This document shows positions 1 through 31,107 of a DNA stretch of 31,107 bases, piece by piece (positions within the stretch are counted from its first letter, which is position 1; every line of letters starts with the position of its first letter). Location of the stretch: the IMG/VR virus record IMGVR_UViG_2693429768_000006; one strand, given 5' to 3'. The notes under the pieces were generated by a model that did no database searches, was not told the DNA's origin, and saw nothing but the letters and a program-made list of their open reading frames with translations. The position numbers and the translations under genes are program-made. Origin of the DNA: a virus. Lineage: Duplodnaviria > Heunggongvirae > Uroviricota > Caudoviricetes.

Positions 1-171
1 TCAATAAATCCCATCATTGCGATCAACCTCATCCTTAACCATTGATGCGAGCAGTTCTTCCAGTTTCTGCGCTGATAGCTTTACCTGGTGATCTTCAGCA
101 TCTTCCCGGGCTATTGTGGTTCGCGCAGTGGCTGATTTTGCTGACATCACCACAGGGGGCAGACGGACCAT
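1..171 (-). CDS. hypothetical small protein (56 aa from the Met with a GGAGG Shine-Dalgarno; the ORF-track version is 1..282)
   Basis: Minus-strand ORF ending in a stop at the window edge; internal ATG at 171 is preceded by GGAGG about 10 nt upstream. No family recognised. Confidence 0.2.
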   Translation of the reverse strand: MVRLPPVVMSAKSATARTTIAREDAEDHQVKLSAQKLEELLASMVKDEVDRNDGIY

Positions 172-237
172 TGAACCATGGCCTCCGGAACAAATAAGGG
201 CAAAAATAACAACCACTATCGAAAGCTCACAAACTAA

Positions 238-271
238 CCGCAGCACGTTCCTGCATACGACGTGTCTGCGG
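238..271. repeat. hairpin module downstream of tfa stop (copy 1 of 3, imperfect)
   Basis: CCGCAGCACG...CGTGTCTGCGG inverted repeat directly after the tfa stop; near-identical modules at 1288..1320 and 5218..5250. Confidence 0.5.
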
Positions 272-285
272 CATAATCCCAATGA

Positions 286-555
286 TTACTCCCTGACAGG
301 ATTTGCAGGCCACTCAATATCAGGTGCAGTTGATGTATCAACACGATTCAACAATACCCGATATTTATTCCATGCCTCCAGCAACGATCTTTCTTCCTCC
401 GTTGCGATTTCCAGATCTACAGCATCCTGCAGTGGCGCAATATACTCACTGAATTCCTGGATGTAGAACTGTGTGGTGACGGTCTTCCAGCCATTCGGCT
501 CCTGCTGTATCGAAGCATACCAGGCTATTTCAATATCGCTATGCTGCGGCAGCAT
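286..555 (-). CDS. tfa: tail fibre assembly protein, C-terminal domain only (Tfa-like, 89 aa, probably a remnant)
   Basis: Translation ends ...[37 protein letters not shown], the conserved C-terminus of lambda/Mu-type tail fibre assembly proteins; about half the length of the intact tfa genes at 2771..3298 and 3329..3862. Confidence 0.55.
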
Positions 556-563
556 TTAACCCC

Positions 564-592
564 TTGTAATTCATCGCCATAATTGATTTAAT
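564..592 (+). promoter_or_regulatory. candidate sigma70 promoter for the methyltransferase gene
   Basis: TTGTAA, 17-nt spacer, TTTAAT in an AT-rich spacer 20-50 nt upstream of the ATG; read by eye only. Confidence 0.25.
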
Positions 593-611
593 TCACAAAT
601 AAAACTATAAC

Positions 612-1280
612 ATGGTGAAATCAATGAAAAAAAACACAGATGATGGGGCTAAAATTTACACACCACTTACCCTAAAGCTTTATGACTGGTGGGTTTTGGG
701 AGTATCAAATCGGCTTGCATGGGGATGTCCTACAAAGGAACACCTTCTTCCACACTTTCTGGAACATGTAGGTAACAACCATCTGGATATTGGTGTTGGA
801 ACTGGGTTTTACCTTACTCACGTACCTGAGAGTAGTCTGATATCTTTAATGGATTTGAACGAAGCTAGCCTGAACGCGGCATCTACAAGGGCTGGGGAAT
901 CAAAAATTAAACATAAAATTAGCCATGATGTTTTTGAACCTTATCCCGCGGCGTTACATGGTCAATTTGATTCCATTTCCATGTTTTACCTTCTTCACTG
1001 CCTGCCTGGAAATATATCTACAAAAAGCTGTGTAATACGCAATGCGGCGCAGGCCTTAACTGACGATGGAACTCTATACGGAGCCACAATTCTTGGCGAT
1101 GGAGTTGTGCACAATAGCTTCGGTCAAAAACTGATGCGCATTTACAATCAGAAAGGCATCTTTTCAAACACAAAAGATTCCGAAGAAGGCTTAACACATA
1201 TACTCTCAGAGCATTTCGAGAATGTTAAAACCAAGGTTCAAGGTACTGTAGTAATGTTTTCCGCTTCAGGGAAAAAATAG
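612..1280 (+). CDS. class I SAM-dependent methyltransferase (moron; substrate unknown)
   Basis: 222-aa ORF with a Rossmann motif I, LDIGVGTGF, followed by an acidic residue (SLMDLNE). No DPPY/NPPY DNA-methyltransferase motif. Markedly AT-rich versus flanking phage genes. Alternative start at ATG 624 (MKKNTDD) has a better SD-like GGTGA. Confidence 0.75.
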   Translation: MVKSMKKNTDDGAKIYTPLTLKLYDWWVLGVSNRLAWGCPTKEHLLPHFLEHVGNNHLDIGVGTGFYLTHVPESSLISLMDLNEASLNAASTRAGESKIKHKISHDVFEPYPAALHGQFDSISMFYLLHCLPGNISTKSCVIRNAAQALTDDGTLYGATILGDGVVHNSFGQKLMRIYNQKGIFSNTKDSEEGLTHILSEHFENVKTKVQGTVVMFSASGKK

Positions 1281-1287
1281 CATCCAA

Positions 1288-1320
1288 CCGCAGCACGTTC
1301 TTGCTTAAGACGTGCTGCGG
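1288..1320. repeat. hairpin module (copy 2), between convergent methyltransferase and tfa remnant
   Basis: CCGCAGCACGTTCTT-GC-TTAAGACGTGCTGCGG, about a 14-bp stem; no U-tract on either side. Confidence 0.6.
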
Positions 1321-1478
1321 CATAATCCCAATGATTACTCCCTGACAGGGTTCGTAGGCCACTCAATATCAGGTGCAGTTGATGTATCAACACGGTTCAG
1401 CAACACCCGATACTTTTTCCAGGCTTCCACCACCAGCACGACAAGATGCCGCATACAGTGAACCAGTCAGTCCAGTTT

Positions 1479-1685
1479 TCAGACAACCAGTGCGTCACCT
1501 TTTTGAAGGCGCTTTAAAGCACGTTTTAATCCAGGTCGGCCTGTCCTTGTTCCGCTTAATTTATCTTCAAATATTTGTTCATATCCTGCACAAACAAGAG
1601 CGTTTCGTTGCAGATCTGTATTCTGGTCATTTGTTGATACCCTTACATAGCCAATCAGCACGCTGAATCTCCCGTCCAAAAGCAC
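1479..1685 (-). pseudogene. pin: serine DNA invertase (Pin/Gin/Hin/Cin family) 5' fragment, truncated by nonsense codons and fused to a tfa 3' remnant
   Basis: Translation ...VLIGYVRVSTNDQNTDLQRNALVCAGYEQIFEDKLSGTRTGRPGLKRALKRLQKGDALVV* matches the invertase N-terminus including the catalytic Ser region, then stops where Pin continues VWKLDRLGR. Downstream sequence switches to tfa 3' coding ([30 protein letters not shown]). Confidence 0.8.
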
Positions 1686-1715
1686 AAATCATGCCATACA
1701 GGCCAGAAACCGCCA

Positions 1716-1741
1716 TTATCTAAAACCTCGGTTTACAGGAA
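1716..1741. other. gix/pix-like 26-bp invertase crossover site (site L)
   Basis: TTATCTAAAACC-TC-GGTTTACAGGAA; two 12-bp half-sites around a 2-bp core, close to the Gin gix site as recalled from memory. Inverted relative to sites M and R. Confidence 0.7.
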
Positions 1742-1786
1742 ACGGTAAACAAGGCTGGTAACGCCGTTCAGCGTTCCGGCGATAAA

Positions 1787-2755
1787 ATGACCGGAGAACT
1801 GAAAATTGGCACGGTGAATGCGCTGCGAATTTTCAATGATGCCTTCGGTCTTATTTTCCGTCGTTCAGAAGATTTTCTTCATTTCATTCCGACGGCTGAA
1901 GGACAAGGCGAAAACGGTGATATAGGCCCATTAAGGCCATTCGCTATAAATCTGAGAACAGGTGCTATATCTGTCAGCCACGGGGCCAAAATTGATGGTG
2001 GGCTGGCGCTTGGTACAGATAACGCACTGGGCGGTAATTCCATTACTCTCGGAGATAACGACACTGGTATTAAACAGGGCGGCGACGGTGTCCTTTTATT
2101 CTATTCAAATGGACAACTGGCATTTGGACTTCAACCCGCATCTGCTGATTTTTATAAGCGGGTTGCATATATTCATCAGGGAATAATTCCTGATGGAAGT
2201 GGCGCATTTGCAGACCAGTTGAATAATGCCACCGCGCCTTTTGTTCAGACGCAGTTTGCCTGGAATCCCACTCCTGGTGGTCATTACGTGCCGATAGTTA
2301 AGGGCTTGTCCATTCGCAATGGACAGGGCTATCCCGGCGCGGTCAGCTTTGGGTATTTACTGACAGAACAGTATGGATTTCCGGTTCCATGTATTCATAT
2401 GCGTGGCGATGGCGGTAATGATGCTTTATGGCAGTTTAACCCGAACGATAAATCCTTTATTTCACCGGGTGCTCTTATTGCGGGTGGCGTCCGTTATAAC
2501 ACCGATGGAAATATATTTGGTGGGTGCTGGGGTTCAAACTTAAATGATTACCTGAATAGTTCTTTTATCAGAAATGTGCGTCTGGGAGGCAGACGTTCTG
2601 ACACATTATATCGCGGAGGACTTTGCGAACCAGGTAATGGTCATGTGACAACAGGATTGCAAATTATTGGTGAGGTTGATGGAGATGACTGGATGGTGTC
2701 ACGACCACTACAAAAATACATTTCTGGTAACTGGTATAACGTTGAACAGGCATAG
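1787..2755 (+). CDS. alternative side-tail-fibre C-terminal (variable) segment Sv', promoterless; frame is open from 1724
   Basis: Shares the GGNSI(T/V)LGDNDTG(I/F)KQ(G/N)GDG motif and C-terminal QKYIxGxWYNV with the other variable segment. The frame is open upstream to a TAA at 1721-1723 inside site L and reads L-G-L-Q-E across the crossover core. Confidence 0.7.
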   Translation: MTGELKIGTVNALRIFNDAFGLIFRRSEDFLHFIPTAEGQGENGDIGPLRPFAINLRTGAISVSHGAKIDGGLALGTDNALGGNSITLGDNDTGIKQGGDGVLLFYSNGQLAFGLQPASADFYKRVAYIHQGIIPDGSGAFADQLNNATAPFVQTQFAWNPTPGGHYVPIVKGLSIRNGQGYPGAVSFGYLLTEQYGFPVPCIHMRGDGGNDALWQFNPNDKSFISPGALIAGGVRYNTDGNIFGGCWGSNLNDYLNSSFIRNVRLGGRRSDTLYRGGLCEPGNGHVTTGLQIIGEVDGDDWMVSRPLQKYISGNWYNVEQA

Positions 2756-2770
2756 CCATCAGGAGAATAT

Positions 2771-3298
2771 ATGCAACATCTGAAAAATATTACCGCCGGA
2801 AACCCCAAAACCATTGAGCAGTATCAGCTTACGAAAAAAGCTGGCGTTATCTGGCTATATACAGAAGACGGTAAAAACTGGTATGACGAATTAAAAAACT
2901 TTCAGGATGATACTTTAAAAATAGCTTATGACCAGAAGGGGATTATTCGTTGTATTGAGAAAGACGTATCAACACTTAACCCTGACGGGTTAAGTGTTGT
3001 TGAGTTACCGAATATAACAGCCAACCGTCGCGCCGATATCTCGGGAAACTGGAAGTTTCTGGATGGTAAAGTAGTAAAGCGGGAATATACAAAACAGGAA
3101 CTGCAACAGCAGGCAGAGTTACAAAAAGCCGCTTTGCTTTCCGAAGCGGAGTCTGTGATTCAACCGCTGGAACGTGCTGTCAGACTGAATATGGCAACTG
3201 ATGAGGAACGCACACGACTGGAATCATGGGAACGCTACAGCGTTATGGTCAGCCGTGTGGATACTGCAAAGCCTGAATGGCCACAGAAACCAGAATAA
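2771..3298 (+). CDS. tfa: tail fibre assembly protein (cognate to Sv')
   Basis: 175-aa ORF with the Tfa N-terminus (MQHLKNI..., GVIWLY) and conserved C-terminus ([26 protein letters not shown]). Confidence 0.85.
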
Positions 3299-3304
3299 CA
3301 ACAA

Positions 3305-3329
3305 ATTAAGGCCCGTACGGGCCTTTTCT
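3305..3329. terminator. bidirectional hairpin between the convergent tfa genes
   Basis: AGGCCCGTACGGGCCT palindrome with T-rich sequence on both sides. Confidence 0.45.
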
Positions 3330-3862
3330 TATTCTGGTGGTTCCGGGAATGTTACAGGAAGAACCGAGGTATCAGTTGTCTCAACCTGTTGCACGTATCG
3401 CATCCAGTTCATCAGTTGCTGTCTGTCTGAATCAGTGATAATCCCCAAAGTAAGCTGTGTTTGCCAGAACTGCGTTTTTTCTCTGGCCTGCTGTAATAAT
3501 ATTTTTTTCTGGTTTTCCGTCTGTAGGCGCAACTCTTCTTCGGTATATACACGTTTAATGACTGCGCCATCTTTAAACATCCATTTACCTGAGTCGTCAG
3601 CACGCCGGTTGGCGGTAATATCAGGAATCTCAACGACGCTATAACCTTCAGGGTTAAGTGTGGAGGCATCTTTGGTTATGGCAACAATAATATTATTTTC
3701 ATCGTAAACAATCTTTATGGTGTCTGGCTGAAAGTTTTTCACTTCCTCATACCAGTTTTTTTCGTCCTCAGAGTAAAGCCAGATAACTCCGTGTTTCTTT
3801 GTTAACTCATACTGTTCCAGTGTTTTAGCATTACCCGCTTTTATGTTCTTTAAGTGCATCAT
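3329..3862 (-). CDS. tfa: tail fibre assembly protein (cognate to Sv)
   Basis: 177-aa [17 protein letters not shown]...GVIWLY..., same family as 2771..3298 but a divergent C-terminal half. Confidence 0.85.
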
Positions 3863-3863
3863 A

Positions 3864-4649
3864 TTAAACGCTCGCTACATTATACCAGGTGCCATTTATA
3901 TACTTTTGAACGGGTCTGTAATAAACGCCCGCTATATTATCGGCAGAGTTAGACCCTGTATCCTGAACATTAATACCAGACAATACATGACCTGAAGGGC
4001 ACCGGAAATACCATGTTTGCCAGTTGTTCACTCCATAATATTGCTGTGAACCAAGTCGAACATCTTTCACATAACGGGAATCAAAGTTACCGTAATCCGA
4101 GGGGTTAACACGCCCTGTAATATTTATGGTTTTATTACTTTGAATGCTTCCGGAGACAAAGCGCATAACATGGACGTTATTAGCATAAACATCCAGATTA
4201 CCATCGCCATTTTGTTTAAAGCCCGTGTCATTATCACCCAATACAATCGAATTACCGCCAAGAGCACTGGATGTTCCGATACCCAGTGTACCATTCAGTT
4301 GACCACCAGATAACGGCAGTGCACCAACATCTCCTGCTGAAGGTTTTCTGGTGGTGGTGTAAAATTCGGACCAGTCGGCTTCAAAACCATAACCATCACG
4401 GGCTGAACGATAAAAAACACCGCCATTTTTATAATTAATCCGAAACTGAGCTGCAGGACAACTTCCTTCTCCCATATAAAAATGAATAATTAACGTTGAT
4501 GCACCACTAATAGTTGCGTTATAGGCTCCGCTACTCCAGTTCCATCCAACTGCTTTATCATTCGCAACGGTGCTTCCTGTTTTCCCTAAGGCAAACGCAC
4601 CAACATGACTTGCTTTTAATGTGATATCGGAGGAACCATCAAAAGCCAC
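3864..4649 (-). CDS. side-tail-fibre C-terminal (variable) segment Sv, complete copy; frame is open up to 4814
   Basis: Identical to stf residues about 646-827 and then continues about 88 aa further ([14 protein letters not shown]...YNVASV). The frame is open upstream to an in-frame TAA within site M. Confidence 0.7.
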
Positions 4650-4813
4650 ATTGCTTATTTTCCTGGCAGTTTTTAATTTTGCAGCTGTAGAAGCATTGCC
4701 GGATAGTTCACCAGAAAGGCCACCGCTGAATGTTTGTCGATTAGTCCAGGTATTCGCTGTACTGAGTAACGGTATTTTCTCCCCGCTTGTGCCGAGTTCT
4801 CGTAAACCGAGGT
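4198..4813. repeat. direct repeat copy A (about 615 bp), identical to 5645..6259
   Basis: Aligned by eye at both ends and internally; diverges from copy B just right of the crossover core. Confidence 0.85.
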
Positions 4814-4822
4814 TTTAGATAA
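4797..4822. other. gix/pix-like crossover site (site M)
   Basis: TTCTCGTAAACC-GA-GGTTTTAGATAA; same orientation as site R, inverted relative to site L. The distal half carries the in-frame TAA. Confidence 0.7.
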
Positions 4823-4852
4823 TGGCGGTTTCTGGCCTGTATGGCATGATTT

Positions 4853-5059
4853 GTGCTTTTGGACGGGAGATTCAGCGTGCTGATTGGCTATGTAAGGGTA
4901 TCAACAAATGACCAGAATACAGATCTGCAACGAAACGCTCTTGTTTGTGCAGGATATGAACAAATATTTGAAGATAAATTAAGCGGAACAAGGACAGGCC
5001 GACCTGGATTAAAACGTGCTTTAAAGCGCCTTCAAAAAGGTGACGCACTGGTTGTCTGA
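4853..5059 (+). pseudogene. pin: serine DNA invertase 5' fragment (second copy, identical); likely GTG start at 4877 with a GGGAGA Shine-Dalgarno
   Basis: Identical 68-codon frame to 1479..1685; followed at about 5111..5203 by the tfa 3' remnant and at 5218..5250 by hairpin copy 3. Confidence 0.8.
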
Positions 5060-5261
5060 AAACTGGACTGACTGGTTCACTGTATGCGGCATCTTGTCGT
5101 GCTGGTGGTGGAAGCCTGGAAAAAGTATCGGGTGTTGCTGAACCGTGTTGATACATCAACTGCACCTGATATTGAGTGGCCTACGAACCCTGTCAGGGAG
5201 TAATCATTGGGATTATGCCGCAGCACGTCTTAAGCAAGAACGTGCTGCGGTTGGATGCTAT

Positions 5262-5643
5262 TTTTTCCCTGAAGCGGAAAACATTACTACAGTACCTTGA
5301 ACCTTGGTTTTAACATTCTCGAAATGCTCTGAGAGTATATGTGTTAAGCCTTCTTCGGAATCTTTTGTGTTTGAAAAGATGCCTTTCTGATTGTAAATGC
5401 GCATCAGTTTTTGACCGAAGCTATTGTGCACAACTCCATCGCCAAGAATTGTGGCTCCGTATAGAGTTCCATCGTCAGTTAAGGCCTGCGCCGCATTGCG
5501 TATTACACAGCTTTTTGTAGATATATTTCCAGGCAGGCAGTGAAGAAGGTAAAACATGGAAATGGAATCAAATTGACCATGTAACGCCGCGGGATAAGGT
5601 TCAAAAACATCATGGCTAATTTTATGTTTAATTTTTGATTCCC
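5262..5643 (-). pseudogene. methyltransferase 3' fragment (residues ~96-222), inverted duplicate of 895..1280
   Basis: Translation ESKIKHKISHDVFEPYPAALHGQ...SASGKK is identical to the C-terminal part of the 612..1280 product. The ORF-track N-terminal extension (5644..5740) is stf DNA read out of frame. Confidence 0.8.
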
Positions 5644-8135
5644 ATACCATCGCCATTTTGTTTAAAGCCCGTGTCATTATCACCCAATACAATCGAATTA
5701 CCGCCAAGAGCACTGGATGTTCCGATACCCAGTGTACCATTCAGTTGACCACCAGATAACGGCAGTGCACCAACATCTCCTGCTGAAGGTTTTCTGGTGG
5801 TGGTGTAAAATTCGGACCAGTCGGCTTCAAAACCATAACCATCACGGGCTGAACGATAAAAAACACCGCCATTTTTATAATTAATCCGAAACTGAGCTGC
5901 AGGACAACTTCCTTCTCCCATATAAAAATGAATAATTAACGTTGATGCACCACTAATAGTTGCGTTATAGGCTCCGCTACTCCAGTTCCATCCAACTGCT
6001 TTATCATTCGCAACGGTGCTTCCTGTTTTCCCTAAGGCAAACGCACCAACATGACTTGCTTTTAATGTGATATCGGAGGAACCATCAAAAGCCACATTGC
6101 TTATTTTCCTGGCAGTTTTTAATTTTGCAGCTGTAGAAGCATTGCCGGATAGTTCACCAGAAAGGCCACCGCTGAATGTTTGTCGATTAGTCCAGGTATT
6201 CGCTGTACTGAGTAACGGTATTTTCTCCCCGCTTGTGCCGAGTTCTCGTAAACCGAGGTATTCGATAACGGCGGCAACGGTCGATTTCGCAAGAATATCC
6301 CGCCCAACTTTTGTCAGGGTTGCCAGACTGGCAACATCATTCCCCGTAAAATACGGAAACCTGTCTGCCGCAGTAGCAAGCCCGGCCAGCGCCGTCAGGG
6401 TGGCATCTTTCGGTTGCTTACCCGCAAGCGCGTTAGTCATGGTGGTCGCAAAATTCGGGTCGTTGCCCAACGCCGCAGCCAGCTCGTTCAGCGTATTCAG
6501 TGCGTCAGGCGACGAGTCCACGAGGGCAGCGATCGCAGCCATAACATAAGCCGTGCTTGCGATTTGGGTATTATTCGTTCCCTGTCGCGCAGTTGGTGTT
6601 GTTGGCGTTCCGGTCAGTGCAGGACTATTTAAGGGCGCTTTCTTGTTCGTTTCACCCATTACCGCCTTAACCGCTTTTGGCGTTGCCGCCAGTGACTCGG
6701 AAGTGCTGTTGGTCGCACTGCTGAGCTGTACTATCCCCTTTTTCGTCGTGCTCGCATCCTCCAGCGCCACGGCGGATGCAATATCCTCTGCCCGTTTTGC
6801 TGCTGTCTCGGCGCGCGTTGCCGCGGATTCCGCCGTACTTTTGCTCTGAGCTGCCGCCGTCACACTACCAGCTGCCTCTGATGCTTTCATTGTTGCTGTC
6901 GTGGCACTACCTTTCGCTGCTGACGCTTGTCTGGTCGCCTCATCTTTTGAAGCAGACGCAGATGATGCCGATGACGCCGCTGAACTGGCTGACGATGCGG
7001 CTGCCGCCTTAGAGGAAGCAGCATTGTCTGCTGAAGTCTTTGCATTTGTTTCAGAGGTTTTTGCTGCAGAAGCAGACCTCGCTGCTGCAGTGGCTTGCTC
7101 AGTGGCTTTGCCAGCCTTCGTTGTGGCTGTTGAAGCGGATGATGCGGCGCTTTCTGCCGATTTTCCGGCGGCGGTGGCACTGGCTGAGGCCTGCCCGGCA
7201 CTTGTTGACGCGGCACTGGCAGACGACGCAGCCGCTGTTTTTGAGCCTGCCGCAGCCGAGGCGCTCTGTCCCGCTGCCGTTTCAGAAGACCTGGCGTTTG
7301 TCTCAGACGTCTTTGCCGCCTTCGCGGAATTGCCTGCCGCCGTTGCCGAGGAAGCGGCACTACTGGCGCTTGATGATGCGTTCGTTTCTGATGATTTCGC
7401 TGCCTCTTTTGAGGCCGCCGCACCCCGTGCCGAGGTGGCAGCTTCTGACGCCTTCGTGGTCGCTGTGGATGCAGAAGTGGCTGCCGATTTTTGTGATGCT
7501 GCGGCATTCGTTTCTGACGTTTTCGCGGCACTGGCGCTGGTAGCTGCCGCGCTTTTTGATGACTCTGCAGCAGCAGCACTTTTTGCTGCTTCACGGGCCT
7601 TTGTCGATGCCGTTCCTGCGCTGGAAGACGCTGACTGAGCCGACGACGCGGCCTGTCCGGCTGACGTGCTGGCGGCACGTGCTGAGGCTGCAGCATCGGT
7701 TGCATGAGTTGCCGCCTCGCTGGCTGATGCACTGGCATCGCTGGCTGATTTTTTCGCGGCTGCCGTATTCTGTGCAACCGCGGAGGCGTTACGTGACACC
7801 TCTTCCACCATCTGCTCAAAGCGGCGCAGTGCCTCCGGTCGGACATCATCCTCCGTCATGGCACCGAGAAAATCATTCAGCGTACCTGGTCTGGAACCTT
7901 CATAGACGGTAATGGTCCCGGCATGTGAAGGCGGAAAACCTTCAACCAGCAGGGTGACGCTGTACTGACCATGCTCAACATCCATGCTGTAACGTCCGGC
8001 TTCATCCGGATTTTCAGAGGCCACCGTGTTCACCACCACCGTGCTGCTGGTTCGTCTGGCCTTCAGCACAATGGTGCAGTTCTGTACTGGTTTTCCTGTG
8101 CCATCTTTAAGCACGCCAGAAATTTTTACTGTCAT
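5628..8135 (-). CDS. stf: side tail fibre protein Stf (lambda Stf homologue), C-terminally truncated in this configuration
   Basis: N-terminus MTVKISGVLKDGTGKPVQNCTIVLKARR... matches lambda Stf, with a long Ala/Ser/Thr-rich central region. The ORF ends ...[15 protein letters not shown] where it joins methyltransferase-derived DNA at about 5644. Confidence 0.85.
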   Translation of the reverse strand: MTVKISGVLKDGTGKPVQNCTIVLKARRTSSTVVVNTVASENPDEAGRYSMDVEHGQYSVTLLVEGFPPSHAGTITVYEGSRPGTLNDFLGAMTEDDVRPEALRRFEQMVEEVSRNASAVAQNTAAAKKSASDASASASEAATHATDAAASARAASTSAGQAASSAQSASSSAGTASTKAREAAKSAAAAESSKSAAATSASAAKTSETNAAASQKSAATSASTATTKASEAATSARGAAASKEAAKSSETNASSSASSAASSATAAGNSAKAAKTSETNARSSETAAGQSASAAAGSKTAAASSASAASTSAGQASASATAAGKSAESAASSASTATTKAGKATEQATAAARSASAAKTSETNAKTSADNAASSKAAAASSASSAASSASSASASKDEATRQASAAKGSATTATMKASEAAGSVTAAAQSKSTAESAATRAETAAKRAEDIASAVALEDASTTKKGIVQLSSATNSTSESLAATPKAVKAVMGETNKKAPLNSPALTGTPTTPTARQGTNNTQIASTAYVMAAIAALVDSSPDALNTLNELAAALGNDPNFATTMTNALAGKQPKDATLTALAGLATAADRFPYFTGNDVASLATLTKVGRDILAKSTVAAVIEYLGLRELGTSGEKIPLLSTANTWTNRQTFSGGLSGELSGNASTAAKLKTARKISNVAFDGSSDITLKASHVGAFALGKTGSTVANDKAVGWNWSSGAYNATISGASTLIIHFYMGEGSCPAAQFRINYKNGGVFYRSARDGYGFEADWSEFYTTTRKPSAGDVGALPLSGGQLNGTLGIGTSSALGGNSIVLGDNDTGFKQNGDGMGIKN
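5645..6259. repeat. direct repeat copy B (within stf)
   Basis: Identical to 4198..4813. Confidence 0.85.
6243..6268. other. gix/pix-like crossover site inside stf (site R)
   Basis: TTCTCGTAAACC-GA-GGTATTCGATAA; the constant-side half encodes V-I-E-Y of Stf and the core encodes L-G. Confidence 0.65.
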
Positions 8136-8159
8136 ACTTTTCCACCAATAAAAAAAGCC

Positions 8160-8191
8160 CGCAGCAGTGACGCCACGGGCTTCAGGACAGT
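8160..8191 (-). terminator. candidate rho-independent terminator after lom
   Basis: Stem AGCCCG/CGGGCT with a 14-nt loop, followed on the minus strand by a 7-U run; sits just upstream of the stf start. Confidence 0.35.
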
Positions 8192-8286
8192 GTAACTTTA
8201 CGTTTCCTCAAACGCAGTTCACCCCATAAGGTGGATGAACCTGCGTATCATAACAATATTTACAGAAGATAAATCGGCGTCTGTTG

Positions 8287-8886
8287 TCAGAAACGGTATC
8301 CGATACCAACAATAAATGCATCCGTTCGCCAGTCGCCACTACCGGAACCTTCATAAGCAAGGTCAATGGTCACGGATTCGGTCGGGTTAAACTGCACGCC
8401 AGCCCCCCACGCCAGAGACGTGTTGCTGTGGCGACCGTCATCACTTCCGGTCAGCACATCGTGCGTTTTCCCCTTGTTGTCAGTTACGCGGAGATAATCC
8501 CCGGAGAAAGTCGACACACGGCTGTAAGCCACACCCGCCATCGCATACGCGCTGAACCATTCATTCACGCGCACAGACGGCCCCGCCATCACGCTGAACC
8601 AGCGGTTACGCACGGAATCTTCATGCCAGCGGGTATCGCTGTAATGCGTTTTTTGCTCATCTTTGGCATTGGCATAACTGAATGACGTCACCAGCCCCAG
8701 CGTGTCCGTAAACTCATAACGGTATTTCACGTTAATCCCGTTCAGATCATCACTACCGGGAACGTTCGTCGAGGCATGGAGATACCCCGCGCTCAGCGTG
8801 GACTGATGTTCTGCTGCACTCGCTGGCGTAGCAGCGGCGACCTGCCAGACTACTGCGGACAAAATAACAGCACATAATTTACGCAT
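8287..8886 (-). CDS. lom: Lom-like outer membrane protein (Ail/Lom/PagC family), moron
   Basis: 199-aa ORF with a signal peptide and C-terminal ...GIGYRF; same position as lambda lom between J and stf. Confidence 0.85.
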   Translation of the reverse strand: MRKLCAVILSAVVWQVAAATPASAAEHQSTLSAGYLHASTNVPGSDDLNGINVKYRYEFTDTLGLVTSFSYANAKDEQKTHYSDTRWHEDSVRNRWFSVMAGPSVRVNEWFSAYAMAGVAYSRVSTFSGDYLRVTDNKGKTHDVLTGSDDGRHSNTSLAWGAGVQFNPTESVTIDLAYEGSGSGDWRTDAFIVGIGYRF

Positions 8887-8910
8887 AATTACCTCTCGCT
8901 TTTCTGCAAT

Positions 8911-8934
8911 AAAAAAGGCGCCATTTCTGGCGCC
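8911..8934 (-). terminator. rho-independent terminator downstream of J
   Basis: GGCGCCA-TTTC-TGGCGCC perfect 7-bp GC stem followed on the minus strand by a 6-U run. Confidence 0.6.
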
Positions 8935-8953
8935 CGTATCTGGGTTATAAAAT

Positions 8954-11900
8954 TCAGCTAATCGTGATGCCTGCAGTGGCTTTCTTCATCACCACAACCA
9001 GCAAATCGCTGATACTTGCTGTGGGATACCAGTTATTTACCAGCCATGCTGACACCGAAAACTCCAGTGTCATGTGACCGTGACCGGCAGGCATATCAAT
9101 AACACCACTGTAAATCAGCGTATTATCCAGCGCGGTACGGTTATAAATTTCAGCACCGTTTTTCCGCACTATCAGACGGCATGAGGAGTAAATATCAGTA
9201 TGCTCTTTCTCATGTTTAGCGCCGCTGAATGCCACCGCCGGAATAACAATCTGCCGGTCAAACGGCTGATCGTCATAAACCCTGACGGTAATGGTTCCTG
9301 ATGGCCACCGCTCCGGTGCACGGGAGTCCCGGGGGAAAGCTTTGCCCACTGTTTTAACGAGATCGCCTTCAATCTGGTTCGCGGACAATTTTCCCAGAAC
9401 CCGACAGTTCTCGTTAATCGTGACGTTGTTGAGCGTCCCGGAGTTCGCATTCACGTTACCGCTGATATCGGCATTTTTCGCCGTCAGCCGCCCGTCCGGT
9501 GTCAGGGAAAATGCCGGAGGATTACCGCCGCTGGTAATGGTGGGAGCCGTCAGATATTTCAGGAACACTTCATTCATAAATATCTGATCGCCCTGACCAA
9601 CAAACATCGGCTTTGTGTTGCCATTCGCAGGATTAATCATCGCAATCCTGTCTGCCGCCAGCAGCACCTGACTCTGCATTCCTGCTGGCGTATTCTCAAT
9701 ACCGGCACCGATACCCGCAATATAAAGGCGTCCGTCCTGCATCTGCTGCAGTTTCACGGCCCACATGCTGTTCAGGTTATTATTTGTATCAACCTGAACT
9801 TTCTGTATCTGCTGGATTGCCGCACTCTGATTTTCCAGTTTTTTATTGACGGTCTGCGTGATTTCATTGCTGACATTCGTAATGGACGTCCTGATTTCAG
9901 CCAGGTCCGGCGCAAGCTGACCGTTATCAATCTGCGTCCACAGCTCCTGGGCCAGATGTGTTTTCCCGATTTCTCCTTTGAAAAAATCCAGGTAACCTTC
10001 CGCATCATCGCTCGCCCGACCGACAGCCTCCACGAATGCCGATTTGCCAACAGTATTCACACTGCGGATATAAAAATAATAATCATGGCCCGGTTTGATA
10101 TTGATACTGGCAGCTATCCAGTACAGCGCCGAGCCAAGATAGCGGGCTGCGGTTTCAACCTGCCTGATATCCGCAATCCGCTTTTCCGAGAACCAGAACT
10201 CAAACTGTACCGTCGGGTCATAAACGGCAAGATGTGGCGTTGCGGTTATCTGAAAATAGCCCGGCGTCAGCTCAATCCGCGACGGTGCTGCCGGTGCGGT
10301 AATCCGGAAGGTGGTGGTGGCAGGTTCACCCTGCTGGCCATAGCTGTTTATCGCCCGCACCGTCAGGGTGTATTCCCCGAGCGGCAGGCCGCTGAAACGG
10401 TGCTCCGTGTCTGCGGTGATGGCGGTGGTCACCAGTCTGGCATCCGTTCCCTTACCACTGGTCAGGCGCAGACTGAAGCGCACACCCTTCACCACCCGCG
10501 GCGTGTCCCATTTCGCCTGCGCCAGATACTGGCCGTCAGCTGCGCTCACCTCCACCGTCAGGTGCTGCACTGCCGGTGGGATGACGCTGTTCAGGGAACC
10601 TGACTGCGGCTCAAAGCGGGCACCGTTATCCACGATGGCTTCTTTTTCCGGTACGTGCTGCACCGCCGTGATGGCAAAGGTGCCGTCCGTGTTTTCCCGG
10701 ATGGAGACACAGCGGAACAGGCGACGGCGCAGTGACGGCAGGGAGAGTCCCCACACCCCGTATGTCTCCACACCATCAGGCAGGGTACTGACCTGTATCC
10801 GGTCCGGCGCGGGGTGTTCGGTGATGTCCACACTCACCGGCTTACCGCTGCCGTTAATCAGGTTCACCGTGGCGGCACCGGTCTCCGGCAGGGTAACCTC
10901 ACGGTCCAGCGTCAGGGTGCGGGTGGCAGCATCAATGGACAGGACACGTCCGCCGGTCAGGGTCCCGGCATAGTCATTATCACAGATTTCAATAATGTCA
11001 CCGGGTGTGTGCCGCAGCCCCTGAGACCCGAGCGTGAAATCCACCGTCTGCGTTTCCAGCAGTTCGGTCTTTATCACCCACAGTCCGGCACGGTGGGCCT
11101 GACCGCGGCTGGTACAGCCGAACGCGTCCATCTTCAGCAGATTGCGCCCGTAGCGCAGTATGGCTTCCGGGTCTTCCACCAGCTCCGTGGAGGTCTGCCA
11201 GCCGTTCTGCGGGTCGGTGTAATTCACCTCCACCGCCGTGTGCCGGTCCTTCAGGGCACTGAAGCTGTAGCGGAACCCCACGCCGTTATCATCCACCACC
11301 ACATCGCTGTTGGTGTACGGCCACACCACATCCGACAGGCGGTCCTGAACAAACGTCAGCATCTGGCCGTTCCATACCGGCATACAGCGCATCGCCGAGC
11401 AGAAATCACTGAGAACATCCCACGCCTTACGCTGTTGTGCCAGGTACGCATTGAAGGTCATCCGCGGCTCGGTGCCCCCGAAGCCATCCGGCACCATCTG
11501 GTCGCAGTACTGCCCGATGGCATACAGCGCCCACTTGTCCACATCCGCCGCCCCCAGACGTTTTCCCATGCCGTAGCGCGGGTGAGTCAGCATGTCCCAC
11601 AGACACCAAGCCGGATTGTTGCTGTATGCCGGTTTCAGACTGCCGTCCCAGATACCACTGTACGTGCGTTTTTCCGGGTCATAGTTTGACGGCACCTGGA
11701 TGATGCGACCGCGGATATGGTAGTTCACCGTCATCTGCTGACCACCAAACTGCTCCGCATCCACCTGCATCCCCACAATGGCCGTGTTCGGGTAGCACTG
11801 TTTCACATCGATGATTTCGGTGTATGACGACCACAGCGTTCTGTTCTGCAGCTGGTCCGTGGTGCTGTCCGCCGTCTCCCTGACCATCCGGATGTTAAAG

Positions 11901-12427
11901 GGGCGGGGAGGCAGATTATCCAGAATCACCGAGGCCAGGAACTGTGAGGTGGTCTTGCCGTTAATGGTGACATCCTTTTCTGTCACCCAGTTACCGTTAC
12001 GCTGTAACTGAATCAGCAGACGGACAGAGGACGGATTACGGTCACCCTTTGACGTGGTCTCCACCAGTGACTGCACCCCGAAGGTCACCCGCAGGCGGTC
12101 AATGTTCGCTGACGTAATGGTGCGTGTTACCGGTTTTGCCCTGGTCACTTCGACACCCAGTACAGTTTCAGAGCCGGAGGACTCAAAGCCTTCCGGTGGT
12201 GTCTGCTCCTGCTCCCCGGCACGCCAGACCGCGGTCACACCGTGTATCACGGGATTACCGTCCGTGTCCGTCAGCGGGGTTTTGTTCACCAGAATACTCT
12301 GCAGGCCTTTCACCGGGCCATCTATCGGCCCCTCACCAATCGCATCAATCACGCTCATCATCTGCGTGGATTTGAGATTGTCTTTCGCCTCACGCGGTGT
12401 GTGCGCCTTGCCGCCACCTTTGCCCAT
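8954..12427 (-). CDS. J: tail tip / host specificity protein J
   Basis: 1157 aa; strong similarity to lambda gpJ from the N-terminus ([22 protein letters not shown]...) through the conserved core. C-terminal ~150 aa diverge from lambda. Confidence 0.95.
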
Positions 12428-12494
12428 TACATCACCTCTTACCGTGATAATTGTTCACTCACAAAAACAACAGGCACCTCACCGGGTGCCTGCG

Positions 12495-12620
12495 TCATGA
12501 CGGAATAAAATTTCTGAATATCTTCACATTTTCACACACTGACTGTGGCGCGTATAATTTCACTGCGTTAGTGTTTTTTTGCCCGAGTAACAAAAACAAC
12601 TCCTTCACATTGATCTTCAT
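12495..12620 (-). CDS. candidate 41-aa ORF in the I-J intergenic insert
   Basis: ATG at 12620 to TGA at 12495 (MKINVKELFLLLGQKNTNAVKLYAPQSVCENVKIFRNFIPS); weak SD; overlapped antisense by the candidate RNA. Confidence 0.15.
   Translation of the reverse strand: MKINVKELFLLLGQKNTNAVKLYAPQSVCENVKIFRNFIPS
12531..12558 (+). promoter_or_regulatory. candidate sigma70 promoter (TTCACA, 16-nt spacer, TATAAT)
   Basis: Perfect -10 hexamer TATAAT at 12553-12558 with a 5/6 -35; points rightward into a terminator about 100 nt away. Confidence 0.4.
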
Positions 12621-12662
12621 TTGTCTGTCCCCGCAGCTCCGCGATCACTGCGGGATTTTTTT
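12565..12662 (+). ncRNA. candidate ~100-nt small RNA (promoter-to-terminator unit), antisense to the small ORF start
   Basis: Bounded by the promoter above and an intrinsic terminator; no plus-strand ORF with a plausible start lies between them. Confidence 0.3.
12629..12662 (+). terminator. rho-independent terminator (plus strand)
   Basis: CCCGCAG...CTGCGGG stem followed by ATTTTTTTA. Confidence 0.5.
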
Positions 12663-12667
12663 ATGTT

Positions 12668-13348
12668 TTATCCCTGTCGCCCGATAACCACGACCTTTCC
12701 GCCCCCGCCTTCATCACGGGTGCTGATGTCCTGGGATATACGGCGGGAGCCAACCAGCATTTCCCCGTAAGGCACCGGCATCGAGTTCCCCTGGGCAATC
12801 ATGTTATCCAGCGAGGAAAAGTACGTGTTCTGTCTGCCGTTATCCGTTGCGCGGTAATCCGGTGTTTTTGCCTTCGGGGCCAGCATCTGGGCCACACCGC
12901 CCAGAATCATGCTGGCTCCAAGTGAAAACAGCATCGTGGTGGCAGAAAAACCACCGGCTGCCAGGGCTGAACCCCATAACGCCATTGATGCCCCGGCAGT
13001 GAAGAAAGAGCCCACGATGGCTGCCGCCCCCAACACAATCTGCAGTCCACCCTTTCCGGCCCCGGCCAGTCGCGGCACAATGTGGATGACCGTTCCCTCA
13101 CCCAGCTGTTCGTGAAGGCGGGCGTACACCACCTCCGGTGCCGTGTCTTCACCGGCAATACGTATCTGGTACCAGCCTTCGTTCATCTGAAGGCGAAAGC
13201 CCGGCATCTGCATCGACAGGGCGCGAATGGCTTCCGCTGCCGTGTTCACATACAGGCTGAGGCGGCGGCCAAATCGTTGTAAATCCCCGTGAAGGCAGAT
13301 GTGTGCCAGTGGCGGTGACGCCAGACAGAATGCGTTCGTCGTTGCCAT
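12668..13348 (-). CDS. I: tail assembly protein I
   Basis: 226 aa; matches lambda gpI (ICLHGDLQRFGRR, GAAAIVGSFFTAGA, NTYFSSLDNM). Confidence 0.9.
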   Translation of the reverse strand: MATTNAFCLASPPLAHICLHGDLQRFGRRLSLYVNTAAEAIRALSMQMPGFRLQMNEGWYQIRIAGEDTAPEVVYARLHEQLGEGTVIHIVPRLAGAGKGGLQIVLGAAAIVGSFFTAGASMALWGSALAAGGFSATTMLFSLGASMILGGVAQMLAPKAKTPDYRATDNGRQNTYFSSLDNMIAQGNSMPVPYGEMLVGSRRISQDISTRDEGGGGKVVVIGRQG

Positions 13349-13989
13349 TTTTCGGAATACCTCTCCCGTTTACTCAGTTGTTCAGGAATATGGTGAAGCA
13401 GTTCACCGTTGCCGCAGTAAATGGCGGCATGATTAGCCACCGATGCGCCGAAGCAGCACAGCAGGATATCGCCCGGCTGTGCAGAGGACAGGGGCACCCG
13501 GTAAAAGCCGGTGACTGCCATATTGTCCAGGTACAGGTTCTGGCCGTTGCGCCACCAGTCATCCTCGCGATGAAAATCCGGCATATCAATTCCCGCCAGA
13601 TGGTATGCATCCCGGAACAGCGTGTAACAGTCCGTCACCCCGTGCTCAAAGCGCCGTCCTGTCAGATGTGGCACACAGCAGAATTTATGAATTTCCCCCC
13701 GGCAGACCAGCCACCAGGGCAGTGCGCTTTTTATCTGCAGCCGCCGGTCAGCCTCGCTCAGCCAGGGCAGCTCACCGGGATGACTGTGGACCAGTGCCAC
13801 AATCTCCCCCTGTATCTCTGCCCGCAGCCAGTCTTCCGGTGCGATACGAAAATACGCCTCCGGCTCTGCGGAAATATTCACACAAGGGATATACCGCTCC
13901 CCCTCCGGCGTGCTTATCACGAAGCCGCACGACTCCGCAGGCGCACACCGCCGGGCATGCGCCAGAATCGCTGATTCAGTCTGTGTCAT
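13246..13989 (-). CDS. K: tail assembly protein K (JAMM/MPN plus NlpC/P60 domains)
   Basis: Start taken at MTQTESAILAHARRCAPAESCGF (matches lambda gpK), not the upstream ATG of the ORF track. HSHPGELPWLSEAD JAMM motif and GVTDCYTLF Cys motif present. Confidence 0.85.
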   Translation of the reverse strand: MTQTESAILAHARRCAPAESCGFVISTPEGERYIPCVNISAEPEAYFRIAPEDWLRAEIQGEIVALVHSHPGELPWLSEADRRLQIKSALPWWLVCRGEIHKFCCVPHLTGRRFEHGVTDCYTLFRDAYHLAGIDMPDFHREDDWWRNGQNLYLDNMAVTGFYRVPLSSAQPGDILLCCFGASVANHAAIYCGNGELLHHIPEQLSKRERYSEKWQRRTHSVWRHRHWHTSAFTGIYNDLAAASACM

Positions 13990-13999
13990 AAACCGGGAT

Positions 14000-14698
14000 T
14001 TACTGCGAAAGTTTATTAATGGAAAGGAAACCGCCAAAATTGCCGACATTCCTGCGCAGTTCACACCCGCGCATGCACTTGCTGCATCTGTCCTTACGGA
14101 TATCCGTGGTGGGTTTATCGAACTCATCCGCCACAGCCCCGCCCGTGTAACCACACTCATCAGAGCGGTAGGTCCACATACAGGTGTTCGCCAGCATGAT
14201 ACGACCGGGAAACTGCGCTCCGTCCGTCTCGGTCGGTGTGGCCAGCACAAACGAGGCCGTCATGGCTGTCAGCTGCGACATCTGCTCCACCACCCAGCGG
14301 TCGCTCAGCTCCTGCTCCGGGTCCGCTTCCGGATTGCCCGCCACAAAATTCACCGCATCCAGAAAACGGGCATACACCCGGCGGCGGACCACCGTGGCCC
14401 CCACCAGACTCTGCAGGTCTTCCGCCATCCCGGTGACAAGGCCGAACAGATTGGACACCGTCAGCGACGGTCTGGCACTGCTGCCTTTCCCGTTCATTTC
14501 AAAGCCGCTGCCATCAATCGGGTACGCCTCATACTTACGCCCCTGCCAGGTGACCGGCTCCCCTTTTTCATTCAGCTCATTACAGAAAAAATACCGCTCA
14601 CCACCCTGTACCGTCAGGTCGATTTCCCAGAGTACCACCCGCGGTGACTGCTCTGACTTAACCGACTCGTTCAGACTTTCTTCGCGAATATCCTGCAT
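14000..14698 (-). CDS. L: tail tip assembly protein L
   Basis: 232 aa; MQDIREESLNE...GNFGGFLSINKLSQ matches lambda gpL end to end. Confidence 0.95.
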   Translation of the reverse strand: MQDIREESLNESVKSEQSPRVVLWEIDLTVQGGERYFFCNELNEKGEPVTWQGRKYEAYPIDGSGFEMNGKGSSARPSLTVSNLFGLVTGMAEDLQSLVGATVVRRRVYARFLDAVNFVAGNPEADPEQELSDRWVVEQMSQLTAMTASFVLATPTETDGAQFPGRIMLANTCMWTYRSDECGYTGGAVADEFDKPTTDIRKDRCSKCMRGCELRRNVGNFGGFLSINKLSQ

Positions 14699-15027
14699 CA
14701 GTTCACCACCTGCTTAAACTCCGCGCTGAACTCAACGCGCAACATCCCGACCCGCGCAGACCACCCGGCACAGGTCACCTTTATCTGCCGGTATGCATAG
14801 GGTGGCTTCCACAAAAATGCCTTCCAGCCACCGTGCTCTGCCAGGAACGCTTCCAGATGCCGGGCCTCCTCCCGGGTCACGGAAAGCGTCACCCTGTATG
14901 TTTTCAGGTCAGCATTCAGCCCTGCCGCCATACGCTGTGAGTACCCGTCACCAAAACGCACTTCACGCACCGATGGCTGCGAGTTCACCTCCATATCCGG
15001 CTTCACTTTCCAGCGAAAGGTTTTCAT
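14698..15027 (-). CDS. M: tail tip protein M
   Basis: 109 aa; MKTFRWKVKP...LRVEFSAEFKQVVN matches lambda gpM. Confidence 0.95.
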   Translation of the reverse strand: MKTFRWKVKPDMEVNSQPSVREVRFGDGYSQRMAAGLNADLKTYRVTLSVTREEARHLEAFLAEHGGWKAFLWKPPYAYRQIKVTCAGWSARVGMLRVEFSAEFKQVVN

Positions 15028-17597
15028 CCACCGCTCCCTGATAACATACCGCCATCACGCAACTGCAGCCGGAGTTCATCCTGTGCCCCCTTGCGGGCCA
15101 TCTCATACACCGCTTTCATCAGCTGCGGCCCTGCCCGCCCGTTGGGGCCGTCGTTCTGAATCACCACGTGATTGTTCTGATTAAAATTAATGCCTTCCGC
15201 CCGCCGCATCTGCGCCGGACTTCCGGCACCGCCGACATAACCACCTTCCGCATAGCCCCGCATCAGGCGGTACAGATTGCCGACACCAATCCGGCTGGTC
15301 GCCTCCTTCGTGAAGACAAACTCCCCGCGATGAACAATCCCCGCAGGTTCATATTTACCCCCCGTCCCCGTAAATCCCCCGGTCGCGAAATGGAAGTTCG
15401 CCGCCGCAGCCTGAATGGCTGTACCGCCTGACGCGGATGCGCCGCCACCAACAGCCCCGCCAATGGCGCTGCCGATACTCCCGACTATCCCCACCATCGC
15501 CTGCTTCAGAAAAATCTCTGTCAGCATGGACAGCACAGAACGGGTGAAACCACGCCAGTTCTGTTCGCTGCCGGTCAGCATCGCTGCCATATTCTGTGCA
15601 ATACCGTCAAAGGTCTGCGTGGCCACACTTTTAACCTGCGAAAAACTGTCCGTCGCACTTTCCGCCCACTCTCCCCAGCCGGACTTCATCCCGGCCATCC
15701 AGCTTCCACGAAGCTGCTCCTCCGCAGACCAGGTGTTCTTCAGTGCCGATGTGGCCTTCGCCAGCGCAGCCGGATTATCACCGTACACCTCACGAAGGCG
15801 CTGCTCTTCCGACTCCCGCTGCGCCTGACGGTCGGTGAGGCCGCGGGCTTTTGCGCTGATTGCCGCCTGCTTCGCGCTTTGCTGCTGTTCAAACCGCGCC
15901 GCCTGCTGTGCCAGCTCATTCAGCCGCTTCTGGTGTTCAATCTTGTCTCCCAGCTCAGCCAGCTGGCGTTTGTACTCCAGCGTCTCTTTCTCATGAGCCA
16001 GCAGGGATTTTTCCTGCTCAGATAACTGCCGTTTCGTGGCGGCCTCTTTCAGGACCACATACTGACTTTCCGCTTCCCATAAATCCCGGCGCTGCTGGCT
16101 GATTTTCTCATTCACACCGCTGTGTTTTTCCAGCGTCCTGAGCTCGGTTTCAAGCGCCAGCAGGGCTGCATGCGCCCGGTCTTCCTGGCGCTCACCGGCA
16201 GACACCTTCACACCTGACGGCTTTTTCAGCGTCGATTCATAATCCTTTTTTGCCGACGCCATCAGCGTGTTGTAATCCGCCTGCAGGATTTTTCCGTCTT
16301 TCAGGGCCTTATTCAGCTCTTTCTGACGGGCGGTATATTTATCCAGCGGCGTCTGCAGGCGCTCATACGCCTTCTGCGCCTCTCCGGTATACTTCAGCTG
16401 TGACGACTCACGCTCAGCCCTGTCCCTTGCCGCCAGTTCACCGGCTTTTTCCATATCCGACTGCAGCGTGGCCGCTGCCAGACCCAGACGGGCATTTTCC
16501 CGGTCATCCCATGCCCCCTGAAGGTTCGCACGAAAAGAGGAGGTCTTTCCCCGGCGCTGGCTCCGGCTCTGGTACCACTGCCATTTTTTATCCGCCTCAT
16601 CAAATGCCTTCTGCGCACTGGCGAGCATATCCGCTGAGGATTCCGGACGACCGATATCCAGAATGGCATCCCACATCGATTTGAATGCCTTCCCTGTTTT
16701 ATCCGCCCAGGTCTCCAGTGTTCCCATGTTTTCTTTCAGGCGACGGGTCTGCTCATCAAAGCCTTTCGTGGCGATATCGTTCGCCGCCTGCAATGCCCCG
16801 GCCTCGTCTCCGGAACGCTGCAGCTGTGCAACATACGCAATCTGCTCTGCCGTCACGTTACGGAACTGGCGCGCCATCGCCATCAGTCCCGACGTCGGGT
16901 CAGTGGTCAGCTTCCCGAAGGCTTCAGCGACTTTATCCACCTCCACACCGGATGCAGACGCAAAACGCGCGACACTCTGGTTGATGGCATCAAACTGTTC
17001 ACCACCACGCACACCGGCATTCACCAGGGCTGCCAGTGACTCTCTCGCCTGGTTAAACGTCAGCCCTGCTGCCTGCCCGGCTCTTGAGAGCGTCAGCATA
17101 CGATCGGCAGTCAGTCCGGCCTGATTGCCGGAAAGGACCAGCGTTTTATTAAATTCTGAAAGCGTGGCGTCGCCCTGGTACCAGGCGTACGCCAGCGCAC
17201 CTGTCGCCACCGCCAGCGAGGTGACCCCGACCATCGGCAGGGTGATCGCACCGGCAAGCCCCCTGAACATGGGGATCATCCCGCCGAAGGAGTCCTTCAC
17301 CTGACCGCCCTGTTGCAGCAGGATCAACCAGGGATTCTGACCACCGGCAAGCTGCGTGGCGATATCCGTAAACTGTGCGGGCAGGGTTCGCATGGCCGCT
17401 TTATACTGCCCGACGGAAATCCCGGCTTTTTGTGCAGCCAGCGCCTGGCGGCTCAGGCCCTGTTCAACAGCACTGGCGGTTTTTCTGGCGTCGGTATCCA
17501 GACCTGAAAAATGACGCCTTACCCGGCTCATCTGCTCATCGAAACGGACAGCATCCAGACTCAGGTCAATAACAAGATCACCAACCGGCTGGGACAT
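15024..17597 (-). CDS. H: tail tape measure protein H
   Basis: 857 aa; near-colinear with lambda gpH. Confidence 0.95.
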   Translation of the reverse strand: MSQPVGDLVIDLSLDAVRFDEQMSRVRRHFSGLDTDARKTASAVEQGLSRQALAAQKAGISVGQYKAAMRTLPAQFTDIATQLAGGQNPWLILLQQGGQVKDSFGGMIPMFRGLAGAITLPMVGVTSLAVATGALAYAWYQGDATLSEFNKTLVLSGNQAGLTADRMLTLSRAGQAAGLTFNQARESLAALVNAGVRGGEQFDAINQSVARFASASGVEVDKVAEAFGKLTTDPTSGLMAMARQFRNVTAEQIAYVAQLQRSGDEAGALQAANDIATKGFDEQTRRLKENMGTLETWADKTGKAFKSMWDAILDIGRPESSADMLASAQKAFDEADKKWQWYQSRSQRRGKTSSFRANLQGAWDDRENARLGLAAATLQSDMEKAGELAARDRAERESSQLKYTGEAQKAYERLQTPLDKYTARQKELNKALKDGKILQADYNTLMASAKKDYESTLKKPSGVKVSAGERQEDRAHAALLALETELRTLEKHSGVNEKISQQRRDLWEAESQYVVLKEAATKRQLSEQEKSLLAHEKETLEYKRQLAELGDKIEHQKRLNELAQQAARFEQQQSAKQAAISAKARGLTDRQAQRESEEQRLREVYGDNPAALAKATSALKNTWSAEEQLRGSWMAGMKSGWGEWAESATDSFSQVKSVATQTFDGIAQNMAAMLTGSEQNWRGFTRSVLSMLTEIFLKQAMVGIVGSIGSAIGGAVGGGASASGGTAIQAAAANFHFATGGFTGTGGKYEPAGIVHRGEFVFTKEATSRIGVGNLYRLMRGYAEGGYVGGAGSPAQMRRAEGINFNQNNHVVIQNDGPNGRAGPQLMKAVYEMARKGAQDELRLQLRDGGMLSGSGG

Positions 17598-18042
17598 ATC
17601 TCACACCTCCCGGAATCCCCGCTGAAGCCATCATTAATGCGGCATCATCCACCATGACATCCGCCACATCCGCAGACGATAAAATATCGCGCCCTCCGTC
17701 CCCACCGAACCGGACGCCTCCGGCAAGTCCTGCCGCTTTCTGCATCAGCATTTTGTCCTCATCCGGCCTCTCCACCTGCTCTTCCTCATGCCGGGGGACA
17801 AGCAGACTGAAATCAGAGGGATGCATATCCGGATCGCAAAAAAACAGGCTGAGTACAGCGTACGTCAGCCCGGAAAAATGCATATCCAGCTGGGTATCCT
17901 GAAAATAATGCGTGCGGTAAAAACGGTGCCAGTCGGCATATTCGGTGGATGTCATCCCGGCAAGCATGGCGCGCCAGTCGGGTCTCCCCATCTCACGCGC
18001 CAGTCTGAGGGCAAAGTTCAGCTCGCCGTCGAAGACTTTCCC
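17578..18042 (-). CDS. T: gpT portion of the G-T tail assembly chaperone, expressed by -1 frameshift from G
   Basis: T frame is open from the slippery heptamer G_GGA_AAG (minus strand, 18042..18036) to the stop at 17578. The heptamer lies 6 codons before the G stop, as in lambda. Confidence 0.85.
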   Translation of the reverse strand, partial: GKVFDGELNFALRLAREMGRPDWRAMLAGMTSTEYADWHRFYRTHYFQDTQLDMHFSGLTYAVLSLFFCDPDMHPSDFSLLVPRHEEEQVERPDEDKMLMQKAAGLAGGVRFGGDGGRDILSSADVADVMVDDAALMMASAGIPGGVRYVPAGW

Positions 18043-18449
18043 GCAGAAAAATCATCATCAGTCAGCGTGTTATTTTTCGCCACTTCAGTAATATCAGTAT
18101 CCGGACGAACAGCTTCGATCATCCCGGACAGGCACAACACCACGTCTTCCGCCCGGGCAATGGCATCGGCAGGCCAGGTGGTGAGCACTTCCTGCTCTAT
18201 CTTCATCACGGCCTCATTCATTGACGGTGACTGCGTTTTCTGTGGATGGTTATGCCACAGGGACATCGCCACCAGAAACGCGCCGGTTCTGACGAGATCT
18301 TCCACGCTTACCTGCAGGTTGCCGCAGGATTCTGCCTGTTCTGCACGCCGTTTCAGGAGGGCAAGATGCTCGATACGCTGCAGCGCAGACAATTCGGAAA
18401 GCGTGACAGACACACCGTTATATTCAAATTGTTCTGTTTTCAGAAACAT
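18018..18449 (-). CDS. G: tail assembly chaperone G
   Basis: 143 aa; MFLKTEQFEYNGVSVTLSELSALQRIEHLAL... matches lambda gpG. Confidence 0.95.
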   Translation of the reverse strand: MFLKTEQFEYNGVSVTLSELSALQRIEHLALLKRRAEQAESCGNLQVSVEDLVRTGAFLVAMSLWHNHPQKTQSPSMNEAVMKIEQEVLTTWPADAIARAEDVVLCLSGMIEAVRPDTDITEVAKNNTLTDDDFSAGKSSTAS

Positions 18450-18462
18450 GTATTACCTCCGT

Positions 18463-19215
18463 TTACCCTGCAGCGCCCGCTTCAGTAACGGTGACTTCAG
18501 CCACTGCGGCGAACTGACCATTTCCGCTCACCACAGGGATCTGCACCTTACCTGTCGCCACGCCGTTTACCGTAATTGTCATATCTTTCACACTAATGGT
18601 GGCTTTCGACGGATCGGCGGAAACCGCTCTGAACGTCTTGTCGGTTGCACTTTCCGGCTCAAAAGAAACCGTCAGGGTGGTTGTTTTCCCTTTTGCCACC
18701 GTACCGGATGTCGGCGTCACCTTAATCGCACTGACCGGCGTAATTTTGCTGCGTTCTTCCGCTACAGAAGGTTTACCCACGTTAGTGACTTTCACCGTGC
18801 GGGTGATCACTTCTTTCGCCGTCACGGCCTTACCGATACTGCTGACCCAGCCACGAAACACATCCACCGTGCCATTCGGAAAACGGATTTTATAGGCCCG
18901 GACATCGCCGCTTTCAAACCAGCCTATAAGCCCTTTCTGGCCTTCCTCTCCCGGTTTCCAGGCCAGCGTAAAACTGGTATCACCTGCAGATTTCTGCCCC
19001 TGCCCGGTCGCGGTCCAGTCCGCGTCTTCATCATCCAGGTAGTTATCATCGTAGGATTCTGCCGTCATCTCGCCCGGCGTCAGATCCTTCACCTTAGCCA
19101 GTCGCTGCCAGTCATCGTCTGACAACGGGTTTGCATAAGCATCACCCTTGCCGTTGTAAACCCACAGAGTGGTACCGGCACCTTTTACCGGCTCAAGGGG
19201 ATTTGGTGTTGCCAT
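18463..19215 (-). CDS. V: major tail tube protein V
   Basis: 250 aa; lambda gpV-like, including the C-terminal Ig-like segment. Confidence 0.9.
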
Positions 19216-19222
19216 ATCGTCC

Positions 19223-19618
19223 TCACATCTCGTATGTAATGGAATAAGTCAGATCTGCAGAACTCCATAACGCCATATCGTCATCACGACGATACTCATA
19301 GCCCTGCGTAACCATCGTGGTAATCAGTCCTGCCAGTGCCGGGATCGCGGTCATCGCCGGGTAAATCCGGCTTTCCATCCACTGATCAAGCTCTGAATCC
19401 GGTACCTGTGCCGGTAAAAACACCTCAATATGCAGCGTGGCCCGCCAGGTATCTGCATCCAGCTCTTCACCGGTATACTCTGCATCCGTCAGATAAACCG
19501 CGATCGCAGGAAAATCCTCTTCGTCAAAAACAACGGGGCGACCATCAAACAGCGTCGCCCCGTGTTCATGCTGCTCGAGTGCATCCAGCACTGCGGCACG
19601 AATGTCAGTGTGTTTCAT
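19223..19618 (-). CDS. U: tail terminator protein U
   Basis: 131 aa; [15 protein letters not shown]...[10 protein letters not shown] matches lambda gpU. Confidence 0.95.
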
Positions 19619-20148
19619 CGTTTTATTGCAATCCTCAGTTGTTGTTTCAGCGCGTATGCCAGTTCTTTAGGCAGGCGTTCACGCCGGATACGGTCAACAT
19701 TCTCATCAAATGCCTGTTTCAGTGGGGCCGCCATCGGGATTTTCACCACATCAATGGGGTAACGGTTTTTCCCGGCCACACGCTGCATGACATGCCAGCG
19801 ACCATTTTTTAATCGCTGAATAAATGCCCGCTGATACCGATGCTGACCGGCTTTAAGTATGCTGTTCGGGCGACGCCCCAGCATCCTGATCCCCAGCTTA
19901 ATCACAGGGAGATCACCGCGGTTAACGATAATTCTGGCATTCGGATTTCTGACCGTCGCCCGTTTCAGTCTGGACCGTTCCTTAACCAGTTTCCGGCGAA
20001 TCTTTGTCTCCCGGGCAACCTGTGATGAAGACTGATTAATCGCCGTTGTGGCCACGCGGTTAATGGCCATTGCTGAAGCCGCCGGAATGGCGTTTTTACG
20101 AACCCGGCTCAGATTGTCAATCGCCTGATCAAGCCCTTTTATCGCCAT
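19615..20148 (-). CDS. Z: tail completion protein Z
   Basis: 177 aa; matches lambda gpZ (GRWHVMQRVAGKNRYPIDVVKIPMA). Confidence 0.9.
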   Translation of the reverse strand: MAIKGLDQAIDNLSRVRKNAIPAASAMAINRVATTAINQSSSQVARETKIRRKLVKERSRLKRATVRNPNARIIVNRGDLPVIKLGIRMLGRRPNSILKAGQHRYQRAFIQRLKNGRWHVMQRVAGKNRYPIDVVKIPMAAPLKQAFDENVDRIRRERLPKELAYALKQQLRIAIKR

Positions 20149-20163
20149 AATTTCACCCTGCGT

Positions 20164-20517
20164 TTATCGTCGCCGGTTAACTGCGGGTGGTTGACCACGG
20201 TTGAGCCAGAGATAACAGCTGCCCCCGTCATCCGGAGAAACACGATCCACCCAGAATATCTCACCATTAATGGTCAGCGTGTCACCACGCCGCACGGCAC
20301 GAACCGTATCCGTCCGCACAAATAATGACGGGCTGCTTCCTTCAATACGGACCCCGCCACCGGCAAACCCCAGCGACTCCGGATCATCAAAAACCCCCTG
20401 AACTTCGCTGCCACACTGTGCCCCCGAGGTGAACTGCGCACAGAGCCCCATCACTTCAACGATCGTACTGTCTACCCCGGCGAGGGCAGCATCAAAGGCA
20501 TTCTGAAAATCACGCAT
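20164..20517 (-). CDS. FII: head-tail connector protein FII
   Basis: 117 aa; C-terminus FWVDRVSPDDGGSCYLWL...PPAVNRRR matches lambda gpFII. Confidence 0.9.
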   Translation of the reverse strand: MRDFQNAFDAALAGVDSTIVEVMGLCAQFTSGAQCGSEVQGVFDDPESLGFAGGGVRIEGSSPSLFVRTDTVRAVRRGDTLTINGEIFWVDRVSPDDGGSCYLWLNRGQPPAVNRRR

Positions 20518-20893
20518 ATTCAGCCGTTCCGTGCTGTATCATGGCCGTTGCCAGTGATGATGGCACCAGAACACGCATACCCCGTAACGCCAGCTCAACG
20601 GGACGACCTGTCTCCGGGCAATACCCCATTACTTGCAGGCACTTCCGTACCCGGACGGCTTTAACATCATCCGGAGCATCCGTGTTGTTCAACTGCTCAC
20701 CATCGTCTGTGTGATTTTGATCAGCCCCGCTCTCATCAGAGTGCATAATGCCCTCCGGGGAAACAGCAAGCTCCTCTTCCCACTCAGACACACGTTGAGC
20801 AATATCCGCAGCACTCCCCGACATATCCGCCTCGCGCCCCAGCAGGTCAGCCAGTTGACGAAGACGATTCAGATTTTCTTCTTTTGTTGCCAT
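20510..20893 (-). CDS. FI: DNA packaging protein FI
   Basis: Start placed at ATG 20893 (MATKEENLNRLRQL...) with AGGAGG 5 nt upstream, rather than the upstream ATG of the ORF track; same position as lambda FI. Confidence 0.8.
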   Translation of the reverse strand: MATKEENLNRLRQLADLLGREADMSGSAADIAQRVSEWEEELAVSPEGIMHSDESGADQNHTDDGEQLNNTDAPDDVKAVRVRKCLQVMGYCPETGRPVELALRGMRVLVPSSLATAMIQHGTAEYA

Positions 20894-20944
20894 CTCAGCC
20901 TCCTGTGAAAAAAGACACGGGGGCATTTCGCCCCCGCTCACGGA

Positions 20945-21973
20945 TTATTTCACCTGTACCACCACAAACTCATCCGGATCCGGCAGCACCATCAGCGGAG
21001 CGGACTGCGTCATGGTGAATTCACAGGACGGATCGCCCACGGTCAGCCAGTGTTTCGGGTAACGGGAAGAAGCCACCACTCCTTCAGACAACGCCTGTGC
21101 ATCCTTAATGGCACCATAGCAACGAATCCCCTCTGCCGCCGTATTCCCCAACACCAGCATGCCCTCCGGCAGATAACGTTTTTCGGTACCGTCCTCTGCC
21201 ACATAAGACGTTTTCGCCACCACAATGGCCAGATCGCCGTAATACCCCTTGAAGGACACCACTGCGCCCAGATCTTTCACTGCCGTTTCGAGTTGTGAAT
21301 TTGAGCCGCGACGGGTATCCAGTTTTTCGCGGAACAGCTTAAAGCCATTCAGCAGACGCCAGACCGTACCGTCCATAATGGCGATATTCACAAGGCCGCT
21401 GGCCTGATCGCAGTAGAGGTCAATATCATGCGTCGGATCAAACGTATCACGGTCCTGCTCAGACCATTTTTTACCGTCAGCCTGCTCAATGTTATTTCCT
21501 TCAGAGCGCCCGAAATCCACCTCGACAGTATCAAACTGATCCCCTTCCATGGTGTATTTGCCATACAGCACGGCATTCACCGCCTGCATTTCTTCCACCT
21601 GGACAATGGCGTGCTCTTCCTGTTTGAGGTTATCGGTAATGATACGCAGACGACGGTAGGCCGGGTCGTTCAGCTGAGCCGGATCTTCACCAGGAAGGCG
21701 CTCAACCGCCTGCTGGTAATTAAATTCGTGTTTCGGCTTGACGTAGCCCGGACGTAACACGCGGGTTTCACCACCGCGATGGCGAAGCACTTTTCCTTCA
21801 ACGATCGGGGAGACATAGGCCGCCACCGGCGTTTTTCCGGTAATTTTGTCCAGCATCACCTCTTCGGTGTGGAAATTCACCGTACGGCGGAAAAACAGCT
21901 CCAGAAACAGCGCACGGAATTTCACTTTTTGTTCGGTATAACCGAGTAACTGGCGGGTCGTAAACAATCCCAT
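20945..21973 (-). CDS. E: major capsid protein E
   Basis: 342 aa; colinear with lambda gpE (KFRALFLELFF, LDTRRGSNS-LETAVKDLG, SAPLMVLPDPDEFV). Confidence 0.95.
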   Translation of the reverse strand: MGLFTTRQLLGYTEQKVKFRALFLELFFRRTVNFHTEEVMLDKITGKTPVAAYVSPIVEGKVLRHRGGETRVLRPGYVKPKHEFNYQQAVERLPGEDPAQLNDPAYRRLRIITDNLKQEEHAIVQVEEMQAVNAVLYGKYTMEGDQFDTVEVDFGRSEGNNIEQADGKKWSEQDRDTFDPTHDIDLYCDQASGLVNIAIMDGTVWRLLNGFKLFREKLDTRRGSNSQLETAVKDLGAVVSFKGYYGDLAIVVAKTSYVAEDGTEKRYLPEGMLVLGNTAAEGIRCYGAIKDAQALSEGVVASSRYPKHWLTVGDPSCEFTMTQSAPLMVLPDPDEFVVVQVK

Positions 21974-22030
21974 AAATCAGTTCCTTTCATTCAGAAATCA
22001 GTCAGGTCACCATGGTGGCCTGATAACGTG

Positions 22031-22378
22031 TTACGGCAGAGCCGCGTGACTCAGGGCTGTGCCGGCAAAGGCATTTGCCTTTTTGTGTTCATCCACACTG
22101 TCAGGCCAGCGGATTGCCTCCGTCGCAAAGGTCCCCGACTTGTAATAGGTCAGCACCGTCTCTGTGCCTTCAAGCGGCAGTACCAGTATGCCAACCGCAC
22201 TACCGGCTTTCTGTCCATCCCAGACCACCAGTTTCCCGGTGGCTTCATCCAGCATCAGGGGCGTCAGAGCCGGTGTTGCAGAAGAAATCCCGCTGCTGCC
22301 TGTGGCGGTATGAGCCGGATCATTACCGGCAAAAATACGTACTTCCGCACGCTGTTCAGTGATGGTTTTCGTCACCAT
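22031..22378 (-). CDS. D: head decoration protein D
   Basis: 115 aa; matches lambda gpD (DPAHTAT, TPLMLD, KLVVWDG, YKSGTF). Confidence 0.9.
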   Translation of the reverse strand: MVTKTITEQRAEVRIFAGNDPAHTATGSSGISSATPALTPLMLDEATGKLVVWDGQKAGSAVGILVLPLEGTETVLTYYKSGTFATEAIRWPDSVDEHKKANAFAGTALSHAALP

Positions 22379-22414
22379 TTTGTTAAAACCTCATATTGAT
22401 GGTCAGCACTGACT

Positions 22415-23920
22415 TCATGGCATGGCCATGAGCATTTTCACGTCCGCATCACCGTCTGCTGACGTCTGTGACACGCCACCCCGCACCGCTGCCGGTGAAT
22501 GATTCGCCATGAAATGTTCAAACAGGGCTGTTGTGGATGCAGAGACCGGTTCGGCCTTACCTGATCCCGCAGCCAGCACAGCCCGGGCGTTCTCCACGGT
22601 CATTCCCGGGCAGGCCGCCAGTTTTTCAGCCTGCGCTTCTGCCCCTTTTGCCTCATCCAGGGCCATGATCTGATCACGAAGCGAGGGCCCGGCATCCGCC
22701 AGTGGTGCAGCCGCCAGGATCGGGCGGGCTTTTTCCACCGTCATCTCCGGCATCGCCGCCAGCGTTGCCGCCAGTTGTTCACGACCGTTCGCTTCTTCAC
22801 ACGCCATAATGCGATCGGCTTCACTCTGCGCGGATGCCACCGGCTGCTGCGGTGCCGCCGCGGCCAGAATCGCCCGGGCCTGTTCAACGCTCATGCCCTG
22901 TTGCCCTGCCAGCATCGTGGCAAGCTGTTCACGTCCTTTCGCTTCCTGGCATGTCAGGATCCCCATCACTCGCTGGTTCTCCTGCACGGCGGCTTCCGTT
23001 GCAGTTAATTGCGGCATAGTGCCTCCTCTGACATTACTGTTCAGCGCCGTGGCCATCACACTGATGGCATCCGACGCATTGATTAATTCATCCGCCAGCC
23101 CGGCCTCAATGCCGGACTGACCTTCAAAAACAGCGGCCTCTGTTCCCGTGACTGCATCAACAGACAGACCGGTAAACATCGCCACTTTTTCGGCAAACAT
23201 CCGGCGCGCCGCATCAATCCGCTGCTGCATGTCCTGGCGAACCTCTGCCGGCAACGCTTCAAACTGATTGCCATCCACCTTGTGCGCCCCTGAGTAAATC
23301 AGCGTGATATCCACACCGGCCTGCGCCAGATGACCGGCATAGCTGACATGGCTCATCATCACGCCAATGGAACCGATACGGGATGTCTGGGTAACCAGCC
23401 GTCGGGAGCAGGCCGACGCCAGCAGCATGGCCGCAGAACAGGCCGTGTCATTACACAGTGCCCAGACCGGCTTCTGCTGCCGGAGGCGGTAAATCATGTC
23501 AGCGCAGTCAAACGCGCCGGCGGCCTGCCCGCCCGGACTGTCAATGTCCAGCAGTATGCCCCGCACCTGGCTATCTGCCATTGCCTGCTGAAGACAGGCG
23601 ACAATGCCGTCATAGCCAGTCATTCCGGAAAATGGCCGCATCCCCCCCAGCCGGTGCACCAGCGTGCCGCTCACCGGCAGTACCGCAATACCGTTCACCA
23701 CCCGGTAAACACGGGCCGGTCGTTTACCTCCGGCCATGTACTCGTCCGTTTCAGCCAGCATTCCGGGAGCATCAAGCTGTACCTGCTGTTGTGGTACCGA
23801 AAGACTTGCTGCCCCCATCTCGCGCCCGAGCGCGCAAAAGAAAACCCGCGCATAGGCGGGCTCCAGAAGCAGCGGTTCATTGAATGCTGCGGCAATAATG
23901 TGTGAAAGATTACGTCTCAC
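22415..23920 (-). CDS. C: head maturation protease C (S49/ClpP-like) with nested scaffold Nu3 region
   Basis: 501 aa; N-terminal two-thirds colinear with lambda gpC; C-terminal scaffold part carries three tandem ~50-aa repeats. Confidence 0.9.
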   Translation of the reverse strand: MRRNLSHIIAAAFNEPLLLEPAYARVFFCALGREMGAASLSVPQQQVQLDAPGMLAETDEYMAGGKRPARVYRVVNGIAVLPVSGTLVHRLGGMRPFSGMTGYDGIVACLQQAMADSQVRGILLDIDSPGGQAAGAFDCADMIYRLRQQKPVWALCNDTACSAAMLLASACSRRLVTQTSRIGSIGVMMSHVSYAGHLAQAGVDITLIYSGAHKVDGNQFEALPAEVRQDMQQRIDAARRMFAEKVAMFTGLSVDAVTGTEAAVFEGQSGIEAGLADELINASDAISVMATALNSNVRGGTMPQLTATEAAVQENQRVMGILTCQEAKGREQLATMLAGQQGMSVEQARAILAAAAPQQPVASAQSEADRIMACEEANGREQLAATLAAMPEMTVEKARPILAAAPLADAGPSLRDQIMALDEAKGAEAQAEKLAACPGMTVENARAVLAAGSGKAEPVSASTTALFEHFMANHSPAAVRGGVSQTSADGDADVKMLMAMP

Positions 23921-25502
23921 GTGGTGTTGTCTCCTCTTCCGGCCTGCGACTCTCCGCTATCTGCTGCTGATACGCCTGCGCTATCCACACCGGACGTGAG
24001 AGTCCGGCTTTTTCCCGCTCTGCAGATTCCCTGACCTGCTGGCGGAAAATGTCCTGATAATCCTCGCCCATCAGCGCCAGCTCTTTCTCATACGTGCTCA
24101 GTCCGGCCTCAATGCGCATCACTGATTCCTGAACCTCCTTGAGCCCGTCAATGGCCATTCTTCCGGCTCCAATCCACTCAGCCCGTGACCAGGCTGATCG
24201 CGCCTGATAAAAATCAAAACGTGCCCGTGGCGGACGAATAATCCCCCGAAGAAGTGCCTCTTCCAGCCAGCAGGAAAACATCTGCGTGGCCAGCCGGGAC
24301 GCAATAAATTTTCGCCGCCCCATAAAATAGCGCCACGACTCATTGGCGGATGCGCGGGCACTTGAATAACTGACCTTCGAGTAATCACGGGACAACTGTT
24401 CGTAGGAAACGCCAAGACCGGCGGCGATATACCGCAGCAGCGCCTGTTCAAGCGCCGAAAATCCATTGTCTGAATCCTGCGCGGTCTGAAGTTTCAGATC
24501 ATCACCGGGGAAAAGGTGCGGAATTTTGACACCGCCCAGCGTCACGCTATTCGTGTCATACCAGGTGGAGAACTTATCCAGAATATTAATAAGCGGATTA
24601 TCCTTCTGCCCCTGCGGCGCACCGGCGATATATTCAAAGGCCTTTTCGGTATCAAGTTCACTTTCAATCGTCGCTGCATACATCGCCTTCACTATGGCCG
24701 ACTGAAGCTGTGTTGCCTGCAGGGAATCGAGCATCTTCAGCCGTTCCATGACGCTGTAAAACTGATTAGCCCCACGGGTCTGCCCGTCCTCCACCGGCTC
24801 GAAAATATGCAGCATGGCCGGACGCCCGGTGGGAAGTTCACGCGGGATCCGTTCCCATCGTCCACTACCAGAGAACGGAAAATCGTCCTCACAAATATGG
24901 TACGCGACGGCACGGCCATATCGATCGACCTCCACACCGGCCCGCAGAAAACGGTTCCCCATACCGTGTCCAGGCGTGTCCACCCGTTTCGGACTCACGG
25001 CTTTAAAACGCGTACGGAATAACTGCGTGGTTTCCGTATCCCAGACCGGCTGCACAAAGATTTCGCCGTTAAACGCATGAACGCCCACACCTTCACGGAT
25101 AAATTCCGTGAACGTGCGTTTTCCTTCCACGTCGATCTCGCCAAACATCCCTTCGGCGTATTCCGACCAGGCCGCCTCCACCTCATCGACAAAGCTTTTT
25201 GCTGCGGTCTCCCGCATCCCCAGCCAGCGCCAGTTCGGACGGTAGCTGATCAGAAACATATGCCCGACAATGTGATCCTTATGCAGAGCCACCGCATTAG
25301 CCGCTATTCCGTTATTGCGCACCAGATCATCTGCCCGGGCATTCCCCAGACGCAACGCGGGTAGCAGGGCCGCATCGGCACTCTGCGCCGGTGGCAACCA
25401 CTCAGCCATTTGCCCGCCAAATCCTGCACCGCCCCCGTTGTAGCTGAGACTCTCACGAAGCGGAACGCCGTTCACATCAATCAGGACAGGCGTTCGTTTC
25501 AT
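23910..25502 (-). CDS. B: portal protein B
   Basis: 530 aa; colinear with lambda gpB. Confidence 0.95.
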   Translation of the reverse strand: MKRTPVLIDVNGVPLRESLSYNGGGAGFGGQMAEWLPPAQSADAALLPALRLGNARADDLVRNNGIAANAVALHKDHIVGHMFLISYRPNWRWLGMRETAAKSFVDEVEAAWSEYAEGMFGEIDVEGKRTFTEFIREGVGVHAFNGEIFVQPVWDTETTQLFRTRFKAVSPKRVDTPGHGMGNRFLRAGVEVDRYGRAVAYHICEDDFPFSGSGRWERIPRELPTGRPAMLHIFEPVEDGQTRGANQFYSVMERLKMLDSLQATQLQSAIVKAMYAATIESELDTEKAFEYIAGAPQGQKDNPLINILDKFSTWYDTNSVTLGGVKIPHLFPGDDLKLQTAQDSDNGFSALEQALLRYIAAGLGVSYEQLSRDYSKVSYSSARASANESWRYFMGRRKFIASRLATQMFSCWLEEALLRGIIRPPRARFDFYQARSAWSRAEWIGAGRMAIDGLKEVQESVMRIEAGLSTYEKELALMGEDYQDIFRQQVRESAEREKAGLSRPVWIAQAYQQQIAESRRPEEETTPRET

Positions 25503-25705
25503 AACCTCACTCCCAGCGGACGACGGCGACGCCGGGTTGTCCCCAGTACCGACTCCGCATCATTGATCGCCCGGTTAAGCTCATCCAGAGAAGCCGCCGT
25601 ATATTCAATTCTGCGACCATCTTTCTGGACAGACACCACCCGTTTACCGGTTAATAAATCAAGGCGCGCCTGACGCAGCGCCTGCAGTTCAGCGACTGTA
25701 ACCAT
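25499..25705 (-). CDS. W: head-tail joining protein W
   Basis: 68 aa; LLTGKRVVSVQKDGRRIEYTA matches lambda gpW. Confidence 0.9.
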   Translation of the reverse strand: MVTVAELQALRQARLDLLTGKRVVSVQKDGRRIEYTAASLDELNRAINDAESVLGTTRRRRRPLGVRL

Positions 25706-27617
25706 TCACTCCTCCGGACAGCTTCGCTGCCAGTTCTTTAAGGGTTGGCCGGGTCGTCTCTTCTTCCCGGGATTTTGCCAGTACAGCCAGATCAAGCTGC
25801 CAGCGTTGCACGGACACACGTAATGCCGCGTAGGCATACACCAGGCAGTCCAGCGCTTCGTTACGCCGCTTTTTGTTATCCCACAGCAGACGCATCTTTC
25901 CTTTTTCCCACTTCTCCACAAGCTCTTCCGCGACCAGTTGCTGCGCCTCTGTCTGCGAAAAAATCTCCGGATCATCAGGAAAACGGATGGCATACGACGT
26001 GGCTTCATCCACAGGCGTGGGATCGGCTTTCATACGGGCATAGAGAATTTCTTTTGCGGTGTCCGTCCCCACTTCACACAGATACACGCCCCGCTGATTG
26101 CGGGTTTTTGGCATGGTGATCACCGGCTTGCCATAGACAGATGCGCCTTTTACCGGCAGCACCCGGAAAACACCGTGTTTTTTTGACCTCTGATAAACGA
26201 TTTCGCCATCGATCCCCCCGATGTCCCAGCAGACACGGGAAATAGTCATTTCGGTTCCGTCTGCATGGCGGTATTTTTTGTTGATCGCCGCATCCACACG
26301 TAACAGCGTCTCTTCCTCATCGGGACGCCCCATAATGATGATTTTATCCACCAGAAAGGCTTCCTCTCCCGGAGCCCATCCCCAGACATACATCTCAAAA
26401 CGGTTTCGCTGCGAGTCAATGCCCGCCGTCAGATAAACCACCCGGGCAGGCACCGCCGCCGTGTAACGCACAACCTTATCCATCAGTACCTGGTGATCGA
26501 TTTTTTCGCCCACAGCCTCTTCCCAGGTCTCGCCCAGCGTGGTGTTCACAAAGGTTTTCAGGCCGTTGGGATCTTTCAGTGCATCCAGCCAGTCATAGAC
26601 AATCTGTACCCAGGTGGTGAACGGACTGTACGCCGTCCAGATATGGAAAGTGATGGAGCGCGGCGGCGGAATTTCATTACCCGCAGCGCTGAAAAACGTC
26701 AGGCCGTCACGGGTCCACATGCCCGTGTTTTCACAGATCCACCGCCCGTTACTCTGGTCCAGTTCAGACTGATGGATCACGCAGCCATGATGCTCACAGA
26801 GGTAGAAAACGCTTTCGGGGCTGTCCTTCTCCCATTTAAGCCCAAAAGGCGTGGACTCATCGCCAAATTTCAGATACTGCTCCTCCCCACAGTGCGGACA
26901 GGGCACATAAAAACGCATGAAGTGTGCCGACTCGTTAGCGGCTTTTTCGATCTGGCAGGAGCCTTTGATTTTAGGAGTCGAGCCGCGAATGGATTTGGGC
27001 CATACAGAGCCCTCAATACGTTTATCCCCCAGCAGGGTTGGCGAACCCTCTTTTTCAACATCCGGTTCGAACGAGGAAAGCTCGTCATAACAGACCACAT
27101 CCACGGATTTTTCACGGTAGTTTTTTGCTGCCGCTCCCCCCAGACACCAGAAACCCACACCGGAGGAAAAACGCTTCAGGGTGAGCGTATTATCGCGGTG
27201 TTTTCTTCCGAACCATGGAGCCAGCTCCAGCAACGCAGGAACCTCCCTTATCGTTGGCTCAACATGAGATTTCATAAAATCTTCAGCAGCTGAGTCCGTG
27301 GGCTGAAAAAGAAGGCTGTTGCGTGATTTATGCTCAATAAAATAAGCCTCCACTCCCAGCAACATCTTTGTATAACCAACACGGGCAGATTTAATCAGGT
27401 TAACAGTGCGAATCAAATCGTTGCCCATACAGTTCATGATGCCAACCTGAAACGGCAGTGTTTCCCACCGCCCCGGGGTATAAGACGACTCTTTAGGAAG
27501 GTAATAATGTTTATTGGCCCACTGAACTGTCGTCAGTGGAACAGGAATAATGAGAGATAAAAGCCCTGTTGCTATCGCACCGGCTGCATTAGCTGCCTTC
27601 TGCGCGTCTGAAATCAT
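25689..27617 (-). CDS. A: terminase large subunit A
   Basis: Colinear with lambda gpA; start placed at MISDAQKA... (27617) by alignment with lambda. The ORF-track ATG at 27659 is an alternative. Confidence 0.9.
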
Positions 27618-28137
27618 CGATCCACCCGCCCACGTTTTCACCGGCCTTAGCTGAAACATTGGAGGCTTTCGCGATTTCAGTTTTCACCACATCAAGGTGT
27701 GATGGTGAAATGTCCGGATATTTACGCTGTAATGTCAACGGCACACGCACAAGTATCCCCGAAATCTCCTGTGCCACACGTTGCAGAATGAAGGTAAACA
27801 GTTCAGTTTCCAGCACTACTCCGTCTTCACGGGCATTTTTCAGTTCCTGCGCATCTGCCTGCGCTTTTGTGAGCCGGTAGCGTTCATAGTCAATGGTGCC
27901 GGGTTGTAAATCTGACTCCGCTGCCGCACGCAAATCGTCCAGTTCTTTGCGGAGCTTTTCGTTTTCGATATCAGTTTCCCTCTGCGCATACCACTGAATT
28001 GCCATGGCAGTATCAAATACAGATTCAATGCCCTTACTACCTTTGGAGGCGCAAGGGAGTCCCTGAGACTGCCAGCGTTCAATCGTCCGCGGGTCCACGT
28101 TGAAAATTTCGGCAAGCCTCTTTTTATTAACCTTCAT
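27589..28137 (-). CDS. nu1: terminase small subunit Nu1
   Basis: 182 aa; [12 protein letters not shown]...TIERWQ... matches lambda gpNu1; overlaps the A start as in lambda. Confidence 0.95.
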
Positions 28138-28162
28138 GAAAACAACCCATTATCAAATACAA

Positions 28163-28217
28163 GGCCCGACATGAAAACGCCAGAAAAAGGCATTTTCGGA
28201 CACTTTCATGTCGGACC
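28163..28217. other. cosB-like region: 13-bp inverted repeat flanking an A/T-rich spacer
   Basis: GGCCCGACATGAAAA ... TTTTCATGTCGGACC between the Nu1 start and cosN; resembles the opposed R3/R2 terminase-binding elements around an IHF site in lambda cosB. Confidence 0.4.
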
Positions 28218-28313
28218 TTTACGGATGCAATATAAAAAAAAACAAAAAGTTATATTCGAGAAGTACCGACACGATTTTCCCTGAAAAATTTTCATAAATA
28301 GTGAAAAACCGCG

Positions 28314-28325
28314 AGGTCGCCGCCC
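28314..28325 (-). other. cosN cohesive-end site (12-nt)
   Basis: Minus strand reads CGTTACGGGGCGGCGACCTCGCGG; GGGCGGCGACCT is identical to the lambda cohesive end, followed by lambda-like TTTTCACTATTTATGAAAATTTT. Confidence 0.85.
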
Positions 28326-28358
28326 CGTAACGGCCCGGATCGCCGGAAAGGACCCGCA

Positions 28359-28381
28359 AAAATGATAATGGTTATCATTTT
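28359..28381. repeat. perfect 23-bp palindrome near the cosQ position
   Basis: AAAATGATAA-TGG-TTATCATTTT, 10-bp arms, about 35 bp from cosN on the lysis-gene side. Confidence 0.4.
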
Positions 28382-28578
28382 CAATGTAGTCCAGTTTCTT
28401 CCACCATCGCACCGGACAGGCGACTATGAGGGGACAACGCCGCGCTCCGTTAACGCGGTAAACCCCGGTGTGTATCGTTTTTGATTATCCCCGCACACTC
28501 GCGCAGAGGAGTCTCCCGGTCGGGCTGCGGTCTCTGTTAATGCGGGGATACGGCGACAATACCGCGCATCAGCAAAAC

Positions 28579-29046
28579 TTATTTCAGGCACTGAGTGCGG
28601 ATATATTCCTGCGCCACTTCCAGCTGCTTCTGCATCAGCATCAACCGCTCTCTGAGAGTGAAATAATCCCGTTCAGCGGTGTCTGCCAGTCGGGGGCCGG
28701 TTGCATTATCCACGCCGGAGGTGGTGGGGGCTTCACGCACGGTACCGGGGCAGGTGGCGTTGATCCGCAGGCGCTTACGACCAGCGGCAACGTCAGCGCG
28801 CAGAGTTTCATTTTCAGCTCTCGCATCGGCTAATTCCCTCGAGTATCTGGCATCAAGTGCAGCAACATCACGCTGGCGCTGCTGCATATCAGTAATGGTT
28901 GCATTTGCCTGCTCCAGCTCACTGACTTTTTTATCGCGCTGCTCTTTGTAGGTTATGGCGTTATCACGGTAATGATTCAGCCCCAGACTAAGCGCACCAC
29001 AGGCCACCAGCAGGGCAATGATGACCACGCACAGTACGCGGTTCAT
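28579..29046 (-). CDS. Rz: i-spanin Rz
   Basis: 155 aa; N-terminal TM then NHYRDNAITYK...RLADTAERDYFTLRERL matches lambda Rz. Confidence 0.95.
   Translation of the reverse strand: MNRVLCVVIIALLVACGALSLGLNHYRDNAITYKEQRDKKVSELEQANATITDMQQRQRDVAALDARYSRELADARAENETLRADVAAGRKRLRINATCPGTVREAPTTSGVDNATGPRLADTAERDYFTLRERLMLMQKQLEVAQEYIRTQCLK
28641..28826 (-). CDS. Rz1: o-spanin Rz1 (lipoprotein) embedded in the +1 frame of Rz
   Basis: 61 aa; lipobox VVSAC then a proline-rich segment and CVKPPPPPAWIMQP...DWQTPLNGIIS matching lambda Rz1. Confidence 0.9.
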   Translation of the reverse strand: MRELKMKLCALTLPLVVSACGSTPPAPVPCVKPPPPPAWIMQPAPDWQTPLNGIISLSESG

Positions 29047-29047
29047 T

Positions 29048-29185
29048 TCACCACCAGCGTATCTGACCGATGAAATAACCGGAGGCCATAATCACAAACA
29101 CCAGCCAGATAAGAATGAACTTCCAGGTGGATAATTTTTCAGCCATCACTCGAATCTCCCGAATCAGTTTGCTAAAATCAAACAC
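29048..29185 (-). CDS. candidate 45-aa single-pass membrane protein, translationally coupled to Rz
   Basis: GTG start at 29185 preceded by AGGAG at 5-nt spacing; product MFDFSKLIREIRVMAEKLSTWKFILIWLVFVIMASGYFIGQIRWW has a 20-residue hydrophobic stretch; stop is 1 nt before the Rz ATG. Confidence 0.4.
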   Translation of the reverse strand: MFDFSKLIREIRVMAEKLSTWKFILIWLVFVIMASGYFIGQIRWW

Positions 29186-29221
29186 ACTTTCTCCTTTGAC
29201 TTTTCCAGAGTCAGGAAACAC

Positions 29222-29257
29222 AAAACCCCGCTTGCAGCCAACAAACGGGGTTTTTAC
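29222..29257. terminator. bidirectional terminator-like hairpin between R and the small ORF
   Basis: AAAACCCCG ... CGGGGTTTT stem with T-runs on both sides. Confidence 0.4.
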
Positions 29258-29344
29258 TTTTATTCACTTAGTTTTTGTCAGTTCGCAGGATTTCGTGTTA
29301 TCCGTCCGTGTAAGCAAACCGCATTTTTCAGCAAAATATTCTGC

Positions 29345-29878
29345 TTATCTGTCGATACCCCAGCACGCCAGCGCGCTCTCCTGGTCACGACGGGATACCT
29401 GACCGTAGCAGTTGTTTGAACGAATACGGCAGTCTCTGCCACCGTCCTTAATCCACCAGCGAATCGCCTCACACGCTCCCCTGCGATCACCTGCATTAAT
29501 TCGTTTATAAAACGTCGACGGGAAACACTTACCGGGACCAATGTTGTACGGACAGAATGACGCGATCCCCGCTTTCTGGGGTTCGCTCAATGGCACTTTG
29601 ATGTTTTTCTCCACCCATGCCAGCGCCTTATCACGCTCAATGGCGTTAACCCGGTCGCATTTTTCCTTCGACAACTTCATGCCCGGAACGACAGGTTTGC
29701 CATCCACCAGGATGGCACCGCGGCAGATGGTCCAGATACCCGCGCCATCACGGTATGCCGTGGTGTGGTTACCTTCCTTTTCATCCAGAAACTGGTCGAG
29801 AATGTCAGGCGCAGGCGCACCAGCGGCAATCAGCGCCAGAACGGCAGCCGACAGGCCGTATCTGATTTTTGCGTTCAT
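29345..29878 (-). CDS. R: SAR-type endolysin (GH24, T4-lysozyme-like)
   Basis: 177 aa; N-terminal weakly hydrophobic Gly/Ala-rich stretch (LSAAVLALIAAGAPAP) typical of a signal-arrest-release domain; catalytic E-x8-D-x5-T spacing in EGNHTTAYRDGAGIWT. Confidence 0.85.
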   Translation of the reverse strand: MNAKIRYGLSAAVLALIAAGAPAPDILDQFLDEKEGNHTTAYRDGAGIWTICRGAILVDGKPVVPGMKLSKEKCDRVNAIERDKALAWVEKNIKVPLSEPQKAGIASFCPYNIGPGKCFPSTFYKRINAGDRRGACEAIRWWIKDGGRDCRIRSNNCYGQVSRRDQESALACWGIDR

Positions 29879-29983
29879 GGATATTTATCAGGATTTATCG
29901 GTTTCTGAGCCCTGGATATGTTTATCAGTTCCAGCCTGTTGCCTCAGGCTGCTAACAGGTCAATACAATCATGAGGATTATTT

Positions 29984-30256
29984 ATGGACAATAACACCAT
30001 TTCTCTACAGGAGTTGCTCGACAGCATTTCCAGGCTTCGGGAAGACGTGAATACCCTTACCGTCGCCTTCTCATATCTGGCATTCTCAATTCCAAGGGAA
30101 CAGATGCAATCAACGCTGGCATCAATCCAGTTTGAATCATGCAATCCCAAATGGTCTCAGGAACAACAAGACTCTTTCAGGCGGCTTGCTGTATTACTGG
30201 ATGAAAAATATGCTGGTAAAATTACCATTTCGGCGGACTCTTCAGAGAACCCGTAA
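29984..30256 (+). CDS. hypothetical protein (90 aa), plus-strand moron inside the lysis cassette
   Basis: ATG at 29984 preceded by GAGGA at about 9-nt spacing; lower GC than neighbours; only plus-strand ORF with a credible start in the late region. Confidence 0.4.
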   Translation: MDNNTISLQELLDSISRLREDVNTLTVAFSYLAFSIPREQMQSTLASIQFESCNPKWSQEQQDSFRRLAVLLDEKYAGKITISADSSENP

Positions 30257-30566
30257 TTATTCCCGGTAGTTTTCCTCTGTAGGTTATCAACACATCCTGC
30301 GCCTCTAAAATTACGGGGCGCTTTTCCGGCGACTGCTCATCCCCTTCACATAACCCGGCAGCAACATCCAGGAAGACCTGTCTGATGCTCCTTCTGGCTG
30401 CTGCCTCATAAAACTCCAGCGCGGCACCTTCAACACGGTCCAGCGAGATGTCCAGGTCAAAAATTTCACCGTCAAAGCGTTTTTTGTCCCGTAACGCTAA
30501 AGTTACCGTAACTTTATTCTCAAAATTGCGGATCCCTTTCACAATCAGTTCATAGTTTTGAGTCAT
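30222..30566 (-). CDS. hypothetical protein between holin and endolysin (position of ydfR in Qin-type lysis cassettes)
   Basis: 114-aa ORF starting 4 nt after the holin stop with GGGGAGAG SD inside the holin 3' end. Family not recognised; ydfR-like assignment is by position and memory only. Confidence 0.6.
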   Translation of the reverse strand: MTQNYELIVKGIRNFENKVTVTLALRDKKRFDGEIFDLDISLDRVEGAALEFYEAAARRSIRQVFLDVAAGLCEGDEQSPEKRPVILEAQDVLITYRGKLPGIITGSLKSPPKW

Positions 30567-30570
30567 TGAA

Positions 30571-30786
30571 TTACTCTCCCCGTGCAGCCTTACGACGGTC
30601 CTCTCTGATTTTGAAATACAGGTTAGTCAGATATGTCAGCAGCCCAAACAGCAGACTCCCCAGCACGCCTATTGCCGCCCACTGAGACGGGGAAACCCTG
30701 TCCAGCAACTGCAGGAACCAGTAGCCCGTTCCCACCGCTGACGTGGTGTATGACACACCTGTTGTGATTTTTTCCATCTGGTACAT
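30571..30786 (-). CDS. S: phage-21-type pinholin (S21 family), dual-start motif M-Y-Q-M
   Basis: Product ...[68 protein letters not shown] is near-identical in its core to the S21 holin as recalled; two in-frame ATGs at 30786 and 30777; GGGAGA SD. Confidence 0.85.
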
Positions 30787-30821
30787 ACCCCGTCTCCCGT
30801 TATCCGGAAGCTGACAACAAT

Positions 30822-30851
30822 AAAAAAAGCCACCAGTTAAGTACTGATGGC
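30822..30851 (-). terminator. tR'-like rho-independent terminator just upstream of the holin gene
   Basis: Minus strand reads GCCATCAG-TACTTAA-CTGGTGGC followed by a 7-U run (8-bp stem, one mismatch). Confidence 0.5.
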
Positions 30852-31107
30852 TCTGATAACTCATGCAGGCATCTCAGACGACCCACTGACACTACCGGTG
30901 AGTTTAACGATACCTTCCATTTGACTGGCTCACTTTTTATGATGATGCTGGTGCATTTATCTCCAGCACCAGACTTTCTATCTCAACGCCATACGCTGCA
31001 TTTTTGGTAATATCCGTCAGCGTCAGCGCATTCAGCCCCAGTGTCAGACTGTCTTTTATGACCTGGAATGCCGGGCCAGCCACTCCATTCAGTTTCGGAG
31101 TAACCGT

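Follow-up and report, generated by a model that had tools for sequence, protein, structure and literature searches.

How is a tail-fiber switch operated when the only invertase gene beside it has decayed? This question is raised by a 31,107-nucleotide stretch of viral DNA (IMG/VR record IMGVR_UViG_2693429768_000006), referred to here as the window. A first-pass annotation had placed two invertase fragments inside ~840-bp inverted repeats, read this as the architecture of the switch and taken 1736..4802 as the segment flipped by RecA or by an invertase acting in trans. We found that the locus is an ordinary Mu-type (Gin/Pin family) invertible tail-fiber cassette carried by a lambdoid prophage of E. 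coli, which is integrated at ompW, adjoining the trp operon. Taken as a whole, the locus is probably best explained as such a cassette, flipped in trans, with an extra segment of artefactual origin. The features are listed in Table 1.

Table 1. Features of the cassette and of the extra segment (window coordinates).
Feature	Position	Strand	Description
Class I SAM-dependent methyltransferase	612..1280	+	222 aa, intact; Pfam Methyltransf_12/23/25; WP_000240999.1 in relatives; outer part of arm 1 is its 3'-terminal 386 bp (895-1280)
Inverted-repeat arm 1	895..1735		Native copy; in all related genomes
Hairpin	1286..1314		Between methyltransferase and tfa ends; copy at 236-264
tfa 3' stump	1335..1429	-	Annotated as partial tfa by PGAP in relatives
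Invertase (gin/pin) 5' stump	1430..1685	-	From translation and alignment; second copy 4853-5108 (+)
Putative Fis-dependent recombinational enhancer, copy 1	1577..1640	-	From motif scan and conservation
gix1	1716..1741		TTATCTAAAACC TC GGTTTACAGGAA; parental type, between stump and Sv'
Sv', alternative tail-fiber C-terminal part	1742..2755	+	ORF 1787-2755
tfa', chaperone for Sv'	2771..3298	+	175 aa; Pfam Caudo_TAP, E = 9e-35
tfa, chaperone for Sv	3329..3862	-	177 aa; Pfam Caudo_TAP, E = 6e-32
Sv, complete variable tail-fiber C-terminal part	3864..4796	-	ORF 3864-4649, gp37_C
Direct repeat, copy 1	4199..4813		5' part of Sv up to gix core
gix2	4797..4822		TTCTCGTAAACC GA GGTTTTAGATAA; beside arm 2
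Inverted-repeat arm 2	4803..5643		Part of extra segment; second stump 4853-5108 (+), second putative enhancer 4898-4961, tfa stump 5109-5203, methyltransferase 3' end 5258-5643 (-)
Extra segment	4814..6259		1,446 bp relative to every related genome; limits arbitrary within 615-bp repeat
stf in window	5628..8135	-	835 aa, cut at joint; phage_tail_N domain
Novel joint	5643..5645		Methyltransferase nt 895 (reverse complement), filler A (5644), Sv nt 4199-equivalent
Direct repeat, copy 2	5645..6259		Copy still joined to stf constant part
gix3	6243..6268		TTCTCGTAAACC GA GGTATTCGATAA; parental type, inside stf

The invertase stump in arm 1 has a canonical GTG start at 1661. Its translation reads VLIGYVRVSTNDQ...LQKGDALVV, a TGA at the W position, KLD, a second TGA, and then the in-frame tfa 3' end EAWKKYRVL. 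The TGG to TGA change is at coding nt 183, the second stop lies four codons on, and the gene is cut near codon 79 by the fusion to the tfa stump. Over coding nt 1-190 there are 7 differences from Mu gin (96% identity); identity to pinE is ~75% over most of the length, and the last ~45 nt are closer to pinE than to gin. The Pfam Resolvase match spans only positions 2-69 of 145, and a tblastn search of all 31,107 bases with a 199-aa invertase matched the two stumps and no intact gene, in agreement with the first-pass annotation that only decayed fragments are present. The suggestion that an intact invertase might occupy this locus in the true genome was not borne out in any of 410 related genomes. 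Thus, the stump is unable to make an enzyme and, since only ~236-256 nt of the gene are left, with two stops and joined to a tfa remnant, another element must supply the enzyme. The tfa stump is itself a remnant of the non-invertible stf-tfa-methyltransferase backbone found in strain EC24, which is collinear with window positions 1-1429 at 99.8% and has an intact 194-aa tfa preceding the methyltransferase gene. The hairpin between the two gene ends is likely a bidirectional terminator; a simple terminator scan made no call there.

The two arms are complementary over 841 bp with zero mismatches, exactly at the coordinates first given, and the repeat can be extended to 895-1741 and 4797-5643 with two mismatches, both inside the crossover site. 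Each arm contains, as had been described, the invertase stump, the tfa 3' stump, and the hairpin, followed by 386 bp of the methyltransferase 3' end. A direct repeat identical at 615 of 615 positions (4199-4813 and 5645-6259) had gone unseen, as had the extra segment that arm 2 and the second 615-bp copy make up together. This segment separates Sv from the stf constant part (6269-8135) and shortens stf, which ends in the window with ...KQNGDG-MGIKN and a stop codon, MGIKN being out of frame.

The same methyltransferase-tfa stump-invertase stump arm is found in 410 complete E. coli genomes, whose near-identical loci contain a single stump, no long repeat, and only the 26-bp gix sites. In 136 of these the locus is collinear with window positions 1-4828 plus 5645 onward, and in 239 it has the opposite junction. 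A full-length fiber is produced in either orientation. Relatives in the window's orientation encode an intact 941-aa Stf through Sv; Sv' is read only once inversion fuses it to the constant part, as in EC958, where the opposite orientation gives a single unbroken stf-Sv' ORF of 968 aa. Based on the 136 to 239 split, inversion at the gix sites occurs in nature at related loci. The split could partly reflect old fixed states of sublineages rather than ongoing flipping; the mixed sequence record of strain WS3294A and PCR results from the available passages of a preprint, both described below, argue for ongoing flipping.

The gix sites record where the exchange takes place. gix1 and the Mu gix next to gin agree at 25 of 26 positions. 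gix2 is a recombinant hybrid, a point also overlooked at first; it joins the inner half of gix3 to the outer half of gix1, and it is identical to the stump-side site of EC958. The outer half of gix3, a site missed in the first pass, remains beside the stf constant part whichever way the segment lies, and gix3 is the real second limit of the natural switch. The invertible segment runs from gix1 to gix3 and not from 1736 to 4802. These half-site swaps match the crossover prediction for an invertase exactly, with the exchange at the central dinucleotide, within a 12-bp core shared by the 26-bp sites. This core is too short for RecA.

We conclude that the switch is driven in trans by an invertase encoded elsewhere. 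This is well supported by the dead stump, the natural flipping, an intact invertase elsewhere in relatives, and the enhancer stretch that the stump appears to retain, and it bears out the expectation that inversion would need an enzyme from outside the locus. In ST131 relatives there is a single intact invertase, located in a P2-like prophage ~530 kb from the switch locus; in EC958 it is 199 aa long and lies beside a G segment of its own. The 3' 409 nt of this gene, a stretch that the stump lacks, show 100% identity across relatives of both orientations (among them JJ1886, JJ1887, MNCRE44, EC958, 4/1-1, and 4/4), and the gix sites of the P2-like prophage are nearly identical to those of the lambdoid cassette. 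A precedent is reported (PMC12529663) for the e14 P segment, which the PinQ invertase of prophage Qin flips in trans. The available passages of a preprint on ST131 'Bone' isolates (bioRxiv 10.1101/2022.05.07.487787) report reversible inversions in P88-like and BP-4795-like prophages, with switching inside one isolate confirmed by PCR, including in a lambdoid prophage without an invertase. These are very likely the same pair, a P2-like prophage with an invertase and a lambdoid one without. Those passages describe no stump, enhancer-bearing part, hybrid half-sites, or duplication. Drive in trans is already implied in the literature. The P2-like enzyme is the probable catalyst, and we extrapolate from the ST131 relatives that the host of the window also encodes an intact invertase; MLI121 and MLI114, the strains closest to the window, are outside the set in which it was confirmed.

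The stump also keeps the stretch of gin that, by homology and geometry, should contain the Fis-dependent enhancer. Fis-site pairs had been proposed for the stumps, and a Fis-like pair of 15-mers is present in arm 1, GTATCAACAAATGAC (1626-1640) and GTGCAGGATATGAAC (1577-1591), with the counterpart in arm 2 making up the second putative enhancer. Both 15-mers are conserved in the stump, the P2-like invertase gene, pinE, and Mu gin. Their centers are 49 bp apart and the nearer is ~96 bp from the center of gix1, and both values agree with published enhancer geometry (PMC3798978). The idea that an enhancer copy may persist in each arm is therefore consistent with what the stump retains.

In the natural order of the locus, the stf constant part is followed by a gix site, Sv with tfa, the oppositely oriented tfa' and Sv', the other gix, and the stump, which is fused to the 3' end of the older tfa and has the methyltransferase gene beyond it. 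The stump supplies an outer half of gix together with the initial ~190 nt of gin, where the cis-acting Fis enhancer is predicted to lie. A Gin-type invertase from elsewhere, in ST131 relatives presumably the 199-aa enzyme of the P2-like prophage, would catalyze the flipping, and the two orientations yield the 941-aa or the 968-aa fiber, each with its own chaperone.

The extra segment has no place in this order. The region takes up 5,901 bp in the window but 4,455 bp in relatives, the best genome coverage of the region is at most 86%, and in silico removal of the segment restores the wild-type locus. Window positions 1-4828 are collinear at 99.9% with MLI121, MLI114, and WS3294A, and positions 1710-5643 are a faithful copy of the opposite isomer, collinear with EC958 and WS3294A in that orientation. 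The segment is thus an exact copy of the opposite isomer's Sv-gix-stump-methyltransferase junction, joined at an arbitrary point in the middle of Sv. At 5644 the filler base agrees with neither parent, and the only microhomology shared at the joint is GATT. We searched for the joint in 5,426 complete E. coli genomes and in three contig collections (genome, viral, and metagenome) and found no occurrence; the truncated 835-aa Stf is not on record either.

We therefore favor the view that the extra segment is an assembly chimera from a culture of mixed orientation, a reading that we hold to be fairly probable and that would make the duplication the misassembly that had been foreseen. A long read from the minority isomer could overlap the shared 3-kb interior and lead the contig out through the wrong flank, and this contig end would then have been joined to the other one. 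The unmatched filler is as expected of an erroneous base at a contig end. A precedent is the chromosome record of WS3294A (NZ_CP035819.1), which contains the same locus at 99.9% identity and has an untrimmed terminal overlap of 9.8 kb at 100% identity, the copies differing only in that the switch segment is inverted. Mixed cultures at the switch locus therefore do corrupt assemblies. The false joint in that record is between its start and end, whereas the one in the window is internal and connects a wrong-flank extension with mid-Sv. Speaking against an artefact, the sequence is otherwise clean and a simple biological path gives the same window exactly.

That path, which we consider possible but distinctly less probable, begins with a 1,445-bp tandem duplication in a cell of the opposite orientation, produced by illegitimate recombination with one filler base and covering the stump and gix between methyltransferase nt 895 and a point within Sv, followed by inversion between the outermost gix sites. 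The same product would arise through integration of a 1,446-bp circle or through template switching at the inverted gix sites. Carried out in silico from the wild type, duplication and inversion reproduce the window base for base, including the parental gix1 and gix3 and the hybrid gix2. In other respects the assembly is of high quality: it shows substitutions but zero indels relative to MLI121 and MLI114, and its unbroken path through the 841-bp and 615-bp repeats suggests that long reads spanned them. Tandem duplications arise often in bacteria and are transient. However, it would be unique among the genomes and contigs searched, and a fresh 1.4-kb duplication at a given locus is far less likely than an assembly problem of the kind documented in WS3294A. 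A one-base filler matching neither parent is also unusual for duplication joints in E. coli, and both breakpoints adjoin the only segment with known heterogeneity in cultures.

Very improbable is the original reading of the two-stump arms as an evolved switch: the arms match perfectly over a length that suffices for RecA, and gix1 and gix2 are inverted to each other and each beside a stump with a putative enhancer, yet none of the 410 related loci has the second arm, although 375 of them are in one orientation or the other, and flipping 1736..4802 alters no fiber because stf is cut at 5644 and the gix partner is at 6243-6268. The comparative data already contradict it, since loci with one stump still flip. 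The outer limit of the arms at 895 falls within a methyltransferase codon, marking a breakpoint and not a functional boundary. The switch includes neither the second stump nor the 841-bp inverted repeat; RecA could act through the arms only if the duplication were real and would be superfluous for switching.

Among known systems, the locus closely resembles the Mu G segment (Gin, gix, and the sis enhancer inside gin), with which it shares its near-identical gix1, the gin-like stump, and the layout of a constant fiber part, a site, two opposed Sv/chaperone pairs, a site, and the invertase gene. In the Mu-like Yersinia phage vB_YpM_3 the cassette is 97% identical and the invertase intact. Unlike in Mu, the host element here is a lambdoid prophage with a truncated, twice-stopped invertase gene fused to tfa. 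The e14 P segment with Pin is likewise an E. coli prophage tail-fiber inversion system, but e14 keeps an intact pinE.

The Min system of plasmid p15B is a multiple-inversion system. If the extra segment is not real, this comparison falls away; even if it is, the window differs from Min in having only three sites, one state with a truncated fiber, and no signs of selection or spread. A real duplication would leave three gix sites, two stumps with two putative enhancers, 841-bp inverted arms, and 615-bp direct repeats. The Sv-type fiber would be broken at present, and a further flip between the outer sites would give an intact Sv'-type fiber. With several crossover sites and a partial duplicate of Sv, as in Min, the locus would then be an intermediate of a sort that could develop into multi-site systems.

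Of 5,426 complete E. coli genomes searched, none covered more than 86% of positions 500-6400 of the window. The best 136 genomes span 4,455 bp at the locus, where the window sequence spans 5,901 bp, a difference of exactly 1,446 bp; their identity is 99.6-99.9%. These relatives are annotated as carrying a lambdoid prophage at ompW, beside trpA-yciGFE, with an intact 941-aa tail fibre (Stf), its assembly chaperone Tfa, the alternative fibre C-terminal part Sv' with its own chaperone Tfa', a tfa stump, a methyltransferase gene, and a single 60-aa "recombinase family protein" that is the 5' stump of a gin/pin invertase gene. The same arm is carried by 410 genomes, and the opposite junction (Sv-gix-stump-methyltransferase) by 239, including EC958. 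With two 721-nt junction queries the arm by itself accounted for 86% coverage, so the orientations were told apart with a redesigned query. A 501-nt query overcounts because a P2-like prophage has a 96% identical Sv-gix-invertase junction. Both orientations of the segment thus occur, with exchange at the centre of the site: 136 genomes have one, 239 have the other, and one record, that of WS3294A, holds both.

The two opposed sets of fibre C-terminus and chaperone are each in frame with one constant N-terminal part. In strain MLI121 the product is the 941-aa Stf with a 177-aa Tfa; in EC958 the constant part continues into Sv' as a single ORF of 968 aa, accompanied by a 175-aa Tfa'. Both chaperones contain a Caudo_TAP domain. 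For the Sv' orientation, PGAP lists the fibre gene as a pseudogene without a C-terminus and leaves Sv' unannotated (EC958, retrieved stretch L004 2290-5196; WS3294A, L003 4290-5786). Since the ORF is continuous over 968 aa, this call is an artefact of annotation that goes with one state of the switch. Strain 4/0 has the segment in the opposite orientation to strains 4/1-1 and 4/4. Their names suggest one isolate series and, with kinship taken from these names, the difference hints at flipping on short time scales.

Features of the locus in the window
Feature	Position	Sequence or content
Class I SAM methyltransferase gene	612-1280	last 386 bp within each arm
Arm 1	895-1735	also contains hairpin, tfa 3' stump and invertase stump
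gix1	1716-1741	TTATCTAAAACC-TC-GGTTTACAGGAA
gix2	4797-4822	TTCTCGTAAACC-GA-GGTTTTAGATAA
Arm 2	4803-5643	same contents as arm 1
Extra segment	4814-6259	1,446 bp; includes arm 2 and second 615-bp copy
Joint	5644	
gix3	6243-6268	TTCTCGTAAACC-GA-GGTATTCGATAA; within stf

Three crossover sites were found in the window, compared with two in the first-pass annotation. Fis-dependent invertase systems are defined by two imperfectly palindromic 26-bp sites, inverted relative to each other, that have a 2-bp centre and one half conserved. gix1 and gix3 form such a pair, with the common core GTAAACC-GA-GGT, and gix1 is identical to the gix of Mu at 25 of 26 positions. gix2 is a hybrid whose left half comes from the inner half of gix3 and whose right half comes from the outer half of gix1; these half-sites are identical to the crossover product computed in silico. 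The site next to the stump in EC958 is also identical to gix2, showing that natural exchange occurs within the 12-bp shared core, as invertase crossover predicts. RecA exchange was rejected as the natural flipping mechanism because a core of 12 bp is too short for RecA, and the earlier proposal that homologous recombination could drive the switch was not supported.

It had also been proposed that the window contains no intact invertase and only two 5' fragments. When the complete window was searched by tblastn for an intact 199-aa invertase, this was confirmed: the two stumps matched and nothing else. An intact serine invertase gene adjacent to the segment is missing from the relatives as well, which have the same single stump. 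The reading frame of the stump runs from VLIGYVRVSTNDQ to LQKGDALVV, followed by TGA in place of W, KLD, a second TGA and, further on, in-frame tfa sequence (EAWKKYRVL). It matches positions 2-69 of the 145 in the Resolvase domain, has two in-frame TGA codons and is truncated near codon 79. The stump is a gin allele with seven differences from Mu gin in coding nt 1-190, TGG>TGA among them. It is also a mosaic, being gin-like to coding nt ~190 (96% identity to Mu gin, 94% to the P2-like gene), with the last ~45 nt before the tfa fusion (window 1430-1480) closer to pinE of e14 than to gin. The junction with tfa preserves the reading frame and falls in a short CTGGTGG-like stretch common to both. 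Strain EC24 has a non-invertible stf-tfa-methyltransferase arrangement that is collinear with window 1-1429, which explains the tfa stump. The cassette took the place of most of stf-tfa, with one boundary within the invertase gene.

Direct repeats of ~150 bp and ~90% identity lie on both sides of the methyltransferase gene (236-383 and 1286-1432, the latter also at 5106-5252). Because each is made up of the 3' end of tfa and the hairpin, the gene lies between two tfa stumps. It resembles a moron that was inserted, or arose by duplication, between tail-fibre modules. A simple terminator scan made no call at the 1286-1314 hairpin.

An intact 199-aa invertase is encoded in EC958 by a P2-like prophage near serS. 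The own G segment of this prophage adjoins the invertase gene; its Sv and tfa are 96% identical to window 3552-5067, and its gix, TTATTTAAAACC-TC-GGTTTACGAGAA, is near-identical to the sites in the window. The 3' 409 nt of the P2-like invertase gene (product WP_000905061.1), which are absent from the stump, were found at 100% identity in relatives of one orientation (JJ1886, JJ1887, JJ2434, CD306 and MNCRE44) and of the other (EC958, 4/1-1 and 4/4). A compatible invertase is therefore present in the same cell in the ST131 relatives examined. A preprint on ST131 wound isolates describes PCR-confirmed reversible inversion within one isolate, in P88-like and BP-4795-like prophages, and notes an invertase only in P88-like and phiE255-like elements (bioRxiv 10.1101/2022.05.07.487787). 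The e14 segment is inverted in trans by PinQ of Qin (PMC12529663). Because of the EC958 enzyme, the 3' 409 nt in relatives, the preprint and the e14 precedent, the idea that inversion is driven in trans by an invertase from elsewhere is well supported for the relatives. The lambdoid prophage switch would then depend on the P2-like prophage for its enzyme, and the dead gene would keep just its cis-enhancer part, as predicted from sequence.

When the P2-like prophage of EC958 (L007 9669-14360) was compared with window 3552-6272, ~1.5 kb of Sv/tfa was 96-98% identical and the gix sites were near-identical. The two such prophages of EC958 are ~530 kb apart and might exchange DNA with each other through an invertase or RecA; the ST131 preprint mentions translocation among homologous fibre regions (bioRxiv 10.1101/2022.05.07.487787).

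The first-pass annotation suggested that each arm may retain a copy of the enhancer and that pairs of Fis sites be sought in the stumps. We looked for an element of ~65 bp that ends in two Fis sites and lies in cis, towards the 5' end of the invertase gene and ~100 bp away from the nearer crossover site. A crude motif scan gave many matches, from which we retained only the pair conserved with the right spacing in four genes (stump, P2-like invertase, pinE and Mu gin). These candidate Fis-like 15-mers, GTATCAACAAATGAC (centre +29) and GTGCAGGATATGAAC (centre +78), are 49 bp apart, with the nearer one ~96 bp from the gix centre. We take them to resemble the Fis sites of Hin. The Hin enhancer is 65 bp long, with a Fis site at either end, and is ~100 bp from hixL (PMC3798978); the Mu element was located inside gin by Kahmann et al. 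1985, as cited in PMC3798978. Based on the gin-like nt 1-190, the conserved pair and this geometry, we infer on sound grounds that each stump retains a putative Fis-dependent enhancer.

The order of elements in the window is X-A-gix1-B-C-gix2-A'-joint-C-gix3-D, where A is 895-1741, B is Sv'-tfa'-tfa, C is the 5' part of Sv, and D is the stf constant part. The two arms of the inverted repeat are perfectly complementary over 841 bp, with exactly the limits first assigned to them. A repeat finder extended them to 895-1741 and 4797-5643, with two mismatches, both within a crossover site. A perfect direct repeat of 615 bp (4199-4813 and 5645-6259), of which the repeat tool gave just 300 bp, had been missed. 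At the joint, methyltransferase nt 895, in reverse complement, abuts the equivalent of Sv nt 4199. The joint partners have only GATT as common microhomology and are separated by one filler base (A), unlike either parent. The joint cuts stf short, to 835 aa. Long ORFs of 245, 320 and 167 aa at 6550-7850, in other frames and on the complementary strand, are spurious and stem from the Ala/Ser-rich repetitive middle of stf.

Window 1-4828 and 5645 onward match one isomer of the locus, and 1710-5643 is a faithful copy of the other. Such a patchwork of isomers, with a joint unsupported by any other genome, is characteristic of an assembly chimera. The joint occurs in 0 of the 5,426 complete genomes, exact searches of genome, viral and metagenome contig collections gave no match to it, and a look-up of the truncated 835-aa Stf returned no record. 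The filler base is as a miscalled contig-end base would look, and the breakpoints lie on either side of the only segment with known heterogeneity in cultures. At the locus, the WS3294A chromosome in RefSeq (NZ_CP035819.1) is 99.9% identical, and its last 9.8 kb repeat positions 6,634-16,461 with 100% identity, except that the invertible segment is reversed. Thus, this record contains the segment in both orientations, with a false joint within the methyltransferase gene, and its terminal redundancy is an untrimmed overlap caused by a mixed culture. Because the joint is unique, the filler unlike its parents, the breakpoints placed around a heterogeneous segment and WS3294A a precedent, we favor, with some confidence, the extra segment being an assembly artefact. 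The culture would contain both isomers; a long read from the minority isomer would overlap the shared 3-kb interior and lead the contig out through the stump and methyltransferase gene to an end at 895, which would be joined to the other contig end, starting at 4199.

It is possible, though we consider it less likely, that the window represents a real genome state in which a tandem duplication across one gix site was later flipped by invertase. The biological path is simple: when the wild type was inverted in silico at the gix centres, 1,445 bp plus one filler base were duplicated in tandem and the product was inverted between the outer sites, the window was obtained base for base. The sequence is otherwise clean, with only substitutions relative to MLI121 and MLI114. 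However, this reading must accommodate a joint seen in none of the genomes or three contig collections, a filler base with no match in either parent, and the corruption of the WS3294A assembly by a mixed culture at the same locus. We rejected a de Bruijn-graph (short-read) source for the false joint: nodes would break at gix sites rather than at 895 and 4199, and no k-mer is shared. The two stumps in long inverted repeats are unique to the window sequence and, with an assembly artefact favored, are probably not real.

If the duplication were real, gix1 x gix2 recombination would invert B-C without changing a fibre, and recombination of gix1 x gix3 would bring back the tandem form, in which the 968-aa Sv' fibre is intact. 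RecA could delete the extra piece through the 615-bp direct repeats, giving the wild type. Deletion between direct sites is disfavoured by wild-type Gin-family enzymes. The 840-bp arms, earlier proposed as a RecA substrate, could serve as one in that case, but as a side effect and not as the switch. The stump would be kept only as a cis enhancer, copied together with its site, and a two-state Mu-type switch would have been caught as it acquired a third crossover site together with a second enhancer and a spare fragment of Sv. Multi-site systems that shuffle fibres, such as Min of p15B, could arise from such raw material. Those systems have three or more sites and more than two arrangements, kept in the lineage, whereas the three-site arrangement here is in no other genome or contig searched and may be an artefact.

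The remainder of the window contains lambda-like late genes (J, Lom, tail, head and terminase), with EC24 as the best match (99.9%). The prophage has a mosaic make-up. Its fibre region shows 100% identity up to 9400 with MLI121 and MLI114, both Mali strains; the J-to-terminase block (within 8200-31107) has 99.9% identity to EC24 and does not resemble the head module of MLI121. The MLI121 record begins exactly at the large terminase gene of the prophage (L009 1-1662), and about nine other chromosome records (EcPF18, S3, S4, R6 and AVS strains) begin ~24 kb from the locus. If those also start at terL, a rotation tool may be picking the prophage terL instead of dnaA.

The locus works as the Mu G segment does, with the same sites and layout and, most probably, the predicted enhancer too. 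It lacks an intact adjacent invertase, one defining feature of a self-contained system, and is best regarded as an orphan member, probably driven in trans. Mu-like Yersinia phages carry this cassette too (97% identity), as do P2-like prophages and, here, a lambdoid prophage. Driving in trans is not new in principle, and novelty is small: the preprint already reports switching in an ST131 prophage without invertase, very likely the same one. The locus, heterogeneous in cultures, corrupts finished assemblies, as in the untrimmed overlap of the WS3294A RefSeq chromosome, and any long inverted repeat beside an invertible segment needs a check against reads before it is interpreted. The gain for biology is modest: a widespread E. 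coli lambdoid prophage, including that of pandemic ST131, has a working host-range switch despite its lost invertase. It would be a tidy example of one prophage depending on another in the same host and of a pseudogene retained for the sites in its DNA.

What the first reader, a model, noticed from the sequence alone, without database searches (positions are those of the whole stretch)
612..1280. AT-rich SAM-dependent methyltransferase moron beside the tail-fibre switch, partly duplicated into the inverted repeat
The 222-aa product has a clear class I motif (LDIGVGTGF) but none of the DPPY/NPPY or PC-type motifs of DNA methyltransferases, so the substrate is probably a small molecule, protein or RNA. 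Its base composition is visibly more AT-rich than the phage structural genes, and it has its own candidate promoter. Tail-fibre-distal regions of lambdoid prophages are common cargo sites. Its 3' 385 bp are duplicated in inverted orientation at 5262..5643, which links it to the rearrangement history.
Basis: partly seen in the sequence, partly recalled or inferred. Interest (0 to 1): 0.5.

Follow-up and report, generated by a model that had tools for sequence, protein, structure and literature searches.

The report
Intact ybcY prophage methyltransferase gene
This is the intact form of ybcY, a named but uncharacterised small-molecule-type methyltransferase gene carried as cargo by lambda-like prophages in about 70% of E. 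coli genomes; its partial inverted copy belongs to a one-off 1.4-kb rearrangement or assembly error, so the finding is ordinary.

Summary
The ORF at 612..1280 is real. It is the intact allele of E. coli K-12 ybcY (b0562, a pseudogene in cryptic prophage DLP12). The identical protein, WP_000240999.1, is annotated in many genomes, and the gene is present in 3832 of 5426 complete E. coli genomes and in 15 phage records. It is a class I SAM-dependent methyltransferase with no DNA-methyltransferase motifs, and its structural neighbours are all small-molecule or lipid methyltransferases. It is under purifying selection (dN/dS 0.1-0.2). It is AT-rich (41% GC against 55%) and runs antisense to the late operon. 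It lies between two tail-fibre-assembly (tfa) 3' remnants, with a published sigma-70 promoter and a strong hairpin after the stop codon. That makes it a textbook moron. The true start is probably ATG 624 (218 aa). The substrate is unknown, and homologues are stand-alone chromosomal genes across Gammaproteobacteria. The "385-bp" inverted copy is part of an 842-847-bp repeat. The window equals the canonical prophage of strain MLI121 plus a 1446-bp block that merges both natural states of the tail-fibre switch through one unique junction. That junction was found in no other public sequence searched. It is either a private replicative rearrangement or a misassembly. Interest is low.

The parts
583..611 (+). 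Sigma-70 promoter of ybcY: TTGATT (583-588), 17-nt spacer, TATAAC (606-611)
   Evidence: The same hexamers are reported for K-12 ybcY by RpoD-holoenzyme genomic SELEX, where the spacer carries an HNS mark (PMC3946193). They are invariant in 5 alleles including K-12. The consensus scan found a second candidate at 556-583, which is no more than chance expectation.
612..1280 (+). ybcY-type class I SAM-dependent methyltransferase CDS. It is 222 aa from ATG 612; the likely true start is ATG 624, giving 218 aa.
1288..1320 (.). Strong hairpin 8 nt after the stop codon. It is probably the shared terminator of ybcY and of the tfa remnant on the other strand. Copies lie at about 238-270 and, inverted, at about 5218-5250.
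   Evidence: dG -24.2 kcal/mol, z -5.3; repeats D3 and I4.
236..383 (-). Left copy of the roughly 148-bp direct repeat (tfa 3' end plus hairpin) that brackets the methyltransferase cassette
   Evidence: Repeats D2 and D3, 90-91% identical to 1286-1432.
1286..1432 (-). Right copy of the bracketing direct repeat (tfa 3' remnant)
   Evidence: Annotated as a partial tail fiber assembly protein in relatives.
286..555 (-). C-terminal fragment of a tail-fibre assembly protein, the counterpart of tfaX in K-12
   Evidence: Pfam Caudo_TAP, profile positions 75-130 of 131; K-12 context.
1479..1685 (-). Truncated Pin-type serine invertase (68 aa; N-terminal catalytic half only)
   Evidence: Pfam Resolvase, profile positions 2-69 of 145. 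Annotated as a short recombinase family protein CDS (183 bp) in relatives.
1710..1741 (.). Recombination site s1 (pin half | Sv2 half)
1787..3298 (+). Alternative tail-fibre C-terminal cassette Sv2 (1787-2755) and its assembly protein (2771-3298)
3329..4796 (-). Tail-fibre assembly protein (3329-3862) and tail-fibre C-terminal cassette Sv1 (3864 to about 4796)
4797..4828 (.). Hybrid recombination site s2 (Sv1 half | pin half), which is the site of the flipped switch state
   Evidence: Identical to the site in AR_0069, a strain naturally in the flipped state.
4797..5643 (-). Inverted copy of 895-1741: site half, pin fragment (4853-5059), tfa remnant, and the methyltransferase 3' 386 bp (5258-5643; residues 95-222, with no SAM-binding motif I)
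5644..5644 (.). The only novel junction: methyltransferase position 895 (reverse complement), one extra A, then Sv1 position 4199
   Evidence: Absent from 5426 E. coli genomes and from viral and metagenome contigs. The ORFs spanning it are not on record.
5645..6259 (-). Direct duplicate of 4199-4813 (N-terminal part of Sv1)
   Evidence: Perfect over 615 bp.
6243..6274 (.). Recombination site s3 (Sv1 half | constant half), in direct orientation to s2
5628..8135 (-). Side tail-fibre gene, truncated to 835 aa by the junction (941 aa in MLI121)

Best explanation
The gene is the intact allele of ybcY. It encodes a stand-alone cytoplasmic class I (Rossmann-fold) SAM-dependent methyltransferase carried as a moron by lambda-like prophages.

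Shown:
- It is a conserved protein-coding gene under purifying selection, with a complete SAM-binding fold.
- It has no DNA-methyltransferase motifs.
- It lies antisense to the late operon, between two remnants of tail-fibre-assembly genes.
- It has a sigma-70 promoter that was mapped experimentally in K-12, and a strong hairpin after its stop codon.
- It is present in some lambdoid phages and absent from others.
- Its homologues (50-75% identical) are single chromosomal genes across Gammaproteobacteria.

Inferred:
- It is transcribed in the lysogen independently of phage development and is probably damped by H-NS.
- It transfers a methyl group from SAM to a small metabolite or xenobiotic. The most likely chemistry is O-methylation of an acidic or hydroxyl group, in the manner of juvenile hormone acid methyltransferase (JHAMT), DhpI, BelI or Tam.
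- It serves the host rather than the virion.

The substrate is not known.

The inverted partial copy is not a property of the gene. It belongs to a 1446-bp block that joins the two natural states of the tail-fibre switch through one unique junction. That block is either a recent two-step replicative rearrangement or a misassembly of a culture holding both switch orientations.
For: Identity:
- 99.0% identical to K-12 ybcY/b0562 in DLP12.
- The gene is 100% identical at the nucleotide level in AR_0069, where, as in MLI121, it is annotated WP_000240999.1.
- Present in 3832 of 5426 complete E. coli genomes and in 15 phage records.
- PHROG phrog_2132, function unknown, E 4e-157.

Fold and class:
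- Pfam Methyltransf_12, _23, _25 and _11 above cut-off.
- AlphaFold2 model built on 54 sequences, pLDDT 91.2.
- Best sequence matches in the PDB are JHAMT and UbiG.
- No (D/N/S)PP(Y/F/W) motif and no PC motif.

Selection: dN/dS is 0.20 against a 98% allele and 0.10 against the Citrobacter homologue.

Moron anatomy:
- GC 41% against 55%.
- Flanking direct repeats of tfa 3' ends.
- Promoter TTGATT-17-TATAAC (PMC3946193; conserved).
- Hairpin with z -5.3.
- Different prophage and integration contexts: ompW, argU/DLP12, and an O157 prophage.

Stand-alone homologues with no shared neighbour across genera.

Rearrangement:
- Window = MLI121 + 1446 bp.
- Segment 1710-5643 is contiguous in AR_0069, which is in the flipped state.
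- The junction is unique.
Against: - No substrate, activity or phenotype is known.
- No curated NCBIfam model reaches its cut-off; the best is 18 bits against 180.
- The promoter evidence comes from in vitro SELEX on K-12 DNA, not from transcript mapping in a lysogen carrying the intact gene.
- The -10 hexamer abuts ATG 612, which implies a near-leaderless mRNA if that promoter is the one used.
Confidence: 0.75

Rival explanations
1. The 1446-bp block (4199-5644), and with it the inverted partial methyltransferase copy, is an assembly or library artefact. Reads from cells in the two switch orientations share the 3-kb invertible segment. An assembler threaded the pin-side flank onto both ends of that segment and closed the path through a chimeric read.
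For: - The window is otherwise 100% identical to MLI121, which lacks the block.
- Every adjacency except one exists naturally in state A (MLI121) or state B (AR_0069).
- Both repeat pairs are perfect.
- The single novel junction has no homology, carries one extra A, and occurs nowhere else.
- The structure truncates the tail-fibre gene. It should also be unstable between 615-bp perfect direct repeats; that last point is inference.
Against: - A random ligation chimera would rarely join two points only 3.3 kb apart in one locus.
- No read data are available here.
- A direct duplication enclosing an inverted duplication is also a known natural product of template switching.
Confidence: 0.5
2. The block is a real, recent, private rearrangement made by a replicative double template switch. 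The first switch went between the inverted recombination sites s3 and s1, which share their core. The second was non-homologous and returned from methyltransferase position 895 into Sv1. The result is a direct duplication that encloses an inverted duplication.
For: - The layout is a direct duplicate of Sv1-N flanking an inverted copy that starts exactly in the core of a site.
- The sites share 84% identity over 32 nt in inverted orientation (repeat I3).
- The breakpoints lie close together.
Against: - It was never seen in 5426 complete genomes or in the other collections.
- It inactivates the side tail fibre.
- The 615-bp direct repeats and the directly oriented sites s2 and s3 would both delete it readily (inference).
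Confidence: 0.45
3. The protein is a phospholipid (phosphatidylethanolamine) N-methyltransferase of the PmtA type and would let E. coli lysogens methylate PE.
For: - The top Foldseek hit is PE N-methyltransferase 8ys9, E 7e-12, TM 0.62-0.68.
- There is a weak NCBIfam hit to Legionella PmtA, E 0.0098.
- It is similar in size, about 210-220 aa.
Against: - The NCBIfam score is 15.7 bits against a cut-off of 390.
- Identity is 15-17%.
Confidence: 0.08
4. The protein methylates RNA (for example a tRNA wobble base) or a protein, rather than a small molecule.
Against: - They rank below many small-molecule enzymes.
- No RNA-binding extension or partner is present; Trm112-type partners are absent from the neighbourhoods.
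- The sequence-level best matches are JHAMT and UbiG.
Confidence: 0.12
5. The protein is a DNA methyltransferase used by the phage for anti-restriction or epigenetic control.
For: Phages often carry orphan DNA methyltransferases (general knowledge). An ENV tripeptide occurs at residue 203.
Against: - No (D/N/S)PP(Y/F/W) motif and no PC motif, and no target-recognition domain in 218 aa.
- PADLOC gave no significant hit.
- Homologues are lone chromosomal genes outside phages.
Confidence: 0.02

Closest known systems
E. coli K-12 ybcY (b0562), pseudogene in cryptic prophage DLP12, between tfaD and tfaX
   Same: Same gene: 99.0% nucleotide identity over the whole CDS. It has the same promoter hexamers and the same position between a tfa gene and a tfa 3' fragment at the tail-fibre-distal end of a lambdoid prophage.
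   Different: The K-12 copy has lost 2 nt at the ATG 624 / A8 tract and is a pseudogene. The window copy is intact, like WP_000240999.1 in most E. coli. Here the prophage sits in ompW rather than at argU, and the cassette abuts a truncated pin and an invertible tail-fibre segment.
Small-molecule class I SAM methyltransferases: juvenile hormone acid methyltransferase 7ec0/7ebs, UbiG 4kdc, DhpI 3ou2, BelI 9fce, PmtA 8ys9
   Different: Only 13-21% identity. No curated family model is reached. Family-specific invariant residues (YDWWV, W37-x-C39, H129-C130, the YNxKGIF(S)N segment at residues 178-186) are not explained by any of these enzymes. The substrate is unknown.
Phage morons as defined for lambdoid phages (for example lom and bor of lambda); my own knowledge of Hendrix and colleagues' definition
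   Same: An extra gene in some but not other related phages, with deviant base composition, its own promoter and terminator-like hairpin, transcribed independently of neighbouring phage genes.
   Different: lom and bor have known host phenotypes. No phenotype is known for ybcY.
Gin/Cin/Pin/Hin-type invertible tail-fibre switches (Mu G segment, P1 C segment, e14 P segment); my own knowledge
   Same: Two alternative tail-fibre C-termini with their tfa genes lie head to head between inverted recombination sites next to a serine invertase gene. Both orientations are found in nature.
   Different: The invertase is cut to 68 aa, so any inversion must be driven in trans. This window also holds a third, hybrid site and a duplicated flank.

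Membership tests
Class I (Rossmann-fold) SAM-dependent methyltransferase superfamily | Glycine-rich motif I (E/DxGxGxG) at the end of strand 1 | tested here: met
   LDIGVGTG at residues 58-65. D59, G61, G63 and G65 are invariant in 54 homologues. Pfam Methyltransf_12 scores 37.5 bits against a cut-off of 30.
Class I (Rossmann-fold) SAM-dependent methyltransferase superfamily | Acidic residue at the end of strand 2 that binds the ribose hydroxyls | tested here: inconclusive
   D81 ends predicted strand 76-81 and is invariant. No SAM-bound model was made, so the contact is inferred.
Class I (Rossmann-fold) SAM-dependent methyltransferase superfamily | Seven-stranded alpha/beta fold | tested here: met
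N6-adenine / N4-cytosine DNA methyltransferases | Catalytic motif IV (D/N/S)PP(Y/F/W) | tested here: not met
   The regular expression finds none in the 222 aa.
C5-cytosine DNA methyltransferases | PC(Q) catalytic motif together with ENV, plus a target-recognition domain | tested here: not met
   There is no PC dipeptide. A lone ENV at residue 203 lies in the last strands. No DNA methyltransferase is among the best structural matches.
PmtA-type phospholipid N-methyltransferase (NCBIfam NF045882) | Score at or above the curated model cut-off | tested here: not met
   15.7 bits against a cut-off of 390.
UbiE/COQ5, UbiG and RquA quinone methyltransferases | Match to a curated equivalog model, or a quinone-biosynthesis gene context | tested here: not met
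   RquA scores 16.9 bits against 175. UbiG matches only at profile E 4e-4. No ubi or men neighbours appear in 80 loci.
Phage moron | Present in some but absent from other closely related phages | tested here: met
   In one search, 14 of 46 matching phage records cover the gene, while lambda, HK629 and HK630 match only the tfa flank. The protein search found 15 of 50,697 phage records.
Phage moron | Own promoter and terminator, independent of flanking phage transcription | tested here: inconclusive
   The promoter hexamers match the SELEX-mapped K-12 ybcY promoter. A hairpin follows the stop codon but has no U-tract on this strand. The gene is antisense to the late genes. No transcript data exist for an intact allele.
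Phage moron | Base composition unlike the neighbouring phage core genes | tested here: met
   41.1% GC against 55.0%.
Pin/Gin-type invertible tail-fibre switch | Inverted recombination sites flanking alternative tail-fibre ends, with both orientations occurring | tested here: met
   Sites at 1710-1741 and 6243-6274. MLI121 shows state A and AR_0069 shows state B, with reciprocal hybrid sites.
Pin/Gin-type invertible tail-fibre switch | Intact adjacent serine invertase | tested here: not met
   Only 68 aa remain, covering Resolvase profile positions 2-69 of 145.

The most novel reading that the evidence does not exclude
The YbcY family is a conserved stand-alone methyltransferase of Gammaproteobacteria with an unrecognised physiological substrate. 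One candidate is a stress-related acid or xenobiotic, methylated as Tam methylates trans-aconitate. Hints come from its placement after DUF6388, and in some cases DUF892 and Mn-catalase genes, in Pseudomonas, and beside yciGFE and Mn-catalase paralogues in an O157 prophage. On this reading lambdoid phages have spread the enzyme to about 70% of E. coli because it benefits the lysogen.
Probability: 0.15. Interest if true: 0.5.

Novelty: already known. Interest (0 to 1): 0.18.

Why it matters
The gene is very common (about 70% of complete E. coli genomes) yet has no known function. A defined substrate would annotate thousands of genomes and add one more example of prophage cargo that alters host chemistry. 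As a discovery it adds little, because the gene, its name, its predicted class and its promoter are already on record. The practical value here is a caution. The inverted "duplication" around it combines both states of an invertible tail-fibre segment and should be checked against reads before anyone interprets it biologically.

Tried and rejected
- Single-sequence AlphaFold2 gave an unusable model (pLDDT 32.8). It was replaced by the model built on a 54-sequence alignment.
- The afdb50 fold library was not available.
- The BFVD viral fold search returned only generic class I methyltransferases.
- PADLOC gave no defence-system match.
- Rfam found nothing in the window.
- I suspected the window came from "Escherichia phage 204576" (CP025907.1, of similar length). 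BLAST showed it is a different, related element.
- I tested whether the gene was captured from a chromosomal ompW/yciGFE-katN neighbourhood. Support is limited to three Pasteurellaceae loci next to ompW, a subset of Pseudomonas loci, and one O157 prophage. No neighbour is shared in Enterobacter, Salmonella, Yersinia, Erwinia, Pantoea or Proteus. I left this as a hint only.
- An unbiased neighbour clustering found only a loosely linked short-chain dehydrogenase in 13 of 80 loci, at a median distance of 1.3 kb. I do not regard it as a partner.
- Literature searches on ybcY, c0651 and WP_000240999 found no functional study.
- Exact-protein look-ups of the two ORFs spanning the junction found nothing.

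Full report
**Observation.** The ORF 612..1280 (+) of 222 aa is present and carries motif I, HLDIGVGTGF, at residues 57-66. Four Pfam class I methyltransferase models pass their gathering scores: Methyltransf_12 (37.5 bits against 30), _23, _25 and _11. The gene is 41.1% GC (GC3 35.9%), against 55.0% for the structural genes at 8136-31107. The whole tail-fibre-distal region 1-6000 is also 40-48% GC. The inverted duplicate of the 3' end is real, but it is only part of a larger repeat. Positions 895-1736 pair perfectly with 4802-5643 (842 nt). The pairing continues to 1741/4797 with two mismatches that fall inside a recombination site. A 615-bp perfect direct repeat, 4199-4813 = 5645-6259, accompanies it.

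**Identity.**
- The CDS is present in 3832 of 5426 complete E. coli genomes, all at 95% identity or more.
- It is 99.0% identical to ybcY (b0562) of K-12 MG1655, a pseudogene in cryptic prophage DLP12 lying between tfaD and tfaX, with appY-ompT-envY beyond.
- The gene is 100% identical at the nucleotide level in AR_0069. There, and in MLI121, PGAP annotates the product as WP_000240999.1, "class I SAM-dependent methyltransferase".
- Fifteen phage records carry it, among them lambdoid phages 2G7b, ev243, the PhiR series, Kati and Turner.
- PHROGs places it in phrog_2132, function unknown.

So the gene is named and annotated. The literature that mentions it holds no functional study.

**Start codon and promoter.** All 54 aligned homologues begin at the residue equivalent to M5, which is invariant, and the K-12 annotation starts at that ATG (= window 624). 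Genomic SELEX with RpoD holoenzyme lists a constitutive promoter, TTGATT-17-TATAAC, for ybcY in the ybcY/tfaX spacer, marked HNS (PMC3946193). The same hexamers sit at 583-588 and 606-611 and are invariant in five alleles. Because the -10 hexamer ends at 611, ATG 612 would lie upstream of the transcript. The product is therefore most likely 218 aa from ATG 624, which is preceded by a GGTG at 614-617. In K-12 the lesion is a 2-nt loss exactly at this ATG and the following A8 tract. Eight nucleotides after the stop codon lies a strong hairpin at 1288-1320, with dG -24.2 kcal/mol and z -5.3. It lacks a U-tract on this strand but has one on the other, so it is probably the tfa terminator used in both directions (inference).

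**What the protein is.**
- An AlphaFold2 model built on a 54-sequence alignment is confident (pLDDT 91.2, pTM 0.87). It shows the alternating strand-helix core of class I methyltransferases under two N-terminal helices.
- Foldseek against the PDB puts a phosphatidylethanolamine N-methyltransferase (8ys9), juvenile hormone acid methyltransferase (7ec0), phosphoethanolamine methyltransferases and polyketide C-methyltransferase domains first.
- Profile search of PDB sequences finds JHAMT (E 7e-6) and UbiG (E 4e-4).
- No NCBIfam model comes near its cut-off, and PADLOC finds nothing significant.
- The sequence has no (D/N/S)PP(Y/F/W) motif and no PC motif.
- dN/dS is 0.20 against a 98% E. coli allele and 0.10 against the Citrobacter homologue, so the gene is maintained as a protein.
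- Family-specific invariant residues include Y24-D25-x-W27, W37-x-C39, H57, D81, S121/S123, Y126, H129-C130 and the segment Y178-N179-x-K181-G182-I183-F184-x-N186. None is explained by a characterised enzyme.

A small molecule is the most likely substrate, but the actual compound cannot be named.

**Distribution and context.**
- Homologues of 50-75% identity occur as single chromosomal genes in Citrobacter, Enterobacter, Salmonella, Klebsiella, Yersinia, Erwinia, Pantoea, Proteus, Morganella, Pasteurellaceae, Pseudomonas, Xanthomonas, Dyella and others.
- The neighbourhoods differ between genera.
- In 80 species-level loci, the Escherichia and Shigella copies lie beside a tfa fragment.
- The three Pasteurellaceae copies lie next to ompW.
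- Seventeen Pseudomonas copies directly follow a DUF6388 gene, and a subset of these also has Mn-catalase (four loci) and DUF892 (three loci) genes upstream.
- Every other genus shares no neighbour.
- An O157:H7 prophage carries the gene next to paralogues of yciG, yciF, yciE and a Mn catalase.

These hints of a link to stress genes are weak, and I list them only as leads.

In E. coli the gene occurs in at least three prophage settings: the ompW prophage next to trp-yciGFE, the DLP12 or DLP12-remnant locus at argU, and the O157 prophage. In all of them it lies between tfa-derived sequences. In the window these are the 148-bp direct repeats at 236-383 and 1286-1432, 90-91% identical. They offer homology by which the cassette can move between lambdoid prophages (inference). 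The gene runs antisense to the late operon, and it is missing from lambda, HK629 and HK630, which match only the tfa flank. This meets the usual description of a moron and rules out a core phage gene.

**The switch and the repeat.** To the right of the cassette lie, in order:
- a 68-aa N-terminal fragment of a Pin-type serine invertase (Resolvase profile positions 2-69 of 145);
- a recombination site;
- two head-to-head tail-fibre-end and tfa cassettes;
- a second site;
- the constant part of the side tail-fibre gene.

Strain MLI121 carries this prophage in the canonical form with a 941-aa tail fibre. The window matches it as follows:
- 1-4828: 99.9% identical, the six mismatches falling where the alignment overruns the breakpoint;
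- 5645-10600: 100% identical;
- 4802-5643: the exact reverse complement of MLI121's own methyltransferase-3'/tfa-remnant/pin-fragment stretch.

The difference in length is 1446 bp.

The site at 4797-4828 is a hybrid of the Sv1-side and pin-side halves. It is identical to the site in strain AR_0069, whose switch is naturally in the flipped state, and window 1710-5643 is contiguous there. So every adjacency in the window exists in nature in one of the two switch states, except one. That exception is methyltransferase position 895 joined through a single extra A to Sv1 position 4199. This junction is absent from all 5426 complete E. coli genomes and from the viral and metagenome contig collections. 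Neither ORF that spans it is on record. The block truncates the tail fibre to 835 aa. The methyltransferase fragment at 5258-5643 encodes residues 95-222 without the SAM-binding motif, so it cannot be an active enzyme.

**Two explanations for the block remain roughly equal.**
1. Misassembly. Reads from cells in the two orientations share the 3-kb invertible segment, which lets an assembler place the pin-side flank on both of its ends. A chimeric read would then close the path.
2. A real but private event with two template switches. The first would use the inverted recombination sites (32 nt, 84% identical). The second would be non-homologous. The product is a direct duplication enclosing an inverted one.

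If real, the block should be short-lived. The 615-bp direct repeats, or the directly oriented sites s2 and s3, would both delete it and restore the tail fibre (inference). Only the reads can decide. In either case the methyltransferase is a bystander, caught in the repeat because it lies next to the pin-side site.

**Verdict.** The claimed link to "rearrangement history" rests on a unique and unverified structure. Novelty: already known. Interest: low.

Noticed in passing
window 4199-5644 (equivalently 4814-6259): A 1446-bp extra block relative to the otherwise identical prophage of strain MLI121. It combines a direct duplicate of the tail-fibre Sv1 N-part with an inverted copy of the pin-side flank. 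It truncates the side tail-fibre gene from 941 to 835 aa.
   Followed up: yes
window 1710-1741, 4797-4828, 6243-6274: There are three Pin/Gin-type recombination sites instead of two. The middle one is a hybrid, identical to the site of the flipped state. Sites two and three are in direct orientation, so an invertase supplied in trans, or RecA acting on the 615-bp repeats, could delete the block and restore the tail fibre.
   Followed up: partly
window 1479-1685 (-) and 4853-5059 (+); L001 and L017: The invertase next to the switch is cut to 68 aa. Even so, near-identical prophages are found in both orientations (MLI121 in state A, AR_0069 in state B). Inversion must therefore be driven by an invertase elsewhere in the genome, or it predates the truncation. 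The truncation point abuts the tfa-remnant/ybcY cassette.
   Followed up: partly
window 624-637: The likely start codon is followed directly by an A8 tract (ATGAAAAAAAAC). The lesion that makes K-12 ybcY a pseudogene is a 2-nt loss exactly here, so the tract may be a slippage-prone hotspot.
   Followed up: partly
L019 (E. coli O157:H7 E32511) 4001-7380; L010, L061, L067, L069, L070 (Pseudomonas): In an O157:H7 prophage the methyltransferase is followed by paralogues of yciG, yciF, yciE and a Mn catalase. In Pseudomonas the homologue directly follows a DUF6388 gene, with Mn-catalase (and in most cases DUF892) genes upstream in the loci listed. In three Pasteurellaceae it lies next to ompW, which is the gene this prophage integrates into in E. 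coli. This could hint at a stress-related role or at capture from a chromosomal neighbourhood.
   Followed up: partly
window 5258-5740 (-): A 160-aa chimeric ORF starts in an alternative frame of the tail-fibre duplicate and runs in frame into the methyltransferase C-terminal 128 aa. It lacks motif I and is probably meaningless.
   Followed up: partly
window 6500-7900 (-): The constant part of the side tail fibre holds a long Ala/Ser/Thr-rich low-complexity stretch at 57-60% GC. It generates several long spurious ORFs in other frames (for example 6887-7849 and 6901-7638).
   Followed up: no
record coordinates of hits: Many complete-genome records, mostly ST131-type strains, place this prophage within about 6-28 kb of the record start (for example positions 6398, 8067, 10836, 16110, 18826 and 24880). 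The cause could be a shared reference convention or assembly breaks near this locus; I did not determine which.
   Followed up: no
window 1-282 (-): A 93-aa ORF with no Pfam match. The corresponding stretch in relatives is annotated as a partial DUF4376 pseudogene, about 300 bp from the truncated ompW at the prophage end.
   Followed up: no

Follow-up and report, generated by a model that had tools for sequence, protein, structure and literature searches.

Does the tail-fibre locus of this prophage carry a switch with three crossover sites, or is it a known two-site switch to which something has been added? An earlier note, made from the sequence alone, had read it as a Gin/Pin-type invertible switch with the layout of the Mu G segment, three gix-like sites and two alternative fibre C-termini. 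The window (the whole stretch of DNA analyzed, 31,107 bases) holds a lambdoid prophage beside ompW/yciE/trpA. This locus has been described before, as the Mu-type invertible tail-fibre cassette of prophage Phi4 in E. coli O25b:H4-ST131 strain EC958. That we are dealing with a switch of this known type, and that its middle site is a by-product of an extra block of DNA, is almost certain. The three 26-bp gix-type sites are as follows.

1716-1741, minus strand: site L, gix at the Sv'/pin junction (G(+) type), TTATCTAAAACCTCGGTTTACAGGAA, core at 1728-1729; matches Mu_3F6
4797-4822, plus strand: site M, hybrid by half-site composition, Sv/pin junction of the G(-) state, TTCTCGTAAACCGAGGTTTTAGATAA
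6243-6268, plus strand: site R, gix/cix-type at the stf/Sv junction (G(+) type), TTCTCGTAAACCGAGGTATTCGATAA, core GA at 6255-6256

A scan of the 31,107 bases with a degenerate consensus (three mismatches or fewer) matched L, M and R only, where the earlier note had placed them. The same scan of 100 dinucleotide-preserving shuffles gave no match, a chance expectation of 0 versus 3 found. Each site pairs two 12-bp half-sites, imperfect inverted repeats of one another, across a 2-bp core, as in known gix/cix sites. The core reads GA in M and R and TC in L, hence L is inverted with respect to both, as had been claimed; the sites that would recombine are thus inverted and share an identical core dinucleotide. 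L is identical to the gin-proximal gix of phage Mu_3F6 (26/26) and nearly so to its second gix (25/26), while R differs from the curated P1 cixR, TTCTCTTAAACCAAGGTATTGGATAA, at 3 of 26 positions. The resemblance to gix/hix/cix/pix sites that the earlier note had proposed therefore withstood both alignment to curated sites and comparison with shuffled sequence.

Around these sites lie the following genes and elements.

612-1280, plus strand: class I SAM-dependent methyltransferase gene (Pfam Methyltransf_12/23/25; annotation of MLI121 and EC958)
1430-1661, minus strand: gin/pin remnant copy 1, fused to a tfa 3' end (Pfam Resolvase; alignment to Mu gin and P1 cin)
1730-2755, plus strand: Sv', alternative variable C-terminal fibre segment (frame across site L)
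2771-3298, plus strand: tfa', assembly chaperone for Sv' (Pfam Caudo_TAP, E=9e-35)
3308-3325, no strand: bidirectional terminator-like hairpin between the convergent tfa genes (from sequence)
3329-3862, minus strand: tfa, assembly chaperone for Sv (Pfam Caudo_TAP, E=6e-32)
3864-4808, minus strand: Sv, variable fibre C-terminus in its complete form, 314 codons counted from the core (frame; Pfam gp37_C match)
6256-8135, minus strand: stf constant part, ~629 codons, ending ...VIEYLGL at the crossover core (ORF 5628-8135; Pfam phage_tail_N, E=4e-70)

This is a fibre switch by layout: a constant 5' gene outside the segment and two in-frame 3' ends inside, each with a chaperone gene. The two Caudo_TAP matches and the hairpin bear out the earlier claim that each C-terminus is followed by its own tfa and that the tfa pair converges on a hairpin. 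Site R lies in stf and translates as ...VIEYLGLRE..., again as described. Across their own sites, both variable frames read I-I-stop-N-L-G-L (for Sv, ...II-stop-NLGLRELGTSGEK...), which agrees with the report of stops in the distal half-site and L-G-L across the core. A modelled RxL inversion produced the predicted in-frame fusion of the stf constant part to Sv', a 968-aa Stf-Sv' (...IEYLGLQETVNKAGN...). A modelled RxM deletion gave a 941-aa Stf-Sv, equal in length to the Stf of MLI121, and a modelled MxL inversion left stf unchanged. The first 629 residues of Stf are common to the Sv and Sv' isoforms; Sv' and Sv themselves show only patchy similarity. Both segments delimited in the earlier note are indeed variable, but the starts given for them (1787 and 4649) are internal ATG/GTG codons, and the true extents are those listed above. 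In the window, stf is broken at 5644/5645 and encodes 835 aa ending in a junk tail (...NGDG-MGIKN). The present state of the window thus encodes no complete fibre.

The same element is found elsewhere. An ompW remnant and trpA flank it in EC958, MLI121 and EC24, and the canonical G(-) form that we modelled aligns with EC958 Phi4 along 7,065 bp, collinear and gap-free, at 99.3% identity. The EC958 crossover sites were found at their published coordinates (Table 3, PMC4134206), and the reverse complement of M is the published EC958 Phi4_3prime site. Sites, chromosomal position (ompW remnant/trpA side), truncated invertase and gene order (stf-gix-Sv'/Sv-tfa-tfa'-gix-truncated recombinase-tfa remnant-methyltransferase) are all shared. 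Forde 2014 (PLoS One 9:e104400; PMC4134206) described these sites in EC958 Phi4 together with a truncated invertase; the PacBio reads of that study showed both orientations and assembled into both alleles. Junction counts among complete E. coli genomes were 330 for stf/Sv, 243 for stf/Sv' and 377 for Sv/pin'. Orientation even differs between similarly named strains with neighbouring accession numbers (4/0 versus 4/1-1 and 4/4). The WS3294A record contains both orientations, in untrimmed overlapping ends where the locus was mis-closed. Both orientations therefore occur in nature, in complete genomes, the WS3294A assembly and the EC958 PacBio data, all from strains other than the window's own. 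With its sites, chaperones, in-frame fusions and both orientations in hundreds of genomes, the Gin/Pin-type switch of Mu G-segment layout holds. Its three-site architecture does not: a search of related prophages for the canonical arrangement found two-site loci in EC958, JJ1886 and MLI121, and M lies on a block unique to the window. In every complete genome checked, EC958 included, stf is intact and there are two sites, whereas the window has an extra block, a third site and a broken stf.

What would drive the switch? Of the cassette's own invertase, only a dead 60-codon remnant is left, present in two identical copies (copy 2 at 4877-5161). In copy 1, ~60 intact codons, including the catalytic-Ser motif, are followed by a TGG-to-TGA stop, decay and the tfa fusion; the Pfam Resolvase match covers only profile positions 2-69 of 145, and homology to the cassette-less EC24 stops at 1429. 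The same truncation was reported for EC958 Phi4 (PMC4134206). Searches of the window with Pfam and by tblastn with Mu Gin found remnants only and no functional serine invertase, that is, no catalytic domain joined to a C-terminal helix-turn-helix. Since the cassette's own enzyme is dead, flipping would need an invertase supplied in trans, presumably by another prophage, as also proposed in the literature: Forde et al. suggested that the Phi1 invertase acts on Phi4 (PMC4134206). The e14 P segment is inverted by an enzyme of another prophage, PinQ from Qin (PMC12529663). A gin/pinE-like 3' half is present in 3,000 of 5,426 E. coli genomes. Both remnants also keep a putative Fis-dependent enhancer (1572-1643 in copy 1, 4895-4966 in copy 2), so named from alignment to the annotated P1 cin enhancer and from identity to Mu at 70 of 72 positions.

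The constant 5' part of stf stays outside the segment; within the segment, Sv and Sv' lie head to head, and each has its own tfa after it. We propose that a Gin/Cin/Pin-group serine invertase cuts two inverted 26-bp sites at their 2-bp GA core and flips the ~3.1-kb segment, leaving stf to end in Sv (941 aa) or in Sv' (968 aa). The dead remnant may still contribute its enhancer-homologous 5' stretch, with the enzyme coming from another prophage in trans.

The third site belongs to an extra block, whose parts are as follows.

4823-6268 (equivalently 4199-5644), no strand: extra 1,446-bp block, removal of which restores the canonical two-site locus
4823-5643, plus strand: second, inverted pin-side flank, with remnants of gin/pin and of the tfa 3' end, and with the last 386 bp of the methyltransferase gene (inverted repeat; tblastn with Mu Gin)
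5644, no strand: novel junction base A, templated by neither Sv nor methyltransferase sequence (sequence comparison)
5645-6242, minus strand: second copy of the first ~600 bp of Sv, continuous with the stf constant part and truncated at the junction (direct repeat)

The block breaks stf and creates two repeats. An 847-nt inverted repeat (895-1741 and 4797-5643; 845/847 identical) has L and M at its inner ends, and a direct repeat of about 615-624 nt (4199-4822 and 5645-6268; 622/624 identical) ends in M and R. The 3' 386 bp of the methyltransferase gene (895-1280) fall within the duplicated sequence. Without 4823-6268, the window matches MLI121 at 6,749 of 6,754 positions. In-silico RxL inversion turns the locus into a perfect tandem duplication, 895-2340 and 2341-3786 (1,445/1,446). 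The Sv-side half of M is as in R and its pin-side half as in L. On this half-site composition, M is the recombinant Sv/pin junction of the opposite orientation, carried on the extra block, and not a design feature; the window therefore holds junctions of both orientations at once. The 5644/5645 junction itself has no microhomology and one untemplated base. Base 5644 can also be read differently, with the methyltransferase-derived part reaching T893 and a one-base undercall of a G4 run. Among 5,426 complete E. coli genomes, none matched a junction-spanning query as one contiguous stretch. Nor did the junction 31-mer occur in any of three collections of contigs (viral, genome and metagenome), or the junction proteins in a protein-position index.

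Where did the block come from? An artefact is the most likely origin, with a real tandem duplication followed by RxL inversion as a close rival. On balance, we favor a known Phi4-type switch whose block arose in the assembly of a mixed-orientation culture: the block would be an end-joining or overlap artefact of assembling a culture with both orientations, and the real locus an ordinary two-site switch. The junction, with its untemplated base and lack of microhomology, sits in an otherwise indel-free consensus. The block is centered on a gix site and mixes both orientation states, as would be expected from contig tips of G(+) and G(-) reads. The same locus is visibly mis-closed in WS3294A, and Forde et al. 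caution against just this kind of error, 'artefactual duplications in phage regions' (PMC4134206). Against an artefact, both copies are error-free, and the overhangs extend 615 nt into Sv and 821 nt into the pin side. Such lengths exceed those of short-read graph tips but fall below typical long-read overlaps, so an artefact would have required a special course of events: a minority orientation and a naive end join, then rotation. The structure is also biologically coherent, being the exact outcome of one duplication and one legitimate RxL inversion. If the block is real, a 1,446-bp tandem duplication reaching from the 5' part of Sv through gix and the pin remnant into the 3' part of the methyltransferase gene would have arisen in a G(-) cell, and an invertase acting in trans would then have inverted the DNA between the site next to stf and the distal copy of the duplicated site. 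We regard this history as possible, though somewhat doubtful. It accounts for the perfect head-to-tail duplication and intact 968-aa Stf-Sv' recovered by RxL inversion in silico, and the half-sites of R, M and L are made up exactly as the two steps predict. The consensus elsewhere is clean (0 indels over 22.9 kb versus EC24), and an Sv/methyltransferase junction cannot be invented by a graph-based assembler. Yet the block is a singleton across the genomes, contig collections and protein index searched, and this locus has a known assembly failure. A random 1.4-kb duplication must also straddle gix by coincidence and be followed by the less obvious, outer inversion. Junctions without microhomology, as here with a single untemplated base, are unusual for RecA-independent duplications in E. 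coli.

Two further readings bear on the switch itself. It is very unlikely that the locus is a self-contained three-site Pin switch with its own invertase, designed for multiple sites in the manner of p15B Min or a shufflon. Three good sites with an identical GA core, L inverted to M and R, would suit it, but the window has no intact invertase and the canonical relatives carry two sites. Moreover, M delimits no third coding end, MxL inversion leaves stf as it is, and M lies in a duplicated block with 100% identical flanks. We consider it extremely improbable that the orientation polymorphism stems from general (RecA) recombination or independent acquisitions instead of a serine invertase. The dead cognate invertase would fit; however, the sole inverted homology of the canonical locus is the 26-36-bp site (Table 3, PMC4134206), the crossover in the hybrid sites falls precisely on the 2-bp core, and both states coexist in single cultures. 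Trans-acting invertases are also common, and their action in trans was shown experimentally (PMC12529663).

Beyond Phi4, a close relative is the Mu G segment with Gin (also D108 and SfMu). The layout, S-gix-Sv-U-U'-Sv'-gix-gin, is alike, L is a Mu gix at all 26 positions with core GA, the remnant and its site share 92-94% DNA identity with the gin end of Mu-family phages, and the (here putative) enhancer lies inside the 5' end of the invertase gene. Unlike in Mu, gin is truncated after ~60 codons and fused to a tfa fragment, and the cassette sits in a lambda-like siphovirus prophage (phage_tail_N Stf, Lom, J), whereas Mu-like phages are myoviruses. The P1 C segment with Cin and the e14 P segment with Pin (PinE) likewise have 26-bp sites of the cix/pix type (R departs from P1 cixR at 3 positions) and a constant fibre part with alternative C-termini, each with its own chaperones; P1 also has the same peptide motif, ...LGLRELGTSGEK..., across the site. 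In contrast to the GA core of the window, that of P1 cix is AA (TT in cixL). The 3' end of P1 cin abuts cixL, and both P1 and e14 keep functional invertases (e14: PMC12529663), whereas the window has a dead remnant. Min of plasmid p15B and the R64 shufflon resemble the window in that a single fibre or pilus-tip locus contains more than two crossover sites. In Min and the shufflon, several distinct coding segments permute (PMC9881135). Here the third site comes from duplicated existing sequence and adds only a truncated C-terminus. Multiple inversion implies at least three sites, several coding segments and more than two functional C-termini; the only extra product in the window is a truncated Stf.

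If the block is real, the locus would have three sites and three reachable stf states. Besides the broken Sv of the window, RxL inversion would yield full Sv', and another inversion, or loss of the block, would yield full Sv. Homologous recombination could then delete the block by way of the 615-bp direct repeat or, with no invertase involved, flip the G segment by way of the 847-bp inverted repeat.

Each of the three 26-bp gix-type sites (L, M and R) consists of 12-bp half-sites flanking a 2-bp core:

1716–1741, site L, TTATCTAAAACCTCGGTTTACAGGAA
4797–4822, site M, TTCTCGTAAACCGAGGTTTTAGATAA
6243–6268, site R, TTCTCGTAAACCGAGGTATTCGATAA

These coordinates, proposed in an earlier note made from the sequence alone, were correct on inspection. 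That L is inverted relative to M and R, as the note also held, is borne out by the core dinucleotides, which are TC in L and GA in M and R. A degenerate-consensus scan of all 31,107 bases (≤3 mismatches) returned L, M and R and no further sites, and under the same consensus and threshold 100 dinucleotide-preserving shuffles gave 0 sites. We compared the sites with actual phage records (Mu_3F6, P1). L is identical to the gin-proximal gix of Mu_3F6 (26/26) and matches the other gix at 25/26 positions, while R differs from the curated cixR of P1 at three. The sites thus beat shuffled sequence and match known invertase sites, as the note had anticipated. M is a hybrid, with its Sv-side half as in R and its pin-side half as in L (Sv and Sv′ being the alternative 3′ fibre parts, and the pin side the flank with the invertase remnant). 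This is the product expected of exchange at the core between the stf–Sv site and the Sv′–pin site, and M is accordingly the junction formed by Sv and the pin side in the opposite orientation, G(–).

Across R, the side-tail-fibre gene stf reads ...VIEYLGLRE..., and both variable frames read I-I-stop-N-L-G-L across their own sites. A modelled R×L inversion yields a 968-aa Stf with the Sv′ end (...IEYLGLQETVNKAGN...), which is the in-frame stf–Sv′ fusion foreseen in the note; a modelled M×L inversion leaves stf unchanged. As written, the stf ORF runs through R into a duplicated Sv part and stops five codons past a novel junction at 5644/5645, giving a product of 835 aa that ends ...NGDG-MGIKN. 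Similarity between Sv and Sv′ is limited to short patches. The genes that follow them, taken by the note to be two tfa (fibre chaperone) genes convergent on a shared hairpin, both encode Caudo_TAP assembly proteins, and their point of convergence is a bidirectional hairpin at 3308–3325. In its constant part (window about 6700–7800, minus strand), Stf has a ~370-residue low-complexity stretch rich in Ala, Ser, Thr and Lys; weak ~33-nt periodic repeats are seen there, and the long ORFs to which the stretch gives rise in other frames, or on the other strand, are spurious.

The sites lie within two long repeats, one of which takes in part of a methyltransferase gene:

895–1741 and 4797–5643, inverted repeat, 845/847 identical
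4199–4822 and 5645–6268, direct repeat, 622/624 identical
612–1280, class I SAM-dependent methyltransferase gene

In each repeat, both differences fall within the site. Besides a site, the inverted repeat carries an invertase remnant, the 3′ fragment of a tfa gene and the final 386 bp of the methyltransferase gene; the direct repeat corresponds to ~600 bp from the start of Sv. When the extra block (4823–6268, 1,446 bp) was removed in silico, a two-site locus encoding a 941-aa Stf–Sv was restored, and this matched E. coli MLI121 at 6,749 of 6,754 positions without a gap. In-silico R×L inversion of the window gave a perfect head-to-tail duplication (895–2340/2341–3786; 1,445/1,446), located downstream of an intact Stf–Sv′. 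These results indicate that the window represents the canonical locus plus a 1,446-bp site-spanning duplication, viewed after inversion between the outer sites. The canonical two-site arrangement, which the note had suggested looking for in relatives, is present in MLI121 and in prophage Phi4 of strain EC958. Three sites as the architecture of the system, as the note had it, did not survive, since M lies within the duplicated block and the canonical locus has two. A designed three-site (Min-like) system was rejected as well, as M adds no new coding end.

The switch is already known, this being the same locus as EC958 Phi4, described in 2014. Forde et al. reported three invertible prophage tail-fibre segments in this ST131 strain (PMC4134206). 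For Phi4, they described a segment of 3,106 bp, a first crossover site (TTATCGAATACCTCGGTTTACAGGAA) and a second (TTATCTAAAACCTCGGTTTACGAGAA), a PacBio contig in the alternative orientation, and a ‘severely truncated’ invertase gene, and they suggested that the invertase of Phi1 acts on Phi4 in trans (PMC4134206). M, when reverse-complemented, equals the second of these sites, and the first is an stf–Sv′ hybrid junction that does not occur in the window. In its modelled G(–) form, the window is collinear with EC958 over 7,065 bp at 99.3% identity, with the sites at the published coordinates. Among 5,426 complete E. coli genomes, counting matches to at least 80% of the query, the stf–Sv junction was found in 330, stf–Sv′ in 243 and Sv–pin′ in 377. 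Similarly named strains with neighbouring accession numbers carry different forms: stf–Sv in 4/0, and stf–Sv′ in 4/1-1 and 4/4. In the canonical locus, inverted homology comprises only the site (~26–36 bp) and exchange falls precisely on the core, which is consistent with a serine invertase, not with general recombination; RecA-driven inversion of the canonical locus was rejected on these grounds.

At this prophage, the ends of the RefSeq record of strain WS3294A overlap and were left untrimmed:

NZ_CP035819.1, 4988435–4996164 and 1–20000, overlapping ends of the circular record

The overlap, ~16 kb from a tail gene to the methyltransferase gene, is present at both ends, and the segment lies one way round at the start and the other way round at the end. 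The overlap looks like an error of assembly in a public ‘complete’ record, and it is direct evidence that both orientations coexisted in that culture. In many complete E. coli records, the prophage lies within 3–30 kb of the record start (matches at positions 2939, 4608, 5504, 7991, 19626, 21890 and 22052, for example, the last common to several unrelated records), which suggests that the records were rotated by a shared rule or that assemblies often break near it.

Each copy of the invertase remnant has ~60 codons that can be aligned to Mu Gin, including the catalytic-serine motif VRVSTNDQ. Past this point, a TGG codon is changed to TGA, and the decaying frame leads into tfa C-terminal codons. 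The Pfam Resolvase match covers only positions 2–69 of the 145-position domain, and tblastn of the window with Gin revealed no invertase other than the remnants. The invertase is dead in both copies and, with the cognate gene dead, the enzyme would have to come from elsewhere. A gin/pinE-like 3′ half occurs in 3,000 of the 5,426 complete E. coli genomes, and trans action between cryptic prophages has been seen experimentally, PinQ of Qin inverting the P segment of e14 (PMC12529663). Both remnant copies keep 72 nt homologous to the annotated cin enhancer of P1 (70/72 versus Mu), which may serve as an enhancer at this locus. Functionally, the locus is one of the Gin/Cin/Pin-type tail-fibre switches and departs from them in one respect, the lack of a functional invertase of its own, which has been published for Phi4 of EC958 too. 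The earlier reading of a Gin/Pin-type switch was right about the kind of system but did not notice that the invertase is dead and stf broken.

The element adjoins an ompW remnant, yciE/F/G and trpA. Elsewhere, the window has the late genes usual for a lambda-like phage, beginning with Lom and J, continuing with tail, head and terminase genes and finishing with lysis genes. A gene between stf and J (8287–8886, minus strand) encodes an Ail/Lom outer-membrane protein, and beside the lysis cassette is a gene for a SASA-family carbohydrate esterase (30937–31107, minus strand) that the window end cuts; both are typical lambdoid cargo. For the window outside the cassette, the closest relative is strain EC24, with 14 substitutions and 0 indels in 22.9 kb:

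NZ_CM169477.1, 2574000–2587500, EC24 prophage region, 99.9% identical, same ompW site

Ten of the 14 substitutions cluster within ~130 bp of lom (8572–8703), a pattern more suggestive of a short recombined patch than of scattered mutations. At the fibre locus of EC24, stf (1,025 aa) is non-invertible, and tfa, here full-length at 194 aa, directly abuts the methyltransferase gene. Homology between the window and EC24 stops at 1429 (boundary 1429/1430), exactly where the gin remnant starts, and the remnant with its site shows 92–94% DNA identity to the gin/gix ends of Mu-family phages. From these features, the invertible cassette appears to have come from a Mu-like source by mosaic replacement; a gin already truncated and joined to the 3′ end of the resident tfa would have arrived with it or have been created by it. 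Direct repeats of ~150 bp (236–383 and 1286–1432, about 90% identical), made up of tfa 3′ ends and downstream sequence, flank the methyltransferase gene, and a second tfa C-terminal remnant is found at 286–555 (minus strand). The methyltransferase gene appears to be a moron whose insertion duplicated the tfa end.

A 301-bp query spanning the novel junction was contiguous in 0 of 5,426 complete E. coli genomes. The exact junction 31-mer was absent from viral, species-representative genome and metagenome contigs, and exact-protein look-ups gave no record for the 835-aa broken Stf or for a 160-aa junction ORF. These searches show that the junction is a singleton, a status that fits artefact and rare event alike. 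There is no microhomology at the junction, and one base (A5644) is templated by neither parent. In an alternative parse, methyltransferase sequence continues to T893 and a one-base undercall (CCCC to CCC) falls in a G4 run two bases from the join; this parse is equally parsimonious and is only suggestive. The absence of indels relative to EC24 extends to MLI121 (0 over 6.75 kb), and an indel-free consensus does not discriminate as a clue to sequencing technology.

On balance, we favor an assembly artefact as the source of the extra block. The culture would have contained both orientations, and a chromosome-sized long-read contig would have broken at the switch. One contig tip would be a G(+) read ending 615 nt into Sv, and the other the reverse strand of a G(–) read starting 821 nt out on the pin side. 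Joining of these untrimmed ends, with later rotation of the record, would produce a block centred on the crossover site, a mixture of the two states and a blunt join. Such an error has a precedent at the same locus in WS3294A, and an explicit warning in the literature supports the scenario (PMC4134206). A close rival, somewhat less probable, is that the block is real: a tandem duplication would have arisen while the segment was in the G(–) state, and the outer sites would then have recombined to invert what lay between them. This route is mechanistically legitimate and reproduces the window sequence exactly, but it needs a random 1.4-kb duplication that happened to straddle a site, as well as an atypical junction. 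Were the block real, this strain would carry a Phi4 switch modified to have three sites and, beside Sv and Sv′, an OFF state in which the fibre is truncated; we consider this reading less likely than not.

Textbooks have covered invertible tail-fibre segments since the days of Mu, P1 and e14; as a switch, this locus adds nothing new, and the remaining interest is whether the duplication is real. The case calls for caution, in that invertible prophage segments in mixed-orientation cultures are error spots in ‘complete’ assemblies, with WS3294A in RefSeq a second example of misassembly at this locus. Such errors can produce spurious duplications, additional recombination sites that do not exist and false pseudogenes; in the present case, stf would be annotated as seemingly truncated. 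If the block is real, the 847-bp perfect inverted repeat would permit RecA to flip the G segment without an invertase, and the 615-bp direct repeat would permit loss of the block. The window would then have caught a natural intermediate, one that shows how multi-site systems of the Min or shufflon type can originate when a crossover site is duplicated. It would be a small, neat case of a third crossover site gained by duplication, in an orphan cassette still rearranged by the invertases of other prophages.

Follow-up and report, generated by a model that had tools for sequence, protein, structure and literature searches.

A private extra copy of 1,446 nt truncates the side tail fibre gene (stf) of this prophage and is, on balance, probably an assembly artefact arising from a culture of mixed segment orientation. 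We lean towards this reading over a genuine duplication followed by inversion, with an assembly history of the record that we infer. The window, that is the whole stretch of DNA that was analysed (31,107 nt), represents a lambdoid prophage of the "Phi4" type at the ompW/trp locus of Escherichia coli, a prophage described in EC958 (Forde 2014, PLoS One 9:e104400, PMC4134206). It contains a Pin/Gin-type invertible fibre segment (V) of ~3.1 kb with 26-bp crossover sites, in which the alternative C-terminal fibre segments stand as mirror images, each with its own tfa gene: Sv'/tfa' on the plus strand and tfa/Sv on the minus strand. The features of the region are as follows.

612..1280, plus strand: intact methyltransferase gene; 222 aa, class I SAM-dependent, Pfam Methyltransf_12/23/25
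895..1741: inverted-repeat arm 1, with the methyltransferase 3' part, a tfa 3' fragment, the invertase remnant and P1
1479..1685, minus strand: invertase (pin-like) remnant, copy 1; Pfam Resolvase, profile positions 2-69 of 145, with the tfa 3' fragment next to it
1716..1741, minus strand: crossover site P1, invertase side/Sv' side; minus strand TTCCTGTAAACC GA GGTTTTAGATAA
1742..4796: invertible segment V, 3,055 nt; ORFs with Caudo_TAP and gp37_C domains (Pfam)
1787-2755, plus strand: Sv', within segment V
2771-3298, plus strand: tfa', within segment V
3329-3862, minus strand: tfa, within segment V
3864-4796, minus strand: Sv, within segment V
4199..4813: direct-repeat copy 1, exact over 615 nt; contains the 5' part of the intact Sv together with the crossover site's left half and core
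4797..4822, plus strand: crossover site P2, TTCTCGTAAACC GA GGTTTTAGATAA; exact hybrid of the P3 left half and the P1 right half
4797..5643: inverted-repeat arm 2 (extra copy), comprising a second invertase remnant, a tfa fragment and the 3' fragment of the methyltransferase
4853-5059, plus strand: invertase remnant, copy 2, within inverted-repeat arm 2
5258-5643, minus strand: extra copy of the methyltransferase 3' fragment, within inverted-repeat arm 2
5258..5740, minus strand: chimeric ORF of 160 aa; out-of-frame Sv codons plus the C-terminal 129 aa of the methyltransferase
5628..8135, minus strand: truncated stf, 835 aa; 830 native residues followed by MGIKN and a stop, Pfam phage_tail_N
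5644: junction J, one orphan base with a template in neither parent
5645..6259: direct-repeat copy 2; 5' part of Sv in in-frame fusion to the constant part of stf
6243..6268, plus strand: crossover site P3, Sv side/stf constant side; TTCTCGTAAACC GA GGTATTCGATAA

The three crossover sites share the central dinucleotide GA/TC, score 26/26 each against the local crossover consensus and match the sites of Phi4 (Forde 2014, Table 3, PMC4134206), P2 being identical to the EC958 Phi4_3prime site. The inverted 26-bp sites, whose half-sites are conserved and whose central dinucleotide is identical, correspond to a switch of the Gin/Pin/Cin/Hin type, as does the occurrence of two orientations with exchanged half-sites. 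The junction of the invertase with Sv' was found in 152 genomes and that with Sv in 376. Segment V is present in either orientation among genomes that differ by 0-3 nt over 21 kb, and its orientation also varies among ST131 isolates of the same series. The orientation of the Phi4 segment is mixed in culture, and orientation mixtures of about 50:50 are reported (Forde 2014, PMC4134206). Inversion at the locus is thus clearly active despite the truncated invertase.

The pieces assigned to the insert by the earlier note (pin, tfa and methyltransferase) are all present, but the "pin" gene is only a remnant of 60-68 aa in which the resolvase catalytic domain is reduced to its N-terminal part. A Pfam profile search revealed no HTH domain in this remnant, and the serine invertase adjacent to the switch is thus not intact. 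Relatives carry at the same position an annotated 60-aa "recombinase family protein" (WP_001421220.1). Any site-specific step would therefore need an invertase acting in trans; the invertase of Phi4 is likewise truncated and is served in trans (Forde 2014, PMC4134206). Approximately 200 nt of the 5' end of the invertase gene are kept, and a Fis-dependent enhancer could survive there. The methyltransferase, annotated as WP_000240999.1 in relatives and found in ~3,800 of the 5,426 complete E. coli genomes, is a cargo gene adjoining the switch, the 3' 386 nt of which (895-1280) are duplicated.

The direct repeat, previously placed at 4198-4813 and 5645-6259, is indeed exact over 615 bp, but its first copy starts one base later, at 4199. 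It ends sharply, with not one further base matching on either side. The inverted repeat (895-1741 versus 4797-5643) extends over 847 nt, and its sole mismatches, at 1737 and 1738, both fall within the half-site of a 26-bp crossover site. Chance falls far short of explaining exact repeats of 615 and ~842 nt. The exchange of half-sites at the central GA of P2 is, from its sequence, apparently the product of an invertase. Junction J, which is marked by the 36-mer GTTTAATTTTTGATTCCCATACCATCGCCATTTTGT, can be read alternatively as methyltransferase T893 followed by a GGGG shortened to GGG. No usable microhomology was found at the join, including the GG that had been proposed.

The exact repeats and the reading frame confirm that stf is truncated at the duplication junction. 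Its C-terminal end reads ...NGDG-MGIKN*, and the loss amounts to 111 residues instead of the ~88 first estimated, as 830 retained residues plus 111 make up the 941 aa found in relatives and after deletion in silico. The intact homologue has 941 aa in the R state and 968 aa in the F state. A complete Sv exists, as had been stated for 3864..4649, but it runs from ~4809, in the crossover site, down to 3864; the interval 3864-4649 is a mechanical ORF counted from its first GTG. Deletion between the 615-nt repeats, or between the directly oriented sites at 4797 and 6243, regains in silico the full 941-aa fibre, with at most one residue different from the closest relatives. A single deletion thus restores the fibre, as anticipated, but it is not the only way, because inversion alone also does so and yields the 968-aa Sv' type. 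From the three perfect crossover sites of the record, four arrangements are reachable in silico, with fibres of 835, 835, 968 and 941 aa. The chimeric ORF has no Pfam match, lacks the SAM-binding N-terminal half of the methyltransferase and probably encodes a meaningless product.

Once the 1,446 nt are removed, the window matches two public assemblies (L016 and L017) at 100% identity over 20,981 nt, and the rest of the window (29.6 kb) displays zero indels with respect to its relatives. The insert-free state, for which a search of related genomes had been suggested, was found in all nine loci shown, L016 and L017 included, out of 24 contigs read that encode an identical J protein. Junction J had no match in the 5,426 complete E. 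coli genomes, the GTDB representative genomes, the IMG/VR viral contigs, the INPHARED phage records or the JGI metagenome contigs, the last searched with a pattern allowing 0-3 junction bases. Exact look-ups of the truncated Stf protein and of the chimeric ORF product gave no record. The absence of the junction from all searched sets and the relatives lacking the insert count for the artefact reading. The prophage end is full of older fibre and tfa remnants. EC24, at 99.98% identity over 22 kb, carries another fibre cassette, which is non-invertible.

An artefact of the following kind would account for the structure. The culture would have been mixed for the two orientations of segment V, flipped in trans by the invertase of another prophage. 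Reads of one orientation may have carried a long-read assembly path into the 3.1-kb segment from its invertase side, and reverse-strand reads of the other orientation out of it again, which would generate the hybrid P2 and the inverted second stretch of invertase and methyltransferase. The path would have run out within the methyltransferase copy (895), wherever a read happened to end. Closure or the merging of contigs would then have set this contig end against the start of a contig that begins 615 nt into the segment (4199). On this view, the 615-nt direct repeat would be a true overlap left undetected and the 831 nt at 4814-5644 a fold-back overhang. The truncated stf would be an artefact as well, the real gene encoding a fibre of 941 aa, or one of 968 aa when the segment has the opposite orientation.

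Spurious alternate-allele contigs were reported for Phi1, Phi2 and Phi4, together with the warning that integrating such contigs gives rise to phage-region duplications that are artefactual (Forde 2014, PMC4134206). The RefSeq genome WS3294A (NZ_CP035819.1) has at the same locus a 16.5-kb untrimmed overlap of its end and start, and the sole structural difference between the overlapping copies is the orientation of the 3.1-kb segment. The mixed cultures, the warning and this precedent all count for the artefact reading. The window displays the combination expected from such an event: a crossover junction of the alternate orientation on one side, a join at an arbitrary point without homology on the other, identical copies, and relatives that lack the extra copy. 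The missing microhomology points in the same direction, as does the orphan base, which can be read as a wrong homopolymer length (GGG in place of GGGG) 3 nt away from the join. In addition, both end points of the junction lie at most 0.85 kb from a crossover site, which a contig break explains and a random duplication does not. The repeat-induced artefact that the earlier note had offered as a caveat is therefore judged the slightly likelier reading, given the private junction and the precedent of WS3294A.

Several points argue against it. The junction is internal to the record, so that a closure or merge plus rotation or merging must be postulated, whereas mainstream pipelines (Unicycler, Flye, Circlator) do not usually join ends in such a manner. 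Its end points also do not coincide with branch points of a graph. The consensus quality elsewhere in the record is excellent, with no further sign of poor assembly. Moreover, two ordinary biological events derive the structure just as exactly. These would constitute a very recent, private rearrangement, which we regard as a real possibility that falls somewhat short of an even chance. It would comprise a tandem duplication of 1,445 nt in the flipped (F) orientation and a subsequent inversion. The duplicated stretch would start at position 895 in the methyltransferase, span the invertase remnant and the crossover site, and take in the first 598 nt of Sv. Illegitimate recombination, with the addition of 1 nt where the ends met, would have produced the duplication and with it the third crossover site. 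Inversion between the outer sites, either by a trans-acting invertase or by RecA on the inverted 615-nt copies, would then disperse the copies and fuse stf to the junction.

Replay of these steps in silico (flipping the segment, duplicating 1,445 nt with 1 nt added, inverting between the outer sites) yielded a sequence that agrees with the window at every base. This agreement cannot tell the two readings apart, however, because a fold-back path abutted to the contig start is formally equivalent to a tandem duplication in the flipped state plus inversion, and it cannot prove a biological origin. The genuine rearrangement is favoured by P2, a perfect hybrid of P3 left and P1 right at the central GA as an invertase would make, and by the active inversion of the locus, seen in near-identical genomes, in ST131 isolates and in culture. 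Its end points are arbitrary and off the repeat boundaries, as illegitimate recombination predicts, and the older fibre and tfa remnants at the prophage end indicate that real rearrangements accumulate here. The illegitimate recombination suggested earlier is nevertheless only one possible reading, since the junction resembles two abutted contig ends equally well. Among spontaneous duplications in E. coli, joins without microhomology and with an orphan base are atypical. The rearrangement is also confined to one record with otherwise identical relatives, and it requires a rare event that coincidentally spans the very boundary known to confuse assemblers.

That the third site is real, and that a two-state host-range switch has just become a four-state one by local duplication, is somewhat less likely than not. 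If true, a trans-acting invertase could switch the side fibre among four forms, two of different receptor-binding type and two truncated ones (OFF).

Two further origins of the junction were considered. Action of an invertase at quasi crossover sites at 895 and 4199 is extremely improbable. Cin has been described to act at quasi-cix sites, and a trans-acting invertase is evidently active at the locus, but the parent sites have no common central dinucleotide and the join contains an orphan base. The 26-mers centred on 895, 4199 and J score 10-13/26, compared with 26/26 for the real sites. A short-read graph-branch artefact, in which a repeat shared with a second prophage of the same genome was collapsed or mis-resolved, is likewise very unlikely. 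Fibre 5' parts and the methyltransferase do occur in several prophages per genome. Partial matches in the 5,426 genomes, however, end at query positions 61-105, 249-342 and 331, all of them away from the junction, and 4199 and 895 are not homology breakpoints among the fibre and methyltransferase paralogues of these genomes. With end points away from any branch point of a graph, the common artefact of de Bruijn-graph assembly is excluded; short-read assemblers would, we infer, also collapse exact repeats of 615 and 842 nt instead of writing out both copies.

The switch at this locus is already published, and the extra copy is ordinary whichever reading holds. Side tail fibres are dispensable for particle formation, and a truncated stf would thus be tolerated. 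With the extra copy private to one record, the biological stakes are small. The case rather serves as a quality flag, in that prophage fibre segments that invert in culture yield duplicated, gene-truncating sequence in "finished" genomes. Together with WS3294A, it implies that a truncated stf beside crossover sites, without read support, is no evidence of prophage decay.

A truncated side tail fibre in a lambdoid phage is also known from lambda PaPa, where the cause is not a duplication junction but a 1-nt frameshift in stf, reportedly described by Hendrix and Duda in 1992 and fixed in the laboratory lineage. WS3294A shares with the window the duplication of the same prophage end and the opposite orientation of the invertible segment in the two copies. 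There, the duplication covers 16.5 kb at the record end and start with copies 13 indels apart, whereas that of the window is internal, covers 1.4 kb and has identical copies. WS3294A was the only clean example of a comparable artefact. The idea that public records tend to begin here owing to assembler breaks gained no support from record starts, as Ecol_AZ146 starts at an IS21 gene and LS4 in trpCF.

The G (Mu), C (P1) and P (e14) systems use the serine invertases Gin, Cin and Pin, which complement each other. In these systems the constant 5' part of the fibre is joined over a 26-bp site to either of two mirror-image Sv-tfa cassettes by exchange at a central dinucleotide; they are said to be reviewed by Sandmeier (1994). 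The window shares this fibre-cassette architecture and differs in its invertase stump of 60-68 aa and its three sites. The Min system of plasmid p15B and the shufflons contain many diverged cassettes that are maintained by selection. They resemble the window in having more than two crossover sites and several arrangements, some of which alter or disable the expressed fibre. By contrast, the third site of the window is either an artefact or a recent copy with 100% identity, and adds non-functional states only. If the duplication is real, it would be a first step towards extra crossover sites and multi-state inversion, a snapshot of how systems like Min (p15B) arise through crossover-site duplication. 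The closest counterpart is EC958 Phi4, with the same prophage type at the same ompW/trp locus, 26-bp sites, a ~3.1-kb segment, an invertase in trans and a mixed culture. In EC958 and all other relatives examined, the crossover sites number two and the fibre is full-length, whereas the window has a third, hybrid site, 1,446 nt extra and a truncated stf.

The window carries the tail end of a lambdoid prophage, in which the reading of the open reading frames (ORFs) places, from right to left, J, a lom-like gene, stf, the fibre-switch region and the prophage end. The tail genes and the three 26-bp crossover sites of the invertible tail-fibre segment (P1 to P3) are as follows:

8954-12427, minus strand: J
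8287-8886, minus strand: lom-like gene
5628-8135, minus strand: stf, the side tail-fibre gene
1716-1741, minus strand: P1, TTCCTGTAAACC GA GGTTTTAGATAA
4797-4822: P2, TTCTCGTAAACC GA GGTTTTAGATAA
6243-6268: P3, TTCTCGTAAACC GA GGTATTCGATAA

The stf product consists of 830 native residues followed by MGIKN and a stop. After GDG, the intact copy in Sv, one of the two mirror-image fibre cassettes (Sv/tfa and Sv'/tfa'), continues for 111 further residues, and the sum, 941 aa, is the fibre length in relatives; the truncation therefore removes 111 C-terminal residues rather than the approximately 88 proposed from the sequence at first reading. Lambdoid phages tolerate a truncated side fibre, as in lambda PaPa. 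The adjacent lom-like gene is intact in the window, and in ST131 relatives, including EC958 and Ecol_AZ146, it is interrupted by the IS21-family element ISEc12.

In the closest complete genomes, MLI121 and WS3294A, the prophage sits between yciE/ompW' and the tail genes, and the annotated order runs from a class I SAM-dependent methyltransferase through a 60-aa 'recombinase family protein' and two mirror-image fibre-tip/tfa cassettes to a 941-aa 'prophage tail fiber N-terminal domain-containing protein'. Pfam hits in the window comprise phage_tail_N, gp37_C, Caudo_TAP (twice) and methyltransferase domains, and the resolvase match of the invertase stump is limited to positions 2-69 of 145. P2 is composed exactly of the left half of P3 and the right half of P1, joined at the central dinucleotide, and is identical to the Phi4_3prime site of EC958, which carries the same arrangement at 1.48 Mb. 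This is prophage Phi4, with a 3,106-bp invertible segment and 26-bp crossover sites; its invertase is too truncated to work and inversion must come in trans, probably via the Phi1 invertase, and its orientations are mixed within one culture, giving rise to spurious PacBio contigs (Forde et al. 2014; PMC4134206).

Among complete E. coli genomes, the invertase-site-Sv' junction of one orientation (R state) occurs in 152, the invertase-site-Sv junction of the other (F state) in 376, and the Sv-site-constant junction in 330. The state varies within one ST131 isolate series (strains 4/0 and 2/0 are R, 4/1-1 and 4/4 are F) and among contigs that encode an identical J protein and differ from the window by 0-3 nt over 20,981 nt (R in L016, L017, L018 and L020; F in L013, L015 and L019). 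These sequence comparisons indicate that the switch is active in nature.

The direct repeat described in the earlier note exists, as an exact match of 615 nt between 4199-4813 and 5645-6259 that stops at those limits to the base. A second, inverted repeat of 847 nt pairs 895-1741 with the reverse complement of 4797-5643, with mismatches only at 1737 and 1738 because the half-sites of the crossover sites differ. The join at 5644, where stf meets the extra methyltransferase copy, has no microhomology, contrary to the GG first suggested, and contains one orphan base. One reading of this base is methyltransferase T893 with the GGGG after it shortened to GGG, which would be an error in homopolymer length 3 nt away from the join; against relatives, the rest of the record is free of indels over 29.6 kb. 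Both end points lie at most 0.85 kb from a crossover site. Crossover-like sites at 4199 and 895 were rejected as an origin, since both score only 10-13 of 26 and neither resembles a crossover site. A graph-type assembly artefact was rejected too: among paralogues in the 5,426 genomes, homology does not break off at either position.

Deletion of 4814-6259 (1,446 nt) in silico brings back the 941-aa stf, as had been claimed for a single deletion. The resulting sequence differs from MLI121 at 3 of 7,554 positions and is 100% identical over 20,981 nt to L016 (GCA_966564115.1) and L017 (GCA_000357945.2), so that the insert is private to this record. The junction is present in none of the 5,426 complete E. 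coli genomes, though perfect matches to either half by itself are frequent in them, and has no match in GTDB representatives, IMG/VR, JGI metagenomes or INPHARED; database look-up found neither the truncated Stf protein nor the 160-aa chimeric ORF.

The arrangement was replayed in silico from the window minus the insert by flipping the segment between P1 and P3 to the F state, duplicating F-coordinates 895-2339 (1,445 nt) in tandem with a single T added at the join, and inverting between the outermost sites. The product equals the window base for base. This exact replay does not discriminate an artefact from a real event, because a fold-back assembly path with an abutted contig yields the same string. 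Starting from the window, one P1xP3 inversion generates an Sv'-type fibre of full length (968 aa), P2xP3 inversion after it generates the Sv-type fibre of 941 aa, and a P1xP2 flip leaves stf unaffected (all in silico); a single inversion, besides the single deletion, thus also restores a full-length fibre.

We lean towards an assembly artefact as the source of the extra copy. The assembly path would run from the flank through the invertase and P1 into the segment, leave it along reads from the reverse strand of the opposite orientation into P2 and the inverted invertase/methyltransferase stretch, and stop at an arbitrary read end; abutted to a contig whose start lies 615 nt inside the segment, it would give the string of the window. 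The locus is documented as heterogeneous in culture and a source of spurious contigs, and artefactual duplications at such segments are explicitly warned of (Forde et al. 2014; PMC4134206). The lack of microhomology, the orphan base in an otherwise indel-free record and the proximity of both end points to crossover sites point the same way, as does the WS3294A record, in which an untrimmed overlap has duplicated this prophage end. A genuine duplication with inversion is plausible, if short of probable: because the join does not lie at a record end, an artefact needs an unusual closure or merge step; the consensus is of excellent quality; the positions of the end points are arbitrary, as illegitimate recombination would leave them; and several older fibre and tfa remnants are already found at this prophage end.

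The WS3294A record (NZ_CP035819.1, 'complete' in RefSeq) contains 16.5 kb of this prophage end at both its end (4979691-4996164) and its start (1-16461). The copies share 99.9% identity with 13 gap openings and are collinear save for the 3.1-kb invertible segment, which lies in opposite orientation. This duplication is a circular overlap that escaped trimming, and J, lom, stf and other genes are therefore annotated twice. In many ST131 complete-genome records the locus lies at ~18.5-18.8 kb, which places position 1 inside this prophage, near the terminase genes (window ~27,600), and suggests that a phage gene was taken as the origin when a start-fixing tool rotated the chromosomes. The main use of the finding is as a warning on assemblies at invertible prophage segments; the feature itself, which the earlier note read correctly, is odd and of low value.

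The tfa 3' end is present twice at the prophage end, in copies 91% identical, one fused directly behind the truncated invertase, and an 89-aa tfa C-terminal fragment is also found there. These nested remnants (window 236-383 and 1286-1432; 286-555; 1281-1478) are traces of earlier fibre-cassette replacements. In EC24 (NZ_CM169477.1) the prophage body is the same, differing by 4 substitutions over 22,107 nt and by no indel; where the window has the invertible cassette (compared over 1-9000), EC24 has a non-invertible 1,025-aa stf and a 194-aa tfa directly abutting the methyltransferase. Between these otherwise identical prophages, the entire fibre module has been exchanged. At ≥95% identity, ~3,800 of the 5,426 complete E. 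coli genomes carry the methyltransferase (612-1280), a much larger number than have this fibre cassette, and it is apparently a cargo gene of prophage ends that is widely conserved.

Functionally, the locus is a classical Gin/Pin/Cin-type fibre switch, specifically of the published EC958 Phi4 type, and thus nothing new in kind; it has the features of that class except an intact adjacent invertase. The third site would formally place it, as a small example, among multi-site inversion systems such as Min of p15B, but the added states comprise truncated fibres only.

Follow-up and report, generated by a model that had tools for sequence, protein, structure and literature searches.

A lambda-like late operon occupies the minus strand of the stretch of phage DNA analysed here (31,107 nt; hereafter the window), with K, L, M and a tape-measure gene upstream and lom and a side tail-fibre gene downstream. 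Its tail genes I and J are separated by a gap of 240 bp (12428-12667), and the question is what this DNA encodes. An earlier note, made from the letters of the window alone, had drawn attention to the gap and proposed that its plus strand, antisense to the operon, specifies a non-coding RNA of ~100 nt with its own promoter and terminator, perhaps paired with a short open reading frame on the other strand. The gap itself is as described, J ending at 12427 and I beginning at 12668. The note also took I and J to be adjacent in lambda; in fact 60 bp lie between them there, so the extra DNA in the window amounts to ~165-180 bp. By sequence identity, the gap holds the pasB gene, which encodes an already known sRNA, described in 2021 and surveyed in 2026. 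The features discussed below are collected in Table 1.

Table 1. Coordinates of the features of the I-J gap and its flanking genes, numbered from the first letter of the window.
Feature	Position	Strand	Remarks
Tail tip / host specificity gene J	8954..12427	-	ORF of 1157 aa; identical flank annotated gpJ in E2348/69
Late-operon hairpin and U-run	12460..12493	-	Just upstream of the J ribosome-binding site; ancestral I-J spacer element
41-codon ORF, judged not a gene	12495..12620	-	Peptide MKINVKELFLLLGQKNTNAVKLYAPQSVCENVKIFRNFIPS; poorly conserved
pasB cassette ("moron")	12505..12667	+	Between the I stop codon and the ancestral I-J spacer
Imperfect dyad TCTGA-N6-TCACA	12513..12528	.	Just upstream of the -35; candidate protein-binding or UP-like element
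Putative sigma-70 promoter of pasB	-35 TTCACA 12531-12536; -10 TATAAT 12553-12558	+	16-nt spacer; 11/12 match
Predicted primary transcript, ~98 nt	12565..12662	+	Predicted start G12565, 7 nt after the -10
PasB sRNA as published, 83 nt	12580..12662	+	Ends from RNA-seq coverage and Northern size
A-R-N triplet run AGU AAC AAA AAC AAC	12586..12600	+	Candidate Hfq distal-face site
Unstructured middle, candidate seed	12600..12619	+	Single-stranded in folds; variable block between conserved ones
Intrinsic terminator and Hfq-binding 3' end	12630..12662	+	7-bp stem, 11-nt loop, A, U7
Tail assembly gene I	12668..13348	-	Pfam Lambda_tail_I, E = 2.6e-16

Elsewhere in the window, an 847-nt inverted repeat with 100% complementary arms (895-1741 and 4797-5643) encloses a 3-kb segment that carries oppositely oriented tail-fibre assembly genes (2771-3298, plus strand; 3329-3862, minus strand) along with C-terminal parts of tail fibres, and a methyltransferase-like ORF (612-1280) extends into one of the arms. 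This arrangement looks like an invertible or recombining tail-fibre cassette, or is possibly an assembly artefact.

Identity and Published Expression of the RNA

Positions 12580-12662 of the window are 100% identical to the 83-nt PasB of prophage PP6 in EPEC E2348/69, which is listed on the minus strand of NC_011601.1 (1466343->1466261) between E2348C_1436 and E2348C_1437 (Table S6 of Pearl Mizrahi, 2021; PMC8550237). Coordinates were converted by subtracting the NC_011601.1 position from 1478923, and the published Northern probe, AATCCCGCAGTGATCGCGGAGCT, is the complement of window 12636-12658 (PMC8550237). An independent check on the numbering comes from PasB-2, which differs from PasB at position 27 (Zhu, Shabalina and Storz, 2026; bioRxiv 10.64898/2026.05.13.724894): this position falls at window 12606, where C or A is found among alleles. 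In E2348/69 the gap lies at NC_011601.1 1466256-1466495, in the opposite orientation of the record, and has the same placement between I and J, the same orientation relative to these genes, the same terminator and the same U7. Its two departures from the window, at 12552 and 12562, fall outside the published RNA; the base before the -10 is G in the window and T in the E2348/69 locus. The host also differs: a 100% match to the window is Escherichia phage 204576, whose host is E. coli 204576.

PasB was found by RIL-seq, confirmed by Northern blot and shown to depend on Hfq, with log2 changes in the hfq mutant of -6.8 and -2.4, a U-tract of seven and an expression level that is higher in static overnight LB cultures than in DMEM (Pearl Mizrahi, 2021; PMC8550237). 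Its RIL-seq interactions number 37, of which 30 are with coding regions or 5'UTRs; no common target motif was reported, and the motif table has no PasB entry (PMC8550237). In the E2348/69 lysogen the baseMean of PasB is 482-1082 against 4.8 and 15 for I and J (PMC8550237), and expression of PasB from the prophage therefore does not depend on the late operon. Its distribution has since been surveyed and the gene described as embedded in an operon of phage structural genes (Zhu et al., 2026; bioRxiv 10.64898/2026.05.13.724894), a location confirmed here as the tail-gene operon of a lambdoid prophage, antisense and between I and J.

Sequence identity and the published E2348/69 experiments together establish what the RNA is, its expression, its size, its dependence on Hfq and its many Hfq-mediated partners. 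What we infer here in addition are the promoter, the start site, the contact between the A-R-N run and Hfq, the seed and any regulatory outcome. The identity to PasB bears out the central proposal of the earlier note, and a real Hfq-dependent sRNA gene was thus recognisable from raw sequence alone. Rfam 15 returned no family for the whole window at gathering score or for 12300-12800 at E <= 10, and PasB is absent from it; weak matches to Ref84, Hrs1 and the Trp leader were set aside, as they reflect the terminator only.

Putative Promoter, 5' End and Upstream Dyad

The promoter that the earlier note had read on the plus strand, TTCACA and TATAAT at a spacing of 16 nt, was recovered by a promoter scan with 11/12 positions matching, and is the sole match of at least 11/12 on both strands of the 31-kb window, where 0.29 would be expected under a first-order Markov model. 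Two scans of IMG/VR yielded 135 loci comprising 53 promoter-to-terminator alleles and at least 38 distinct RNA bodies. Conservation of the two hexamers in related prophages, a check named beforehand, was found in this set. The -10 is kept in 135/135 loci, positions 2 and 6 being invariably A and T (TATAAT in 93, AATAAT in 29, TATCAT in 11 and GATAAT in 2), TTCACA stands at the -35 in 119/135, and the spacer is 16 nt in 134/135.

Relative to the start that the -10 predicts, the published 5' end (12580) is displaced 15 nt downstream and comes directly after a U-run (12574-12580). No promoter-like -10 precedes 12580 in the window sequence. The RNA is therefore either processed, by trimming in the U-run, or its 5' end was mapped imprecisely. 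In the allele alignment, the 5' GCGUUA and the U-run are among the best-conserved parts of the family. GCGUUA (12565-12570) can also pair, in many alleles, with another part of the body, a UAACG(C/U) or UUAAC element whose position varies between allele classes and whose equivalent in the window is 12604-12609; this pairing is gained in PasB-2 (A at 12606) and missing in PasB (C at 12606). It may represent a closing helix that masks the pairing region.

Immediately upstream of the -35, the half-sites of an imperfect dyad are invariant in the 53 alleles from the 135 loci, and its 6-nt spacer varies (ATATCT, AATTCT, AACTCT, ATTTCT). This conservation is in part a product of the search, because most of the loci were found with a 22-nt pattern covering the dyad block; seven alleles found through the terminator instead also keep the half-sites, and their spacer differs. 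Could the dyad be a site for CRP? It matches the CRP core at 9/10 positions, a level at which about one chance match is expected per window. Against a matrix built from 107 ChIP-seq sites it scores 4.9 bits, the 5th percentile, and 48 window positions score as high or higher. Its centre (12520.5) lies at -44.5 from the predicted start, compared with about -41.5 for a class II CRP site, 3 bp off. The dyad is absent from the published CRP site list of H10407, a strain that may not carry the cassette. CRP is not supported as the dyad factor, given the low matrix score and the non-canonical spacing, and the dyad is possibly a UP-like element or a site for another factor. An invariant element at this place suggests that the alleles are regulated in common, and such regulation could account for the raised expression in stationary LB culture.

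Three related loci have lost the promoter. In L039 (IMG/VR) an insertion sequence with an IS3-family-like left end follows directly after the dyad and the promoter is removed; L129 and L187 keep the RNA body and terminator, and unrelated DNA replaces the promoter region. All three are likely dead copies.

RNA Body and Candidate Hfq-Binding Features

The terminator that the earlier note had placed ~70 nt downstream of the promoter is present, its stem formed by CCCGCAG (12630-12636) and CTGCGGG (12648-12654) around an 11-nt loop and followed by A and T7 (12656-12662); the T-run ends 5 nt before the I stop codon. This hairpin is the only structure common to the family in the allele alignment. 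Its stem is invariant across alleles, so there is no covariation to count, and the loop varies in both length and sequence. The fold of the whole RNA is no more stable than that of shuffled sequence (z = -0.7).

Upstream of the hairpin, three to seven A-R-N triplets occur at the same place in 37 of the 38 distinct RNA bodies, and two in the remaining one. The stretch UCUUCAUUUGUCUGU precedes the hairpin, which is followed by U7, so that the features of an Hfq module are present. A hairpin, its U-tail and the preceding U-rich stretch bind the proximal face of Hfq, and A-R-N runs the distal face. By analogy, the hairpin, U-tail and U-rich stretch of PasB would form a proximal-face module and its A-R-N run a distal-face site.

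Between these elements lies a segment made up of CUCCUU (12600-12605), which resembles an anti-Shine-Dalgarno sequence, a variable block of 5-7 nt and AUCUU(C) (12613-12618). Its conserved-variable-conserved pattern suggests that it is likely the pairing region, and Zhu et al. (2026) likewise propose a seed just upstream of the terminator. Concrete mutations with which to probe PasB function are offered by CUCCUU...AUCUUC and by the A-R-N run.

The Cassette, Its Distribution and Its Alleles

With the 240-bp gap as query, matches were obtained in 1106 of 5426 complete E. coli genomes and numerous phage records, and in most related phages and genomes the match covers query 78-240 only, equivalent to window 12505-12667. 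This cassette has a GC content of 0.37-0.44 compared with 0.55-0.65 in the flanks. When an artificial empty junction was made by joining 12330-12504 to 12668-12840, lambda, DE3, HK629 and other lambda-type phages aligned to it in one piece, and Stx1a, Stx2a and Stx2c phages, BP-4795, 2851, YYZ-2008 and PPompW gave two aligned blocks with 160-265 bp of additional DNA. Of 60 records sampled at even spacing from the 263 that matched, 33 contained the insert and 17 had an empty site.

The remainder of the gap, towards J, belongs to the late operon. Its minus strand can form a hairpin (12493-12470, z = -3.0) followed by UUGUUUUU, and one pair of the stem is C-G, U.G or U-A across relatives, a series which makes the hairpin compatible only with a minus-strand RNA. 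The 60-bp gap of lambda (L350:765-795) holds an analogous hairpin, CCGCC-tgcg-GGCGG, followed by TTTTGTCATTT, and the sense-strand hairpin is for this reason regarded as ancestral and outside the pasB cassette. It may serve to stop unmodified polymerase or to shield an mRNA end. Phage ASU11 (L004:1305-1505) and PPompW-type phages (L005) have an I-J gap of another type, extended by ~100 bp towards J. There, a two-way terminator-like hairpin, AAACCCCGGTATC...GATACCGGGGTTTT, replaces the hairpin of the 12460-12493 type, and a 66-codon ORF annotated as hypothetical overlaps the start of J.

All alleles share a GCGUUA-like start, a U-run, a CUCCUU-like block, the variable 5-7 nt, AAUCUU, a U-rich stretch and the terminator, and the divergent ones include the window type, a GUCGUGAUAUAAGAAUAAUU type and an EcOnc22 type. 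A scan of genome contigs with the terminator pattern gave, among the matches listed, only unrelated terminators and none with the dyad block. Comparison of these sequences places PasB in a larger family that occupies this site and numbers at least 38 distinct RNA bodies. Whether the I-J gap as such houses one widespread modular sRNA family, in which a constant frame of control region, leader, A-R-N run and terminator carries a swappable segment, and which perhaps acts as a brake in cis, is a more speculative proposition that we put forward tentatively and would not favour. A constant frame with a swappable pairing segment would mean that prophages plug different host targets into the same regulatory input, and a brake on the tail genes in cis is conceivable, given that the RNA runs antisense to the tail operon in every case.

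Mode of Action and Alternative Explanations

We consider it highly probable that pasB is an autonomous sRNA cassette of a lambda-like prophage whose product depends on Hfq and most likely acts in trans. In the lysogen, where the late operon would be silent, host RNA polymerase would initiate at the cassette's own sigma-70 promoter, and transcription would run away from J, antisense to the late operon, to stop just short of the I stop codon. The product, ~83-98 nt long, would comprise a U-rich leader, the A-R-N run, the unstructured middle and a 3' end formed by the hairpin and U7. It would bind Hfq, on which its accumulation depends, and most likely act in trans by limited base pairing of CUCCUU...AUCUUC with mRNAs of the host and of the accessory genome.

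An action mainly or additionally on its own phage, in which RNase III cleavage or interference with late transcription could tune J or tail production or damp lytic growth, is in our judgement unlikely, although several features speak for it. PasB is perfectly complementary to the late mRNA just past the I stop codon, from which its U-tract is separated by the 5 nt at the edge of the cassette; transcription of the two is head-on; every allele examined lies in the I-J gap and always opposite the late operon; and pairing in cis would be independent of the allele. However, PasB is abundant precisely when I and J are silent (PMC8550237), and neither I nor J appears among the listed RIL-seq interactions available from that source (PMC8550237). 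Nor does PasB cover the ribosome-binding site of any real gene: its 3' end falls short of I, and its 5' end is over 135 nt away from the start codon of J. When the single-stranded region of PasB (12586-12630) was scanned for duplexes with 31 translation-initiation regions of the phage in the window, the pairings were no better than those of shuffled seeds. The trans-acting cassette is preferred over one directed at the phage itself.

The cis-antisense pair suggested by the earlier note is a different matter. Here PasB would be the antitoxin-like antisense partner of a translated 41-aa peptide encoded on the minus strand. The ORF does exist where the note had placed it, and its ATG (12620-12618) lies within the PasB RNA, but the 41-codon form is found in at most 8 of 124 related loci. 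In E2348/69-type alleles, including the strain in which PasB was validated, it has 22 codons, because a tyrosine codon becomes a stop when G at 12552 is replaced by T. Some 80 of the 124 loci lack the start codon or any related MKI... ORF; in the commonest alleles the start codon is ACG or absent, and changes in the length of the T-run shift the frame. There is no conserved minus-strand ORF in the gap among the 124 loci, and neither a scan nor inspection by eye found a minus-strand promoter in it. The start codon has no properly spaced Shine-Dalgarno sequence and sits inside the complement of the terminator hairpin, and the sense strand is near-silent in the lysogen. The peptide is largely polar, as the note had itself cautioned in calling it not hydrophobic, and this too counts against a toxin. 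Such a pair is extremely improbable, and the poor conservation of the ORF across sequences effectively refutes it. Still less credible is a chance pairing of promoter and terminator in non-functional spacer. The unremarkable fold of the RNA and the lack of an Rfam match would fit an accident, but the identical sequence is covered by Northern, RNA-seq and RIL-seq data (PMC8550237), the promoter has no equal in the 31 kb, and its elements are kept across 135 loci despite diverged bodies. The published expression of PasB refutes the chance arrangement.

Comparison With Known Systems

Phage morons are exemplified by lom and bor of lambda (Juhala et al., 2000, as cited in PMC4104026). By definition the pasB cassette is a moron, one with an RNA as its cargo: as with lom and bor, extra DNA with its own promoter and terminator and a deviant composition lies between genes that are neighbours in related phages, and is expressed from the prophage. 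Unlike theirs, which is a protein gene, the cargo of the pasB cassette is a non-coding RNA opposite the late operon.

AgvB and AsxR are anti-sRNAs of EHEC prophages (Rfam RF02702 and RF02703). They resemble PasB in being prophage-borne, Hfq-binding and expressed in the lysogen, with A-R-N motifs, a constant 3' part and a variable pairing part, but are 51-60 nt long and lie downstream of PR' at the Q/stx moron site. Neither RF02702 nor RF02703 matched the window at gathering score or 12300-12800 at E <= 10. Membership of PasB in this group was rejected, since no model matches and location and size differ. PasB is not known to act as a sponge for any other sRNA. A role as a sponge of GcvB, prompted by the CA-rich AACAAAAACAAC, was likewise dropped, as the listed RIL-seq interactions available from PMC8550237 include no GcvB-PasB chimera.

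The closest relatives among named RNAs are EcOnc22, EcOnc23 and EcOnc24 of the EHEC O157:H7 Sakai prophages Sp15, Sp14 and Sp11, respectively, of which EcOnc22 is ~85 nt on Northern blots, crosslinks to Hfq and is destabilised without hfq (Tree et al., 2014; PMC4104026). The I-J gaps of Sp15 (L351:992-1231), Sp14 (L352:723-962) and Sp11 (L353:773-1012) are 240 bp long, identical to one another and equal to an allele from IMG/VR (L150). The Northern probe for EcOnc22/23/24 starts with GGGAGAGAACGATGAAGATTAAC, the exact complement of the plus-strand body in these gaps; the final 10 nt of its printed sequence fail to match them. As in PasB, the RNA lies in the I-J gap in the same orientation, with the dyad, a promoter spacing of 16 nt, GC(G/A)UUA and the U-run, an A-R-N run, CUCC, AAUCUUCA and the CCCGCAG/CTGCGGG-U7 terminator. 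In contrast to PasB, the -10 is AATAAT, and the two also diverge in the -35 region, in part of the leader and in the middle "seed".

The published Hfq CRAC peaks (PMC4104026) fall inside the Sakai gaps, to the left of the RNA unless they are shifted by +128. The current Sakai record is 5,498,578 bp long. The original record was presumably 5,498,450 bp, a difference of 128. In the 2014 table the peak coordinates of EcOnc22/23/24 appear to be displaced by 128 nt from those of the current RefSeq record. With +128 assumed, the Hfq peaks span the predicted RNA from +6 to +66 and take in the U-run, and their position over the leader favours a start ~7 nt after the -10. From their sequences, EcOnc22-24 appear to be a diverged allele of the PasB cassette, a link made neither in Table S6 of PMC8550237 nor in the 2026 preprint. 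It brings together two groups of sRNAs that were named separately, and extends the family well beyond the reported "few nucleotide differences."

Follow-up and report, generated by a model that had tools for sequence, protein, structure and literature searches.

A mobile cassette with two conserved hairpins and a predicted 45-codon membrane-protein gene in late operons of Enterobacterales prophages

The gap between the endolysin and Rz genes of a lambdoid prophage holds a mobile cassette in which a terminator hairpin, a hairpin over the Shine-Dalgarno (SD) sequence and a 45-codon open reading frame (ORF) with a GTG start travel together. Comparison of this arrangement among many bacterial genera shows that the ORF is a conserved protein-coding gene and, through covariation, that both hairpins are conserved. 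The reading we prefer, with a probability of roughly 0.55, is that the cassette is a late-operon moron that encodes a tail-anchored inner-membrane protein, and that this protein would be silenced outside lytic growth by the terminator, by SD occlusion, by a weak start codon and probably by an antisense RNA.

The endolysin-Rz gap and its 45-codon gene

The window analyzed, meaning the whole stretch of 31,107 nucleotides (IMG/VR virus record IMGVR_UViG_2693429768_000006), is part of a lambdoid prophage, and E. coli strain 120899 (NZ_CP025916) matches it with 100% identity over the query. The late genes lie on the minus strand in the order holin, YdfR-family gene, endolysin, Rz/Rz1, cos and terminase genes. 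Judged from its sequence, the hydrophobic N-terminal stretch of the endolysin looks like a signal-anchor-release (SAR) domain. The features of this region, with their positions in the window, are as follows.

About 30571-30786, minus strand: class II holin gene
30222-30566, minus strand: YdfR-family gene
29345-29878, minus strand: lysozyme-type endolysin gene (PHROG 7), the 5' neighbour of the cassette
29222-29254, both strands: bidirectional intrinsic-terminator hairpin, AAAACCCCG...CGGGGTTTT, the left end of the cassette
29188-29218, minus strand: SD-occluding hairpin, in which the SD region (AGGAGAAA) pairs with an upstream UUUCCU, with inner stem GAC/GUC
29191-29195, minus strand: Shine-Dalgarno sequence AGGAG, 5 nt ahead of the GTG
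29185-29258, plus strand: predicted cis-antisense RNA of ~75 nt, from the geometry of promoter and terminator
29150-29178, plus strand: predicted antisense promoter (extended -10) within codons 3-12, from sequence only
29144-29160, minus strand: possible internal start, with GGGAG (29160-29156), 9 nt and the ATG of Met14 (29146-29144)
29048-29185, minus strand: 45-codon gene for a small predicted membrane protein, GTG start, TGA stop (29050-29048), product MFDFSKLIREIRVMAEKLSTWKFILIWLVFVIMASGYFIGQIRWW
28579-29046, minus strand: Rz i-spanin gene (PHROG 13), its ATG 1 nt past the ORF stop
28641-28826, minus strand: Rz1 o-spanin gene (PHROG 3198), within Rz
28314-28325: lambda-type cos site GGGCGGCGACCT

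A first, sequence-only reading of this region had described a gap of about 300 bp between R and Rz, filled by a bidirectional terminator-like hairpin and a 45-codon ORF with a strong SD and a stop codon 1 nt from the Rz ATG. The gap measures 298 bp and contains both elements as described. The hairpin at 29222-29254 has T-runs on both strands (29214-29221, minus; 29251-29262, plus), the AGGAG (29195-29191) stands 5 nt ahead of the GTG at 29185-29183, and a single base separates the TGA of the ORF (29050-29048) from the ATG of Rz (29046). A longer 57-codon GTG frame, from 29221, was set aside because the homologues favour the 45-codon start.

Comparison with homologous loci shows that the ORF is a real, conserved protein-coding gene. 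Between the window and other loci dN/dS was 0.09-0.26, with dS above 1 and saturated. Across 13 diverse loci the proposed frame had a mean pN/pS of 0.31, compared with 0.5-2.6 for the remaining five; the ORF was exactly 45 codons long at all 13 of these loci and in 199 of 200 retrieved copies. In all, 64 distinct sequence variants with this arrangement were recovered from many genera, which is far beyond chance. Conservation in relatives is thus a matter of the ORF and not of the nucleotides alone, given the low dN/dS, the fixed length and the presence of homologues across Enterobacterales.

These homologues were found in E. coli, E. albertii, E. fergusonii, Salmonella, Citrobacter, Edwardsiella, Yersinia, Trabulsiella, Izhakiella, Sodalis, Brenneria, Pantoea, Symbiopectobacterium and Serratia, and in one Azoarcus metagenome-assembled genome. 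Among complete E. coli genomes the cassette is carried by 870 of 5426 (about 1 in 6), and the carriers include Stx1, Stx2a and Stx2c phages. A profile search of 1.8 billion representatives returned 40 relatives of 32-86 aa, which have in common the pattern xSKLIRELRxMxEKLxxW[KR]F followed by ~18 hydrophobic residues. Distant homologues, with 31-48% identity to the window protein, keep the helix-transmembrane (TM) pattern.

The sequence had not been recognized in the first reading, and the homology search yielded a single family: the peptide matched PHROG 6632 (function unknown) at E = 1.4e-29 over profile positions 1-45 of 45, and peptide searches of NCBIfam, Pfam, PADLOC and PDB gave no match. 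A full-text literature search with the peptide, WP_000459342.1 and the PHROG number returned no papers. Annotation by PGAP is sporadic, with WP_000459342.1 entered as a 'hypothetical protein' in an O26 genome and in some O26/Stx-phage records; the ORF is unannotated in the genome of the window and in most others. The family was previously on record as an anonymous ORF only: PHROG 6632 and WP_000459342.1 belong to the same family, but these entries record the ORF without cassette structure, RNA elements or distribution.

Analysis of hydropathy revealed a single hydrophobic segment at residues ~23-40. An AlphaFold2 model (mean pLDDT 85.7) has a helix at 4-17, a break at Ser/Pro19 and a second helix at 20-44, in agreement with the one TM helix proposed earlier. 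The N-terminal helix is amphipathic and net-positive, the C-terminal helix is the TM helix, and a 5-residue tail ends in RWW. The product is predicted from this model to be a tail-anchored single-pass inner-membrane protein with an N-in/C-out topology, its N-terminal helix being cytoplasmic and its tail periplasmic.

Conserved hairpins and constrained first codons

The hairpin at the left end of the cassette was called on the minus strand by a terminator scan, and the leader folds with -29.2 kcal/mol (z = -4.9). Its covariation extends over 13 pairs, with 95% of cells paired and compensatory changes at 7 pairs; none of 500 shuffles was as good, and slid controls were far lower. G.U wobble cells numbered 12 on the sense strand compared with 3 that wobble solely on the antisense strand, which argues that the stem is maintained at least in the late mRNA. 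A sense terminator would show this bias in any case, which leaves it without weight for an antisense RNA, and hairpin energies compared between the strands, for part of the rows, showed no clear bias. An Rfam scan of 27500-31107 (E <= 10) gave one sub-threshold match, a rimP-leader over the terminator (29.9 bits vs a gathering threshold of 47), which was rejected as a generic terminator resemblance; the same scan returned no family for the predicted antisense RNA.

The second hairpin lies over the SD. Analysis by RNAalifold revealed 8 pairs, 3 of them with compensatory changes, in which the SD (GGGAGAA or AGGAGAAA) pairs with UUUCU right past the terminator. The inner stem exists in three versions (CCUUG/CAAGG, GUUA/UAAC and UGAC/GUCA). 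In the window alone this hairpin is weak (-7.6 kcal/mol, z = -0.9) and its support is covariation; taking both hairpins together, compensatory change was seen at 11 of 20 pairs. Covariation among the homologues shows that both hairpins are conserved.

The translation signals and their spacing were also compared. The SD of the homologues is GGGAGAA or GAGGAA, and the distance from terminator to SD is only ~30 nt. Of the 64 unique cassettes, 59 start with GTG and 3 with TTG; the other two have GTA and GCG at this position, and ATG does not occur. A scan of the cassette for sense-strand promoters found none.

The first codons of the gene are unusually constrained. The pairwise mean pS was 0.30 for codons 2-13, 0.75 for codons 14-23 and 0.76 for codons 24-45, the pairs being non-independent and the Wilcoxon p-value inflated in consequence. 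Codon usage was compared in 19 representatives with less than 93% nucleotide identity. Ser5 was AGC and Arg12 CGA in all 19, Asp3 was GAT, Lys6 AAA and Glu10 GAG in 18 of 19, Arg9 was always xGG and codon 4 always ended in T; the third-position entropy of the constrained codons AGC, CGA and GAT was about 0. In contrast, further downstream in the same representatives, Arg43 was encoded by five codons and Ile39 by three. RNA structure was rejected as the cause of the constraint on codons 2-13, as none is conserved there and the segment is slightly less structured than synonymously recoded controls.

Codons 2-13 appear, from the reading of their opposite strand, to carry a divergent extended -10 promoter. 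This strand has TCG(A/C)A(T/A), 17 nt and TGCTAAAAT (TGn + TAAAAT); in the window the parts are a -35-like TCGAAT (29150-29155), a 17-nt spacer, TG (29170-29171) and a -10 TAAAAT (29173-29178). TGCTAA[A/T/G]AT (core TGnTAnnnT) is present in all 64 unique cassettes, and the core is kept in distant members despite other amino acids (TGATAAAAT in Azoarcus, TGCTAAGAT in a 52-aa subfamily). The candidate -35 is weak, with 3 of 6 matches, and a consensus promoter scanner did not call the candidate at 29150-29178.

Two other readings of the region were rejected. A plus-strand site that the scanner did call, at 29063-29092 (CTGACC-18-CATAAT), has its -10 over variable TM codons and is unconserved, and an UP-element in codons 14-19 was dismissed, pS in these codons being no lower than further downstream. 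The block under constraint, codons 1-13, matches a core promoter in length.

The CGG GAG part of the constraint is explained equally well by an internal SD for Met14. A start at this codon is possible from the arrangement of GGGAG and ATG and would give a 32-aa isoform. M14 is invariant, and copies in which the 5' part has been replaced (truncated copies) start precisely at Met14.

Transcription from the candidate antisense promoter is predicted to start at ~29184-29186, the complement of the start codon. The resulting RNA, as delimited by promoter and terminator, has a predicted fold of -21.9 kcal/mol (z = -4.6). In the Hfq-CRAC sRNA table of Tree et al. 2014 the R-Rz region of Sakai Sp4 has no peak, a result that is uninformative since Sakai is without an intact cassette. 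The Pas sRNAs (Zhu et al. 2026 preprint) were considered and set aside, as they stem from other loci near the holin and not from the cassette.

Mobility of the cassette and insertion contexts

When loci from E. coli, Salmonella and E. fergusonii are compared, the terminator hairpin, the SD hairpin and the GTG ORF are seen to travel together as one mobile cassette. Homology among these loci extends from ~10 nt before the hairpin to the stop codon. The Salmonella copy, whose phage has a P22-type portal gene, is flanked by a Phage_lysozyme endolysin and by an Rz of the Phage_lysis type. The neighbours of the E. fergusonii copy are a GH19 endolysin, a holin of the holin_8 type and a DUF2514 Rz. 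In Sakai Sp15 homology to the window stops exactly at the left edge of the hairpin, and the same joint is occupied instead by an antirepressor gene and, directly ahead of Rz, a gene for an unrelated TM protein of 48 aa. In K-12 Qin, rrrQ and rzpQ overlap directly. The terminator had initially been regarded as a separate insertion; this did not hold, since the hairpin is part of the cassette.

To describe the insertion contexts, the neighbours of 64 distinct cassettes were clustered, from sampling that is biased toward E. coli. About 40 of the 64 lie between endolysin and Rz-like spanin genes. The endolysin neighbours belong to five unrelated families (PHROG 7 lysozyme, GH19, PHROG 873, PHROG 465 M15 peptidase and GH108-like) and the Rz neighbours to three or more (PHROG 13, DUF2514 and PHROG 214). 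Thirteen cassettes follow a baseplate spike-like gene and precede a further baseplate gene, which encodes a PHROG 120 wedge subunit at 12 of the 13 sites and the uncharacterised PHROG 7986 protein at the Yersinia site. Elsewhere the upstream neighbour is a lambda K-like minor tail protein, a tail-fibre or structural gene or a gene for a 965-aa protein. One further context is an antirepressor adjoining a fimbrial-like gene, and in the Azoarcus metagenome-assembled genome the cassette lies between large ORFs. There are at least eight different neighbour contexts in all, roughly one third of the distinct variants have no lysis genes nearby, and the orientation of the cassette is always that of its neighbours.

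In most variants the next gene starts 1-16 nt past the TGGTGG-stop, with equally tight spacing at baseplate genes. The cassette end GGTGGTGA resembles an SD, and ahead of Rz TGGTGGTGA is SD-like; by its sequence, the TGGTGG-stop supplies an SD-like ribosome-binding sequence to the following gene, here Rz. The 1-nt distance to Rz thus comes with the cassette and is no evidence for a functional link with the spanin.

These contexts bear directly on the role that had been proposed from the coupling to the spanin, that of an accessory lysis or envelope protein. Three Rz families following the cassette, together with the third of variants away from lysis genes, speak against that argument. In its lysis form the proposal is that the product acts with the spanin or with a pinholin/SAR-endolysin, for example as an antiholin-like timer or a spanin regulator, and is co-translated with Rz. 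The cassettes that lie exactly between endolysin and Rz genes, across five endolysin and at least three Rz families, speak for it, and it fits a small predicted inner-membrane protein whose gene ends 1 nt ahead of the Rz ATG; such close packing, however, recurs at baseplate genes. The possible dual start (GTG1/ATG14, with the internal GGGAG) recalls holin/antiholin pairs, but a class II holin gene is already present at about 30571-30786. Precedents for a membrane protein at this joint exist, namely the 48-aa TM protein gene just before Rz in Sakai Sp15 and P2 lysA, a membrane protein gene that lies between endolysin and spanin genes and affects lysis timing. P2 LysA, Mu gp25 releasin and the lambda S107 antiholin are likewise small or medium membrane proteins of lysis cassettes, and the possible dual start is a shared trait. 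However, none of the three has sequence similarity to the 45-aa protein, P2 LysA is larger, and the cassette also occurs where no lysis genes are nearby, at baseplate sites (13 variants) and among tail, tail-fibre and other late genes. Lambda, phage 21 and K-12 Qin lyse without the cassette. Where spanins and endolysins do adjoin it they are unrelated to one another, which makes a specific protein partner unlikely. We consider an accessory lysis protein of this kind unlikely. A lysis-related role in a broader sense is possible, given the ~40 of 64 variants at the endolysin-Rz junction in an E. coli-biased sample; such a role, if any, is independent of a particular spanin or endolysin.

Proposed explanation and relation to known systems

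The silenced late-operon moron that we prefer would work as follows. A horizontally mobile, self-contained cassette would insert between tightly packed genes of a phage late operon, bringing in the order 5' to 3' the terminator hairpin, the SD-occluding hairpin, the non-ATG (GTG) start and the 45-codon gene. Since the cassette is without a sense promoter, the protein would be made only from late transcripts that read through the terminator, and in this lambdoid phage the read-through would be provided by Q-antiterminated transcription. In the lysogen, leaky transcripts would be halted at the terminator. Any that got past it would be translated poorly and would meet a constitutive cis-antisense RNA, which would be driven from a promoter within the first 13 codons, cover the start codon and the SD and end at the same terminator. 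In the lytic phase the antisense promoter would be overwhelmed or occluded by heavy transcription running toward it. The four layers (terminator, SD occlusion, weak start codon and antisense RNA) would thus keep the gene off in the lysogen and switch it on only in lytic growth.

Multilayer silencing is typical of membrane-toxic peptides such as the type I toxins. From this likeness, and that to sar/ant of P22, we infer a late protein that is active at the membrane and would do harm if it were made at the wrong time. In P22, sar is a short antisense RNA that starts near the translation initiation region of ant, runs against the main transcript and blocks translation. It differs from the cassette in region (immI) and product (antirepressor), there is no homology, and the antisense RNA of the cassette is a predicted one. 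In the baseplate and tail operons of phages for which no antitermination is known, a strong sense terminator would cut off essential genes downstream, and the terminator may therefore be leaky or may have another role, for example in mRNA processing or stability.

The same likeness raises the idea of a type I toxin-antitoxin addiction module, which would stabilise the prophage by post-segregational killing or serve as an abortive-infection switch. As in hok/sok, tisB/istR-1, zorO/orzO and timP/timR, a membrane protein of at most 50 aa is encoded behind an SD hidden by the mRNA fold, the element is mobile, here as a prophage-borne cassette, and an antisense RNA covers the ribosome-binding site and start codon, in the cassette by prediction; the start codon is moreover weak. 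However, the cassette contains no promoter for a toxin and has a terminator directly upstream, so that the stable pool of toxin mRNA in the lysogen on which addiction depends is not expected. The protein has no similarity to Hok, Ldr, TisB, Ibs, ShoB or other Pfam toxin families, and its toxicity is a matter of analogy. Its topology also differs: most type I toxins have the TM helix first, whereas here a cytoplasmic N-terminal helix precedes a C-terminal TM helix. An addiction module is on this evidence quite improbable.

Lysogenic conversion and superinfection exclusion are further functions of extra phage genes, and HK97 gp15 is reportedly a moron of this type. A conventional moron, active in the prophage state and protecting or modifying the envelope of the host, would be consistent with a small inner-membrane protein, with insertion between late genes and with the presence of the cassette in 870 of 5426 complete E. 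coli genomes. Like the lambdoid morons (Juhala et al. 2000; lambda bor/lom, HK97 gp15), the cassette adds a single gene between conserved late genes, is absent from close relatives, occurs in many unrelated contexts and has an intrinsic terminator. Classical morons, however, are active in the lysogen, from a promoter of their own on the upstream side and with a terminator on the downstream side, whereas the cassette has its terminator upstream, no sense promoter, an occluded SD and a GTG start, all of which point to repression in the lysogen. The cassette behaves like a moron but falls outside the definition by own promoter and downstream terminator, and expression of the conventional kind is very unlikely.

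The last alternative, that the ORF is not a gene and that nucleotides alone are conserved, for example as a 5' leader of Rz or as a recombination linker, could draw on the missing PGAP annotation in the genome of the window and most others and on the nucleotide-level conservation of the first 13 codons, but is effectively refuted by a dN/dS far below 1 with synonymous change saturated in codons 14-45, by the exact length, by the helix-TM pattern of distant homologues and by cassettes that no Rz follows.

Searches of the literature and of Rfam returned no description of the cassette architecture, of the two covarying hairpins, of the invariant non-ATG start, of the promoter-like constraint in the first codons or of the promiscuous distribution. 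The silenced late-operon moron would add a widespread and mostly unannotated small membrane protein to the late functions of phages, and it may be a compact case in which the opening codons of a gene also serve as promoter for the antisense RNA that represses it. A bolder version, which we put forward tentatively and would not bet on, is that the cassette represents a previously unrecognised class of promoterless, antisense-guarded, type I toxin-like elements, licensed by antiterminated late transcription, with a coding sequence that houses the promoter of the silencing RNA. Such an element would spread as a plug-in module between unrelated phages of Enterobacterales, would act as the homology linker in the shuffling of endolysin and spanin modules and would be the source of a new late membrane effector. 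If this were true, the effector could be, for example, a fail-safe that acts by depolarisation to trigger or sharpen lysis, or a protein that shuts the envelope to superinfection.

Two consequences concern the neighbouring genes. In Shiga-toxin phages lysis timing governs toxin release, and by abutting Rz and giving it a ribosome-binding sequence the cassette may influence spanin expression in these phages. The conserved ends of the cassette may also explain how unrelated endolysin and spanin modules recombine.

Recurrent insertion between R and Rz

Insertions recur at the R-Rz junction, and so do small TM genes immediately 5' of Rz. In Sakai Sp15, a Stx1 prophage (L207, NC_002695.2 2919748-2920463), this junction holds a different insert from that of the window, composed of the antirepressor ECs_2967 and the 48-aa TM protein ECs_5741. 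The latter is unrelated to the 45-aa small membrane protein family and ends a few nt before Rz.

Variant forms of the 45-aa family

A 52-aa subfamily with a different C-terminus (…APFLYGVARLIEAIKQ) was identified in three loci (L226, L232 and L234; match at 2501-2641). Its members retain both hairpins (terminator and SD-occluding) and a GTG start, together with the antisense TGCTAAGAT, a predicted extended -10 promoter. Conservation is higher in the regulatory 5' half than in the protein tail. Truncated members of the 45-aa family were present in L236-L238 (match at 2501-2605), where the hairpin, the GTG and the first codons have been replaced and a 32-aa ORF remains. The start of this ORF is the conserved Met14, which is preceded by an internal AAGGAG. 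A candidate truncated member is the 28-aa hypothetical ORF located immediately 5' of Rz in O104:H4 (L006, 2111-2197).

Alternative readings of the hairpin region

29115-29402, plus strand: 95-aa ORF, hypothetical in the annotation of phage CP-1639 (EC_CP1639_38)

This ORF covers the hairpin and runs antisense to the conserved 45-codon gene. It looks spurious, with pN/pS values of 0.5-2.6 in antisense frames. An Rfam match to the rimP leader over the terminator region (29189-29278, plus strand) scored 29.9 bits, below the gathering score of 47 (E = 0.047), and probably reflects generic hairpin resemblance.

Flanking ORFs and the cos site

29984-30256, plus strand: 90-aa ORF, PHROG 2411, RefSeq WP_000369850.1 (hypothetical)
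30571-30864, minus strand: holin reading frame, open for 97 codons

The 90-aa ORF is located between the YdfR-like and lysozyme genes on the strand opposite to the late operon, with a 35-nt overlap at the 3' end of the former. Although the holin frame is open for 97 codons, homologues and PGAP use a 71-residue form (MYQMEK…), in which two Met codons close together at the start could provide a dual start. The 12-nt lambda-type cohesive end GGGCGGCGACCT (cos) occurs as an exact copy at 28314-28325 (minus strand), flanked by Rz on one side and the terminase small-subunit gene on the other; no such match is expected by chance.

What the first reader, a model, noticed from the sequence alone, without database searches (positions are those of the whole stretch)
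29984..30566. Two convergent, 3'-overlapping genes interrupt the holin-endolysin pair
Between the pinholin (ends 30571) and the SAR endolysin (starts 29878) are a 114-aa minus-strand gene coupled to the holin stop and a 90-aa plus-strand gene with a good SD. The two overlap by 35 bp at their 3' ends, and the plus-strand gene is transcribed against the late operon. The 114-aa gene occupies the slot held by ydfR in the Qin lysis cassette (from memory). The plus-strand ORF has no counterpart I can recall, and its antisense placement could modulate lysis-gene expression or mark an independently expressed moron.
Basis: partly seen in the sequence, partly recalled or inferred. Interest (0 to 1): 0.5.

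Follow-up and report, generated by a model that had tools for sequence, protein, structure and literature searches.

The report
Reverse-strand accessory gene paired with ydfR
Between the holin and endolysin genes of this E. coli prophage sit two real genes, a YdfR-family gene and a backwards-facing 90-codon gene, and together they form a little-studied two-gene cassette that looks like a prophage weapon with its own late-made antidote, though that function is untested.

Summary
ORF90 (29984-30256, +) and a 114-aa YdfR/DUF1327 gene (30222-30566, -) converge and overlap by 35 bp, between an S21-type holin and a SAR endolysin.

ORF90 is a genuine protein gene (phrog_2411; PGAP "hypothetical protein"). 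Only its frame is open in all 12 diverged relatives, and homologues down to 26% identity align without gaps in the core. It is optional: 1116 of 5426 complete E. coli genomes carry it. Other phages have holin-ydfR-endolysin without it, or carry an unrelated 79-aa reverse gene in the same slot.

Phage-borne relatives in Citrobacter, Yersinia, Serratia and Atlantibacter lie in lysis, tail, terminase-proximal or immunity regions. In most they oppose the neighbouring genes. All converge on, and 3'-overlap, a small gene whose C-terminus carries the motif (I/L)TG(S/D/E)L..P. That motif is the tail of this window's YdfR.

The layout matches Tab/anti-Tab of Pseudomonas phage JBD26, an 83-aa reverse gene with a 47-bp 3' overlap, but there is no sequence homology.

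Best reading: a prophage-expressed effector plus a late-expressed neutralising tail. Neither expression nor function has been tested. A lysis-specific antisense role is unlikely.

The parts
29984..30256 (+). ORF90: a 90-aa acidic (pI 4.5), non-membrane, three-helix protein of family phrog_2411 (RefSeq WP_000369850.1, 'hypothetical protein'). It is transcribed against the late operon.
30222..30566 (-). YdfR-family (DUF1327) gene of 114 aa, closely following the holin stop. It consists of an N-terminal beta-beta-beta-alpha domain (about residues 1-75) and a C-terminal tail.
   Evidence: Qin YdfR binds the RNase E N-terminal half and co-purifies with RNA (PMC13232886).
30222..30338 (-). The YdfR C-terminal tail (residues 77-114 plus stop): ..VLITYRGKLPGIITGSLKSPPKW, basic (pI 9.4). 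It matches the C-terminal motif of the small partner genes that accompany phage-borne ORF90 relatives.
   Evidence: (an HMM of non-E. coli tails ranks this ORF first of 682 six-frame segments, E=0.022).
30222..30256 (.). The 35-bp convergent 3' overlap of the two coding regions. The ITGSL codons (30243-30257) lie over the last codons of ORF90.
   Evidence: The overlap is 35 bp wherever a convergent partner ORF was found (about 80 of 83 E. coli-type copies) and 4-47 bp in distant copies.
29908..29983 (+). The cassette-specific 5' flank of ORF90. It holds a conserved block CCCTGGATATGTT (29910-22, containing a -10-like TATGTT), a hairpin CAGCCTG-ttgcct-CAGGCTG (29932-51) and the SD GAGGA (29973-77). 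Homology to phages that lack ORF90 ends at 29907.
   Evidence: Its role as promoter and leader is inferred, not shown. The simple promoter scan found nothing here.
30571..30786 (-). Context: S21-type class II holin (pinholin) of 71 aa, with dual start MYQM.
29345..29878 (-). Context: SAR-type phage lysozyme (endolysin) of 177 aa.

Best explanation
ORF90 is a real accessory gene (moron). The layout and flank suggest it is expressed on its own, but that is untested. Together with the C-terminal tail of the YdfR-family gene it forms an old, mobile, convergent two-gene cassette. Shown here: both genes are conserved at the protein level, and the ORF90 family is confined to Enterobacterales. Every phage-borne copy examined has a small convergent, 3'-overlapping partner, most of them with a (I/L)TG(S/D/E)L..P C-terminus. 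The pair turns up at several unrelated positions in temperate-phage genomes. In E. coli the partner tail is fused to the DUF1327 domain of the lysis cassette. Inferred mechanism: the pair works as a 'noncontiguous operon' like Tab/anti-Tab. ORF90 would be made from its own promoter in the lysogen and act as a small effector, most plausibly against superinfecting related phages. On induction, Q-antiterminated late transcription would run head-on through ORF90, damping it by collision and antisense RNA. The same transcript would produce the basic tail-bearing partner, which binds and neutralises the acidic ORF90 protein so the prophage does not harm itself. Confidence by layer: about 0.9 that this is a real coding gene in a conserved two-gene cassette; about 0.7 that it is an accessory moron rather than a lysis function; about 0.4 for the effector-plus-late-neutraliser mechanism; about 0.25 that the effector is specifically anti-phage. 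The overall figure of 0.4 refers to the mechanism.
For: Coding. Optional insertion with a GC dip. Alternative reverse-strand gene in the same slot. Cassette in other contexts, always with a convergent overlapping partner. Shared tail motif; the window and Citrobacter differ at ITGSL by four nucleotides, all synonymous. Chromosomal stand-alone homologues (Sodalis, P0083) have no partner; likewise only prophage copies of Tai carry Ati (PMC11364771). The tail without ORF90 is about 4.5 times commoner than ORF90 (5459 against 1222 places), as expected for an antidote worth keeping alone. Charges are complementary, and the tail is low-confidence and strand-prone when modelled alone. Precedent: in JBD26, atab (+) and tab (-, 83 aa) converge with a 47-bp overlap inside the late operon, and anti-Tab binds Tab. 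Related cases are phi80 Tai/Ati and 80alpha Tha/Ith.
Against: There are no expression data for either strand. The simple sigma-70 scan found no promoter upstream of ORF90, and no significant terminator was found. There is no sequence or fold similarity to Tab, Tai or any PADLOC family, and the three-helix model matches nothing specific. The tail motif is short and its statistical support is modest (E=0.022 in a 682-segment search). The motif is clearest in the E. coli, Citrobacter and Yersinia partners and weak or differently placed in others (L012, L014, Serratia type). In the Serratia-type loci the neighbouring genes do not all run the same way. YdfR with the tail but without ORF90 is the majority state in E. 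coli, so the tail may have another primary role.
Confidence: 0.4

Rival explanations
1. ORF90 partners with YdfR in RNA metabolism. ORF90 would bind the YdfR tail to switch the RNase E- and RNA-binding activity of the DUF1327 domain, tuning decay or processing of late or host mRNA. It would not be a defence and antidote pair.
Confidence: 0.15
2. The role is at the RNA level. The ORF90 promoter and transcript exist mainly to regulate the lysis cassette by convergent transcription or by a 3' antisense duplex with the ydfR-R message, as with lambda cII/oop, and so set lysis timing.
For: The transcription units converge with a 35-bp overlap inside the late operon. Antisense interference is documented for Tha/Ith and Tai.
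Against: The protein sequence is under purifying selection and is conserved down to 26% identity. The same pair sits in tail, terminase-proximal and immunity regions, so it is not tied to lysis. Most E. coli prophages with the same S-ydfR-R genes lack ORF90.
Confidence: 0.1
3. It is a toxin-antitoxin or addiction-type pair. One product would harm the host and the other neutralise it, stabilising the prophage or causing abortive infection.
For: Convergent, 3'-overlapping pairs on prophages are typical of some type I TA loci (my own knowledge of txpA/ratA and par/Fst). The Tab authors themselves note that defence and counter-defence pairs resemble addiction modules. Orphan 'antidote' tails are common.
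Against: Neither protein is a small hydrophobic toxin: the highest 19-aa Kyte-Doolittle mean is 0.75. Both partners are conserved proteins, not an RNA antitoxin. There is no hit to any TA or defence model. Stand-alone chromosomal ORF90 homologues exist without a partner.
Confidence: 0.1
4. ORF90 is a chance ORF, or the antisense shadow of a minus-strand gene.
For: The wobble-coincident antisense frame shows an even lower apparent dN/dS (0.09-0.21), and a 68-aa minus-strand ORF exists at 29944-30150.
Against: That antisense frame carries 1-4 stops in 11 of 12 diverged loci, whereas the sense frame is always open. Distant protein homologues keep the same length and a gapless core.
Confidence: 0.02

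Closest known systems
Tab / anti-Tab of Pseudomonas aeruginosa phage JBD26 (PMC10884400)
   Same: A small reverse-strand gene (Tab is 83 aa, ORF90 is 90 aa) sits inside the late operon. It converges on, and 3'-overlaps, a small co-directional gene (47 bp in JN811560; 35 bp here). That co-directional gene is closely coupled to the preceding late gene. Both elements are optional morons.
   Different: There is no detectable homology (hhalign probability 0.13). Tab always lies between terS and terL, whereas this pair lies in several different slots. Here the partner is a C-terminal tail fused to a DUF1327 domain. Tab's activity (tape-measure recognition, tail-assembly block, binding by anti-Tab) is demonstrated; nothing is demonstrated for ORF90.
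Tai / Ati of E. coli phage phi80, a 'noncontiguous operon' (PMC11364771)
   Same: A reverse-strand, prophage-expressed gene interrupts the Q-dependent late operon of a lambdoid E. coli phage, next to a small late-operon gene whose product neutralises it. Copies outside prophages lack the antidote.
   Different: Tai is 204 aa and unrelated (hhalign probability 0.4). The tai and ati genes are divergent with 5' overlap, not convergent with 3' overlap.
Tha / Ith of Staphylococcus aureus phage 80alpha (PMC11087260)
   Same: Expression of a defence gene and its inhibitor is made mutually exclusive by head-on transcription of overlapping opposite-strand units.
   Different: The polarity is reversed (there the inhibitor is the antisense gene, within the cI operon). 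Tha is a HEPN RNase. The proteins are unrelated.
YdfR of the Qin prophage (DUF1327, PF07041)
   Same: The 114-aa gene belongs to this family and occupies the same position between a class II holin and the lysozyme.
   Different: According to PMC13232886, K-12 YdfR (103 aa) has a helical C-terminus instead of the ITGSL tail, and megablast homology to K-12-type ydfR stops before the tail and ORF90.
Classical lambdoid morons (bor, lom, HK97 gp15) as defined by Hendrix and colleagues
   Same: An extra gene lies between genes that are adjacent in related phages, and it has a deviant base composition.
   Different: This is a two-gene unit with a conserved overlap. It is inserted in reverse orientation. 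Its promoter and terminator are not established.

Membership tests
YdfR / DUF1327 (PF07041) | Significant match to the Pfam model above the gathering score | tested here: met
   E=7.3e-43, 145 bits against a cut-off of 25, residues 1-111.
YdfR / DUF1327 (PF07041) | Position between a class II holin and the endolysin of a lambdoid lysis cassette | tested here: met
YdfR / DUF1327 (PF07041) | Binding to the N-terminal catalytic half of RNase E, as reported for Qin YdfR | not testable with these tools
   Reported only in PMC13232886.
phrog_2411 (ORF90 family) | Full-length match to the family profile | tested here: met
   E=1.1e-58, residues 1-90 against profile positions 1-90 of 90.
Tab/anti-Tab | Sequence homology to Tab | tested here: not met
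   hhalign of the ORF90 profile against JBD26 Tab gave probability 0.13.
Tab/anti-Tab | A small reverse-strand gene inside the late operon, convergent with and 3'-overlapping a co-directional small gene that is coupled to the preceding late gene | tested here: met
   Window. JBD26.
Tab/anti-Tab | [quoted passage not shown] | tested here: not met
   Here it lies between the holin and endolysin genes. Elsewhere it lies between tail genes, near a terminase gene or in the immunity region.
Tab/anti-Tab | Own promoter and constitutive expression from the prophage | tested here: inconclusive
   A conserved -10-like block lies upstream, but the promoter scan found nothing there and no RNA data are available.
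Tab/anti-Tab | The partner protein binds and neutralises the effector, and the effector blocks tail assembly | not testable with these tools
Tai/Ati (phi80) | Sequence homology to TaiEcA | tested here: not met
   hhalign probability 0.38.
Moron (Hendrix definition) | Present or absent between genes that are adjacent in related phages, with a deviant composition | tested here: met
Moron (Hendrix definition) | Flanked by its own promoter and terminator | tested here: inconclusive
Type I toxin-antitoxin with 3' overlap | A small hydrophobic membrane toxin and a non-coding antisense RNA antitoxin | tested here: not met
   There is no hydrophobic segment of transmembrane length. Both partners are conserved proteins.
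Known anti-phage defence families (PADLOC-DB v2.0.0) | Match to any model | tested here: not met
   No hits for ORF90, YdfR, three distant homologues or two partners.

The most novel reading that the evidence does not exclude
ORF90 and the ITGSL tail would be a previously unrecognised family of prophage defence and counter-defence, widespread in E. coli. The antidote would be a short C-terminal peptide that can be grafted onto different carrier proteins: DUF1327 in the lysis cassette, coiled-coil mini-proteins elsewhere. The effector would be controlled by a structured 5' leader that is not in Rfam. The many 'tail-only' ydfR genes in Stx and other lambdoid prophages would then be orphan antidotes that let those phages infect ORF90-carrying lysogens.
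Probability: 0.25. Interest if true: 0.75.

Novelty: new member of a known kind. Interest (0 to 1): 0.55.

Why it matters
About a fifth of complete E. coli genomes carry ORF90, and about half carry a ydfR with the matching tail, including Stx-phage-rich O157 strains. Neither has an assigned function. If the pair is an effector and antidote of the Tab/Tai type, it adds a new, very small and very common module to prophage-prophage competition in E. coli. It would also give part of the long-unexplained ydfR gene a purpose, and would predict which lambdoid phages can superinfect which lysogens. The experiments are simple: plasmid expression of a 90-aa protein, plaque assays, and two-hybrid tests. 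If the function is something else, the conserved convergent overlap is still a compact case for studying head-on transcription inside a Q-antiterminated operon.

Tried and rejected
- Sequence searches against the PDB, NCBIfam, Pfam and PADLOC gave nothing for ORF90.
- hhalign of the ORF90 profile was negative against Tab, TaiEcA, the Perceval 79-aa protein and the extra C-terminal domain of the 176/183-aa YdfR variants.
- Rfam gave nothing above threshold at the locus or in the leaders.
- The simple promoter and terminator scan found no site serving ORF90.
- A candidate plus-strand terminator hairpin in ydfR (30299-30325) was not in the MFE structure, and the region folds no better than shuffles (z=-1.37).
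- The 5' flank as a whole also folds no better than shuffles (z=0.19).
- A proposed leader pseudoknot (UCAGCC:GGCUGA) has invariant pairs only, and two sequences break one pair, so there is no covariation evidence for it.
- dN/dS alone could not identify the coding strand, because the wobble-coincident antisense frame scores even lower. The stop-codon count settled it.
- Broad alignments were too divergent for the search for related loci. The narrower one found a single Yersinia locus in each of two collections and nothing in metagenomes.
- Literature searches for the RefSeq accessions and for 'ybl58' found nothing.
- The LF82 transcriptome paper does not mention ydfR, the endolysin or this slot.

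Full report
**Observation.**
- ORF90 runs 29984-30256 on the + strand, with GAGGA six nt upstream of its ATG.
- A 114-aa ORF runs 30222-30566 on the - strand. Its ATG lies four nt after the holin stop.
- The two 3' ends overlap by 35 bp.
- The flanking genes are an S21-type class II holin, a phage lysozyme with an N-terminal SAR-like segment, and Rz with an embedded Rz1.
- The holin is the 71-aa form with a dual start (30571-30786). The 97-aa ORF would include a terminator-like hairpin, and PGAP annotates the short form.
- The window is a lambda-like prophage whose late genes all lie on the - strand.

**Identity of the two genes.**
- The 114-aa protein is a YdfR/DUF1327 family member (Pfam E=7e-43).
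- ORF90 has no Pfam, NCBIfam, PDB or PADLOC match. It matches phrog_2411, of unknown function, over its full length.
- RefSeq annotates ORF90 as the hypothetical protein WP_000369850.1.

**ORF90 is a real coding gene.**
- A single-sequence search found 62 relatives and a profile search 77. All are in Enterobacterales apart from one partial hit labelled Pseudomonas, which is probably contamination.
- An exhaustive search of 1.8 billion representatives added members at 26-42% identity.
- Lengths stay between 79 and 106 aa, and the core aligns without gaps.
- dN/dS between E. coli variants is 0.19-0.33. The wobble-coincident antisense frame scores even lower, which is a known artefact.
- The stop-codon count settles the strand. 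The sense frame is open in all 12 diverged loci, while that antisense frame has 1-4 stops in 11 of them.

**ORF90 is optional.**
- ORF90 DNA occurs at 1222 places in 1116 of 5426 complete E. coli genomes. Only 3 of 50,697 deposited phage records carry any family member.
- Phages such as vB_EcoS-611R1 and the O157 prophages have holin-ydfR-endolysin with only a 50-63-bp spacer and no ORF90.
- Phage Perceval carries an unrelated 79-aa reverse-strand ORF (phrog_21218) in the same slot, found in 103 genomes.
- Phage phiSTEC1575-Stx2k has holin-ydfR-ORF90 followed by a different lysis module.
- GC falls to 41-44.5% over ORF90 and its 5' flank, against 55% in the endolysin and Rz genes.
- Homology to ORF90-less phages breaks at 29907/29908.

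**The pair is a conserved cassette.** I looked up the genomic context of the distant homologues.

| Source | Insertion position |
|---|---|
| Citrobacter | upstream of a holin |
| Atlantibacter and metagenome contigs | between tail genes M and L, or H and M |
| Yersinia | between tail genes I and J |
| Unassigned contig | next to terminase genes |
| Serratia-like phages | near cI, N or RecT |

- In most of these the gene opposes the surrounding operon. In the Serratia-type loci the neighbouring genes run both ways.
- In every phage copy where enough sequence was available, the gene converges on, and overlaps by 4-47 bp, a small ORF of 46-85 aa.
- Most of those partners have a coiled-coil-like N-terminus (MTLEQRVEILE..).
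- Many end in ..(R/K)(I/L)TG(S/D/E)L..P followed by about 3-7 residues.
- The window's YdfR ends ..GIITGSLKSPPKW.
- The motif is clearest in the E. coli, Citrobacter and Yersinia partners. It is weak or differently placed in the L012, L014 and Serratia-type partners.
- An HMM built only from non-E. coli tails ranks the YdfR ORF first among 682 six-frame segments of the window (E=0.022; the next best is 0.76).
- The ITGSL codons of the window and of Citrobacter differ at four nucleotides, all synonymous.
- Among 83 E. coli-type copies, ORF90 pairs with a tail-bearing YdfR at a constant 35-bp overlap wherever a partner ORF could be called (all but two or three loci). The same tail is joined to different DUF1327 N-domains.
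- The tail itself is commoner than ORF90: 5459 places in 2613 genomes.
- Chromosomal homologues in Sodalis and in the P0083 group stand alone without a partner.

**The 5' flank.**
- The E. coli, Atlantibacter and Citrobacter copies, and the H-M copy in L118, share a block (C/T)CCTGG(A/T/C)TATG(T/A/G)T upstream of the gene. It contains a -10-like hexamer. L117 has a diverged version.
- Seven distinct distant loci (L005, L007, L012, L014, L098/L109, L117/L118) and the unrelated Perceval ORF (L003) share a leader: UCAGCC, a variable hairpin, then a hairpin with the conserved loop GAUGGCUGAUUAAC.
- Five of six stem pairs of that last hairpin change on both sides, and several pairs are G-U, which favours the plus-strand RNA. 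One caveat: I derived the structure from these same sequences.
- The motif is not in Rfam.
- The window keeps only a simpler hairpin (29932-29951), and the region as a whole folds no better than shuffled sequence.
- The promoter and leader roles are inference.

**Structures.**
- ORF90 models as a three-helix bundle (pLDDT 81) with a disordered C-terminus. It has no specific structural neighbour.
- YdfR models as a beta-beta-beta-alpha domain (pLDDT 65-85) followed by a low-confidence, strand-prone tail.
- ORF90 is acidic (pI 4.5) and has no membrane segment. The tail is basic (pI 9.4).

**Literature.**
- A 2026 study reports that Qin YdfR residues 1-72 bind the catalytic half of RNase E and that the protein co-purifies with RNA (PMC13232886).
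- Three 2024 papers describe prophage defence genes paired with late-expressed antidotes in overlapping opposite-strand units: Tab/anti-Tab (PMC10884400), Tai/Ati (PMC11364771) and Tha/Ith (PMC11087260).
- In the JBD26 record, atab (+, 83 aa, coupled to terS) and tab (-, 83 aa) converge with a 47-bp overlap. This is the same layout as here.
- ORF90 shares no detectable homology with Tab or Tai.

**Interpretation.**
- Firm: ORF90 is a real accessory gene. Together with the YdfR tail it forms a conserved convergent cassette that has moved between many phage positions.
- Probable: it is not a lysis function.
- Inferred by analogy, and from the distribution of stand-alone and orphan forms: a prophage-expressed effector that is silenced by head-on late transcription and neutralised by the late-made tail.
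- Rival readings remain open: YdfR/RNase E modulation, pure antisense control, and an addiction module.
- No expression, interaction or phenotype data exist for this family, so the mechanism stays a hypothesis.

Noticed in passing
L005 3917-4003; L007 3924-4003; L012 760-823; L014 381-458; L098 2378-2462; L109 2420-2503; L117/L118 upstream of 973/1461; L003 2048-2136: The 5' leaders of distant ORF90-family genes, and of the unrelated Perceval 79-aa ORF, share a motif: UCAGCC, a variable hairpin, then a hairpin with a covarying stem (5 of 6 pairs change on both sides, with several G-U pairs) and a conserved loop GAUGGCUGAUUAAC, 15-35 nt before the ATG. It is not in Rfam. It may be a new cis-regulatory RNA or a protein-binding site.
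   Followed up: partly
L003 (phage Perceval, OV696612) 2134-2373 +: An unrelated 79-aa reverse-strand ORF (phrog_21218) fills the same ydfR-endolysin slot and overlaps a ydfR with a different tail (..NSSDNSITGC) by 4 bp. It is unannotated in the phage record, annotated as hypothetical in RefSeq, and present in 103 E. coli genomes. The slot is a hotspot for alternative reverse-strand genes.
   Followed up: partly
Proteins P0115 (176 aa) and P0143/P0172 (183 aa): Common YdfR variants continue past the ITGSL tail into an extra helical domain of about 65 aa (..SEDEKKRRDEQFAAFYDYCIEVTRRNF..). That domain is not homologous to ORF90. Their genomic context was not examined.
   Followed up: partly
window 30787-30864 and 30826-30854 (-): The longest holin ORF (97 aa, from 30864) is an overcall. 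A 12-bp-stem hairpin with a T-run on the late strand lies inside it, just upstream of the true 71-aa S21-type holin with its dual start MYQM.
   Followed up: yes
window 29047-29344: The endolysin and Rz genes are separated by about 300 bp. This gap holds a 57-aa minus-strand ORF with a hydrophobic segment (29048-29221). RefSeq annotates two or three tiny hypothetical genes in the equivalent region (L106 4825-5173). A weak hit to the rimP leader (29189-29278, E=0.04) is below the gathering score and is probably chance.
   Followed up: no
L099, L100, L111-L116 (Serratia-like prophages): Here the ORF90-type cassette lies in the early or immunity region. In L111-L116 it sits between cI plus rex-like genes and an 87-aa gene (followed by N in L111 and L113). 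In L099 it sits next to a RelA_SpoT-domain gene and RecT. The 5' leader is different but keeps a GCCUG..CAGGC hairpin.
   Followed up: partly
L095 5429-5526 (-), Citrobacter freundii prophage: An Rfam hit above the gathering score to the Hfq-binding sRNA isrI (51.7 bits against 45), about 1.7 kb from the cassette.
   Followed up: no
window 28641-28826 (-): An Rz1-type lipoprotein ORF (..LVVSAC.., proline-rich) is embedded in a different frame within Rz (28579-29046), as expected for a lambda-type two-component spanin.
   Followed up: no
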